Below are positions 1-64,000 of a stretch of 64,000 nt of DNA, one piece after another. This DNA is from Setoptus koraiensis. Its lineage: Eukaryota; Animalia; Arthropoda. Every line of letters starts with the position of its first letter. Positions within the stretch are counted from its first letter, which is position 1. The notes below the pieces were generated by a model. That model did no database searches, had not been told where the DNA came from, and saw only the letters and a program-made list of their open reading frames with translations. The translations under genes were made by a program, and so were the position numbers. The stretch spans positions 23,684,001-23,748,000 of the forward strand of contig CM106586.1 of the NCBI GenBank assembly GCA_048013815.1, given 5' to 3'.

Positions 1-1653
1 TCTAGACATGATAGGTAGAGAGAAAGAGATGTTCGATCTGAGATCTTTTGACGAATCATAAGTGCTTCCGATTGGATTTGCTGCGGCCAAGATGGAGGCA
101 CGAGCATTCAGAGTAGCAGTCACTCCGGCCTTAGTAATACTGATCGTTTGTTGTTCCATGGCTTCATGTATTGCCACTTGGTCTTTTTGGTCCATTTTAT
201 CAAATTCATCTATGCAGCAAATACCACGATCAGCCAACATGAGTGCACCAGCTTCAATAACAAAGCCACCGTCGTTGTCGCGAACAACAGCCGCGGTCAA
301 ACCAGATGCAGTAGAACCTTTACCACTGGTGTAGACCGCTCTCACAGGCGCAAAATCAGCAACAATTTTCAAAAACTGGCTCTTTGCTGTGCTTGGGTCA
401 CCAACAAGACAAATATTTATGTCACCTCTCAAGGCTGTGCCTTCTTTGGATTTTTTTGGAACACCACCGAGAAGTTGGAGTATGATTCCTCTTTTAACGT
501 CTTCACTTCCATAAATAGACCAGAATAGGGATTTGCCAAGGTTGTTGAGTAGATTCTTATCTTCAGACATCTTTTCAATCTTCTTGATATCCATTTCTGT
601 GAACTCAGTTAAATCTGTAGCTGCATGATTGTCATCACGATACGATGGATCTGTGTTGATGGCTGGATAGCTTTGACCCTCAATAATGCATGCATTTGCT
701 AGATAAGCGAGCGAATGGGTCATTTCTTTAACACCTAAAGATTTCAAACCTGTCACTCCACTTTCGCCACTCATTTCAGTGGACACAGTACCGAATGATC
801 CAGACATCATCTGACCGACATCTGGCACCGCTATGAGCGTTCCAATAAAATCACACTGATCTCCGGGTTGAATGCATTCCACTTGATCCGCGCCTCTCAC
901 CACTACATCAAAGCTTCTGGGTATACATCCTCTTGGTAGTTCTGATTGGGTTTCTTGAATTCGCAACTTTTGAAAGTCGGTGAATCTACTTTTTTCCAAC
1001 ACAAGAGTGAATCTTGTTCTATTGGCACAGTGCTCGTTAGCACAAATAGCTGGTTGTGTGTATCGAAACTGTTGCTGGGTATACATTTCAGTTTGGCAGT
1101 CTTTGCATTTGAAGCAACCAACAATAAGCTCTGGATGTACAGTGTGTGTTCGCACCACTTGTCCGCTAACTCTCGTTAATGTGCCTATTTTTTCACATGA
1201 CAACTCTCTGATCTTTTGTCTTTGGGCAAAATTGTAAAAACCAATATAGTAGTCCTTGTTTTTAATTTGAGGCTTATTTAAATCTTTGAGAATTTGTTCG
1301 CGTTCAAAGTCATTGAACGATTCTGACTGACGCAATTTTTCATCCCTAACAAACAAGGCCAAGGCACGACACAAATAGGGGTACATACGATAGAAGTCCT
1401 GAATGATATAATTGGCCAAATCTTGTTCGTAGCCTTCGATATCTTTGAAATCAATAAACAGGCTATTCCTTTCATTGTTGAGCAACTTGAGTGCCTCGTC
1501 GGCATACTTGGGGGGCTGTGGTTCATCCTCTTCAGAGAGCACTCCGTCGTTCGTCCAGACAGAGAGAAAGTCTTTAAAGAGATGCTGAACTTGCAGTGCC
1601 AATTCATCTCTATCGCGGGCCCTCGAACCAAATCGACTCTCGGCAACATCCAT
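1..1653 (-). CDS. MCM6: DNA replication licensing factor MCM6, 3' end runs off the window (absent from the ORF track)
   Basis: Manual minus-strand translation from ATG at 1653 (MDVAESRFG...) is open to base 1. It contains GDINICLVGDPSTAKSQFLK, RAVYTSGKGSTASGLTAAV, GICCIDEFDKMDQKDQVAIHEAMEQQTISITKAG and SLPIMSR. The GDPSTAKSQFLK and DQVAIHEAMEQQTISITKAG variants match MCM6. Confidence 0.9.
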   Translation of the reverse strand, partial: MDVAESRFGSRARDRDELALQVQHLFKDFLSVWTNDGVLSEEDEPQPPKYADEALKLLNNERNSLFIDFKDIEGYEQDLANYIIQDFYRMYPYLCRALALFVRDEKLRQSESFNDFEREQILKDLNKPQIKNKDYYIGFYNFAQRQKIRELSCEKIGTLTRVSGQVVRTHTVHPELIVGCFKCKDCQTEMYTQQQFRYTQPAICANEHCANRTRFTLVLEKSRFTDFQKLRIQETQSELPRGCIPRSFDVVVRGADQVECIQPGDQCDFIGTLIAVPDVGQMMSGSFGTVSTEMSGESGVTGLKSLGVKEMTHSLAYLANACIIEGQSYPAINTDPSYRDDNHAATDLTEFTEMDIKKIEKMSEDKNLLNNLGKSLFWSIYGSEDVKRGIILQLLGGVPKKSKEGTALRGDINICLVGDPSTAKSQFLKIVADFAPVRAVYTSGKGSTASGLTAAVVRDNDGGFVIEAGALMLADRGICCIDEFDKMDQKDQVAIHEAMEQQTISITKAGVTATLNARASILAAANPIGSTYDSSKDLRSNISFSLPIMSR

Positions 1654-2166
1654 TATGGGTGGCAACTAATAGGCACTATGCAACAGGTTGTCGATAATCT
1701 AAAAAATTATTAATAAATATTGGCCAAAATTAGCAGTGTATGTCAATAAATTAAATGTCAGATTGTGTATTATGAGATTAAATGAAAATTAAATATCTCT
1801 GCAATATCTTCTCTTTAATATTGTATTTAAATGGTAATTTTTTGGTAGAGAAAAATTCATCAATTTTACGCGTTCACAATCTGCCCAGATTGCTGAATGA
1901 CGCTTGCAATTTGGCCAGTTTGCAGAATGTACGTTGACAATAAGCAGTGCATTTAAATTTTTTCTTTACTCTACGCCTAGAGCGTCACGAATGTTTTGTC
2001 GATCTGGCCTGCGTGACAACAAAAGAGCTCGTGTGCAGAAGCGCGCCATTTCTTCAGCAGTCGATCGTGAATAACAAACGCGCACGGATGCAGTGGAATT
2101 TATAGTGGAGAATCTATACTAGAGATCCATGTCCGTGGATGAATATTTTTTTCGTTTGAAAACATA

Positions 2167-2245
2167 CAGGGTGCCACAGGTAGGCCAAGTCCACAGCTAC
2201 CCATGAACTTACTGTGCAGCGAGCCCATCTCGGTGGCACACCCTG
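2167..2245. mobile_element. 79-bp miniature inverted-repeat element, Tc1/mariner-like
   Basis: TA|CAGGGTGCCAC...GTGGCACACCCTG|TA: short TIRs (one 2-nt indel) flanked by TA on both sides. CAGGGTG ends with a TA TSD are typical of Tc1/mariner-derived MITEs. Confidence 0.5.
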
Positions 2246-2444
2246 TAAAGACTGAGCGATCAATTTAAACGCTCACCATTCACTCGCCAGTGTGAAGTTT
2301 ACGTATAAATATTTCTAATTCACGAATGAACATTTCTGCAAACAACCGAAAAGTACCGGTGAAAATGTCAATAAACGGAAGCGGTTGATGGTAAATCGCT
2401 GACGGTCTACCAAGATGATATGTTTATTTTCTCTTTGATTATCT

Positions 2445-5120
2445 CTACAACATTTCCTCTTGTATCAATCTGGTCAACTCGAGGAAATCTATGTTCAGGT
2501 GACTGCGCCAAAACTTTCTGATGCGGCCCCAATGCTCTGCTGGATAATTGGGTGTCGATATACCTTGAAAGATTTTGGCGATTGTTCGAGGAGTAAAATC
2601 ACGGCCATGGGCAGATAAAAATGACCTTGTGTCTTTCTGGATGGACTGAATCTCAAAATCCTTAAGGACATTCATTTTTTTCGCATCAGCTTCCATTTTC
2701 TCTTCTTCACTGCTTTTGTTGAGAGATTCATTACCATGTCCATCCGTTTGTTCAAGGTAATCGTCAGCCGCATCCGGATCAAAGTAAATATCGAGTGCCC
2801 TCTTGAGTTTTGCACTCATATTCATTCTCAATGATGCTGATTCATTCATTGTTTTCATATCTATACTATGTTCTAAGAATGTCTGGAAAACTTTGTTTAC
2901 ACGCTCCCTCTCAAAGTGTTCATAGTTCCGCGTATGCTCGTAGAGATGCTGATTGATCTCTTCTCTTTCTTCCTCACTAATGTCTCCAACAGCTTGTAGA
3001 TGAAAGGAATTACCTTCGAAGTTGACTCGTATCTGTGATCTTCTAAATTTTCCTGTTGTCGTATTATACTCCCATTCGGACTCTTTCAACATTCGAGCGA
3101 CTTCTGCTGAAGGCTTGCCTATTTTGGCTGCTATATTAATCATGTCAAATGACAATTTGTTCGGGGTTTCTCCCTTCTCACCTAAGGTCTTTATATTTTC
3201 TTGTCGATGCAAAAGCAAAGCGGCTCTGACTGGTATGCAATTTTTGGCCAACTTTTCCATTTGTGCTTTCCCGTGATAACACAACAGATTACAAGTAGAT
3301 CTTGATGGATTGAATTGCTTGATCTTCAACTGGGGATATGATTGTTCTAGCTCACATATGAGTGTCATAATAGATTCGGCACGCAAATTGATATCGCTAA
3401 CTGCATAATCGATTGAAAAGCTTACTTCATGACCTTGGCAGGATCTGTGAACACGAACTTTTGAGGGGACTTTCGTTTCACATGTCTCGGTCTGATTTTC
3501 ATCTTCTGTTGTTGAGCTACTCTTTGAAGTTTGGAGCAGATATGAAGGTTCCTTGTCGTTCAGTTCCTTCAGTCTGACAATTTCCTCTTCGTTTGCTAAT
3601 TGAGCGCATCTGCAAGGTCTAAATATCATTTCCGTAAGTTTTCTCAAACATTTTCTTTCAGTGGTGCTTGCATATATGTTACGTTGTTGATAGTATAAGT
3701 CTGTTTTGTCTGCTCGTAGAAACATGTGACATTGTGCCGGCTCTCCGTCTCTACCAGCTCGCCCGACTTCTTGAATATAACCCTCAAAGCTTGATGGCAT
3801 ATCATAATGTATGATGGCTCGAACATTCGCCTTGTTTATACCCATTCCAAATGCTACCGTGGCACACACAACTCTCAGCTCACCTTTAATAAATTGACGT
3901 TGGATGCGTTTCCTGGCATCAGTGCCCATTCCAGCATGATATGCCTCAGCATGCCAGGTTAACTTCATAACAGCTGCATTCTGGTGATTTTCATCGGAGC
4001 CCTCTTTGTTTTTGCGACCAGGAACCGGGACGGTAGTGGAGAAGTTTTGCATCGCAGTGCGTACCCTCATTGCAACATGCTCTGTATCTTCTCTTCTGTT
4101 GCAATATATGATTACGGAAGTCAAGTCACGAAACTCGGGAGTTTTGAGCATGTCAATCAATGCTTTGTCTTTGTTATTCTCACAGGATGCTGAAAGTATC
4201 AAATTGCTTGGAACTCTAGTTGAGCCTACAACATCCAAGTCCGCATCAATACCTAAATTTCTAGAGATTGCTTTGGAAATGGACTTTGTGGCAGTGGCAG
4301 TCAATCCGAGATAAGTTTTCACCCCCATTTGATCGTTGAGAATCTTTAAAAATTGTAAATACGATGGTCTAAAGTTGTGAGACCATTCACTCAGACAATG
4401 TGCCTCATCAACACACACAAATCCAATGGGTGGAAGATTTTTCAAATCGTCCATGTCTAATGCACCTCCGACGATTGCTTCTGGACTGATAAAAGCGACT
4501 TGTGCCTCGCCAGCTACAAGTTGATCAATAGACCGACGTCTTTGAGCTTTCTGTAGACCCGAATGCAGCGAAACCGCTTTTAGTGAAGTGGGAAATGAGC
4601 TCATCTGATCCTCCATAAGAGAGATAAGCGGTGACACCACTATTGTGATATAGCGACAATATCTCCAGTTGATGAGAGCGGGTAGTTGGTAACATAACGA
4701 TTTACCCGACCCTGTGGGTGATATAAATAGTGTGGAACGTCCAAATAGAATACGTTTAATGGCTAACAATTGAAATGGGCGAAAAGATTTGAATTTCAAC
4801 TCTGCCAAGGCGTCATTGATTTTAGTTTCATCATAGTTGTCTTCATTAAAGATCGGTCTAACGGTGTCTTGAGTCAAGGCTATGAGCTCCTTTCTATTTT
4901 TACCATCATCCAAAAAACTGAGATCAGGCAAATCTAGCTCTTCATTGTCTCCTCCTAGCTCTTCTTCGTCATCTGTGAAATCGAACACATCATTTTTCTT
5001 AAAATTCTCTGGATTGTCTTTAATATATTTGGGTGTGCGCTTATATCTTTTGAAATTTCCATATTTTCCTTTGGAGAAACATTTCCTTTTCAGATTGATC
5101 TTCTTGAAGTTAGTTGACAT
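2445..5120 (-). CDS. RECQL4: RecQ4 (RECQL4-type) ATP-dependent DNA helicase, 891 aa
   Basis: Motifs FRPFQ, SPTGSGKSLCYQLPA, VVSPLISLMEDQ, CVDEAHCLSEWSHNFRPSY, ATVAFGMGINK and YIQEVGRAGRDG. The C-terminal FTPRTIAKIFQGISTPNYPAEHWG...FWR matches the RECQL4 C-terminus. Confidence 0.9.
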   Translation of the reverse strand: MSTNFKKINLKRKCFSKGKYGNFKRYKRTPKYIKDNPENFKKNDVFDFTDDEEELGGDNEELDLPDLSFLDDGKNRKELIALTQDTVRPIFNEDNYDETKINDALAELKFKSFRPFQLLAIKRILFGRSTLFISPTGSGKSLCYQLPALINWRYCRYITIVVSPLISLMEDQMSSFPTSLKAVSLHSGLQKAQRRRSIDQLVAGEAQVAFISPEAIVGGALDMDDLKNLPPIGFVCVDEAHCLSEWSHNFRPSYLQFLKILNDQMGVKTYLGLTATATKSISKAISRNLGIDADLDVVGSTRVPSNLILSASCENNKDKALIDMLKTPEFRDLTSVIIYCNRREDTEHVAMRVRTAMQNFSTTVPVPGRKNKEGSDENHQNAAVMKLTWHAEAYHAGMGTDARKRIQRQFIKGELRVVCATVAFGMGINKANVRAIIHYDMPSSFEGYIQEVGRAGRDGEPAQCHMFLRADKTDLYYQQRNIYASTTERKCLRKLTEMIFRPCRCAQLANEEEIVRLKELNDKEPSYLLQTSKSSSTTEDENQTETCETKVPSKVRVHRSCQGHEVSFSIDYAVSDINLRAESIMTLICELEQSYPQLKIKQFNPSRSTCNLLCYHGKAQMEKLAKNCIPVRAALLLHRQENIKTLGEKGETPNKLSFDMINIAAKIGKPSAEVARMLKESEWEYNTTTGKFRRSQIRVNFEGNSFHLQAVGDISEEEREEINQHLYEHTRNYEHFERERVNKVFQTFLEHSIDMKTMNESASLRMNMSAKLKRALDIYFDPDAADDYLEQTDGHGNESLNKSSEEEKMEADAKKMNVLKDFEIQSIQKDTRSFLSAHGRDFTPRTIAKIFQGISTPNYPAEHWGRIRKFWRSHLNIDFLELTRLIQEEML

Positions 5121-6444
5121 TCTTTTGAACTAGATCGGTGTGATAATAAACAGCGTTGATGTTTCGTTTGGCATGAGAGGTGCCGACAGTTACATTAGAC
5201 TACTAGAGTTGAAAGTAATGAAACGAATCGATAAAATTTTAATAATAAAAATAATTAAACATGAATCGTGTCCGCAACAGTGACAAGTCATTGGGTTCAT
5301 TGGCAATCGACCGGAGACAGCAACACGATGGAATGGTTGTCAACAAAGCGTTCTTTGTTATTTTCGCGCCTTTTCACGAAACTGTAGAAGAGACGCCAAC
5401 AAACAGCTCTAACGCAAGTTCTTTACATGCAGCAAATTTAAAAGTGATTCGAGATGATACGGTCAAAACATACACATGTACAGTTCCCCCACCAACATTA
5501 GCGTTCCGCTATAACTATACTAAAAGTTCGGTCTAGGTGAACTCTCTTTGTTGAATCTATCTCCATCCTTACGTTACATTGCCACAGCATTACAGTGAAG
5601 GTCAGGTGAACATATGATACTCTAAGATGTTTCGAAACATTGTCTAGTGCACTCGACAGATAATATGCTGCAAGCATGAATGTTTTGTTGGTTTAACCAA
5701 CTTGGTTATTATTGAAATATAAAATCGGCTTCATCTTATTGTCTGTCTAACCACTACCAAACGGTGTTGAGGCATGAATAATGGACAACAATATTCACCT
5801 GTGATCTTTGAATTGGCTGACACCGATTCTGTGCTAACGTGCTTTTGCTGTGCGAGTATAAACATGCGGAAAATCACATGATCGAAAAAAACAAAAGGAA
5901 CTAACACAACGTAAATGTAACAACCTCGATAATAATCGACCGGCATAAACATTAATTTATTTTATAATTGTCCTATGCATCATGAACACAAATACTCATA
6001 TCATGTGTATCATCATCTCTTACGTTGTCGATTGAAATTACAGATTATCATCAGCGATATCAATCACATTGCACGCCCCCTTGGAGAGAGGCACGAAACT
6101 AAGAACATGGACATTGGCGGAGATGAATTCTTTTGGAATCAAAACATTAGCTTGATTTATCTTGGTCCGTTTTCTTACTCCCTTGAAGACCATATTTGAC
6201 AGTGATAAATCCCAACGAATAACGAAAGCGATAACTATTCAATTATAAAAACAAGGAAACATATCAATTAAAAGAAATTATTACAAATACATATTCAGTA
6301 GGTTGATAAGCAACAGCTTATACTCAGTAAATAATTCAAGGCAAGATCGACACATTACAATAATAGGCGATAACATAATAATCAATATCAAGGATCAAAA
6401 CTCTTCGAGCAGTTGGTTGGCACTCAAATGATAGATGATCAACC

Positions 6445-8295
6445 ATGGACACTAGTCAACAGAAGCCATTAGTTACAATATCCGGCAAAAAGACGCTGTT
6501 CAAAGAGGAACTAAACCAGAGAATTACAAATGATTTGTCTCAAGAGGGCATAGAATGGAGGCGGCAGTTGTCCAAGAATTCCAAGACCGTCTACATCGAT
6601 GTGGATTTTGTTGATTTTGATGTTGACAATGTCGAACGTGAGAGAAATCGGCTAACCAAACTGAAACTGATAGACGATGTCAGTGAACCAAGTAAAACCA
6701 AATCTCCCGACTTAGATCCAGATGGCGATCAAGATAAGCATAAAGACATACCAGCAGACTCTAAGCAATCGATCAGCGAGGTATTCTTTAATAGCAAATT
6801 ACTCGGACATCCTATACTTCATACTTTCTGGACAGATAGTTCAGATTTTGAGAGTGACACCTACAAGTCACAATTCGATGAGTGGATAGGACAAGTGCAA
6901 GCATCTAACTGTACAGAATGGGCCATTGTAGTCATAGATGATGGTGATAGAGGTCAAGTAGGTCCAGCGATGTTCAAATCCAAACTCCAGTCCACCCCTC
7001 ACTCAAGTAATCAACATGCCAGTTCGACTTCGGGATCTTCACAAAGTACCTCTCTGCTCGAAAGATTGAAAACTGGCCTATCTACAATGTTCCAAAGTGA
7101 CTCCAACTCAGAAAGGTGGCTTAGTCTTCTTGAGCAATCAGGAACTATAGACGCCAAAGCTCAAGATTCATATAACAACTTTATAAAAAGATTGCGCAAT
7201 CTTATACTGGCTTCATTTTCCAAACACATAGAATTATTTGAAGAACAACTCCGAGTTCAGCGAGAAATGCGCACCCTCAAAGATTGGAACTTCTTCAGTT
7301 ATTTTATCACTCAAGAAGAGTTGGCATTTGCCTTTGAATTTCTGACATTATTCGACGATGCTCTGGTTCAATACGATCTTTTGGACGCACTCTTTAGTGA
7401 CCTGATATCGAGCCCAGAGATACTCGAGGAATCATGGGTCAAACCACTGATGACTTTCAATAATTGGAATGGACTCTGCCTAGATTCCACTAACGAACAT
7501 ACCGCAAAGTTACGTCAAAGAATAGTTGATAAAAAAGCCTCGTTGTTAGATTTGAGGAATTATCTATTTTCTAGACAATGTGATTTGATGCTTTTACAAA
7601 ATCAACCCTGGAAAGTTGCCGCTTCGACACTACCATTCTTACACACTTGCGTGAGAGAACATGAGTTGCTAGAGATAGAGACAGTACCTGGAGGCCTTAT
7701 TTGTTGGGTATTCACGAGCGCATTAGAAGTTCTTCAAAAATGCGAATGCTACAGTTGTACTTCGCAAATGGAAAATTACTCTTTCCATACTGTCGACATA
7801 TGGAATTATTCTAGATTGAAACTGATGGAACTCGGAACAATTTGTCATTTAATGCCCAAAATGGAGTTTGGTTCTGAAGGACTGCATCATGTTGTCAGCC
7901 TCATTAGTGGAATGGGTATAGATCCTCATGGCGGTCGTAGTATTTCAAATGAGAGCACTGACGTGAGTCCACAAGCAAGGCTCAAGAACGCTTTGGCAGG
8001 CCAAGAGCAATTTTTAAAGCAACTTGTCGAGATATCTGAACTGACTATGGGCACCTACAAGCATATAGGCCGGAAACGACATGCTTTACTCGTCGGAAAA
8101 GAGCTAGCAGATTTGTATATCAAGATGGATCGCTCATTGCAAGCGCTCCCGTTTCTCTTGGATCTTGAAAAGGCTGTGGAGTCTGAAAAATGGCCCGTGC
8201 TCCTTGATGATGCCAAAAAAAGACTCAACCTGTGCAACAGTTCAATAACAGTAGAGAATAGATCCTCAACTGAGTTCGAAAAAAACTCCGGTTAG
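6445..8295 (+). CDS. TRAPPC10: Trafficking protein particle complex subunit 10 (Trs130/TMEM1), N-terminal half only, 616 aa
   Basis: KPLVTISG...IEWRRQ, WNFFSYFITQEELAFAFEFLTLFDDALVQYD, ASLLDLRNYLFSRQC and TYKHIGRKRHA...LADLY match remembered TRAPPC10 blocks. Confidence 0.8.
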   Translation: MDTSQQKPLVTISGKKTLFKEELNQRITNDLSQEGIEWRRQLSKNSKTVYIDVDFVDFDVDNVERERNRLTKLKLIDDVSEPSKTKSPDLDPDGDQDKHKDIPADSKQSISEVFFNSKLLGHPILHTFWTDSSDFESDTYKSQFDEWIGQVQASNCTEWAIVVIDDGDRGQVGPAMFKSKLQSTPHSSNQHASSTSGSSQSTSLLERLKTGLSTMFQSDSNSERWLSLLEQSGTIDAKAQDSYNNFIKRLRNLILASFSKHIELFEEQLRVQREMRTLKDWNFFSYFITQEELAFAFEFLTLFDDALVQYDLLDALFSDLISSPEILEESWVKPLMTFNNWNGLCLDSTNEHTAKLRQRIVDKKASLLDLRNYLFSRQCDLMLLQNQPWKVAASTLPFLHTCVREHELLEIETVPGGLICWVFTSALEVLQKCECYSCTSQMENYSFHTVDIWNYSRLKLMELGTICHLMPKMEFGSEGLHHVVSLISGMGIDPHGGRSISNESTDVSPQARLKNALAGQEQFLKQLVEISELTMGTYKHIGRKRHALLVGKELADLYIKMDRSLQALPFLLDLEKAVESEKWPVLLDDAKKRLNLCNSSITVENRSSTEFEKNSG

Positions 8296-8473
8296 AACAT
8301 TTTATTCGTGCAATGAGTTTATCGCAAGGCACAATACAGTGAATAAGAGGTTGTGAATCCGCTCACTTTTAGAGACAACTAAAGAGTAATAATTATAAAA
8401 AAGGTTTATTGTATTTTTTAACAAGAGTATTTTGATAAATAATTTGTTACTATTATTCCTAAGATATAACGTT

Positions 8474-9137
8474 TCAGATGGCGGTGCGTTTCATTAATCT
8501 ATGACGATGCCTGCTGCGTCTCTTATTTGCTGCAACATAGAGTTTGCTGGAACCTGAGATTAGTTTGCCGGCTCTTGAGGCCCAGTTTCTGAATTCTTTT
8601 CTTGTAGGCAAATATACAGGCTGGAAGCCATTTACTTGTAGTTTTCTGTGATGAATTGGAGGTGGTTCGGTGGTGGTCGTGACCTCAAATTCATAGTCAC
8701 TGAATGGTTGCAGAGTGGCACTAACGGTGGCGACAGTTGACGAAGCGACTATTCCAATGTCACCTTTTGTTGTATTCAAGGGATCTATTATAGCTTGCGT
8801 TACTGTAAGTTGCAAAAGATCGGCGTTATTTTGTGTCTGATTGGTTAGAGTGCTCAAAGGGCTAAGAGTAGAGGAGTTCGATGCCAATTGTAACTCATCT
8901 AATTTCACGAGAGTTACGTCGTCTGTAGATATAAGGATAGTGTCAAAAGAAAGGAAGAAACTTGTTAATATTTTATTCCTTCACACATTGATTTGAGAAA
9001 AAGAGGAGATGAAGAATTGTTTTTAACTTACTTGTTACTATGTCGACTATGGGAAGACCATTTGCGCCATTGGGTATTGTCAATATATAGAGAGACAAAA
9101 TAATTATCATGATGATTTCCGTTAGACCTGAAGCCAT
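8474..9137 (-). CDS. Orphan secreted protein, 2 exons (9137-9032, 8922-8474), 184 aa
   Basis: Exon 1 encodes MASGLTEIIMIIILSLYILTIPNGANGLPIVDIVT (signal-peptide-like). A GTAAGT...CTACAG intron (9031-8923) joins it in phase to the 144-aa ORF, which is Ser/Thr-rich with a basic C-terminus. Confidence 0.6.
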
Positions 9138-10310
9138 TGTATAGGGTTTGAAAGTTGGGCGTGTTTCTTGGCTGGAAAGTTTGTGCTTACAATTTGAAAT
9201 CCAATGAATGCAACGAATGTCGATAGAATGTTGCGATTTATATACCTTATTTGAACATCGATGGTCAATGAAGTGTCCTCAACCGGAATATAAGCAACCA
9301 ACAAAAATTGACACTGCGACATGACTAACTGGACAAAGCAGTTAGTATGTAAGCACTTAAGTAATAACGATAGTGACGACAGTTATGATGATGATGACAG
9401 CAACAGTGTAGCGCTGCTGCACACCAAGATTTTAATCTTCTAAACCGCTTCGGAACCGGTTCGTATGACATTCTGCGACAATCTAACGGAATCTGGTTCC
9501 AATTAGCTATAAGCGTCGATTGTTGAGAGTGGCGCCAAGAGAGCGCTTTATGTGTGCTGGCTAGTTGGTTATGATAACATGACAATACATGATTTTGTCC
9601 GACGTAGGTCAACAACAACAAGGGAATGTGACGAAAGGTAAATTTATCAACATACAAGAGTGAACCTGTACAAACAAGATGATATTCTTGTCCACAGGTC
9701 AGGAGAAGGGAGATAACAATATGGGAGACTTGGAAAAATAAACAACAACAACTACGGGTCATCATTATGCTAATGGCTAGTGGTGGAACAGAAAAGCTTG
9801 CTCAAAAAGCGCACAGTAAATTGGATGAGTAATCTGTGCGGCCAACTCATTACGGGTGCCGACAAGCAACTGTCATGCTTTAGTGAATCACCCATACACC
9901 ATCTGATATCAAGTCAAATATCTAGCATCTTTCTTGAATTTGTATATCAATAGAATAAATTATAGAAATTTCTCTGTAATATTTACAACAATAATTGAAT
10001 TGTTATTACAAGCACCCAGATATCTCAGCTGAACAACATAAACCGGCCGGTCATACATAGCAAGTAAAAGCAGATGATCGAAGCGGCCAGTTAGGCGGAC
10101 AACAACAACAACACCTGTATCATCATAGATTAGATTGATTTATTCTTTAACATATCGATCCATGAGCTGATGACGAGCTGGTTTATCCAAGTTCTACCAC
10201 TAATTAAAAATTACATCCATCACATATATAGATAGCAATCAGCCATTGATCAGATAATATTATTGATAATTTACATCCACAGCAGTTGACGTGACATCTC
10301 ACAATAGAGG

Positions 10311-12264
10311 ATGAAACACAGGCATCATTCAGATTGTTTTCGAAAGAAATCAATATCAAAAGAAACCCAATTGCCCTATTCATACTTTTTGGTCAATATT
10401 AGGATTCTATTTTTATTGTATATATCCTTATTATCACCAACTCTGATAGGTTGTGATGAGCACAATCACCGTTACAACGACAATGAAGAGGTCGTCCTTT
10501 GGATGAACACAGTGGGACCATATCCAAATCATCAAGAGACATATAATTATTTCTCATTGCCATTCTGTCGTGGCCCTAAAAAAGAGATCTCTCACTATCA
10601 TGAAACTATAGCTGAAGCCATACAGGGTGTGGAGCTTGAATTTAGTGGCCTTGATATTAGATTCAAGAAGAATCAAACAGCATCAACACTCATTTGTTCT
10701 GTGCTGCTGGACGATGAAAAATTAAACAAGTTCAAATACGCTATCAAGAATCTATATTCTTATCAGATGTACATAGATGATCTACCTATGGAAGGATTGA
10801 TTGGCGAATACAGAAAGACAAGTGACGGACATGAGTCCTATTTTCTCTACAATCGTAAAGAATTCACGATTGGCTACAACGGTGATCGTATTGTTGAAGT
10901 TAATGTCACCTCCTCTAGTGCCCCAGAACAGGAATTAGATAAAATTAACCAAATAGACTTCGACTACACTGTGACATGGAAGCCATCCGAGATTAAATTT
11001 GATGACAGATTTGATATATATCTTGAACCAATGGTATTCAAGCCAAGAATCCATTGGTTTTCTATCATAAATTCATTTATGATGGTTCTATTTCTAGTTG
11101 GACTTGTTGGTATGATAATAATGAGAACTCTTCGTAAGGACTATGCTCGATATTCACGCGACGAATTTGATGATATAGAACGAGACTTGGGTGATGAATA
11201 TGGATGGAAGCAAGTACACACGGAAGTTTTTAGAACTCCTAGCCATCCAACAGCTTTAAGTATTTTGGTAGGCACTGGCTATCAGATAGCCTTTGTAACA
11301 TTTGTTGTGATATTATTTGCAATTGCCGAGGAACTTTACACAGAAAGAGGATCTATCTTGAACACTACAATCTTTACTTATGCATTCTTATCACCAGTTA
11401 ACGGTTACTTCGGCGGCGGACTATACGCACAATTTGGTGGAAGAAATTGGATAAGGCAAATGTTGTTGTCTGCTGCATTTCTGCCATCTTTAGTTTGTGG
11501 AACGGCATTTATGACAAATTTTATTGCCATTTACTACCATGCTTCAAGAGCTATACCATTCGGAACAATGATTTCTGTGGCTTGCATCTGCTTGTTCATG
11601 ATACTACCTCTGACCACAGTTGGAACTATTGTAGGCCGCAATGTCAGAGGTCAAGCTAATAACCCCTGTCGAGTGAGCTCAGTACCTCGTCCGATACCGG
11701 TAAAAAAATGGTACATGGAACCTAGCATCATAACATTTTTGGGTGGCATACTGCCATTTGGTTCGATTTCAATTGAGATGTATTTCATTTTCACATCATT
11801 TTGGACATTTAAAATTTATTACGTTTATGGTTTCATGTTATTAGTCTTCTTGATATCCATTGCAGTGACAATATGCGTGACTATTGTAAATACTTACATA
11901 TTACTAAATGCGGAGGACTACAGGTGGTAAGTAATCCAGAGGAATGTTACACAATTACTTATTAACTAGCTAATTTTATGAATCTAATCTAACAATTGAA
12001 TTTTTGTCTTCTCGTATAAATCATTCGCCGTTCAGGCATTGGCCCGCATTTCTCACCGGAGCCTCGACAGCCCTATACGTGTACCTATATTCGTTTTATT
12101 ACTTTTTCTTCAAAACGAAAATGTATGGTCTTTTCCAGACTGCATTTTATTTCGGCCACATGGCTTTATTCAGCTTGGCACTAGGTATAATGTGCGGCGC
12201 AATAGGCTACGTTGGTACCTCAAGTTTTGTAAGAAAGATTTACTCTACAGTCAAAATTGATTAG
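10311..12264 (+). CDS. TM9SF3: Transmembrane 9 superfamily member 3, 2 exons (10311-11926, 12036-12264)
   Basis: [42 protein letters not shown] and the C-terminal [14 protein letters not shown] intron at 11927-12035 restores AEDYRW-HWPAFL. Confidence 0.92.
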
Positions 12265-12466
12265 ATTTGTGTAAAAAAAAGAAAGATTAACTCTATGTTC
12301 CATAATACATATATCACAGCTATATTTATAGATGATGTTTATGCCAGCGTGTCTGAAAAGTAGTACACGTACCAAGAACTACACTTGTATCAATATCCGA
12401 TGTCGTCTGACTGACCATAACTCACACAGTTTCTAACTCATTGGATACAGTATCCGATGTGCATAG

Positions 12467-15400
12467 TTATGGACCAATAATCACTCTTGATTTTGACAAT
12501 TTTAAGTGTGCGATCTTGGTACTTTTTAACGCTAGGGCCCTTAGTTTGGGTTTTAGTGGCAGTCTCTTTGGCGGTCGTTGACGACTATCGCTACGAGTTT
12601 TGGTCGACAATGTTCTCTCACCTTTTTCTTGTTCGCGAGCTAGCGCTAGAAAGACGTCATCCAACGTTGCATCACTCAGCATATAGCTGATACATCCATT
12701 GAAATCGGCTCTTGTTTGTCTAAGTATTTTCAAGATGTATGATCTAGGTATTTTGGTATCTGTGATTTTGTATACAGCACTATCAACGCTCGTGTCATCT
12801 ACTATCAACGAAGGTATTTCCTGTTTGAGTTTTGCATTAACCGCTTCAATTAAAATCTTTGCGCTCAAATTAGCTTTTGGCGCCTTGACAGAGTCGAATT
12901 GTAACCTGAGTAGGTAGCCCTGATTGAATCGCTCTGACAGGTTTTGTACTGTTCCCAAGCATCTTATTTGTCCACGTGAAATGATGGCTAATCTGTCACA
13001 GATAGCCTCGCATTCCTCCATTGCATTCGAAGCGATAGCAATAGATTGTCTTGCGCGCAATTTCATGAGCGTCAATGATTTCCAAATGTTTCTTCTTGCT
13101 ATAGGATCGATGCCCGAGGTAGGCTCATCAAGCAACATTATTGGCGGCGATCCAATCCAAGCCAGAGCAAGCGCTAGTTTTTTCTTGGTGCCCGTTGACA
13201 ATTTGTGAAATAGTGTGTCAGAATGGGCGTGAAGATCTAGCAAATCCAAACAAGCATGTATGGCTGCGGTTGTATATCTTCGGTTAGTTATGCCTCTCAG
13301 TGTGGCCATTAAATAGAGCACCTCCACAAGTGTCAAATCGAACGAGAGCTCAGATTGGGGATCGTATCCGCAAAGTTGGCGACTCTTAGCCGACTTGGTG
13401 ACAATATTATAATAGCTGGCAAATAATTTGCCCGAATCCGGTTTAATATCGCTCGATAACAGGCGAAATATGGATGTCTTACCGGCCCCGTTGACTCCCA
13501 GCAAGCCAAATATCTCGTTCCTGGCAACAACAAATGACGCTTCATCGACAGCTCTCACGCCAGTACTATAAACTTTTACTGCCTCGTGCACCACAATGCC
13601 GGAATTATCTAGTGAGGCCTGTTCTGCTGGTGTATATTTCTTTTTATCCAAGGCCTTTTTCTCTATTAGTTTGCTCAAAGTGTAGGCCCTGTACTTTTCG
13701 TGCTCCACATCGTCGTCGGTGATTTTGGTGGAGTGATTCTTGGAATTGACAGTGTAGAAAAAAGAATCGTACAGATGTCCAAAATATGGCACTAGATCAC
13801 TGTATTCTACCGTGAACAACAATGAGATTAGAACGAACAATTGCAACAGTTGAATTAGTATAGGTTTCAGGAGGCCATCTGTTGAGAAAATATATGCCAG
13901 TTTCGTTGAATTAGTATCATTAGCGGCTGAATTATGTTTGAGGCAAATATCCAGCAGGGTGGCCAACGCAAGATGATAGGTTTCGCTGGGCACTATGTAA
14001 TGTAAAATGTTTTCTAGGCGCTCTCTTCTGCCACCAGTTTCCTTCACATTCCAAACAACGTCCAAATCCTTGTAGTAGATAACAATGAGATCTGTTGTGT
14101 AGCCAACAAAGAACACCACAACCATGGCCAGGCATGATGATATTGGGCCAGAGCACACTAATGACAGTATATAGCAGATAAACAGAATGGACGAACAAAA
14201 CAAGAATGTTACCAAGACAGCCGTCGATTGTGCCGTGAAGCCATACTCAATCATTGTGTCGAAGCCATAAATTTTCGACGATTCTTGTTGGTCGCCATTG
14301 TTGCCGGCTCGATAAATGTGGGCCATCGCGCCAACAGATATGCCCGAGTAGATAAGTATCATCACCAAATAAACGATAATAAGCACCATGTCGACAAGAT
14401 ATTGTGCGAGCCAATAATTGAATAGACTCGCTCTACTGTTCAATATTATCAGCTTGAATTTGGACTTGCGCTCGTCTGTAAGGAAAACTATGCAATGTAT
14501 GAATGCAAAAAATGCAAATAATCTGCTCGGAACGGCATAACTCTCAAAATAAATAAAACTTGCCAATGGTACATGTTCTCGAACAGTTTCCGCCTTGTCA
14601 CTGGCACTTTTGGTGCTTAGCTTACCGACATATTTCTCGGCCGTATATCTGAGGGAATAAAATATATAAAAGAACAAGGCGAGTGGAACAATCAATCGCC
14701 ACAGTATTGTCGAATAGAGATTTCTCATCAATACGAGAAATGTTTTCCCCATGAGAGCTAATGTGTATCTGAAACACGAATCCCTGACTATTGTTTGTCT
14801 GAGGTCGTCTTGTTGGACATCACGACCAGAGGCTCTGATAAGCGAAAATAGTTTCCTATTGATGACAGACTCTGTCAGTATGCCGCCACTCATTGCAACT
14901 GGTTCGTGAATACCTGATGAATCGCTGCTTGGGGTTATTTTTGCTGAATTTAATAGGACATCTTCGACGGTGGAGCCGTGCAAACTAAATGATTTGATAC
15001 CGTAGTACTGAGGGTCAGTCTCGATTTTCTCGAACAATCTTATCAGGCCGTCCTCTTCTTCGACCTCGGTTTTTTGGCTTGTTTTGAGCTCTATGAGCAT
15101 GTCGTTGACAGTTTTGTCGTCTTTCCATTTGATTGTGGCGTTTGCATCTAATGATTGCCTCGAAGCATGATTATCCTTTAACAAATCTATTGCAAGCGGA
15201 AAGAATTCGCGTACCAATTGCAGTGCATAATTTCTGTCGGCTTTCGGCATCAAGGCAAGTCGTATCTTGTTGCCAGAGCCTAGAACTCGCTTAAGGAACA
15301 CCGCCGAGCCGCAGCAAGTTATCTTGCCATGGTTCATAATGGCCACACGATCACCCAAGTAATCGGCCTCTTCCATGTGTTGTGTAGATATGAGCAAAGT

Positions 15401-17515
15401 TCTGTTGCTTTTTCGTCGCTTTATAGCGTCCCAAATTATCTTTCTAGACTCTGGATCCAAACCGGAACTCGGTTCGTCCAGCACCAAAACGGAACTGTCG
15501 CCCACAAACGACATGGCCAGACTCAGTTTGCGTTTAGCGCCACCACTTAATTTACTGGCAATTCTGCCTAGCTGTTCCCTGAGTCCAATTTCAGTGGCAA
15601 TGGCCACTATCTGCTGACTGATGTGATCCGGATTGATAATTTGCGCCTCTTGCTGCGTGTCGCCATTGATGGCTATGCCTTGCTTTATTTCGGCCATCAA
15701 CTGCAAATGCTCAAAGACAGTTAAATAATCAAATATGATACTATCCTGTGGACACATACTCATCTCAAATCGTGAATCGTTGTTACATGATTCAACATCC
15801 AAGCCATTCACGTAGACTTTGCCCGATGTTGGCCTCATTTTGCCCACAATCATGTTCATTATTGTTGTCTTGCCGGCACCGTTGTGGCCCAGCAACAGTG
15901 TCACTTGACCCTTGTAAACGTTGAACGATACCCCGTCAACTATTGTCTTTTCTTCGCCAAAATTAAAACAGTTTCCTTGGGACACATTCAATTGTTTGCT
16001 AACGTGATCTAGATAAATACCCAAGTATCTTTCGTATTTAAAGTCAATATTTTCAAAATATTTCTTATTTAAACCATGGGTGTTGGCGTTGATGCCGGCA
16101 ACGCCGTTACTAACTCCTAATTCATCAAAGTTCTCAGCACTATTGACGCCGTTCAACGATGCAAATGCATCCTTTATCATAGTGGGTTTGTTTGGGTCCC
16201 AACGGAAGGTCTTAAGAGTGGATCGACACCGGCAACAATTGAACGTCGAGCCGCTGCCGCCCTCGTACGGTTTCGATTGAGAGAAATCGTCGAGTAGGTA
16301 GGCCACCAGTACTAACACTATTGTCCAGATGAACGAACTCAATAGCAAATATTTATCTGACATTTGAAAATATTTGTTTAAATTGTCCTGATTTTTGCTG
16401 ATAGCAGCATACTCAACTGCATCAGTACTAACTAGATCAGTGTTGCCTTGCAGTAGTTGGCTGGAAATAATACTCCGCGATTCGCGACAATGTTTTAAAT
16501 AGGCCACACTATCCCAACCTGTTGTTAATTTTCTGTCGTTGATATAAATATACAAAACCATTTGTTCGGGTAGTAGGCAAGATATTACTTGAATCGCATA
16601 ATGCAGTGTTTTAAAACCTTCTTTGCGGAGCGGCGAGGAAAATTTCATTGCCAACGTCAGCAGCAAATGGCCTGTCCAGACAAGCAGCGATAACAGGGTT
16701 CCGAACAAGTGCGATTTGCATAAGCTGGCAAGGAAAAATTGTAACGATGTCGTATGAAGGACAAAACAAGCAAATGTTAGTAGATTCGTAATAAAATAAT
16801 CGGGCGCTACAATACTACTCATTACCATTGCAACCAGCATTGTTATCAGCAACGGCACAACTGTCAACACCATGTAGTGTGCCACATAATAGGGTTTCTT
16901 CATTAGACCGTGAATGTACAACAAAAAGCGCCTTCCGGTTATTTTGTCCTCAATGAGAAAATTCACACCCAGACAAAAGGGCGCCAGATAAATTGACCAA
17001 AGTGTCAATGCCAAAGCCAATTCGTTATACAAATCTGAATCGCCAAATAATTTTTGATTTATACTCGTCTGTGATAAAAATCGAGCCACATCTCTGGCTA
17101 TGTCAGTTGGCGTTTCATTTTCATAATCATGTACGTCTGACTGAGACTCATCACTCGATTGTTCAATTGTTGTTGGTGCTCTTGTTACTAGTGATGGCGA
17201 TTCTCTATCCTGGTTGGCATTTGGCACCTCTGTCGTACTATTTGTGATAGTACTGACCTTGGGAGGACGAGAAAACTCTTGACAATCGTTGACCCATTGG
17301 AAGTGATTCGAAATTGTGGCATACAATCCTATGCATAGTATAATGGTTGGCACCGCAATGTCAAATGTACAAAAACTGAACAAATGTCTCTTTTTGTGAA
17401 TGAAATAACGTCTAATAAGACTGTTTGCTTGTATGTAAGCACTCCTCCTTTTGCGAACGACAACATTCTTGGCACCGTGCGAGGTGGTATTTATATTCTT
17501 GATGGATTCATTCAT
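12467..17515 (-). CDS. ABC transporter subfamily A, full transporter, 1682 aa, single ORF
   Basis: Two TMD-NBD halves: GHNGAGKTT / LSGGAKRKLS / VLDEPSSGLDP and GVNGAGKTS / LSTGTKKKL / LLDEPTSGIDP. ABCA-type MEEAD and MEECEAIC motifs and C-terminal TLDDVFL. Confidence 0.9.
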   Translation of the reverse strand: MNESIKNINTTSHGAKNVVVRKRRSAYIQANSLIRRYFIHKKRHLFSFCTFDIAVPTIILCIGLYATISNHFQWVNDCQEFSRPPKVSTITNSTTEVPNANQDRESPSLVTRAPTTIEQSSDESQSDVHDYENETPTDIARDVARFLSQTSINQKLFGDSDLYNELALALTLWSIYLAPFCLGVNFLIEDKITGRRFLLYIHGLMKKPYYVAHYMVLTVVPLLITMLVAMVMSSIVAPDYFITNLLTFACFVLHTTSLQFFLASLCKSHLFGTLLSLLVWTGHLLLTLAMKFSSPLRKEGFKTLHYAIQVISCLLPEQMVLYIYINDRKLTTGWDSVAYLKHCRESRSIISSQLLQGNTDLVSTDAVEYAAISKNQDNLNKYFQMSDKYLLLSSFIWTIVLVLVAYLLDDFSQSKPYEGGSGSTFNCCRCRSTLKTFRWDPNKPTMIKDAFASLNGVNSAENFDELGVSNGVAGINANTHGLNKKYFENIDFKYERYLGIYLDHVSKQLNVSQGNCFNFGEEKTIVDGVSFNVYKGQVTLLLGHNGAGKTTIMNMIVGKMRPTSGKVYVNGLDVESCNNDSRFEMSMCPQDSIIFDYLTVFEHLQLMAEIKQGIAINGDTQQEAQIINPDHISQQIVAIATEIGLREQLGRIASKLSGGAKRKLSLAMSFVGDSSVLVLDEPSSGLDPESRKIIWDAIKRRKSNRTLLISTQHMEEADYLGDRVAIMNHGKITCCGSAVFLKRVLGSGNKIRLALMPKADRNYALQLVREFFPLAIDLLKDNHASRQSLDANATIKWKDDKTVNDMLIELKTSQKTEVEEEDGLIRLFEKIETDPQYYGIKSFSLHGSTVEDVLLNSAKITPSSDSSGIHEPVAMSGGILTESVINRKLFSLIRASGRDVQQDDLRQTIVRDSCFRYTLALMGKTFLVLMRNLYSTILWRLIVPLALFFYIFYSLRYTAEKYVGKLSTKSASDKAETVREHVPLASFIYFESYAVPSRLFAFFAFIHCIVFLTDERKSKFKLIILNSRASLFNYWLAQYLVDMVLIIVYLVMILIYSGISVGAMAHIYRAGNNGDQQESSKIYGFDTMIEYGFTAQSTAVLVTFLFCSSILFICYILSLVCSGPISSCLAMVVVFFVGYTTDLIVIYYKDLDVVWNVKETGGRRERLENILHYIVPSETYHLALATLLDICLKHNSAANDTNSTKLAYIFSTDGLLKPILIQLLQLFVLISLLFTVEYSDLVPYFGHLYDSFFYTVNSKNHSTKITDDDVEHEKYRAYTLSKLIEKKALDKKKYTPAEQASLDNSGIVVHEAVKVYSTGVRAVDEASFVVARNEIFGLLGVNGAGKTSIFRLLSSDIKPDSGKLFASYYNIVTKSAKSRQLCGYDPQSELSFDLTLVEVLYLMATLRGITNRRYTTAAIHACLDLLDLHAHSDTLFHKLSTGTKKKLALALAWIGSPPIMLLDEPTSGIDPIARRNIWKSLTLMKLRARQSIAIASNAMEECEAICDRLAIISRGQIRCLGTVQNLSERFNQGYLLRLQFDSVKAPKANLSAKILIEAVNAKLKQEIPSLIVDDTSVDSAVYKITDTKIPRSYILKILRQTRADFNGCISYMLSDATLDDVFLALAREQEKGERTLSTKTRSDSRQRPPKRLPLKPKLRALALKSTKIAHLKLSKSRVIIGP

Positions 17516-19566
17516 TGAGCATCATACATATCATACAGCGGGCTAATAACGTTAAATTACCGAATGTAATAATGACAATAGTCATGTCACTGCTAATTAA
17601 GACGTCTGGTAGTTGAAACGAAATGATAAATTAAGAGTAGCCGGCATGTCAGCAACTGGACAAACGATTGCATACTGATATCTGTAGCGCGCGACAGGCC
17701 AGCACTTTATCCACTGCATGCTGCGGCAATAATTTGCATCTGCTTAAATGCATATCATGTAGATTTATATCTTATATTTTGCACACTGCAGACGATAAAA
17801 TGCATATGACGCTAAAATGCCCGATCGCCTATGATGTGTGATCGCTTCTCCGACTACACTCTCTTTACTAAATATTTGGACGTAGCTCAGGCTGTTTCAT
17901 CGGCATCGATACACAAAATGTAAGCCGAATCAGAGCCAATCAGACTAGACTATTAGACTGCAAAGAATCTTTTGTGAAATGAGCAGTGAAGCAACGATAT
18001 TGACCTGTCGAAAAACGAGTTTAAGCACAATTCTCGTTGTGTTAGATTCCGGGTGAAAAAAGAGGCCGAGACTTTGAACTTGAATCAATTTTATTGATTT
18101 ATTTTTTGCTGATAGAATTAATTATGTGTGAGTAAGCCGCCATTTACACTTGTTAGGGGGCAGTCGTCTTTTTCAATGCAGCGTCTTTTTGCCGCCGATG
18201 TCAATCTCTGTAAACAGACATTACCCGATTGACATGGCAATGACTCTCATTTTATTAACAACAACGAATGAGTTCAACACTCTATCATTATTAAGCAATA
18301 ACACTGACTATTAATACCTGCTCTGTTTAATGCACAAACAAACAAACGAACGCATTACAATGGCGACAATTGTCGACAAACGGAAAACTTAATCGTCAAC
18401 AATTATCTAACTTTATCGAGGAGGCAATAGTTGGTGTTAGTTGACGTTTTAGACTGTTTTAGCTACAAGTGACCAGTGTCAACCTTGCGCCAGGGACAGC
18501 AACAATTAAATGTATATTGTCGCCATAAATATGCGCGATTCGTGATCAAGTGTTGGTCGAGTATTGAGTCCAATGAAATGGATTAAAAATCAGGATAAAC
18601 CACAGGAAATGTACACACACACACACGATTGACACCTTGAGTTTAGTTAGTTATTGATAAAGTGACTGGCCATTGATTGTTGTTGTCTTGTCGGAATAAA
18701 ATTACTTGCTACAACAAGTTATACAAGCTAGCCGACCAATAATAATAATAATCACCGGCTCAGTAATAACGATTGGGCAAACTCTGGGCCATTCAAAACC
18801 GTGATTAGCGAGTATCAATTGCACCTTTAAACAACTTTTATTAACGGCTAGAATAGAGCGCTTATTCAACTTTTTGAATACTACCAGCACCACTATCAAC
18901 ATCAACATCACCACTACCACTACTTGCATTGCTAGTTGTGTTGTTATTATATAATAATGTTAGTATGACGACCAATGAATTTATACAGTCTTGGCGAGTC
19001 TTGGCAAGCGAGTGAGTGGGTTACACACGCAGAGATTGACTGACTGACAGATAGTCAAGTTAGTGAAAAACTGACTTCTTCCACTGGTTTCACAGCATTG
19101 CGACTGTTGTCGTTCAAACAACCTTCGGTGGTTCCTTCGACCACTTGATTCGTTCGTTTTTGATACACTTCCGAATTCATGACACACAAAACGATAGACA
19201 CGGGCGGCGGCGGCGGCGCCGGCGCCGGCCAGTCGGAGGGAAACAAGAAAAAGCTCGCAGCGAAGAAGAAGGAGAAGCAGAGAAGTTGTGACAGGAACAA
19301 TTCGTGTTATTCATCGTTGTTTTTGTTGTTGTTGCTGCTGCTGGTTCTGGCTCTGGTTAATGTATTTCGCTAATGCAGGTGGAATTGTATATCTTGAAAT
19401 AAAATGGTTCTTCGGGCAAGCTTGCCGTGATATGCATAGTGTAGCCAAGTGCGAGAAGCCTTAGAAGCGAAAAAGAAGCGAGCCAACGAGAAATAGAGAG
19501 AAGGCTTTCCTAATCACTACCTCTTGTGTCTTTCTCCGGGCTTCTCTCTTTCTCTTCCTTTCTCCT

Positions 19567-19569
<3 letters not shown>

Positions 19570-19625
<56 letters not shown>
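19570..19625 (+). repeat. (CT)28 microsatellite / GAGA tract
   Basis: Perfect 56-nt CT dinucleotide run. Confidence 0.95.
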
Positions 19626-19627
<2 letters not shown>

Positions 19628-22018
19628 CTTCTCTCAGCCCCGACGGTGCTGTCCCTCAACCCTCTTCCTGCCGGCCAAACAAAGCAAGACAACACACAGG
19701 CGAATCAGGCACGTCGTTTGCTGCTGGCTAAAGGTGGCTTAGTAGTGGTGGTATTATGTAAATCTACTTGTCCACTTTCGCCCATACCCTTCAACAGAGT
19801 AATTAACTGTAATATAGCTGCTGGTCAGACGATTTTCATGGTTAACTAACTCACTGACTGCCTGGCTCACCAGAGGGTTTTGCCGCTCATTCATTGGGAG
19901 TTTATGTGTCGCTGTAATGGTCGTCGTCGTCGTGGTTGTTGTTGTTGTTGTGGTTGCTGTTGTCGAGATGGCCTAAATTGTTGTTGCATAAAATGATGAT
20001 TTTAAGTCGACACGAACCTCTCAAAATCTCTTGAATCTCTTGAAAGCGAGCGAGATATTCCCAAAAATATAACTGTAGAACCGTGTTATGCAACAATTGC
20101 ACAATTTAATTCATGAGCCAATGTGAGGAAAACCTCACTAGTCACTCTTGTTTAATTGTATGTTCAGTATTGCCAACTCGTTGCTGATGTTTAACCCGAA
20201 AGAGGGATGAAAGTTTTTTTTTCCGGTTCACTAGAGCTGCGCCCAACCCTCAGTTGAGTGCATTGTTGTTTTGGCCGGATCCAGCGTCATCATTAGACGT
20301 TAGCTCCTTCCTGATGGCTTTTTATTTTCACGCCATCAAAAATTACCACAAGCGCTATCACCGACGACGCACCGTGCACATTCATTTGGATCGACATTCT
20401 TCGAATTGTTTTCTTTAGAATGACTTCTTTGGATTGTTTGGACTCACACACACACACGACTTTACTTGGCACTCGTGATACTCGTGGAAAATGAACATCG
20501 ATCAAATAATGACAGACAATTCAACTCGATTGGACCTGTCACACTCGTTGAGTATGACACAATGAGGCAAAAGCCGATTGTTGCAGGCCGATTGCGAGCT
20601 GATAGCAGTATTTAAAAATAGTCGGTGTCCATTGCCACTCTGATCGCTCGCTGTTTAAATCAATTATCAGGTGCTTGATACAATTGACTTCAGACGGTTT
20701 AGCTAATGCAACTGATTGTGGCCAGCACCATTGACTGTTACAACGGATAACAACGTTACAATAGTTACACATTGACCAAAGTCACGCTAACGGTAAAAAC
20801 TACCCTCAGTAACAGAGCAACACCTACAACCATGGCCTAGCCTTACAACGGTGGTTGTGTCTAGTTTGAGTAACGTGAGTTACGTAAATATCGTGAATAT
20901 GTGTAAGTATGTGTGTGTTATTTATCTGGCCTTTATCTCTACTGCCAAGACAGCGTTGAGAAAGAAAGCGATTGGGCGGGCATTGAGATACTAGAGAACG
21001 GGATAGACTGAGAAAACTAACTTTCGTTTGTTCTCTCTCTCTTTATCATTGTGCCATGATAATGATGATGGCGAAAGCGGTGATGATCTAGACAACAGGT
21101 GAGTGAGCCAAGTTCATTATGTGTGCAAGCCTCCATTGAAGCACGATGAGCCAATAGAAGTAAACTTGAAATGTAAACCAACATGACCTAAAAAGAAGAA
21201 AATATAATCATAGTGGCGCAAAATAAAAAAGCGGAAGTGTCAGTATCAAGTGTGAGGAGGTACATCTTCTAATGGTCATAAAAGAGTGAGATGGCTACGA
21301 CTGCAGGCATTAGATTACTATAACTGTTTGATCAACAGCAACAGTAACAACGACACCGACACCGACACCGACATCTACAACTACAACTGCGACAACAACA
21401 ATAACAGAGCAAACATTTTTCGACCGAGTCGTATTATCAAGTTGCTTCGTTGCATTCCAATCGACGACTGAAGTAAGTTTAAACAACGGCACAACAAGTA
21501 TTCAAGTGTATCCAGTTCCGTTACCAGTTTTGTGCGATTGTGATCGGAGAGTATCATTTATCGGACAATAACTCGTTTTTTTTTCTGAACATATCGTAAC
21601 ATATAACGCAGATATAGTTTGTTTGTGTATATCGCCAACATCATATGCAAGCGGCGACAAATAAATATACTTACACGAGGTCAAGACCCAAATCAATTAA
21701 TCATCGATGAGAATAATGAGCAAAGTGTTTTCCAGCGAACAACCAACAAAACGAATACAAATCACCGACCAATAGTAATACTCATGATTGTGATTAACGT
21801 GATCGTCAACCAAATTAGCTCAAGTCAAGCAACGCTCAAGCCATGTTTATCCAAAAATAGTTTCCACTGTTTATTGAGTTCGTCCATATTTGTGTGATCA
21901 TTGATCTTATCTTGTCCAAAAATATTCCTCACCAGTATATTGATATCATTTAAACAACAACAACAATTATAGCTGCTACATTCAACGAGTCGTGCCCGAT
22001 CAAATCAAATCAACAGAC

Positions 22019-23071
22019 ATGTCAAATAGTCTATTAGACAGCTACTTAGCGTACCCGTCAATGATGATGGACAACATTGTATATATAACAGACGGATTTT
22101 GGCGTGAGGTGGGCGACTTTAGAGTACACGGCAAATATCCTCTTATGGCAGGTGGTCCTACACCAATAATAGGAATAGTGAGCCTATATGTTTTGTTTGT
22201 GCGCAGTATTGGGCCAAAAATGATGAAAAATCGCCAGGCCTACGATCTAAAATGGCCAATTAGAATATACAATATTGCCATGACATTATTTAATGCATAC
22301 ACATTTTATCGGGTGACAGTGCTAACTCGCTTCGGTATAGATTATTTTGGTTGCCGACAAGTGGACAGATCTGGTAGAACTAAAGCAGAAAATGAAATGG
22401 TTCAATTGGCATTTATTTATTTCTCATCTAAAATTGTTGAACTAATAGACACAATATTTTTTGTGTTGAGAAAGAAACAAAGCCAAGCATCCAATCTACA
22501 TGTATTCCATCATGGTTTTATAGCCATTTGCGTTTGGGTCTATTTCAAGATAGCACCAGGCGGAAGTTCTGTGTTATTTCCGCTATTGAACACAGGAGTT
22601 CACACAGTCATGTACAGTTATTATCTACTTGCCACCTTCCCAAATTTACGCAAATTTCTCTGGTGGAAGAAGTACTTAACCATATTACAAATAGTTCAGT
22701 TTCTCATGTCAATGATACACTTCTCTTTCCAAGGCCTATCCGATTGTAATTATCCATCAGCTTTAGCCATCATCGGATTCGGTTTCAATCTTGTATTTTT
22801 GATACTGTTTGTTGATTTTTACAAGCGATCCTACAACAACGACAGCAAGACTGACAATAGGCCAAAGATATCGTCGTCAACAACAAATTACAATCAATTA
22901 AAAAATGAAATGTCACTGAAACTGAAACAACAACAACAGCAAAAACAATCCTATCAGCCTTCAGATAAATTGTTAGTCAGGAGGCTGACGTGCGCTCAAT
23001 CACTAGACAATAATAATCATTCGACAAAATGTAAACCACAAATAATAGAACCGATAGTTTCCCCTTACTAG
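22019..23071 (+). CDS. Very-long-chain fatty acid elongase (ELOVL family); the ORF track starts at an upstream GTG (21992)
   Basis: All four ELOVL motifs are present: KIVELIDT, HVFHH, NTGVHTVMYSYY and TILQIVQ. Gln/Asn-rich C-terminal extension. Confidence 0.9.
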   Translation: MSNSLLDSYLAYPSMMMDNIVYITDGFWREVGDFRVHGKYPLMAGGPTPIIGIVSLYVLFVRSIGPKMMKNRQAYDLKWPIRIYNIAMTLFNAYTFYRVTVLTRFGIDYFGCRQVDRSGRTKAENEMVQLAFIYFSSKIVELIDTIFFVLRKKQSQASNLHVFHHGFIAICVWVYFKIAPGGSSVLFPLLNTGVHTVMYSYYLLATFPNLRKFLWWKKYLTILQIVQFLMSMIHFSFQGLSDCNYPSALAIIGFGFNLVFLILFVDFYKRSYNNDSKTDNRPKISSSTTNYNQLKNEMSLKLKQQQQQKQSYQPSDKLLVRRLTCAQSLDNNNHSTKCKPQIIEPIVSPY

Positions 23072-23913
23072 CGTAAATGTCTTCATCTATGGATGGGTAT
23101 ATCACATGTGCAATGGTTTCGCTAATGGACTTCTGGCCGGAGCTGGATGGATTCATGCCAAATCATCGAAATCATATTTCGTGTATCTATGTGGTTGATT
23201 TGATTATCATAATAATTATCATAATTGTTGCTGCACACAAATAATATTGTCATTATCATCATATTACTATCATTATTTTCATTATTATTATTATCATCAT
23301 TATCAATGTTATTATCCATATTATTTTCATCATCATCAATATTAAATCATAGTTAAACAGCCAATCAAGATCGTCATGTTCATTATGTGCTGATGATATC
23401 CATACTAATGATGGAGAAACTGCCCTAAAACTTGTCCAGGGGTATATTACGGGGGCTACCAATTAACGGTCACATATGTATACACTAAGAGAGAATGTAT
23501 ACCTATGTGACGTTAATCGGTAGCCCCCCGTAATATACCCCTGGATAAAAAAAAAAACAAAGTTTTAGGGCAGTTTATCCATCATTAGTATGGATATCAT
23601 CACACATAATAACACTACGATCCTTGACTGCTGTTTAACTATGATTTAATATTGATGAAGATAAAATAATATGGATAATAACATTGATAATGATGATAAT
23701 AATAATAATGAAAATAATGATAGTAATATGATGATAATGACAATATTATTTGTGTGCAGCAACAATTATGATAATTATTATGATAATCAAATCAACCACA
23801 TAGATACACGAAATATGATTTCGATGATTTGGCATGAATCCATCCAGCTCCGGCCAGAAGTCCATTAGCGAAACCATTGCACATGTGATATACCCATCCA
23901 TAGATGAAGACAT

Positions 23914-25022
23914 TTACGCTAGTAAGGGGGAAACTATCGGTTCTATTATTTGTGGTTTACATTTTGTCGAATGATTATTATTGTCTAGTGATTGAGCGCA
24001 CGTCAGCCTCCTGACTAACAATTTATCTGAAGGCTGATAGGATTGTTTTTGCTGTTGTTGTTGTTTCAGTTTCAGTGACATTTCATTTTTTAATTGATTG
24101 TAATTTGTTGTTGACGACGATATCTTTGGCCTATTGTCAGTCTTGCTGTCGTTGTTGTAGGATCTCTTGTAAAAATCAACAAACAGTATCAAAAATACAA
24201 GGTTGAAACGAATCCCGATGATGGCTAAAGCTGTATGGATAATTACCCATCGGAAAGGCCTTGGAAAGTAAAGTGTATCATTGGCCATGAGAATCTGAAC
24301 TATTTGTAATATGGTTAAGTACTTCTTCCACCAGAGAAAATTGGCGTAAATTTTTGGGAAGGTGGCAAGTAGATAAAACTGACATGACTGTGTGAACTCT
24401 GTGTTCAATTAGCGGCAAATATCACACTGAACTTCGCGCTGTGACTATCTTGAGAATAGACCCACAACTGCAATGGCTATAAAACCTCTGAATGGAATAC
24501 TATGTAGATGAGATGCTTGGCTTTGTTTCGTTGCTCAACTCAAAAATACTTTGTGTCTATTAGTTCATCAACAATTTGAAGATGAGAAAATAAATAACAA
24601 ATGCAATTGAACCATCATTTTCTGCTTAGTTCCGTACAGCTGATCTATGTCCACTGTCGGCAAGATACCAAATAATCTATAGCCGAAGTCGAGTAGCACT
24701 GTCACCGCATAAAGTGGTATGCATTAAATAATGTCATGCAGTATTAGGTATATTCGTAATTGGCACTATCTTTAGATCCTAGCCTGCAGATTTATATCAT
24801 CATTTTTGCGGCTCAATACTGACGGCACAAACAAAGACATATAGGTCTCACGATTCCTATTATTGTGTAGGACCACCGCCATAATAGATATATGCGCGTG
24901 TATCTTCTAAAGTCGCCTCACCATCATCAGCCACAAATCCGTCTGTTATATATACAAGTATTGTTAGAGTGCCATCATCATGGACGCGTACGCTATATGA
25001 TAGACTGTCTATAGTCTATGAC
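23914..25022 (-). pseudogene. Frameshifted mirror copy of the ELOVL gene, probably an artefact
   Basis: The C-terminal part is identical to the ELOVL above (FYKRSYNNDSK...IIEPIVSP). The 5' part is broken by many indels. Confidence 0.6.
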
Positions 25023-26235
25023 TCAAGCTGTTGATTGATTTGATCGCACGACTCGGTATGAATGTAGCAAAAGACTATACAATTAAGTGTTAAGTTGTTT
25101 AAATGATATCAATATACCTTGGAGTGAGGAATATTTTTGGACACAAGATAAGATCATGATCTACACAAATATTGGATCAGAAATCTCAATAAACAGTGGA
25201 AACTATTTTGGATAGAAACATGGCTTGAGCGTGTTGACATTTGAGGTCATTATTTGGTTGACGGACATGCAGCGTTAATCGACAATCAGTAGAGTATTAC
25301 TTCTATATGCGTCGGGTGATTTGTATTGCGTTTTGTTGCTTGTTCGCTGGAAAACATCTTATGCTCATTCTCTAATTTCAATCGATGATTAATATGGATT
25401 TGGTACTCTTGACAACATCGTGCAAGTATATACTTAGATTATGTCGACCTGGGCTTGCATAGTGATGGTGTTGAGCGTATATACACAAACAAACTAGATC
25501 TGCTGTTTATATGTTACGATATGTCTAGACGAGTTATTGTCCGATAAATGATACTCTCCGATCACAATCGCACAAAACTGGTACAGAACTGGATACACTT
25601 GAATACATGTTGTGCCGTTGTTTAAACTTACTTCATCGTCGATTGAATGCAGCGAAGCAACTTGATAATACGACTCGGCGAAAAATGTTGCTCTGTATAT
25701 GTGTTGTTCGCAGTTGTATTGAGATTCGGTGTCGTGTCGTTGTACGTGCTGTTGATCAAACAGTTTTATGATAATCTAATTGCCTGCATCGTAGCCATCT
25801 CACTCTTTTATGACCATTAGAAGAGTGTACCTCCTCACAACTAGATACTGACACTCCGCTTTTATTTTGCGCCACGATGATTATATTTCTTCTTTTAGTC
25901 ATGTTGGTTTACTTTCAAGTTTACTATCGATTGCTACATCGTGCTTCAATGAGGCTTGCACACTAATGAACTGGCTCACTCACCTTTTGTCTAGATCATC
26001 ACCGCTTCGCCATCATCATTATCCATGGGCACAATGATAAAGAGAGACGAGAGATCAAACGTATGTTAGTTTTCCTTCTCAGTCTATCCCGTTCTCTAGT
26101 ATCGCAATGCCCGCCAATCTGTCTTCTTTCTCAAGGCGCGATGTCTTGCCAGTAGAGATTAAAGCCTGATAAATAACCTCACTTACTTACACATATTCAC
26201 GATATTACGTAATAACTCACGTGTACTCATACTAG

Positions 26236-29200
26236 GGGGGGGTGCACAGGTGGGAGTGAAGGACGTAGGAGCGATTCGAAGTATAGTGGGAGGATATGGG
26301 GTTATGCTGGGGGTTGGGGATACACGAAATTGGAAAGTATTTGGTAGGGGGTGGGACGAGAACGTAGATGGGAGTTGCGCTTCGAAGTCCGCTCTTAGTC
26401 CGTTTGTCCTTTCGCTGTCCCCGTACCTTTTTGCGCCTCCTGAGTGTCTCTATTGTCTCTTTAATGTTTGATTATGCTTTCCTTGTTTCCTCTTCCTTTC
26501 TCTCTAACCAGCCTTGTCGATCCACTTTTCGGCCCTATCCTCTTCTTCCTTATCTCTTCTCTTATTGGTTTTCTCTCTTTCTTTTCGTTCCCCTATCCTT
26601 TATTTATCGTTTTTGTGCCTCCTTTTTCCCTGACTACTTCCTTCCTCACGTCCAGTCCCAAATCATCCTTCTCTTTCCCTTCTCTCTGCCTTTTCGTATT
26701 TGACTTCTCTACTCATTTTTTTTTCCTTTCCTCCTTTTTCTCCATGCTCGCTCTCCTTTTTATCCTAGTTTACCCCTTAGTTCCCTTCCTCTTTCTTTCA
26801 TTACCTTCCTCTCTCCTGTTCTGTACCCCTGGTGTTTATATTTCCCCCTAATCTTCATCCTTCTCTACTTTTCTCTCGTCTATTTTCTGAGTCTTTGTTC
26901 ATCCTTTTTTGTTTTCTTTTTCCTTTCGTCCGTTTCTTCCTATATTTATTGCTCTCTTCTCGTTAAGTCCTTCGGTCCCTTTTCCCTTCTCCATATCATT
27001 CTTGTTTACACTTTTTTTTTTTTTTTTTTCTTCGTTTGTTCTCTATTCTGTTTGTCTTTACTTTTTTCCTATTCCTTACCTCTCCTCTCTATTTCTCTCC
27101 TCGTTATAATTTTGTTTCCGTTTCTTTTTTTTTTAATTTCCTCATCTCGTTCTTCTTTTATCTTTATTCTGGTTAACTACTCTCTCCTTTTTTTTATTTT
27201 GTCTTTCACACCTTCTGTGCTCTTTATCCGTTTTTTTCTTTCTTTTCCAGTTTTTCCTCTTTTCTGACTCTCTGTCACTCTTCTTCTATTTTTTGTAGCT
27301 TCCATCTTCTTCCCTTCTTTTTCCTTTACTCTTTCTTTTTTTACTGCCTTCTTTTACTGGTTCCCTTTTGTTTCTCCCTTTTTTTTGTCCTTTTTTCCCG
27401 GTAGTGGCTTTATTTGTTTATGTGTTTACTGTTATATCCTCAATTTCTCTTCTTTTCTTCTTCCTTTACTTCTTTTAGTCCTCATTTTCTTTGCTTTCCT
27501 TTATTTCTGTATTTCTTTTATTTTATCTCTGCTTCCCTTTCCTTTCGACTCTCTCCCCTTCTCTTTTTTTCCCCGCCTCTCCCCCTTCTTTTCTTTTTCT
27601 TCTTGTTCGTTTCCCTTATTCCTTTTCATTTTTTCTTCTATGATCTTCTTCCCTTTTTATTTTGCTTATCGTCTCTCCAGTTTTGTCCTTAGTGCAATGC
27701 CTTTGCTTTCTACATGGTGTTGCCTTCTTCGAACGTTTCATCCTTTTCATCTCTTGTTATCACCTTTTTTTTTCTGTCTCCTAAACTTGCTTCGTCGTTT
27801 CCCTTCGAACTCCCTGCCCTTTCCTTACCTCGTATTTTCCGTCTCTTCTTCCCATTTCCCTATTATGCTTCTTTATTACTCGCTCTTTCTCTCTCTGTTC
27901 TCACTTTATTGCCCTACCTGGCCTCTGCATCCCCCTTTATTTTTTGCAGTTCGATTCGTTTCTTTTTTCTCTTCCCTTTCTCTTTTTTCATTTATTTCTC
28001 ACCTCCCACTTAACGCCCTAACTTATCTTTTTCTTTTCTGTACTTTTTTACCATTTTCTTTGCATCCTTTCTCCTGTTAATCCTACTTCATGATCGGCCG
28101 CCGTTTCCAGTAAAAAATGTCTCTCAGAGCAGTATCCTTCTACTTTATCCGCCATTTCTTCTTTTTCTTTCCCCCTTCTGCTGCCTTCCTCTCCTACCGT
28201 TATTCCCCGTCTCCCTTTCCATATCATTCTCCTTTTTTCTCTCGCTGTCCCTTTCCTCTTTCATTTTACTTTTCTCTTTCTCTCTTTTTTTTTTGAGCTG
28301 TATTCTCTTTATCTTTGTTAGCTTCCCTTCTTCCATTCTGCCATTTTCTAGCCTTGCTTTGTTTCTTCCTTCTTGCCCTTTCTCTCCTTCTCTTCTCACT
28401 CACCTTTTGCCATCTTTTTACGTCTTCTCATTCTTCTCTTCTATTTTCACCCCGTTTTATTTACGCTTCCCTTTTTTATCCTGTTCATTTCCTGTTTTCC
28501 CCTGTAAATCTTGTCTCACTATCTTTTTTTTTTTTGCTTACATTTCACTAGGTCACTTCCCGCCTTAATTCTCCCCCCTTTTTGTGATTTGCTTGTTCCT
28601 CTCTCTCTTTTTTTTCCTCATTCCTTCTTTATCACTCTATTTTCTCACTTCTTCTTTCGTTAGTTCCCTTTTTTATCCTCTTTTCTGCTATCTTCCTTGT
28701 ATTCATTTTCCACATTCTCATGCATTTTATCCTTCTTTTCGTTCCTTATGCCTCACTTCTTCGGTTGTTTCATTCTTGCTCTCTGTTATTCTTTTTCTGA
28801 TTCCTTTTGTTTTCTCTCAACATCTCTTTCCCTTCCTTTGGTTTTTTGTCTTTCTCGTCCCCTCAGTTTTTTTCATTTTTTTCTCCTTTACTTTTATTTC
28901 AAACTCCTGTCCTATTCATCAGATTTATTTATTTTCTCTTGTCGGGCTCTTTTGTTTGTGTTCTTTTCGCCTTATTACCCTTTTCTTTTTTCATCGTTCT
29001 GGCTTTTTCCTGTCTCTTATTTCTTCTGTTTTTTTCTTGCTTGGAGTGCGGTATCCCCCCCCCCCTGGTACTTTTACCTCTCTCCTATTTCTTTTCGCAC
29101 GTTCCTTGTTGCGCCTTTGATGTTTTGCTGTCATGGGTGCTTCCACCTTGTTGTTCCTCTCTTTCACCCTCCCTTCGTTGTACTTAGTTTAAGGCCCGTG

Positions 29201-29735
29201 TTCATGCTGATTCCTCTATCTGCTTCCCCTTCCTTATATGTTTCCGTGCTCCTTTCCTTACTTTTTTTTACTTTCCCTTCCATACTTTCCTCTCTTATGA
29301 CCATCCATCGTGATTGTGTTTTATCTCCCTTCTCTCTCTCTTACCCGTACTTTTCCTCTGCCGACGTGTCCCCCCTCTCTTTCCACCTTTTCTTGATGCC
29401 CTGCTCTTTCATTCCCCTCTCTTTTTATGTCTTTTCTTTCTACTTATCCCTTTCCTCCCCCTTCTCTCGTTTCTTTCTTTTCGTTTTATCGCTTCTTTCG
29501 TTCCTTTTCCTCCTTGCCTCTCTCACTTGCTCATTATTTTCTGTCTCTCCGTTCTATTTTTTCCTTTTCCTTCTCTATTCCTTACTTCTCTCTCATTATG
29601 CCCCTTCTCTCTTACTCCCCTCTTTTTTGCTATCCTATTCGCTCTGCTTCCCTTTTTCATCTCTCCTCTTCTGCCCTCTCTACCCCCGCCCTTAGTTTTA
29701 TTACGATTACTATTCTCTCCCCCCTATTCTCCCCT
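26236..29735 (+). repeat. Aperiodic pyrimidine-rich (C/T) low-complexity tract, probably low-quality read sequence
   Basis: Mostly C/T with no stable repeat unit. It lies between the error-laden fold-back arm and an N gap. Confidence 0.75.
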
Positions 29736-30235
29736 NNNNNNNNNNNNNNNNNNNNNNNNNNNNNNNNNNNNNNNNNNNNNNNNNNNNNNNNNNNNNNNNN
29801 NNNNNNNNNNNNNNNNNNNNNNNNNNNNNNNNNNNNNNNNNNNNNNNNNNNNNNNNNNNNNNNNNNNNNNNNNNNNNNNNNNNNNNNNNNNNNNNNNNNN
29901 NNNNNNNNNNNNNNNNNNNNNNNNNNNNNNNNNNNNNNNNNNNNNNNNNNNNNNNNNNNNNNNNNNNNNNNNNNNNNNNNNNNNNNNNNNNNNNNNNNNN
30001 NNNNNNNNNNNNNNNNNNNNNNNNNNNNNNNNNNNNNNNNNNNNNNNNNNNNNNNNNNNNNNNNNNNNNNNNNNNNNNNNNNNNNNNNNNNNNNNNNNNN
30101 NNNNNNNNNNNNNNNNNNNNNNNNNNNNNNNNNNNNNNNNNNNNNNNNNNNNNNNNNNNNNNNNNNNNNNNNNNNNNNNNNNNNNNNNNNNNNNNNNNNN
30201 NNNNNNNNNNNNNNNNNNNNNNNNNNNNNNNNNNN
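29736..30235. other. Assembly gap, 500 N
   Basis: Run of exactly 500 N. The identical size of both gaps suggests a scaffolder placeholder. Confidence 0.99.
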
Positions 30236-33200
30236 GGTGTGTGTGGGGGGGTGGGGTGTGGGGTGGTTGAGGGGGGGTGGGGTGGGGGTGGGGTGTGTGG
30301 GGGGGTGGGGTGGTGGGGGTGGGTGGGGGGTGTGGGGGTGGGTGGTGGGGGGGTGGGTGTGGGGTGGGTGGGGGGGGGTGTGGGTGGGTGTGGTGGGGGG
30401 GTGTGTGGGTTGGGGTGGGGGTGTGTGGTGTGGGGGGGGGTGGTGGGGTGTGGGGTGTGGGGGGTGGGTGGTGGGGGTGGGGTGTGGGGTGGGGGGGTGG
30501 TGGGGTGTGTGGGGTGGGTGTGTGTGGGGTGTGGGGGTGGGGGTGGGGGTGGGGGGGGGGTGGGGGGGGTTGGTGGGTGGGGGTGGTGGGGGTGGGGGGG
30601 GGGTGGGGGGGTGTGTGGGGGGTGGGTGGGTGGTGGTGGGTGGGGGGGGGGTGGGTGGGGGGGTGGGGGGGGGTGGGGGTGTGGGTGGGGGTGTGGGGGG
30701 GGGTGTGGGGGTGTGTGGGGGTGTGGTGGTGTGTGGGGGGGGTGTGGGGTGGTGTGGGTGGGTGTGGTGTGTGGGTGGGGGGTGGGGGGGGTGGGCGGGT
30801 GTCGGGGGGGGGGGGGGTGGGGGGGGGGGTGGGGGTGTGTGTGGGGGTGGGTGTGGGGGGGGGGTGTGGGGGGGTGGGGGGGGGGTGGGTGGGGGGGGTG
30901 TGGGGGGGGGTGGGGGGGTGTGGGGGGGGGGGTGGGTGGGGTGGGGGCGGTGGTGTGGGGGTGGTGTGTGGGGTGGGTGGGGGGGGGGTGGGGTGTGGGG
31001 GGGGTGGGGGGGGGTGGGGGGGGGTGGGGGGGTGGGGGGGGGGTGGTGGGGTGGGGGGGTGGGGGGGTTGGGGGTGGGGTGGGGGTGGGGTTGTTGGGGT
31101 GGTTGGTGGGGGGGGGGTGTGGGTGGGGGGGGGTGGGGTTGGGGGGGGGGTGGTGGTGGGGGGTGGGGGTGTGGGGGGGGGTGGGGTGTGGGGGGTGGGG
31201 GTGTGTGTGGGGGGGGGTGGGGGGGGGGTGGGGGGGGGGGGTGGGGGGGTTGGGGGTGGTGGGGGTTGTGGGGGGGGGTGGGTGGGGTGGGGGTTGGGTG
31301 GGGGGGGTGTGGGGTGGGGGGTGGTGGGGGGGGGGTGGGGGGGGGGGGGGTGTGGGGGGGTGGGTGTGGGGGTGGGGGGGTGGGGGTGGTGGGGGGTGGG
31401 TGGGTGTGTTGGGGGGTGGGGGTGGGGGGTTGGGGGGGTTGGGGGTGGGTGTGGTGTGTGGGTTGGTGTGGGTTGTGTGGGGGGTGTGGTGGGGGTGGGT
31501 GGGTGTGGTGGGGGTGGTGTGTGGTGGGGGGTGGGGGGTGGGGGTGGTGTGGGGGTGTGGGGTGGGGTGGGGGTGGTTGGGGGGGGGTGGGGGGGGGGTG
31601 TGTGGGGGGTGGGTGTGTTGTGGGTGGGGGGGGGGTGGGTGGGGGTGGTGGGGTGGGGGTTGTGGGTGGGGGGGTGGGGGTGTGGGGTGTGGGGGGTGGT
31701 GGGGGGGGGTGTGGGGGGGGGTTGGGGTGGTGGTGGGTGGGTGGTGGGGGGGGGGTTGGTGTGGGGTGGTGGGGGTGGGGGGGGTGGGGGTGGGGGTGTT
31801 GTGTGTGGGTGTTTGTGGGGGGGTGGGGGTGGGGGGTGGTGGGGGGTGGGGGGGGTGGGGGGGGTGGTGGTGGGTGTGGGGGTGGTGGGGGTGTGGTGGG
31901 TGGGGGTGTGGGGGGGGGTGGGTGTGTGGGGTGGGGGGTGGGGGGGTGGGTGGGGGTGGGGGTGTGGGGTGGTGGGGGGTGGGGGGGGGTGGGGGGTTTT
32001 TGGTGGGGTTGGGGGTGGGGGGGTGTTGGGTGGGGGGGTGGGGGGGGTGGGTGGGTGGGGGTGTGGTGGTGGGGGGGGGTGGGGGGGGTGGGGGGTGGTG
32101 TTGGGGTGTTGGTGGGGTGGGTGTGGTGGTTGGGTGGGGGTGGGGGGGGGGTGGGGGGGGGTTGGGGTGGTGTGGTGTGTGGTGGGGGTTGGCGGGGGGG
32201 GGTGTTGGGGGGGGGTGGGGGGGGGGGTGGGGGGGGGTGTGGTGGTGGGTGTGGTGGGGGGGGGGTGGGTTGGGTTGTGTGGGGTGGGGGTGGGTGTGGG
32301 GGGGTGGGTTGGTGTGGGTGGTTGGTGGGTGGGTTGGTGTGGGGTGGTTGGGTGGGTGGGGGGTTGGGTGGGGGGGTGGTGGGTGTGGTGGGGTTGGTGG
32401 TGGTGGGGGGGTTGGGGGGTGGTGGGGTGTTGGTGGTGTGGGTTGGGGGTGGGGGTGTGGGGTGGTTGGGTGTGGGGGTGGGTGTGGTGTGGGGTGGGTG
32501 GTGGGGGGTGGTGGGTTGGTGGGTGGGGTGGGTGTGGTGTGGTGGGGGTGGGGTGGTGGGGGTGTGGGGGGGGGTGGTGGGTTGGTGGTGGGGGTGTGGG
32601 GGGTGGGTGGTTGGGGGTTGGTGGGGGTGGGGGTGGTGGTGGTGTGGGGTGGTGGGTGGTGGGTGGTGGGTGGGGGGGGGTGGGGTTGGTGGGGGGTGTG
32701 GTTGGGGGTGGGGGGTGGTGGTTGGTTGGGGGGGTGGGGTGGGGGGGTTGGGGGGGTGGGGGTTTGTTGGTGGTGGGTTGGTGGGGGGGGGTGGGGTGGT
32801 TGTGGTGGGTTGGGGGTGGGTGTGGGTGGTGGGTGGGGTTGGGTGGGTGTGGTTGGGGGGTGTGGGGTGGGGGGTTGGTGGGGGTGGGGGTTGGTGGTGG
32901 TGGGTGTGGTGGGGGTGGGTGGGGGGTTGGGGTGGGGGTGGTGGTTGGGGGTGGGGGGTTGGGGGGGGTGGGGTGGTGGGGGTTGGGGGTGGTTGGGTGG
33001 TGGGGGTGGTGGGGGGGGTGTGGTGTGGTGGTTGGTGGGGGGTGGGGGTTGGTGGTGGGTGTGGTGGTTGGGGGTTGGTGGGGGGGGGTGGTGGTTGGTG
33101 GGGGGTGGTGGGGGTGGTGGGTGGGGTGGGGTGGGTGGTGGGGTGGTGTTGTGGTTGGTGGGTGGTGGGGGTGGTTGGGTTTGGTGGGGTGGTGTGGTGG

Positions 33201-35753
33201 GGGGGGGTGGGGGTGTGGGTGGTGGTGTGGGGTGGTTGGGGGTGGGGGGGTGGTTGGGGTGGTTGGTGGTGGTTGGTGGTTGGGGTGGGGGGTGGGTGTG
33301 GGTGGTGTTGGTGGTGGGGGTTGGTTGGTTGGTGGTTGGGTGGGTGGTTGGTGGTGGGGTTGGGTTGGGGGGGGTGGGGGTGGTTGGGGGTGGTTGGTTG
33401 GTGGTTGGTTGGGGGTTGGGTGGGGGTGGGTTGGTTGGTGGTGGGGGTGGTTGGGTGTGGTGGGGGTTGGTGTGGTGGGGTGTGGTGGTTGGTGGTTGGT
33501 GGGTTGGTTGGTTGGGGTGTGGTGGGGTTGGTGGTGTGGTTGGTGGTTGGTGGGGGTTGGTTGGGTTGGTTGGTGGTTGGGTGGTGTTGGTGGTGGTGGT
33601 TGGGTGGTTGGTGTGGTTGGTGGTTTGGTTGGGTGGTGGGTGGTTGGTGTGGTGGGTTGGTGGTGGGGGGTGGTTGGGTGGTTGGTGGGGGTGGTGGGTG
33701 GTTGGGTGGTGGTTGGTTGGGTTGGTGGTGGGTGGGGGTGGTTGGTGTGGGGGTGGTTGGTTGGTGGTTGGTGTGGTTGGTTGGTGGTGGTTGGTTGGGT
33801 GGTGTTGGTTGGTTGGTGGTTTGGTTGGTTGGTGGTTGGTTGGTGGTGTTGGTTGGTTGGGTTGGTGGTGGGGGGTTGGTTGGTGGTGGTTGGTTGGTGG
33901 GTGTGGTTGGTTGGGTGGTTGGGTTGGTGGTTGGTGGTTGGTGGTTGGTGGGGTTGGTTGGTGGTTGGTTGGTGTGGTGTGGTTGGTTGGGGGTTGGTGG
34001 TTGGTTGGTGGGTGGTGGTTGGTGGTTGGTGGGTGTGGGTGGGTGTTGGTGGTTGGGTTGGTGGTGGGTTGGTTGGTGGGGTTGGTGGTTGGTTGGTTGG
34101 TTGGTTGGGGGTTGGTTGGTTGGTTGGGTGGTTGGGTGGTGGGTTGGTTGGTTGGTTGGTTGGTGGTGGTTGGTGGGTTGGTTGGTTGGTGGTGTGGTTG
34201 GTGGTTGGTTGGTGGTGGTTGGTTGGTTGTTGGTTGGTTGGGGGGTTGGTTGGTGGTTGGGTTGGTTGGTGTGGTTGGGTGTGGGTGGTTGGTTGGGTTG
34301 GTTGGTTGGTGTGGTTGGTGTGGTTTGGTGTGGTTGGTTGGTGTTGGTTGGTGGTGGGTTGGTGTGGTGGTTGGTTGGTTGGTGGGTTGGTTGGTTGGTG
34401 GTGGTTGGGTGGGTGGTGGTTGGTTGGTTGGTTGGGGGTTGGTGTGGTTGGGTTGGTTGGTGGGGGTTGGTTGGGGGGTTGGTGGGTTGGTTGGTTGGGT
34501 TGGTGTGGTTGGTTGGTTGGGTTGGTGGGTGGTTGGTTTGGTGGTTGGGTGGTGTGGTTGGTTGGTTGTTGGTGGTTGGTTGGGGGGTTGGGTTGGTTGG
34601 TTGGTTGGTGGTTGGTGGTTTGGTTGGTGTGGTTGGTGGTGGTTGGTTGGTGGTTGGTTGGTGGTGGGTTGGTGGTTGGGTTGGTTGGTTGGTTTGGGTG
34701 GTGGTGGGTGTGGTTGGTTGGTTTGGTTTGGTTGGTTGGTGGTTGGTTGGTTGGTTGGGTGGTTGGTTGGTTGGTTGGTTGGTTGGTTGGTTGGTTGGTT
34801 GTTGGTTGGTTGGTTGGTGGTTGGTTGGTTGGTTGGTGGTTGGTTGGTTGGTGGTTGGTTGGTTGGTGGGTTGGTGGTTGGTTGGTTGGGGGTGGTTGGT
34901 TGTTGGGTGGGTTGGTTGGTTTGGTTGTGGGTTGGTTGGTTGGTTGGTGGGTGGTTGGTTGGTTGGGTGGTTGGTTGGGTGGTTGGTTGGTTGGTGGGTT
35001 GGTTGGTTGGGGTTGGTTGGTTGTTGGTTGGTGGTTGGTTGGTTGGTTGGTGGGGGTTGGTTGGTTGGTGGGGTGGTTGGTTGGTTGTTGGTTGGTGGTG
35101 TGGTTGGGTGGTTTGTTGGTTGGTTGGTTGGTTGGTTGGTTTGTTGGTTGGTTGGTTGGTTGGTTGGTTGGTTGGTTGGTTGGTGGTTGGTTGGCTTGGT
35201 TGGTTGGTTGGTTGGTTGGTTGGTTTTTGGTTTGGGGTTGTTTGTGTTGTTTTGTGGGTTGTGTGGTTTTGTTTTTTGGGGGGTGTTGGTTTGTGTTTTT
35301 TGTTTTGGTGTTTTTGTTGTTTGTTTGTTTTGTTGTTTTGGGTTTTTTTTTGTTTGTTTGGGGTTGGTGTTTGTGTTGTGGGGTGTGGGTGTTTTTTGTT
35401 GTTTTTGTGTTGTTTTGGGGGTTGTTTTTGTTGTGTTTTGGGTGGGTGTTGGTGTTTTTTTTGGGGTGTGTTTTTTGGGTTGTTTTTTGTTGTTTTTTTG
35501 GTGTTGGGTTTTTTTTGTTGGTTTTTTGTTTTGTGTTGTTGTTTTTTGGTTTTTTGTTTTTTTTTGTTGTGTGTGTGTTGTTTGTTGTTTTTTTTGTGTT
35601 GTTTTTGGGTTTTTTTTTGTTTTTGTTTTTTTGTTTTTGGTTTTTTTTTTTGTGTTTTTTTTTTTTTTGGGTTTTTTTTTTGGGTTTTTTGTTTTTTTTT
35701 TTTATTTTTTTTTTGGTTTTTTTTTTTGTTTTTTTTTTTTTTTCTCTATTTTG

Positions 35754-35787
<34 letters not shown>

Positions 35788-36110
35788 TTTTTTTTTTTTT
35801 TTTTTATTTTATTATTTGGTTTTTTTTTTGGTTTTTTTTTTTTTTTTGTTTTTTTGTTTTTTGTTATTCTGTTTTGTTTTTTTTTTTTTTTTTTGTTGGT
35901 GGTGTGGTTTTTTTTTTTTTATTTTTTTTTTTTTGTTTTTTTTTTTGGTTGTTTTTTTTTTTTGTTTTTTTTTTGTTTTTTGTTTTTTTTTTTTTGTTTT
36001 TTTTTTTTTTTTTATTTTTTTAATTATTTTGTTTTTTATTTATTTTTTTTTTTTTTATTAAAAATTTTTTTTTTTTTTTTTTTTTTAATTTTTTTTTTTT
36101 TTTTTTTTTT
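30236..36110 (+). repeat. G/T-only low-complexity tract drifting from G-rich to (GGTT)n-like to T-rich, probably artefact
   Basis: Almost no A or C over about 5.8 kb, continuous compositional drift, adjacent to a gap. Confidence 0.8.
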
Positions 36111-36233
36111 TCAAATTATTATAAAATCTTTTTGCCATATTACCATCGAAAACCAATTTAGTTAGCAAATGACATGTCCCATCCATAGCGAAACCTACAA
36201 AATCAAGTTTACATCTTACAGATCTAACCACAA

Positions 36234-37857
36234 TCAAATCATCAGAAGGCACTTATCTCTGGTATTGTACATCAAAGAAACGATTCTATTGTCGGAACAA
36301 GCCTTTTGCATCAGCTCCGATATTCGCCTTTGTAATAAATTCCTTGTCATTTTTGTCATTGTCGGCAAAGATCTGGTTAGATTATCACTAGTTTGATCGT
36401 TGCTGTAGATATCACTATCGTGGTTTCGAAGTTCCATCATGTCAAATGCATCACATATATTGTCAAAATGATCCATATTCGTTTTAGAATTTTCCAATTC
36501 GTTCGGGGGAACTGGACGGTTGAGTTCAAACTTCTCCGTTTGAGACACATTACGGTTTAGATCTACTGGTAGATTCGAGTCGACGTTAGTTGAGGTGGCT
36601 TTGGGTAGGTCCTGATCGTGCCTCTCTCGGAGTCTCAAGCAGTTACGAGCTTCGTTGACATGAATGGAAAAAAAGCGAGGCCTCTCTATATACTGGTTCA
36701 ACCTAGTCTGGGTTATTGATAGCCTAAATAAGAAAAAGTTAATTAGATTTAACTGGGGCATTGAGGGAGGACTCAGAATCTCTAGAAGACCGGTTGAATT
36801 GCCAGTTTATACTTACCATCTATGAGAGTCATATAACATTCTTAGTTGATGATTCTCTAGGTGAAATTTGGATTTCAACTCCTCGTTGTTTACTACTTGC
36901 TCGAGTTTGTTAAAATCTTCCTCAGAAATGTGATAAAATCTGATTTTTTCCAAAAGTATATCTAACACTTGGTCGAAATCTTCTCCTACACCTGTAACTT
37001 GTCCCTTATTGTCCTCAACATCAATATTATTCTTATAACTAGTTGTGGCGTGTAGAGTATTCCAAACAACATTAGGCTTGCGCTCATCAATCATTTTTTG
37101 CTGTCTATGTTCGGCCCAATCTATCAGAGCTTTCAAAGCCTCTCCATCGCTTGCTTGCAAGTAATCCGACTGGAGTATCTCGTATAGCAAATCTGGCTCC
37201 AAATCATAGAATATAGGAAAACAAGTTATAGTACTGAATTCGTCACACATAAATCGAATAAGTTGTCTTCGAACCCATAAAGACCCCTTCGGTGATTTCA
37301 ACCATTCCAGGAGTTCCTGCATATGTCCTGTCGAACGAATATTTTTCTAGGGATAAAGATTCTACTATGAGATTCTCACAACTTTGAATAAGATTATTCA
37401 ATTCCAAAAAACTAGCTATGCTGTGTAGCTCTAATAAATCCGACAAAGAGCACAAGGAATGAACAGTTGTACAATTGTTGTTGGTGTCACGAGATTGCCC
37501 TGCAGTGAATTTCTGTTTTACTATTTCGTCAAGTCGGTACGTTTCCTGGTTGCATTGACAGGCACATGTATCCAGGACTTCAAGAGACAAGTTATCTAGG
37601 TAGATGGAGTGAAGGATAACACGAGCAAATCGCCTGGGTATGATAGATTCATCAAAAGTCAATTTCATTCTATGAATAGAATCCGATTGTTGAAGTTGTT
37701 TGGTTGCTCGTTCATATCCTTTTGTTTATTCAGTATTATTTTCTTCAAAAAAGAGGAGCGGGATGCCAGCAATGCTTGATGGCATGAATATTCGGTTTGA
37801 CTTGAGGATGGATTGCAGTTGGAATTGAAGCAAGTCCGATATGATTTTCTTCCGTTG
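36234..37857 (-). pseudogene. BTBD7: 5'-truncated BTBD7 fragment (partial leftmost unit) with indel errors
   Basis: Same sequence as 46913-48674 but with single-base indels that split the ORF. The errors increase toward the junk tract. Confidence 0.7.
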
Positions 37858-38271
37858 TAGTGGAAGGCTTGGATATAATTGATTGGTCGGATTGGTTGCC
37901 AGTTGATCATCATCAACCATCTGATTGCCATCGATGACGAGTTTTCGAGGTGTATTGTAGAGAAGTGGATTGCTGAAAAACAGTGCAAATATTACAAAAC
38001 ATGATAAGATGAGCATCAAATAGAATTTAATAAATCTAGGCCATCTATGAGACCAGAAAATCCTCTTGAGTAATATAAGTAGATCTTGAAAGTTTGACGG
38101 TACATTTAATTCTTTGTTCATACCAAAAAACCAATTGAGTCGGTGATGGTAGAAATGCTGATTTTGGTGCCTAAATGCGGTGTTTTTTGAAGAAGATGCC
38201 AGCGGTGTTGTAGGTGACGAAGATAAATGCTGCTGAGTATCAGTTAGATCTAATAGAACGTTGTGACTCAT
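37726..38271 (-). pseudogene. 5' fragment of an unidentified type II membrane protein gene, fused out of frame to BTBD7 sequence (copy 1)
   Basis: Cytosolic N-terminus, one TM segment (FIKFYLMLILSCFVIFALFFS) and a stem. After ...SLPLQ the ORF reads BTBD7 DNA in another frame and stops. Confidence 0.55.
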
Positions 38272-39617
38272 GTTTAACTGGTGTAATTGTAGTGATTGAG
38301 ATATAATAACAATATTGTAGAAGCCTCAAGAGCTCCATTTCTTGATTAGGAACAGCTACGAGGCAAGGTTCTTGGAAACAAAAGTCAAAATGGCCTCGTG
38401 AACGATCTCCCGCAACAGTCAGACTAAAGGGTTGATATTTCGAGGCATAGTAACTAACATCTTTCTATAGTGCGTCCATCGCTGTTCACTGTGATACTGA
38501 AACCAATATGGAGTGATCATAAGTATAGAGATGAATGCAGAATAGAGATTGTGCTTTGTACTAGTATTATTGCTAGTAACCGTGAATGACAGATCACCCC
38601 TTGAATTGTGCAATCTGAAAATTTTTCTTCTGACAGAGTGCTACGGACATGTGAGTGTTGGAGCGCCTTGCATATTTTTTTCTGCACATGCTCATGTTGT
38701 ATCACTATCAGCGATGTAAACAAGGATAGCAGCCTCTTGAGATGGTTTTGTATGTTCACTATGCTGTGAGAATCTTGAGAATCTTGAGAATCATTGAAAT
38801 CAATTTTCGTTGCGCAATATCCAGCTTGAGATTCAATCATGTAGAAAAATCTTCCTCGCACCCACAACGCTACCAACGATAATTGCAGAGAAGTGACATG
38901 TATACGCAAGTTAGATAGTGCCCCACCCGCATTATAAACTTCGATATTCCGTATCCCCAACTCGTGATGAACTTAAACGTCAGTTTCAAAGCGATGTTCA
39001 GAAAGCGATGTGCGAAAAAGACGTCTTTATACAAATTGTACATTAGAGCATGTGATGATAATGTTTGACGTTCAATCATCGAACTATATTGCGTATTCAA
39101 TTGTATGACTCATCATGTGCCCTCATGACCATTTTCGTACACGTGTGATGCTCTTCATTCTACAATACGTAGAGAGACTATTGAGTCCAGTGCCATTTTG
39201 ATATTATTGAGCACACCGCCCTTTAGAAAACCATTCAGGGCACTCACATTTTATATCACATTATCTCTCATTAGTATTTATTGTGAAGCCTATTAGAATG
39301 ATAAACGATTTGTGACCCGGCCATCATATAACTTCTCATGCAACACTCATGATAAGACCTGCATCTCACAATCTCTGCGAACTTTGTGAGTTCAACTCCT
39401 AGGCTGTTCGAATTTGGCGCTTTGGTAAAGTGAAAGTCTAGAGAGAAAGGCGCCTGGCTACACAATTCATTGTTAAACAATTAAATTGGGCTTAATGTTG
39501 TTATTGTTGTTGTTTTGATCAGTTTATATTATAACCAACATCTTACGGGTACTCTCAAAACTTAAAAAAATCCGCTTAATTATGCTGTCGAGAATTTATT
39601 GCTGAGGATAATTCATC

Positions 39618-40840
39618 ATGTCACCTTATCATGGTAGATTCAATTATGCCATTTGCAGGAGAATAAGCAGGCCCACAGCTGATTCTATCAGTAGCCAAGA
39701 AAGTGGAAACGGTACTGGTGATGCACTCCTGGATGATGACAATAACGCTAATCAATTCCAAGCGATCGATAATATGAGCGACAAAGAATTCAATGAGGCA
39801 CAGAATGAACTTCAAAATTATATCGCTACCTTACGAATGCTAAATATTGATGTTATAGAATTGTGTCCAGATGATGCTCTTAAGTATGAATCTATTTTCA
39901 TTGGAGACACTGCCGTCATTATAAACGGTCTCATCTTACTATGCAGACCTATTAATAGGCTTAAGGAGGCAAGTTATCATATGTGTCTTGAAAATCTAAA
40001 TTCTCTCTTTGTTAACTAGATCTAATTCATGACACTGAATCTATCGACACCATTACAAATATACAGATCGAAGACATTAAGCAAATCAAGAGAGAGCTCG
40101 ATTTACCAATCATCGAGGTTAAAGATGAAAGAGCCTATCTGAATGGGGGTGACGTATTATGGACGGGACGAGAAATATTTGTTGGTTTATCCAGTGAAAC
40201 CAATGAAGCTGGCGCTCGTGCAGTTGCAGGTAAACAAAATGTCGTGCATCATAAGATCAACCATTTCATTCTTTTATAAGAACTGAAATATTCATTCAAT
40301 TTTATCTATCATCCTCTAATCTAACCATGTAGCTGCATTTCCCGAGTATCCAGTGACACCGGTGCAAGTTCCACGGAAGAACAATTTACGTCTTAAATCT
40401 CACATCACCATGGCTGGTCCCGATATTTTGTGTGTCAGTAAATCTCAAGAGACACAGGAAATGCTTAGGGTAAGTACTATCGAACAATTAACTGATATTT
40501 ATATTTCACTAACTCCTCTACAATAAATTGAAGCTAATTGCTCATCTATGTGGTTGATTATATAAAATCTCAACATAATCAGAGAATGGAGAGAGAGGCA
40601 TCTCATCAGTACAAGCTTATCACTGTGGACGATGACCAAGCAGCAAATGTGCAATATATCAATGGTACCTTACTGCATAGGAACGATCTGCCTAGAAGCT
40701 TCGCAATATTTCAAGACAGAATTGATTATTCGAGAGTGCCTGTAAAAATATCAGCCTTGACAAAGAACTATCCTCACCAGGGACTAAACTCATTGTGCCT
40801 GTTAATAAGGAAGTCAAATCGCATTCAAAGTATAGTTTAG
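39618..40840 (+). CDS. DDAH: Dimethylarginine dimethylaminohydrolase (DDAH)-family protein, copy 1; exons 39618-39968, 40067-40229, 40333-40469, 40583-40840; 302 aa
   Basis: The spliced product has IFIGDTAVI, LNGGDVLWTGREIFVGLS...TNEAGARAVA, LKSHITMAGPDILCV, VDDDQAANV and GLNSLCLLI. Exon lengths sum to 909 nt, which is in frame. Confidence 0.85.
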
Positions 40841-41153
40841 TGTTCATGGATTCTAGAATAATAATATCATCGACGCATATGAGTATATTAAGTGCTAGAA
40901 AACTATTATTAGAGACAAATAAAAAAAGGGTAGCTTTTTCTATCCTTGCACCTGGTTCTAGAGGATCCCGCGAGTGCGGCGCACGGAATCGTTTCTTTTT
41001 TCTAAGCAGTCGCAGCTCTCTTACGGCATATTCGAAGACCATCCACTGACTTTTGCAGCTTGTAATTAGATTAGACAATTCGCGATTGAACGACTTCTGG
41101 TGAAGAAGATGATGGTTGCGCAAAGTTGATTGTCTTAGTTCATAGTTTTAATA

Positions 41154-42915
41154 TTAATAATTAAGAGTACATTTTTTAAGTCTTTTTGAGCATTTTACCA
41201 TTCGAGAAACCTTTTTTAGTTTGCAAGATGAATTGTGCAATTCAATTGCGTATAAGTCTGAGATTCCAAGTTCTCTTACAGATCTTAACTCAATCAATTT
41301 CATCAGATGGCACTTATCTCGTTTTGTCATCAAAGAAACGATTCTATTGTCGGAACAAGCCTTTTGCATCAGCTCCGATATTCGCCTTTGTAATAAATTC
41401 CTTGTCATTTTTGTCATTGTCGGCAAAGATCTGGTTAGATTATCACTAGTTTGATCGTTGCTGTAGATATCACTATCGTGGTTTCGAAGTTCCATCATGT
41501 CAAATGCATCACATATATTGTCAAAATGATCCATATTCGTTTTAGAATTTTCCAATTCGTTCGGGGGAACTGGACGGTTGAGTTCAAACTTCTCCGTTTG
41601 AGACACATTACGGTTTAGATCTACTGGTAGATTCGAGTCGACGTTAGTTGAGGTGGCTTTGGGTAGGTCCTGATCGTGCCTCTCTCGGAGTCTCAAGCAG
41701 TTACGAGCTTCGTTGACATGAATGGAAAAAAAGCGAGGCCTCTCTATATACTGGTTCAACCTAGTCTGGGTTATTGATAGCCTAAATAAGAAAAAGTTAA
41801 TTAGATTTAACTGGGGCATTGAGGGAGGACTCAGAATCTCTAGAAGACCGGTTGAATTGCCAGTTTATACTTACCATCTATGAGAGTCATATAACATTCT
41901 TAGTTGATGATTCTCTAGGTGAAATTTGGATTTCAACTCCTCGTTGTTTACTACTTGCTCGAGTTTGTTAAAATCTTCCTCAGAAATGTGATAAAATCTG
42001 ATTTTTTCCAAAAGTATATCTAACACTTGGTCGAAATCTTCTCCTACACCTGTAACTTGTCCCTTATTGTCCTCAACATCAATATTATTCTTATAACTAG
42101 TTGTGGCGTGTAGAGTATTCCAAACAACATTAGGCTTGCGCTCATCAATCATTTTTTGCTGTCTATGTTCGGCCCAATCTATCAGAGCTTTCAAAGCCTC
42201 TCCATCGCTTGCTTGCAAGTAATCCGACTGGAGTATCTCGTATAGCAAATCTGGCTCCAAATCATAGAATATAGGAAAACAAGTTATAGTACTGAATTCG
42301 TCACACATAAATCGAATAAGTTGTCTTCGAACCCATAAAGACCCCTTCGGTGATTTCAACCATTCCAGGAGTTCCTGCATATGTCCTGTCGAACGAATAT
42401 TTTCTAGGGATAAAGATTCTACTATGAGATTCTCACAACTTTGAATAAGATTATTCAATTCCAAAAAACTAGCTATGCTGTGTAGCTCTAATAAATCCGA
42501 CAAAGAGCACAAGGAATGAACAGTTGTACAATTGTTGTTGGTGTCACGAGATTGCCTGCAGTGAATTTCTGTTTTACTATTTTCGTCAAGTCGGTACGTT
42601 TCCTGGTTGCATTGACAGGCACATGTATCCAGGACTTCAAGAGACAAGTTATCTAGGTAGATGGAGTGAAGGATAACACGAGCAAATCGCCTGGGTATGA
42701 TAGATTCATCAAAAGTCAATTTCATTCTATGAATAGAATCCGATTTGTTGAAGTTGTTTGGTTGCTCGTTCATATCCTTTTGTTTATTCAGTATTATTTT
42801 CTTCAAAAAAGAGGAGCGGGATGCCAGCAATGCTTGATGGCATGAATATTCGGTTTGACTTGAGGATGGATTGCAGTTGGAATTGAAGCAAGTCCGATAT
42901 GATTTTCTTCCGTTG
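41154..42915 (-). pseudogene. BTBD7: 5'-truncated BTBD7 fragment in unit 1 (3' part of exon 1 plus exon 2)
   Basis: Matches 46913-48674 but lacks the first BTB domain and the native start. Confidence 0.75.
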
Positions 42916-43329
42916 TAGTGGAAGGCTTGGATATAATTGATTGGTCGGATTGGTTGCCAGTTGATCATCATCAACCATCTGATTGCCATCGATGACGAGT
43001 TTTCGAGGTGTATTGTAGAGAAGTGGATTGCTGAAAAACAGTGCAAATATTACAAAACATGATAAGATGAGCATCAAATAGAATTTAATAAATCTAGGCC
43101 ATCTATGAGACCAGAAAATCCTCTTGAGTAATATAAGTAGATCTTGAAAGTTTGACGGTACATTTAATTCTTTGTTCATACCAAAAAACCAATTGAGTCG
43201 GTGATGGTAGAAATGCTGATTTTGGTGCCTAAATGCGGTGTTTTTTGAAGAAGATGCCAGCGGTGTTGTAGGTGACGAAGATAAATGCTGCTGAGTATCA
43301 GTTAAATCTAATAGAACGTTGTGACTCAT
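42784..43329 (-). pseudogene. 5' fragment of an unidentified type II membrane protein gene fused to BTBD7 sequence (copy 2)
   Basis: Same 181-aa ORF as 37726-38271, with one synonymous difference. Confidence 0.55.
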
Positions 43330-44523
43330 GTTTAACTGGTGTAATTGTAGTGATTGAGATATAATAACAATATTGTAGAAGCCTCAAGAGCTCCATTTCT
43401 TGATTAGGAACAGCTACGAGGCAAGGTTCTTGGAAACAAAAGTCAAAATGGCCTCGTGAACGATCTCCCGCAACAGTCAGACTAAAGGGTTGATATTTCG
43501 AGGCATAGTAACTAACATCTTTCTATAGTGCGTCCATCGCTGTTCACTGTGATACTGAAACCAATATGGAGTGATCATAAGTATAGAGATGAATGCAGAA
43601 TAGAGATTGTGCTTTGTACTAGTATTATTGCTAGTAACCGTGAATGACAGATCACCCCTTGAATTGTGCAATCTGAAAATTTTTCTTCTGACAGAGTGCT
43701 ACGGACATGTGAGTGTTGGAGCGCCTTGCATATTTTTTTCTGCACATGCTCATGTTGTATCACTATCAGCGATGTAAACAAGGATAGCAGCCTCTTGAGA
43801 TGGTTTTGTATGTTCACTATGCTGTGAGAATCTTGAGAATCTTGAGAATCATTGAAATCAATTTTCGTTGCGCAATATCCAGCTTGAGATTCAATCATGT
43901 AGAAAAATCTTCCTCGCACCCACAACGCTACCAACGATAATTGCAGAGAAGTGACATGTATACGCAAGTTAGATAGTGCCCCACCCGCATTATAAACTTC
44001 GATATTCCGTATCCCCAACTCGTGATGAACTTAAACGTCAGTTTCAAAGCGATGTTCAGAAAGCGATGTGCGAAAAAGACGTCTTTATACAAATTGTACA
44101 TTAGAGCATGTGATGATAATGTTTGACGTTCAATCATCGAACTATATTGCGTATTCAATTGTATGACTCATCATGTGCCCTCATGACCATTTTCGTACAC
44201 GTGTGATGCTCTTCATTCTACAATACGTAGAGAGACTATTGAGTCCAGTGCCATTTTGATATTATTGAGCACACCGCCCTTTAGAAAACCATTCAGGGCA
44301 CTCACATTTTATATCACATTATCTCTCATTAGTATTTATTGTGAAGCCTATTAGAATGATAAACGATTTGTGACCCGGCCATCATATAACTTCTCATGCA
44401 ACACTCATGATAAGACCTGCATCTCACAATCTCTGCGAACTTTGTGAGTTCAACTCCTAGGCTGTTCGAATTTGGCGCTTTGGTAAAGTGAAAGTCTAGA
44501 GAGAAAGGCGCCTGGCTACACAA

Positions 44524-45224
44524 GGATGTGTTGCATTTTGGGTCGATTTTGAAAATTTTTGCTGTGGGTATCTATCGTTGGAGGTATGATAGAGCACCCC
44601 GAGTGGCGCCCATCGGGCCGGCCCGCGCACTGGAACCACCTTGCGGTCGGGCGTTACCGCGGTTTTAGTATTTTTTTTTTGTTTGGGGCCCCACTTCGCA
44701 TAGAAAGATAGGATCGGCGGAGATGTGACTATGCTCATTGTGTAGAGCGACTCCCAACCGACAAAATGAGCGAAAAAAATGTTGAAAAAACAACGGAGGT
44801 CGGTGTGAAAAACCGCAAGACCCGAGCCCCCTCCCCTGACCGCGCATAGGAGATGTGCAGATTTCGTCCGCTCATTGGCTGCTCTATTTGCATTTCTCCT
44901 ATGCGCGGTCAGGGGAGGGGGCTCGGGTCTTGCGGTTTTTCACACCGACCTCCGTTGTTTTTTCAACATTTTTTTCGCTCATTTTGTCGGTTGGGAGTCG
45001 CTCTACACAATGAGCATAGTCACATCTCCGCCGATCCTATCTTTCTATGCGAAGTGGGGCCCCAAACAAAAAAAAAATACTAAAACCGCGGTAACGCCCG
45101 ACCGCAAGGTGGTTCCAGTGCGCGGGCCGGCCCGATGGGCGCCACTCGGGGTGCTCTATCATACCTCCAACGATAGATACCCACAGCAAAAATTTTCAAA
45201 ATCGACCCAAAATGCAACACATCC
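44524..45224. mobile_element. 701-bp palindromic non-autonomous element (330-bp perfect TIRs plus 41-bp spacer), no TSD; Spy/PHIS-like MITE candidate
   Basis: Arms 44524-44853 and 44895-45224 are exact reverse complements, with ends GGATGTG...CACATCC. Filled site: CTACACAA[element]TTCATTG. Empty site in unit 1 (about 39458-39472): CTACACAATTCATTG. The element is visibly more GC-rich than its flanks. Confidence 0.85.
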
Positions 45225-45376
45225 TTCATTGTTAAACAATTAAATTGGGCTTAATGTTGTTATTGTTGTTGTTTTGATCAGTTTATATTATAACCAACAT
45301 CTTACGGGTACTCTCAAAACTTAAAAAAATCCGCTTAATTATGCTGTCGAGAATTTATTGCTGAGGATAATTCATC

Positions 45377-46599
45377 ATGTCACCTTATCATGGTAGATTC
45401 AATTATGCCATTTGCAGGAGAATAAGCAGGCCCACAGCTGATTCTATCAGTAGCCAAGGAAGTGGAAACGGTACTGGTGATGCACTCCTGGATGATGACA
45501 ATAACGCTAATCAATTCCAAGCGATCGATAATATGAGCGACAAAGAATTCAATGAGGCACAGAATGAACTTCAAAATTATATCGCTACCTTACGAATGCT
45601 AAATATTGATGTTATAGAATTGTGTCCAGATGATGCTCTTAAGTATGAATCTATTTTCATTGGAGACACTGCCGTCATTATAAACGGTCTCATCTTACTA
45701 TGCAGACCTATTAATAGGCTTAAGGAGGCAAGTTATCATATGTGTCTTGAAAATCTAAATTCTCTCTTTGTTAACTAGATCTAATTCATGACACTGAATC
45801 TATCGACACCATTACAAATATACAGATCGAAGACATTAAGCAAATCAAGAGAGAGCTCGATTTACCAATCATCGAGGTTAAAGATGAAAGAGCCTATCTG
45901 AATGGGGGTGACGTATTATGGACGGGACGAGAAATATTTGTTGGTTTATCCAGTGAAACCAATGAAGCTGGCGCTCGTGCAGTTGCAGGTAAACAAAATG
46001 TCGTGCATCATAAGATCAACCATTTCATTCTTTTATAAGAACTGAAATATTCATTCAATTTTATCTATCATCCTCTAATCTAACCATGTAGCTGCATTTC
46101 CCGAGTATCCAGTGACTCCGGTGCAAGTTCCACGGAAGAACAATTTACGTCTTAAATCTCACATCACCATGGCTGGTCCCGATATTTTGTGTGTCAGTAA
46201 ATCTCAAGAGACACAGGAAATGCTTAGGGTAAGTACTATCGAACAATTAACTGATATTTATATTTCACTAACTCCTCTATAATAAATTGAAGCTAATTGC
46301 TCATCTATGTGGTTGATTATATAAAATCTCAACATAATCAGAGAATGGAGAGAGAGGCATCTCATCAGTACAAGCTTATCACTGTGGACGATGACCAAGC
46401 AGCAAATGTGCAATATATCAATGGTACCTTACTGCATAGGAACGATCTGCCTAGAAGCTTCGCAATATTTCAAGACAGAATTGATTATTCGAGAGTGCCT
46501 GTAAAAATATCAGCCTTGACAAAGAACTATCCTCACCAGGGACTAAACTCATTGTGCCTGTTAATAAGGAAGTCAAATCGCATTCAAAGTATAGTTTAG
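45377..46599 (+). CDS. DDAH: DDAH-family protein, copy 2; exons 45377-45727, 45826-45988, 46092-46228, 46342-46599
   Basis: Same structure as copy 1. One non-synonymous change seen (SQES to SQGS at 45459). Confidence 0.85.
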
Positions 46600-46912
46600 T
46601 GTTCATGGATTCTAGAATAATAATATCATCGACGCATATGAGTATATTAAGTGCTAGAAAACTATTATTAGAGACAAATAAAAAAAGGGTAGCTTTTTCT
46701 ATCCTTGCACCTGGTTCTAGAGGATCCCGCGAGTGCGGCGCACGGAATCGTTTCTTTTTTCTAAGCAGTCGCAGCTCTCTTACGGCATATTCGAAGACCA
46801 TCCACTGACTTTTGCAGCTTGTAATTAGATTAGACAATTCGCGATTGAACGACTTCTGGTGAAGAAGATGATGGTTGCGCAAAGTTGATTGTCTTAGTTC
46901 ATAGTTTTAATA

Positions 46913-49429
46913 TTAATAATTAAGAGTACATTTTTTAAGTCTTTTTGAGCATTTTACCATTCGAGAAACCTTTTTTAGTTTGCAAGATGAATTGTGCAAT
47001 TCAATTGCGTATAAGTCTGAGATTCCAAGTTCTCTTACAGATCTTAACTCAATCAATTTCATCAGATGGCACTTATCTCGTTTTGTCATCAAAGAAACGA
47101 TTCTATTGTCGGAACAAGCCTTTTGCATCAGCTCCGATATTCGCCTTTGTAATAAATTCCTTGTCATTTTTGTCATTGTCGGCAAAGATCTGGTTAGATT
47201 ATCACTAGTTTGATCGTTGCTGTAGATATCACTATCGTGGTTTCGAAGTTCCATCATGTCAAATGCATCACATATATTGTCAAAATGATCCATATTCGTT
47301 TTAGAATTTTCCAATTCGTTCGGGGGAACTGGACGGTTGAGTTCAAACTTCTCCGTTTGAGACACATTACGGTTTAGATCTACTGGTAGATTCGAGTCGA
47401 CGTTAGTTGAGGTGGCTTTGGGTAGGTCCTGATCGTGCCTCTCTCGGAGTCTCAAGCAGTTACGAGCTTCGTTGACATGAATGGAAAAAAAGCGAGGCCT
47501 CTCTATATACTGGTTCAACCTAGTCTGGGTTATTGATAGCCTAAATAAGAAAAAGTTAATTAGATTTAACTGGGGCATTGAGGGAGGACTCAGAATCTCT
47601 AGAAGACCGGTTGAATTGCCAGTTTATACTTACCATCTATGAGAGTCATATAACATTCTTAGTTGATGATTCTCTAGGTGAAATTTGGATTTCAACTCCT
47701 CGTTGTTTACTACTTGCTCGAGTTTGTTAAAATCTTCCTCAGAAATGTGATAAAATCTGATTTTTTCCAAAAGTATATCTAACACTTGGTCGAAATCTTC
47801 TCCTACACCTGTAACTTGTCCCTTATTGTCCTCAACATCAATATTATTCTTATAACTAGTTGTGGCGTGTAGAGTATTCCAAACAACATTAGGCTTGCGC
47901 TCATCAATCATTTTTTGCTGTCTATGTTCGGCCCAATCTATCAGAGCTTTCAAAGCCTCTCCATCGCTTGCTTGCAAGTAATCCGACTGGAGTATCTCGT
48001 ATAGCAAATCTGGCTCCAAATCATAGAATATAGGAAAACAAGTTATAGTACTGAATTCGTCACACATAAATCGAATAAGTTGTCTTCGAACCCATAAAGA
48101 CCCCTTCGGTGATTTCAACCATTCCAGGAGTTCCTGCATATGTCCTGTCGAACGAATATTTTCTAGGGATAAAGATTCTACTATGAGATTCTCACAACTT
48201 TGAATAAGATTATTCAATTCCAAAAAACTAGCTATGCTGTGTAGCTCTAATAAATCCGACAAAGAGCACAAGGAATGAACAGTTGTACAATTGTTGTTGG
48301 TGTCACGAGATTGCCTGCAGTGAATTTCTGTTTTACTATTTTCGTCAAGTCGGTACGTTTCCTGGTTGCATTGACAGGCACATGTATCCAGGACTTCAAG
48401 AGACAAGTTATCTAGGTAGATGGAGTGAAGGATAACACGAGCAAATCGCCTGGGTATGATAGATTCATCAAAAGTCAATTTCATTCTATGAATAGAATCC
48501 GATTTGTTGAAGTTGTTTGGTTGCTCGTTCATATCCTTTTGTTTATTCAGTATTATTTTCTTCAAAAAAGAGGAGCGGGATGCCAGCAATGCTTGATGGC
48601 ATGAATATTCGGTTTGACTTGAGGATGGATTGCAGTTGGAATTGAAGCAAGTCCGATATGATTTTCTTCCGTTGGCTTTGCTAGATTGTTTGAAAACCAA
48701 GCATGCGTCTGCGTAGATTCCAGTATCTAGCAAATGTTTCATGTCACTGTCCAGATTAGAATTTCCTATGGTTGCAGCTATCTCCCGAGGTAGATATTCG
48801 GCTAAGCTATCAACTGATGGCACACCCGAGTATAAGTGTTTCAGAAAATTATCAAAATGATAAGTACTCATTTCTGAAGTATGATGAAATTGTACCTCCA
48901 CTGTGCTACCAAACTTGTTAATCTTGCTCAACAATTCTCGGAAGTATGAACTTCGGACACACAATATTGGTTTGTGCGCTGGAAAGAGCTTGCCTTGATA
49001 ACATAAAGTTACATCTGCACAATGTTGCGTCAGATAGAGTGATAACAAATCTTCACTATATGAATTTACCTGTGGCCTGGCCATGTCTGCCTCACGTTTA
49101 TATTCAAATAGATATTCAAGGATATCATAAGATTCGATGAGATTTTTGAGATCACTGGTTCTGATGGTAGACAAGAAATTACGGATAGCATTGATTTGTG
49201 CAGCTTCTCTATTTGCTGATCTCTTTTTCACGCCCAAAATTGTGGATATTCTCCTTAGAGTTGATGGAACATAGATGTTTCGGCGTTGTTTTTTGATTTT
49301 ATGATTATCACTAACTTGCTGAGATACTGAATAATCAGTAAAACTGGAACACGGGATTGAATTTGGATCAAGTCTACAATAGTCTGACGCCTGCTGATCA
49401 CCATTATTGAGACTCATGGAAGTACCCAT
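46913..49429 (-). CDS. BTBD7: BTB/POZ domain-containing protein 7, 2 exons (49429-47634, 47540-46913), 807 aa
   Basis: MG- start, ARPQ...DLLSLY...CADVTLCYQGKLFPAHKPIL (BTB1), a second BTB and a BACK-like region. A GTAAGT...TTTAG intron (47633-47541) links to the 221-aa ORF, which carries YIERPRFFSIHVNEA (BTBD7 YVRPRLFSPYVEEA-like). Confidence 0.85.
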
Positions 49430-50343
49430 CTTAATTAAAATGCGGGAATGCTTTGTCTAGCTGGTTAAAATTCTATTCGATTATATAATATAATAAGATG
49501 TGTCTTATTTCAATGGTACATCGTGGGGTCTGGAATTGGAGATATCCCTTATTTGAGTGGTGCAGTTGGTAAAAATGAAGTCGTCTACTGTGTCGATTTG
49601 CCTTCATGATTATTCTTATATCAGGATTCGACACGAAATTTTTCAGTACAGTCCATCATGTACTTTGTCGACGTTAAAGACGGCCTCCCACTTGTTGTTG
49701 TTAGCCAAACTCCTAGTACGAGCTCATACAAAATAGTAATTGAATAATAAATAATAAAAAGATGAAAAAATAAATAAATGACAGATTTCGAAACTTCATT
49801 TCGGAATCCGGACCCTGAACATGAGAAAATCATTTATTCAATCATTATGTTCCATGGTGTACTTTAAGACACGCCCTCTATGCTAGAACTTTTTCGGCGC
49901 ACAGGGTGTACCGTTTGATACGTAGTATAAATTTTATACTGTAAAATGTTGTCAGGCATGCAGATTAAACTATTATTTAGAGATTGAGAAAGTCATGTAA
50001 CTGTTGTGAAATACAACTTGGATGTTTATTGATTGCTTGTTAACTTGTGATTACAAGATCATTATCCTAGTAATAACAAATAATGGTAAGACAAGATTTG
50101 AGAAGAACTTTAATGTGCTGGGCGCATGATTGTTGGATTCATGCAACTTGCACTGAACTTAACAATGTGAACATCGTTTACTGCCTCTGAGAAGGAGCAC
50201 GTGTGACGTCGGAAATTCATCGTATACTTTGGAGTTCAGATATTTCTCATTATCATTACCTAACATATATTGAAACGAAAATCTCCACCCATCCAAGATA
50301 TTCACGCAATCATATTATAATTATTTCCAATCAGCTATCTAAC

Positions 50344-50505
50344 ATGATATCCGAATTTGATTTGGACCAAGACTCCGGTGCTGGGGGCGACTCACCAGGA
50401 CGTCTGGCAAACAAACAGGTTTTGGGCACGCTTTATCAATTTGTATTGATAGTGATAGCTCTAAGAGCTGCACCTCACATCATGACTCTATTTGAGACAA
50501 AGTAA
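50344..50505 (+). CDS. TOMM5: TOM5-like mitochondrial import receptor microprotein, 53 aa
   Basis: MISEFDLDQ...NKQVLGTLYQFVLIVIALRAAPHIMTLFETK resembles the metazoan TOM5 pattern (human ...[26 protein letters not shown]) in length and TM motif. Recognised from memory only. Confidence 0.5.
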   Translation: MISEFDLDQDSGAGGDSPGRLANKQVLGTLYQFVLIVIALRAAPHIMTLFETK

Positions 50506-51145
50506 ATTAACATTTTTTCTCTCGAAACTAGCGTCTTGAGGTGCTAGGATAACACACCATATGATGTATCACAGTTAGTCGGATACTATCAAGAGGCTCA
50601 ATAGTCGACTCCGTTTGGCTCCAGAGATTCTCGAATGTATGTCGGATAGGAGGCAGCAGCAGTTCTACAAAGAACCTTTGAATATCATCATTGAAAGACA
50701 ATATATCGAAAATAAAGAAAAGTCATCTAATACTTCGACGTATTCTTTCGTTATAGCCAATGGGAATAGTTTTGAGAAAATTCGTATCATTACAACTTTT
50801 CATCTTTCATTCTTTAAATTTAGGTATTCTGTGGTGAATACACTACTTTAGTATTCACATATTGAATATCACTCGTAAGATCGACCGTCATTTTTCTCGA
50901 CTTTTTCTCAATTGCGTAATTAGTGCGTAACTCATCATTCATTTGTCCACATTTGCGCGTATTCAACAAGAAAGTTGAATGAATCAACACTCAGATATTT
51001 GGCGCAGGAATTCTGTGTGCATGTATCAATCTGGTTTCAATAAATTCATCTCATTGTTGAACGTCCATTGACATTGTGAGCAGGACACAAAGCGCCATCG
51101 GATTGTCTAATTATCCAATCAATAGTCTATGCAATACAAAAAGCC

Positions 51146-51415
51146 ATGAATCCGCGTCTCATTATTATTCTCGTGTCTAATCTGTTTGGTAGAGTATTCA
51201 ACAGTCCATTACGTATGCAACAACTGGAACAGAAAATAGCTGACAGCTATGTTGTGAGATATTTGGCAAGGAAGGTTGTGGATGCATATATTAAATCCAC
51301 CCCATCTATCAAGAGAATCCAATCAATTGATGCCAAAGATTTTAATCAAGTCAAAGGAGCTTTCAAGGATGTTATCAAGGAAATACAGGAAAGATCACGT
51401 AAGATGAAACCATAG
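51146..51415 (+). CDS. NCBP2AS2: NCBP2AS2-like small protein, 89 aa
   Basis: FNSPLRMQQLEQKIADSYVVRYLAR resembles the conserved L..RL(A/S)ES.P.RRAA block, and the C-terminal FKDVIKEI helix also fits. Recognised from memory only. Confidence 0.5.
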   Translation: MNPRLIIILVSNLFGRVFNSPLRMQQLEQKIADSYVVRYLARKVVDAYIKSTPSIKRIQSIDAKDFNQVKGAFKDVIKEIQERSRKMKP

Positions 51416-51502
51416 TGGAATGATTAATTTCTCTTTGATTGTAAATATTGTTAAAGTACACGATCAGATAGCTAGTCGGTTGACACAACATTTTGTTTCG
51501 AT

Positions 51503-52456
51503 CTATAAAGTATCCATAGGCCCAAACTCTGCCTTTGTGTAATAAACTGAACTATATTGCTCGCGACCAATCAATCGCCGACAAAAGCTATTGTGTTTTA
51601 CAGCCATCATTGAGCCAGCGACCAGAGAGGCCACTAACAATACTATTAAAATAAGAGTGATCTTCATGTCAACTGACACACCTGGGTGAGACTGCTTTGT
51701 AGAGCAGTCTAATAAGAAAAGATGGACATTCCTTTCCTTATACGTTTCAGGGGTAGCACAATGTATGTTATCGAGTGAATGGAATGTTTTAAGCCAGCTT
51801 TCCTCGCAATCGCAATGCCATGGATTTTGCGCCAATTTGATTGTAGTACTGTCGTTAGCGAAGTCTAATATTGCTGGATCCAAGGATGAAAGATTGTTCT
51901 GTGATAGGTCTAAAAATCCGAGGTGCAGTCGATCCTCGTGCAAGTCCATCTCACTAGGATTCTTCTTGAGGGAAAAGGTTGAAAGATTGTTGCGGGATAT
52001 GTCTAAAATCTCTAGCTTCGTTTCCTCAGGAAGATGTAGATCGAATATTTTTAAAAGGTTATTGCTCATATTGAGGGTTCTAACTGTGCTTAAACTGAAG
52101 TTTGCGAAATCTATCATCGCAGTAAGATTTTTGTGAGAACAGTCAATGGTGTCCTCATTAGGACAAATGCAAGGCAAGGGACATGGCCTTTTTGGTGGTG
52201 CTGTGGTGACAGGAGCGGGAGTTGTTGTTGTCGTTGTTGTGGTCGTTGTGAGCGTCTTGTTTGGCTTTGGTGTTGTTGTTTTGGTGTTCGGTTTGGGGGT
52301 TTTTGTGACTTGTTTGGTGGTGGTTGGTTGTATGGTTGTAAAATTCGTAGTGGTACTATTCGCGGCTGGTGTCTTTCCAGCAGTAACGATATCCAGCAAA
52401 TGGTATGTGAGCGAAAGAATGATAATTGTTTTGAGTAAATGGGGTAATTGAGCCAT
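51503..52456 (-). CDS. Single-pass LRR membrane protein with a Thr/Pro-rich mucin-like segment, 317 aa
   Basis: Signal peptide, poly-Thr tract, LRRNT (CPLPCIC...IDCS), LxxLxLxxN repeats, LRRCT (NPWHCDC), TM segment and short tail. Confidence 0.85.
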   Translation of the reverse strand: MAQLPHLLKTIIILSLTYHLLDIVTAGKTPAANSTTTNFTTIQPTTTKQVTKTPKPNTKTTTPKPNKTLTTTTTTTTTTPAPVTTAPPKRPCPLPCICPNEDTIDCSHKNLTAMIDFANFSLSTVRTLNMSNNLLKIFDLHLPEETKLEILDISRNNLSTFSLKKNPSEMDLHEDRLHLGFLDLSQNNLSSLDPAILDFANDSTTIKLAQNPWHCDCEESWLKTFHSLDNIHCATPETYKERNVHLFLLDCSTKQSHPGVSVDMKITLILIVLLVASLVAGSMMAVKHNSFCRRLIGREQYSSVYYTKAEFGPMDTL

Positions 52457-54220
52457 TATTGCGTTTGGTTGGTTGTTATTGCAAAAATTTAATTGATGTT
52501 AATTCTTTCTCGAGCAATAGCGTCTGTCCAGTGTGTGTTTGTTACGATATGATGAACGATACGATAATGACTAAATTCCTCGTATACACATTGTCCTATG
52601 TGTCGTCTTGTAGTTATCAATGTGAGATATCTGGTTGTTAGTGATAATAGTATTTACATTGTGCCAACAGGTTGAGTGTATAAATTTTTGAGATTGCTGG
52701 ACTGTGATTAATCAATAATGAATGTGCCTTCACGTAGACATTGCTATACTATGAAAAATTGTTGATAATGTTATTATGATTATTGGTTTATTATATCAAC
52801 GCATCAATGTATCATTCGGGCGAATGATCGAAGAGCGATAGTGCGTCATGCGAATCGCTGTTGTGTTATAACTACTGATGATGATGTTGCGTTCGCAACC
52901 ACATCAGTGGATAGATCGCATGTATTGTTGTTGAGTCGAAATGTGCATTGTGGTGGTACTTTTCCTTTCAGGCTTTACACACACACTTGAGCGTACACTA
53001 GCTGCTGCTGCTACTTTCAAGTCAGTGTCACTAACTACGAGAATGGAAGGCAAGAACAACAAGTGGCGACAACACACTTTTATCATTACCAATTATAAGA
53101 GGGTCAGTGCGTTTGATTTGTCTAGACAGGGGCGGTCGATTAAGTTGAAAGGTTGAAATGGCTCGACTAGCCAGCAGTAGTCATTGTTGTAAGCGGCTAG
53201 CCGAGCTACATAGTACTTTGATGTCATCATACATCTTGATTCTGACTGGAATGTACCAACATCATTGCGAGAAACTGTCACTACATGCCTCAAGTCTTTA
53301 CCAGTGTCTTCAACAAGTGGACTCTATGAGATGATCAAGGAATGTCAGCTTCATTCATCTTCATCCGTAAACGCCAATCAATCGATTGCGCTCTTACTCG
53401 CATAATACGAGTCGTATTCACAGGTTCATGTGAATATCCGTATACAGAGCGATGGATGTTCACGATTTACGCGAAATATCCGTGAATATCAATGAGGATT
53501 GCACCGCCAAAGATGGTGATGATAAATTTGAATTGACACAACATGCAAAATGTCCTTGTTCATAATGTGGACGTAATTTACCAGGGCGGCGTCCCATAGC
53601 CGAGATCAGCATAATCGCATGATGATGCGAATCGCATCGCATAATGGATTGCGCAACAGACTATACATACTAATTAAAAACAATATCTACCAGCGCCACT
53701 GGCGGATTTTTTTCACAACACTATAGAATTTGCATCTTTCGAATCTTCGCGCACTAAAAGAACGCATGCGCTCAATGACAAACTCACGCATGCTTTTCCG
53801 TTAGCAACAAATAAAAGATTCAGTTTGGATTGAAATGTATTAGTGGTTCCTGATTAGTGATTGCCAATCAAGGCATTCACCGACTGGACATTGGACAGGT
53901 TAGTAGCATTATTTTAATCATTACTATTATTTATCTATTAATCTTCTATCGCGACCCTTTGCTCCGTGCCGAGTTTATCCTGCTCGGCAGCGGCGTTCCC
54001 TGGGTCGGATAACAACCTTTAGTTCGTTAATTCGAAGGATCAAAGTTATGGTGTCTGAATACGCTATGTACCTCAATTTATATATAACCTAGATTGCGGT
54101 ATACGATTTTCAGTCAACAAGTTCACTATACCCTAAAACCCTCATCTTCCGACAACTTAGTCCTAATCAATATCTATTTCTCTTCTACAATTATCAACAC
54201 CATCATTTGCAGATATCACA

Positions 54221-54622
54221 ATGCAGGTGCCAGAGAAACTGTCCGTTCTTGGGCACGAAATTCATCCTCCGATATTCAGAGGATCTACATATGAAGACCC
54301 CATATACAGTAGCGACCCGTCTCTAGAATTACCCCCAATTCCCACCACACTCACCCTTGAAGATGAACGAGTTCACGATAGCATATCTAATAACAATTCT
54401 CTCGTTGTTACCGATGGCCTAAATGAACCGGCTGCATTAGATGATACCATCCGTACTAGTCAATCTTACAGTAGTGGCATAACAAGACAAGTTCGACATC
54501 TTCACAACAGAGTGAAATTGCTGGAAGAAGAACTTCAGACACAACATACTCGTCAAATGTATCTCATCGGTATTATGTCGCTCTACTTTCTCATTAAAGG
54601 TCTTAATTGGATAAGACATTAG
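54221..54622 (+). CDS. MFF: Mitochondrial fission factor (MFF/Tango11-like); may have a short upstream exon
   Basis: MQVPEKLSV repeat motif, P.TLTL motif, coiled coil RQVRHLHNRVKLLEEE and a C-terminal TM ending W.RH. A TTTGCAG acceptor lies just upstream. Confidence 0.8.
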   Translation: MQVPEKLSVLGHEIHPPIFRGSTYEDPIYSSDPSLELPPIPTTLTLEDERVHDSISNNNSLVVTDGLNEPAALDDTIRTSQSYSSGITRQVRHLHNRVKLLEEELQTQHTRQMYLIGIMSLYFLIKGLNWIRH

Positions 54623-55565
54623 CGAGATCTTCGACAGAAAAGTAGAGAGGATTTAATGTTTTTGTTATTCTACTAATCTTAGGGAACTCGCGGTATAAGG
54701 TTCGTAACTCAATGGAATTTTTTAAATCATTAAAGGAAGCACTAGCTTCAACTACTGCCAATGTATTCCTCGCTATTTTCTGGTCTGACTCGAGTTTCTC
54801 GCCCATCGTAGTTAACCATTTGCCCTGATTGAGAAAATCTAGGCTTCCTTCGTGTTGCGAGCCAACGTTTTTGAGATCGCGAAACAAGCATGTTATCAGA
54901 GCAGCATTTAGCTGACTTGGTTTTTGTGGAAATTTTCCCTCCAAAAGCTGGATGAAGTTAGAATAAAGTACAGCGTAGTCGGGCCGATCTTTCTGTTGAG
55001 AGCTCGAGTCGTCGGCCTGTTGGCCTGGATTGGCTAGCTGTTCTTTTGATGAATCTTCATCTGTCTTGGCGTAATGGTCACACATTTTTCTAATTACATC
55101 GGCATATATTTCGTCTATGTTTATTTTCCTATCGAAGTTACTAATTGATTGGGTTATAAAGTTTTGCCACTCATCAAATGGCTTGTCCGGATTCTCCTCT
55201 GGGGTTTCTCTCAACTGACTTCGTCTCTTATAAGAATCTACGATTCCTTTGATCTCGAGTTCTGACTTGTTGGGTAGGACAGCCTTCAGTAGAGTCATAT
55301 TCTGAAAGAAATGGAAACCGTGTTGGTTGTACGCCTCTAGAAGGGTTTTCTTTTCTTTCAGTGTTAGACGTGTGCGATTTTCCTCCATGGAACCTTTGAA
55401 TACTGATGGTTTTCCCGGCTCGATCCTGACCTTCTTGCCCATCATGTGACCAACAGTCTTGACAAGAGCCATCTTGTCGGTCAACAAACCACTCTTTTTT
55501 CTCTTTACCATGATTGTGGCAGTGGTTTCTGAACTATCTGTTGTTTCTAAGTAAGTCAGTAACAT
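54603..55565 (-). CDS. SNAPC2: SNAPC2 (SNAP45)-like snRNA-activating complex subunit, 320 aa
   Basis: SANT-like EKKTLL...LPNKSELEI, PDYAVLY...LL.GK.P, and C-terminal LNPLY resemble SNAPC2 blocks. Recognised from memory only. Confidence 0.5.
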   Translation of the reverse strand: MLLTYLETTDSSETTATIMVKRKKSGLLTDKMALVKTVGHMMGKKVRIEPGKPSVFKGSMEENRTRLTLKEKKTLLEAYNQHGFHFFQNMTLLKAVLPNKSELEIKGIVDSYKRRSQLRETPEENPDKPFDEWQNFITQSISNFDRKINIDEIYADVIRKMCDHYAKTDEDSSKEQLANPGQQADDSSSQQKDRPDYAVLYSNFIQLLEGKFPQKPSQLNAALITCLFRDLKNVGSQHEGSLDFLNQGKWLTTMGEKLESDQKIARNTLAVVEASASFNDLKNSIELRTLYREFPKISRITKTLNPLYFSVEDLANVLSN

Positions 55566-55750
55566 CCATATATAACTTTATTCGGAACGGGCTTACGTTC
55601 AGTGGTCAGCACTAGAAATGGCTTCTACTGATTGCGTACTTGAGTATTAAAATCAACAAACTGGTGAAGCGCGCGAATTCGAAATCCGCAACAATTTTTT
55701 GTCGCCGTTATAACATGTCTCTTGTGAGGAACCCTCTATAAGAATAGTTA

Positions 55751-56635
55751 CTAAAATCCGCTTACATAATGAGTTATAAATAAGTATATCCAGGCCACTA
55801 TTCCAGAAATGGTTAACAATACCATAGAAGTTCCATTCTCTATAATACTGGGTACATTAGGCAGACCCGCATAGTTGCAGAAAGAGTGAACCATGAAAGA
55901 TGCCCAAAGAGACTTGGTTGCTAGGAATATTGTTGCCACATACATACCAAATAATGTGGTATACCCAATTTGCAGCAACGATTGTGATAAACTTTGTCTT
56001 TCCATATCCTTGAATACATATTGCATGACATATGGATGGAAGTGTACAACTCCAAAAAGGAAGCTTGACATAAAAATTGAGCTGGTTGTCGACAAACTAA
56101 CTATCATGATGGAACAGTTAATGGCACGGAATACTATTTCCTCTGTGATAGGTCCTATAATGTAGTTTTTTAAGATTTGTAATACATTTCGTCTATCATA
56201 TGCGAATGGCTCAAAAGATAATCTGCCATTAGAGATGTCTAAGATGACTGGTCCTACAAACAAAGGAATAGTTACAAAAACCGGCATAACAATGTCATGA
56301 AATAAATTTGGCATTCTTATTGAGTACATAAAGTAACTCCATGATTTCGGATTATTGCTCTTGTCTAAATACAACACAAGAACGCTGATAATTGAAGCAA
56401 CAATTATGCTGATGAATCTCCTAATGATGGTGGCTGGTTGCGATCTGAAAATAGGCGATAGTGATGCGTATTAGTAAAGATTATTGGATTTAATCAGTTT
56501 TTGATAGCAATAGACCAGATAGTATACATACCTCCTTCTATGCCTTGGCCATATGTAAAGTAAAACAACAAATAAAAGGCTAATTCCGCATGATTTTACT
56601 AAAGGACTTTCGAGAGCGACGACTGAAGTGACCAT
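55751..56635 (-). CDS. RCE1: CAAX prenyl protease 2 (RCE1), 2 exons (56635-56532, 56444-55751), 265 aa
   Basis: Catalytic motifs PITEEIVFRA, FGVVHFH and VHSFCN. A GTATGT...TTTTCAG intron joins LLYIWPRHRRR to SQPATIIRRF. Confidence 0.9.
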
Positions 56636-57410
56636 GTCAACGAAGAAAATTTAGAACTATATCCAATTGTTATCCGTATAAAATTATTGTTGAATGTACA
56701 AGTTCGTACTAGTTCGTCGTGAGTGATAATTAATGTTTTTACAGTAATCAATTAGCGGTTTGTCTAGTTTACCGTAAAACATTTCATGAATGCACAACAC
56801 GTGTATATTTTTGGTTTTCGTTGGCGGCACATCAGCTGACATTGATGATTCTTTTCCATCGCGCGTTTCCCGGGCTCTGACGGCTCACATCTTCCCATGT
56901 TTATTGAAAAGAATAATGAGAAAAGGAGCTCATATTATCTCAGTTTTACTTGCCAAGTAGGAATCAATAGATCGAAGTGAGCGAAGTTACAACCGGAAGA
57001 GTGCGCTCACAAAAAGGAATCAATTTTTCCGAAGTGGTCGATCTTCATGATGTCTAGAGAGCGAAAAAGTATCCAAATGATCGAAGATCTAAATAGAGAT
57101 TTCTCCCTCCCTTCTGCTTGTCGTCATCATCAGACATTTGTCACATAGTAGAGTGTGGATTCAGATGTCAAATGATGCTCGTAATTGCTATCACGCCTCT
57201 TGTTCTCAGCTTGTTCTCTATGGTTGACTACTGAGGCTTTGCAGCGCCATAGTTTCTCGTCGCTCATCATATCAGCGTCCAACAGTCATAAAACATCATA
57301 AAATCTCAGTTCTTGTCACTATTACTGAAGCATTTCGTTATACACTTGCTACGCTCTATACTAATACACACACACATACAATTTGCAAGAATTCGTGTCA
57401 AGCTCAATTT

Positions 57411-57574
57411 TGTTTGGGGTTAGGTAGATTAATGTGTGAGAGAGCTACTTCTTTTTTTTTTTTTTTGTGGTGTGTGTGTTTTTTGGGTTTGTTTTTTTTG
57501 GGGGGGTGTGTTTTTTGTGTTTTTTTGTGTTTTTGGGGGTGTGTGTTGTGTGGTGTGTTGTTTTTTTTTTTGTG

Positions 57575-57605
<31 letters not shown>

Positions 57606-60600
57606 TTTTTTATGGGGTGGGGGGGGGGTGGGGGGGGTGGGGGGGGGGGGGGGTTGGTGGGTGTGTGGTGTGTGTGTGTGGGGTGTGGTGAGTGTTGGTG
57701 TGGGTGGTGTTGTGTGGGTTGGGTTGTGTGTGGGTGTTGTGTTGTGGTGTGTGGGTGGTGTGGTGTGTGGTGTGGTGTGTGTGGGGTGGTGTTTGGTGTG
57801 GGTGGGTGTTGTGTGGTGGGGTGTTGGGTTGGGGGTTGGTGTGTGTGGTGGGTGTGTGGTGGGGTGGTTTGTGGGGGGGGGGTGTGTGTGTGTGGGTGTG
57901 TGGTGGGTGTGGGTGGTGGGGGGTGGGTGTGTGGTTGGGGTGGTTGGGGGTGGGGTTTGTTGGTGTTTTGTGGTGGGGTTGGGGTGTGTTTGTGTGTGTG
58001 TGTGTGTGTTTGTTTTTGTTTGTTTGTGTGTTGTGGGGTGTGTTTGTTGTGTGTGGTTGGGTGTGTTGGTGTGTTTGTGTGTTGTGGGGTGTGTGTGGGT
58101 GTGGGGGTGTGTTTGTGTGGGTTTTGTTGTTGTTTGGGGTTTTGTGGGTGTGTGTGTGGGTTTTGGTTTTTTGTGGTGTGGGGTTTTTGTTTTTGTTGTG
58201 TGGTGGTGTGTGTTTTTGTGGGTTTGTGTTGTTTGTTTTTGTGGGTGTGGGTGTGGTTTTGGTTTTTTGGTTGTTTTGTTTGTTTTTTTTGGTGTTTTGT
58301 TTTGTTTGTTTTTGTTTTTGTTTGTGTTGGTTTTTTTTGTTTTGTGTTTGTTGTTTGGGTTTGTGTGTGTGTTTTTTGTTTTGTGTTGGTTTTTGTTTTG
58401 TTTTGTTGTTGTTTTTGTGTTTTTTTGGTTGTGTTTTGTGTGTTTTTGTTGTTTTTTTTTTTTTTTTTTGTTTTTGTTTTTTTTGTTGGTGGGTGTTGTT
58501 TTTGTGGTTGTTTTTTTTGTTTTTTTTTTTTTTTGTTTGTTTGTTTTTTGTTTTTTTTGGTGTTTGTTTTTTTGGTGTTTTTTGTTTTTTTTGTTTGTTT
58601 TTTTTTGTTTTTGTTTTTGTTTTTGTTGTTGGTTTTTTGTTGTGGTTTTGTTTTTTGTTTTTTTGTTTTGGTTTTTTTGTTTTTTGTTTGGTTTGTTTTT
58701 TTGTTTTTTTTTGTTTGTTGTTTGTTTTTGTTGTTTGTGTTGTTTGTTTTGTTTGGTGGTTTTTGTTGTTTGTGGTTTTGTTTTGTTGTTTTTTTTGTTT
58801 TTTTGTGTTTTTGTTTTTGTTTTTGTGTGTTTGTTTTGGTTGGTGTTTTTGTTTTTGTGTTGTTTTTGTGTTGTTTTTGTTTGTTTGTTTGTTTTGTTGT
58901 TTTTGGGGTGGTTGGTTTTTGTTTGGTTGTTTTTTGTTTTTTTTGTTTTTTTGTTTTGTTTTTTGTTTTTGTGTTTGGTTTGTTTTTTTTTGGGTTTTTT
59001 TTGTGTTTTTGTTTGTTTGTTTGGTTTTGTGTTTTGGTGTGTTTTTTGTTTGTTTTTGTGGTTTGTTTTTTGTTTTTTTTGTGTTTGTTTGTTGTTTTTG
59101 TTTTGTTTGGTTGTGTGTGTTTTTTTGTTTGTTTTTTTTGTTTTGTTGTTGGTTGTGTTTGTGGTTTTTGTTTGTTTGTTTTGTGTTGTTTGTTTTGTTT
59201 TTTGTTTTTGTTTGTTTGTTGGTTTTTTTGTTTGTATTTTTTTTTGTGTTGGTTTTTTTGTTTGTGTTTTTTGTTTTTTTTTTTTTGTTTTTTGTTTTTG
59301 TGTTTGTTTTTTTTGGTTTGTTTTTTTGGTTGTTTTGTTTTTGTTTTGTTTTGTTGTTTTTTTTTGTTGTTTTGTTGTTTTTTGTTTTGGTTTTGTTTTG
59401 TTGTGTTTGTTTTTTGGTTTTGTTGTTGTTTGTTTGTTTGTTTGTTTGTTTTTTGGTTGGGTTTTTTTTGTTTTGTGTTTTGTTTTTTTTGGTTTGTTGT
59501 TTGTTTTTTGTTTGTTTTGTTTTTTGTTTGTGTTGTTTGTTTGTGTTGTTTTTGGTTTTTTTTTGTTGTTTGGTTTTTTGTTGTGTTTTTGTTGTTGTTT
59601 TGTTTGTGTGGTTTGTTTGTTTTTGTTTGGTTGTTGTTTGTTTTTTGTTTTGTGTTTTTTTGTTTTGTTTGTTTGTTTTTTTGTTGTTTTGTTTTTTGTG
59701 TGTTTTTGTTTGTTTTTTTTTTGTTTGTTTGTGTTTGTTTTTTTGTTTTTTTTTTTTTTTGTTTTTTTTTTCTTTTTTGTTTTGTTGTTTTGTTTTTTTT
59801 TTTTTTGTTTTGTTGTTTTTTTTTTTTGTTTTTTTTTGTGTTTTTTTTTGTTTTTTTGTTTTTTTTGTTTTTTTTGTTTTTGTTTTTTTTGTTTTTGTGT
59901 GTTGTGTGTTTTTTGTTTTTTTTGTGTTTTTGTTTGTTGTTTTTTGTTGTTTTTTGTTGTTTGTTTGTTTTGGTTTTTTGTTTTTGGTTTGTTTGTTGTT
60001 GTTTTTGTTTTGGTTTTTTTTTGTTTGTTTGTTGTGTTTGTTGTGTTTTGTTGTGTTTGTTTTGTTTTTTTTTTTTTGTTTTTTTTTTGTTGTTTTTGTT
60101 TGGTTGGTTTTTTTTTTGTTTGTGTTTTTGTGTTTTGTTTTTTGTTGTTGTTTTTTTTTGTTGTTTGTTTTTTGTTGTTTTTTTTTGTTTTGTTTTTTGT
60201 TTTTTTTGTTGTTTGTTTTTTTTTGTTTTTTGTTTTTTGTGGTTTGTTTTTTGTTTTGGTTTTTTTTTGTTTCATTTGTTTTTTGTGTTTTTTTGTTTTT
60301 TGTGTTTTTTTGTTTTTTTTTTTTGTTTTTTTGTTGTGTTGTTTTTTTTGTGTGTTTTGTTGGTTGGTTTTTTTGTTTTTTGTTTTTTTGTTTTTTGTTT
60401 TTGTGTTTTTTTTTTTTTGTGTTTTGTTTGTGTTTTTTGTTGTGTTTGTTTTTTTTTTTTTTTTTTGTTTTTTTTTTTTTTGTTTTGTTTGTTTTTTTTT
60501 TTTTTGTTTTGTTTTTTGTGTTGTTTGTTTGTTGTTTTTGTTTTTGTTTTGGTTTTTTTGTTGTTTTTTTGTTTTGTTGTGTTTTTTGTTTTGGTTTGTT

Positions 60601-61621
60601 GTTTGTTTTGTTTGTTTTTTTTTGTGGTTTTTGTTGTTTGTTTGTTGTGTTTGTTGTGTTGTTTTGTGTTTTTGTGTTTTTTTTGTTTGGTTTTTTGTGT
60701 TTTGTTGTTTTTTTTTGTTTTTGTTTATTGTTTTTGTTTGTGTTTTTTGTTTTTTTGGTGTTTTGTTTTTTGTTGTTTTGTTTTTTTTTGTGTTTTTTGT
60801 TTTTTGTTTGTGTTTTGTTTTGTTTTTTTTTGTTGGTGTTGTTTGTTGTTTGTTGGTTTTGTTGTGTTTGTTTGTGTTGTTTTTGTTTTTGTGTTTTTGT
60901 TGTTGTTTTTGTTTGTTGTTTTGTTTTTTGTTTTTTTGTTTTGTGTTTTTGTTTGTTGTTTTTGTGTTTTTGTTTTGTTTTTGTTTTGTTTTTTTGTTTT
61001 TTTGTTGGTGTTTTTTTTTTTTGTTTTTGGATAGGGTTGGTATTGGTTGGTTGGTTTGGGTGGTTTTTTGTGCTTGGGGTGAGTTTAGTTTTTTTGTTGG
61101 TTGTTGTTTAGTTTTTTTTTTGTTGTGTGGGGGTTTTTTTTGGTTTTTTTTTTTGTTTTGTTTTTTTTTTTTGGGGTTGTTTTTTCTATTTTTTTTTTTG
61201 GTGGGGGCGGTGGGTTGTTGGGTGGGGGTTGTGTTTGGGGTGGTGTTTTTGGGGGGGGGGTTGGTGTTTTGGTTGGGGTGTGGGGGGGGGTGGGGGGGTG
61301 TTGGGTTGTGTTGGTGGGGGTGGGTGGGTGGGTGGTGGTTGTGGGGTGGGGTGGGTGTGCGGTTGTTGGGTTTTCTTGGGGCGGTGGGTGGGGTTTTTAG
61401 CGTTAAGGGGTGATGGGTGGGGGTTTGGGTTTGGTGGGTGCTGGGAGTGGGTTGTGGTTGTATGTGGCTAGTGTTGGGTTGGTTTTTGGTGGAGTGTAAT
61501 TATTTTTATTTTTATTCTTTAGATTTTTGTTTTTTTTTTTACTTTTTTCTTTGTTTTTTTGGTACTTTTTTATGCCTCATCCATTTTTAATGGGCAAACA
61601 ACACATCACATATGTTTATTT
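57411..61621 (+). repeat. G/T-only low-complexity tract, probably artefact
   Basis: Near absence of A and C, drifting composition, abuts an N gap. Confidence 0.8.
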
Positions 61622-62121
61622 NNNNNNNNNNNNNNNNNNNNNNNNNNNNNNNNNNNNNNNNNNNNNNNNNNNNNNNNNNNNNNNNNNNNNNNNNNNNNNN
61701 NNNNNNNNNNNNNNNNNNNNNNNNNNNNNNNNNNNNNNNNNNNNNNNNNNNNNNNNNNNNNNNNNNNNNNNNNNNNNNNNNNNNNNNNNNNNNNNNNNNN
61801 NNNNNNNNNNNNNNNNNNNNNNNNNNNNNNNNNNNNNNNNNNNNNNNNNNNNNNNNNNNNNNNNNNNNNNNNNNNNNNNNNNNNNNNNNNNNNNNNNNNN
61901 NNNNNNNNNNNNNNNNNNNNNNNNNNNNNNNNNNNNNNNNNNNNNNNNNNNNNNNNNNNNNNNNNNNNNNNNNNNNNNNNNNNNNNNNNNNNNNNNNNNN
62001 NNNNNNNNNNNNNNNNNNNNNNNNNNNNNNNNNNNNNNNNNNNNNNNNNNNNNNNNNNNNNNNNNNNNNNNNNNNNNNNNNNNNNNNNNNNNNNNNNNNN
62101 NNNNNNNNNNNNNNNNNNNNN
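61622..62121. other. Assembly gap, 500 N
   Basis: Run of exactly 500 N. Confidence 0.99.
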
Positions 62122-62561
62122 AGATGCACCAATCAATCTTCAGTTGTCAAGAGGACTTTACAACAAATTTTGATATTGCCATGCGATGAACAGCAAGTGA
62201 GTGGCATGCGAAGCCGACGAAATATTTTACAATTGTGTCCAACTTATGAAACGACTAGATTATCTAAAAGTTACTATGTACTACCGCAGTGGTCTTTTTT
62301 GTTAGACCTTTATAGAATTTAAATTCATCTTATATCACCAAAGCAAACTTCTTTGATGCAGGATTGACTTGAAGTCTGATTAAGGAGCTTTAGTCGTTAA
62401 TATACCTTAAACGATTTCGACAAACTGCTAGATGATGGAAAAAACATGTATTGTATTTGGAGCAGTGGATATACATACTTTGTGTATGATGAAAATGGTG
62501 ATGATAGTATGAGAAAAGGTGAATAAAATTAGATTCTAAAATAACAACTGTCTTTGAAAAA

Positions 62562-63461
62562 TCAACTACATTGTGTCTGCGTCATGGAAACACCATTAAC
62601 TGTGCGTGTAATGGTGCGACATGAATATCCCGAAGTATGGACATTGACATGGGCTTGATGGTTATTTCTGACCGATCGGAGCTCATCAAGGTTACCGAAA
62701 AATGATCTTCCGTCACCAAATTCTTCCGGTGAGATGACATTCCAACCATGGGTCGCTTGTTGATGCACACTATAATGATTACCGTGAGAAGAAAATGGAT
62801 TTCCTAGAAATTGCCACTCGTCGTCGTCCATATTGTGGAATAAATCGTCAAGATCGATGCCTCCAAATGAAGCTTTATGGTGGTATTGATGTTGTTGGTG
62901 GTGATACTGATGGTGCTGATGTGGATGGGCATGATCATGATGGTGCTGATGTGCATGATCGTGATGAAACGTATTATGTGGGGCATGCCTCATAAATTGG
63001 TCCTCGTACTGTCGAAAGAACTCATTTATGTCAAATTCGTTCATGTTGAAGCCTTGTGTTGACCATTGCTGACCTCCTGGCATGCTAGACCTATTATCGT
63101 ATTCTTTGCGTTTATTCTCATCTGATAGAGTTTCGTAAGCTTTAACAATCTTGATGAAATCATCTTGAGCATTCTTATCTTTGTTTTTGTCTGGATGGTA
63201 TTTCTTGGCTAATCGCCTAAATGCCTTTTGGATCTCTTGTTTCGTTGACTTTTTCTCTACTCCGAGAAGCGTATAGTAGTCATCTTCTGAGGCAATCACA
63301 CCCAAAATCAATTGGCCCGATGCACTTTGATCATTTTCCAAAATTCTTGATATCTGCTGATGTATGGGCTGGATTAACGTCATATAAAGTGTAAGACAGG
63401 TGAATATGTTTTGAGCAGTTTGAAATGAACCTGCCCGACTTGTCATGGCTGACAAGTGCAT
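62562..63461 (-). CDS. DNAJB9: DnaJ/Hsp40 co-chaperone DNAJB9 (ERdj4)-like, 299 aa
   Basis: J domain DYYTLLGV...YHPDKN...AYETLSDENKRKEYD, and C-terminal CRTITRTVNG..TQTQCS like DNAJB9. Confidence 0.8.
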   Translation of the reverse strand: MHLSAMTSRAGSFQTAQNIFTCLTLYMTLIQPIHQQISRILENDQSASGQLILGVIASEDDYYTLLGVEKKSTKQEIQKAFRRLAKKYHPDKNKDKNAQDDFIKIVKAYETLSDENKRKEYDNRSSMPGGQQWSTQGFNMNEFDINEFFRQYEDQFMRHAPHNTFHHDHAHQHHHDHAHPHQHHQYHHQQHQYHHKASFGGIDLDDLFHNMDDDEWQFLGNPFSSHGNHYSVHQQATHGWNVISPEEFGDGRSFFGNLDELRSVRNNHQAHVNVHTSGYSCRTITRTVNGVSMTQTQCS

Positions 63462-64000
63462 CTCGACTAGACTTGAATGTATTCAATTGTTCAGCAACTG
63501 TTCGAATAGGATCTTATAATCTTTTGTTTAATCCAGTTTCGTTTTGCTAAGGCCAATCATCTAGTAAAATCATCCGATCCTTTAATTATATTTGCACGTT
63601 TCATCTATTGCCTAGTTAGTTGTTTCGCGTCCATGATGTTTCAGCATTTCCAGAGTAAATTAATTTTTCTCTGTAGGTTCTTCAAAAATCCGCTGATTGG
63701 AGTAGAATTAATAACTGACGCAGAATAGAAGTGATGCACAACTGCTTTACAGTGTATCTAGTGAATAGGCTAAAGGCATCGGCACACCACACTCACGTTA
63801 ATCTGACGTGTATAAATGAAGGCACGCACTATTTGCGAGTATAATCATGAAAGTACGCAACTTGTTGTGAAAGACCTTCACCTGTTCCAGAGATCTCAAA
63901 GTGGAAGGAACGCAAACGATTGAATAATTGACTACATGCATCATGTAATATTAAAATGTTATAATAATTGTATCAGAAAGGCAGCATCAACCACAAAAGA

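Follow-up and report, generated by a model that had tools for sequence, protein, structure and literature searches.

A DDAH-like gene that was duplicated recently has a 701-bp, almost fully palindromic piece of DNA upstream of one of its copies, and this piece is missing from the matching position at the other copy. The question raised by this locus is how such a piece of DNA came to be inserted without changing its target, and whether a described group of mobile elements accounts for it. All coordinates given below are those of the window (the whole 64-kb stretch of DNA that was analyzed), unless an element position or another contig is named.

Structure and content of the element

Comparison of window positions 44524–45224 with their own reverse complement yielded a palindrome with mismatches confined to element positions 331–371. 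The original prediction, which described two exact 330-bp arms, a 41-bp spacer and GG...CC ends, was thereby confirmed. The left arm (left terminal inverted repeat, 44524–44853, 330 bp) begins GGATGTGTTGCA and is the exact reverse complement, at 330/330 positions, of the right arm (right terminal inverted repeat, 44895–45224, 330 bp), which ends TGCAACACATCC. Between them lies an asymmetric center of 41 bp (44854–44894), the outer 9 bp of which pair at 6/9 positions around a 23-nt loop. In an inverted-repeat search, which took in the flanking AA/TT (44522–45226), the arms lengthened to 341 nt at 99% with the same 23-nt loop. Folded as single-stranded DNA, the element forms one rod of −476 kcal/mol (z = −79.5 relative to shuffles).

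The termini are GG..CC and the start reads GGATGTGT. The terminal hexamer GATGTG has two further occurrences in direct orientation in the arm, at element positions 199 and 329. Such recurrence arose by chance in 30 of 5,000 shuffles, and recurrence of any of six terminal hexamers in 69 of 2,000. Subterminal repeats that are bound by transposases have a recurring pattern of this type, and the GATGTG occurrences are suggestive of predicted transposase binding-site repeats. Repeats within the arm otherwise amount to two short motif pairs of 8–9 bp and three weaker pairs, with nothing else found. The start of the center (44849–44877) repeats arm motifs from 44719–44740 (GGAGATGTG ... GCTCATTG), in direct orientation and with different spacing. 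The center also contains ATTGG (an inverted CCAAT) and an octamer-like motif, ATTTGCAT.

The element has a G+C content of 51.5%, as compared to 38% in the surrounding unit, and shows no similarity to the rest of the 64-kb window beyond low-complexity matches between T-runs. As the inserted DNA is unrelated to its flanks and to the window and differs in composition, its source lies elsewhere and it did not arise as a local fold-back, in agreement with what had been proposed.

The accompanying claim that the element holds no internal ORF of note needs qualification, as each arm carries an outward-reading open frame of 116 codons (the right-hand one at 44875–45222, mostly within the right arm); it stands insofar as no test recognized a protein there. 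The 116-codon frame had no significant Pfam match and no match in a word-index search of 5.8 billion proteins, and its atlas score of 0.83 is a low recognition at the level of chance. The sole HMMER match among 1.84 billion representatives, an ankyrin protein with 22 repeats, was considered spurious because a match of 30% over 37 amino acids was repeated, inflating the E-value. We therefore rejected a captured coding fragment as the source of the arm, since no protein test recognizes the frame. An RNA gene was also rejected: Rfam gave only sub-threshold matches to miRNA hairpins at the center, which are expected of any palindrome. Mitochondrial or ribosomal DNA is argued against by the G+C content and the lack of Rfam matches.

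The original prediction had also raised the possibility that the element matches vector or contaminant DNA, and this was not borne out by matches to plasmid, phage, viral, microbial or metagenome sequences. Specifically, blastn of the element against plasmids and phages returned no match, and a terminal 24-mer and an internal 26-mer were absent from viral, metagenome and bacterial/archaeal contigs. Protein collections (which do not include this species) held no exact counterpart of the ORFs of the window or of four ORFs of the element.

Insertion site, age and neighboring gene

The paralogous empty site, CTACACAA|TTCATTG, is located at 39458–39472 in the adjacent tandem unit, with the uninterrupted point at 39465|39466; the complete 15-mer, CTACACAATTCATTG, occurs only once in the window, at these positions. 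The filled site reads CTACACAA, then the 701 bp, then TTCATTG. Its left target half (..CAA|, 44522–44523) is host DNA that is present once at the empty site and adds 2 nt to the palindrome, and its right target half (|TTC.., 45225–45226) is likewise host DNA by comparison with the empty site. With the 701 bp removed, filled and empty sites were identical at 120/120 positions over ±60 bp. The offset between copies is 5058 on the left (44523 − 39465) and 5759 on the right (45225 − 39466), a difference of exactly 701. These values are those of the original prediction, which had placed an empty site in the same window with no base duplicated or deleted. The boundaries of the element are not shiftable, because its first base is G and its last is C, next to a flanking A and T. 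Direct repeats of any length are absent from its borders, so there is no target-site duplication (TSD), and the tally for the target is exactly +701 bp with no base duplicated or lost. The 701 bp are thus confirmed as a clean, TSD-less insertion of unrelated palindromic DNA, as known here from the assembled sequence alone.

Nine bases that reach from the left side over the insertion point (CTACACAAT, 39458–39466) recur in the right arm of the element (45004–45012), and a mirror-image 7-mer, TCATTGT, is found in the left arm. The 9-nt match, which is estimated to be an approximately 6% chance event, might hint at homology-guided targeting or repair.

Both the filled and the empty site are supplied by a young tandem duplication of ~5.06 kb (36270–48674), identified by self-BLAST. 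The units as aligned are 36124–41177, 41178–46936 (with the element) and 46937–48674 (partial). Units 1 and 2 show 8 differences in ~4.9 kb to the right of a degenerate left edge, with 4 of the 8 being 1-bp indels in a truncated BTB copy. As there are only 8 such differences and the arms are identical at 330/330 positions, the event is recent. Judged from this comparison of the copies, which differ by ~0.16%, the duplication is very recent and the insertion later still. The duplication carries the DDAH-like gene, a 221-aa ORF without a family and a BTB/BACK (BTBD7-like) gene of which it includes the 3′ part; the sole complete BTBD7 copy is the last one (47633–49429).

Related-species sequence was used to assign polarity. 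The closest relative in the protein collection has 83–84% protein identity (Logan run SRR33593474). Contig L002 of the related species can be aligned over a stretch that begins 62 bp to the left of the site and runs on through the downstream gene, and its order matches that of the empty version, which makes the element a gain in unit 2. Precise loss from unit 1 was considered and rejected, as there are no flanking direct repeats that would allow slippage, and the insertion is absent from the related species. Footprint-free excision from unit 1 by a transposase, if true, would imply mobility equally. No tandem duplication and no inverted repeat of at least 40 nt was found in the related-species contigs L001 and L002 (7–9 kb). 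In the related species (L002 5402–7455 and L001), an RMD1-3 family gene precedes the DDAH-like gene, and BTBD7 is on a separate contig.

The first ORF of the second DDAH-like copy lies on the plus strand at 45377–45775 (unit-1 copy at 39618–40019), with the start codon 153 bp beyond the right edge of the element. The DDAH-like identity comes from weak PDB matches, 8/8 of which are DDAH1 and colinear (best E = 0.04); Pfam gave no match for this ORF. Alignment with L002 also revealed an upstream block that is conserved with the related species (44461–44516, plus strand; coordinates transferred from 39403–39458 in unit 1 using the 5058 offset), which stops 7 bp left of the insertion point. This block is presumed to be a regulatory or 5′ region of the DDAH-like gene, which would place the element in the promoter or 5′ region of copy 2. 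The insertion parts the conserved block from the start codon of this copy, and read-through transcripts would likely fold into a perfect 330-bp hairpin. The locus is a natural before-and-after pair, with a hairpin upstream of one DDAH-like copy and not the other, and this filled/empty pair would allow a direct test of the effect of the insertion on expression and on small-RNA production.

Comparison with Spy and other mobile elements

To our knowledge, Spy is the one described group of eukaryotic transposons with terminal inverted repeats (TIRs) that makes no TSD. Han et al. (2014, PMC4122938) define this group by its TIRs, a single DDE transposase, the absence of a TSD, an insertion site between AAA and TTT, and a terminal GGANNNNG motif. 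This motif is the only similarity between Spy families and is described as "relatively well conserved" (PMC4122938). TIR lengths are 9 to 1,474 bp in PMC4122938, and the published range as a whole is 5 to 1,474 bp (PMC4122938; PMC11304231). Arachnids are among the hosts with long Spy TIRs, and the species in which Spy was detected include Metaseiulus occidentalis and Tetranychus urticae (PMC4122938). A 2024 survey gives TIRs of 342/342 bp for Spy in the mite Dermatophagoides farinae and of 580/580 bp in the mite Galendromus occidentalis (PMC11304231 supplement). The active element cgSpy has 467-bp TIRs; in human cells it produced 8,810 integrations without TSDs, ~60% at the consensus and ~40% off it, which favored promoters and 5′ ends (PMC11304231).

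Like these elements, the 701-bp element is bounded by TIRs and has no TSD, with its target unchanged, and this was shown in the same way, by way of a paralogous empty site. Its TIRs (330 bp exact, or 341 bp at 99%) are long and fall inside the published Spy range. Compared with the Spy motif GGANNNNG, the start of the element (GGATGTGT) has the GGA, and position 8 is T rather than G. At this single site, CAA|TTC has the same central AA|TT as the Spy target AAA|TTT, as had been pointed out originally, while the outer bases (C and C) differ. Promoter-proximal integration is a further likeness, and non-autonomous derivatives are common in Spy. A difference is that the arms make up 94% of the length of the element, with only 41 bp between them. 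The comparison is drawn from one copy, and no PHIS or Spy transposase was found in the 64-kb window. The choice of Spy as the right known comparison is upheld by the absence of a TSD, the GGA ends and the long TIRs of mite Spy elements (PMC4122938, PMC11304231).

Considering these features together, the element is probably a very young DNA transposon that moves by cut and paste, is non-autonomous and belongs to the Spy type, within the PHIS superfamily (PIF/Harbinger, ISL2EU and Spy). It is little more than two long terminal inverted repeats, and its structure, its exact insertion without a TSD, its recency, its GGA ends and its AA|TT site are direct observations. We infer that a transposase and other members of the family are located elsewhere in the genome. 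No second copy of the element was found in the 64-kb window or in the two related-species contigs, and a scan of the window, L001 and L002 for inverted repeats bounded by AA|GGA..TCC|TT returned only the 701-bp element. The mechanism that we propose would have a Spy-type DDE transposase, encoded at another locus of this genome, bind the GGA-initiated ends and excise the element by flush cuts. The element would then be joined, at the midpoint of AATT, into a target cut that is likewise flush (non-staggered), 153 bp upstream of one recently duplicated DDAH-like copy. That no target base was duplicated or lost would follow from the cut being flush, a chemistry that is carried over from published work on Spy.

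The original prediction had left the choice between a very young Spy-like element and a new TSD-less family. Its recency was supported, with the related species lacking the insertion, and a new family is not needed to explain the data. Indeed, there is no new category here, as the published Spy elements of mites already include TSD-less ones with long TIRs. If the element is of the Spy type, it shows very recent activity of this TSD-less group in a mite genome that is small and compact. Moreover, as the event postdates a duplication with copies ~0.16% apart, an active Spy transposase may be present in that case. The locus would then be relevant to studies of flush-cut integration and to Spy as a gene-transfer tool.

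Other known systems show partial likenesses. Long-TIR elements of the Foldback, P and MuDR kind have 7–10-bp TSDs and arms that are built of subrepeats. Foldback (FB) and other long-TIR elements (Drosophila FB, Galileo and the root-knot nematode Mutator/Foldback Tm1, PMC3169594) are similar to the 701-bp element in that they consist mostly of long inverted arms, are non-coding and form hairpins. The 701-bp element differs from Foldback, P and MuDR elements in having no duplication of any length, and from Foldback also in that its arms lack subrepeats beyond a few short motif pairs. Helitrons have TC..CTRR ends, no terminal inverted repeats and one 3′ hairpin and insert between A and T; in Helentrons the insertion site is T|T, and the TIRs are short and asymmetric. 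The element shares with Helitrons the lack of a TSD and the A|T site; however, it is a symmetric, full palindrome with GG..CC ends.

Alternative origins and other window features

It is unlikely that the insertion has a non-transposon origin, in which end-joining repair of a double-strand break upstream of the gene captured a stray fragment that was palindromized by fold-back (snap-back) synthesis. The element would then be one product of a general tendency of the genome to inverted duplications, and the same window does contain another palindrome, of more than 5 kb. Arm identity of 330/330 is what copying of one arm from the other during the event would produce, and a palindrome that formed upon insertion or shortly beforehand would account equally well for perfect identity over 330 bp beside a center that pairs at 6/9. 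Even so, the two bases at either edge of the center are mismatched, so that a simple 3′-end snap-back primer would be unpaired there. The insert is inverted and self-complementary, as are snap-back and SD-MMEJ products, and the 2-nt extension of the palindrome into the flanks (AA/TT) is a possible microhomology at the joint. However, documented snap-back and SD-MMEJ insertions span a few to tens of bases and have the immediate flank as their template (PMC5728401, PMC2943611), whereas this one is 701 bp unrelated to its flanks. Its target is perfectly kept, and retention of every target base on both sides is uncommon for end joining. The 9-nt match between the target and the right arm would also fit repair, but its estimated chance of ~6% weakens this point. 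The lack of a second copy in the window and in the two related-species contigs likewise fits a single capture event. On the other hand, the GGA ends and the AATT site would have to be coincidences, and GGA alone has a probability of about 1 in 64.

Another, possibly undescribed, TSD-less mobile element, for example one using single-stranded hairpin, rolling-circle/HUH-type or unknown chemistry, is a slim prospect; the genome would then hold several unrelated inserted fold-backs of this kind. Classical Helitrons also insert between A and T without a TSD, and the whole element folds as one hairpin, but its ends are GG..CC rather than the TC..CTRR of Helitrons and are symmetric, with no 3′ subterminal hairpin apart from the whole. 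The matches to the Spy motif and to the Spy target are both partial, which leaves room for such an element, although Spy already covers GGA ends, an AATT center and long TIRs. Taken more broadly, we give little credence to an undescribed, Spy-transposase-independent route for TSD-less insertion of hairpin DNA, whether a new class of fold-back that moves as a hairpin or a repair pathway that captures and palindromizes stray DNA. Under such a route, the 701-bp element would be its freshest product in the genome.

Finally, an artefact of the assembly or the library, in which a long read that is chimeric or palindromic, or DNA from a contaminant, entered the consensus without being present in the animal, would fit the G+C content far from the local value and the single copy within the window and the two related-species contigs, but it is highly improbable, as both junctions are base-perfect with flanks that continue without loss, fold-back read artefacts duplicate local sequence instead, nothing matched among plasmids/vectors, phages or viral, microbial or metagenome contigs, and the 41-nt center is presumably unlike a PacBio hairpin adapter.

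Two other features of the window were observed. First, the palindrome of more than 5 kb spans 21000–26090, with its center near 23495, and is 86% complementary overall with many gaps. Its inner arms (22758–23327 and 23663–24233) are 98–100% complementary and its outer parts are more diverged, and an ELO (GNS1/SUR4) ORF lies inside it at 21992–23071. Second, very long, strand-biased simple-repeat blocks occupy 26000–36100 and 57400–62200 and are nearly all G/T on the plus strand. The GC skew is near +1 over most of both blocks, with the exception of 26–30 kb, a stretch of negative skew that is C/T-rich on the plus strand. The left end of the tandem duplication adjoins one of the simple-repeat blocks.
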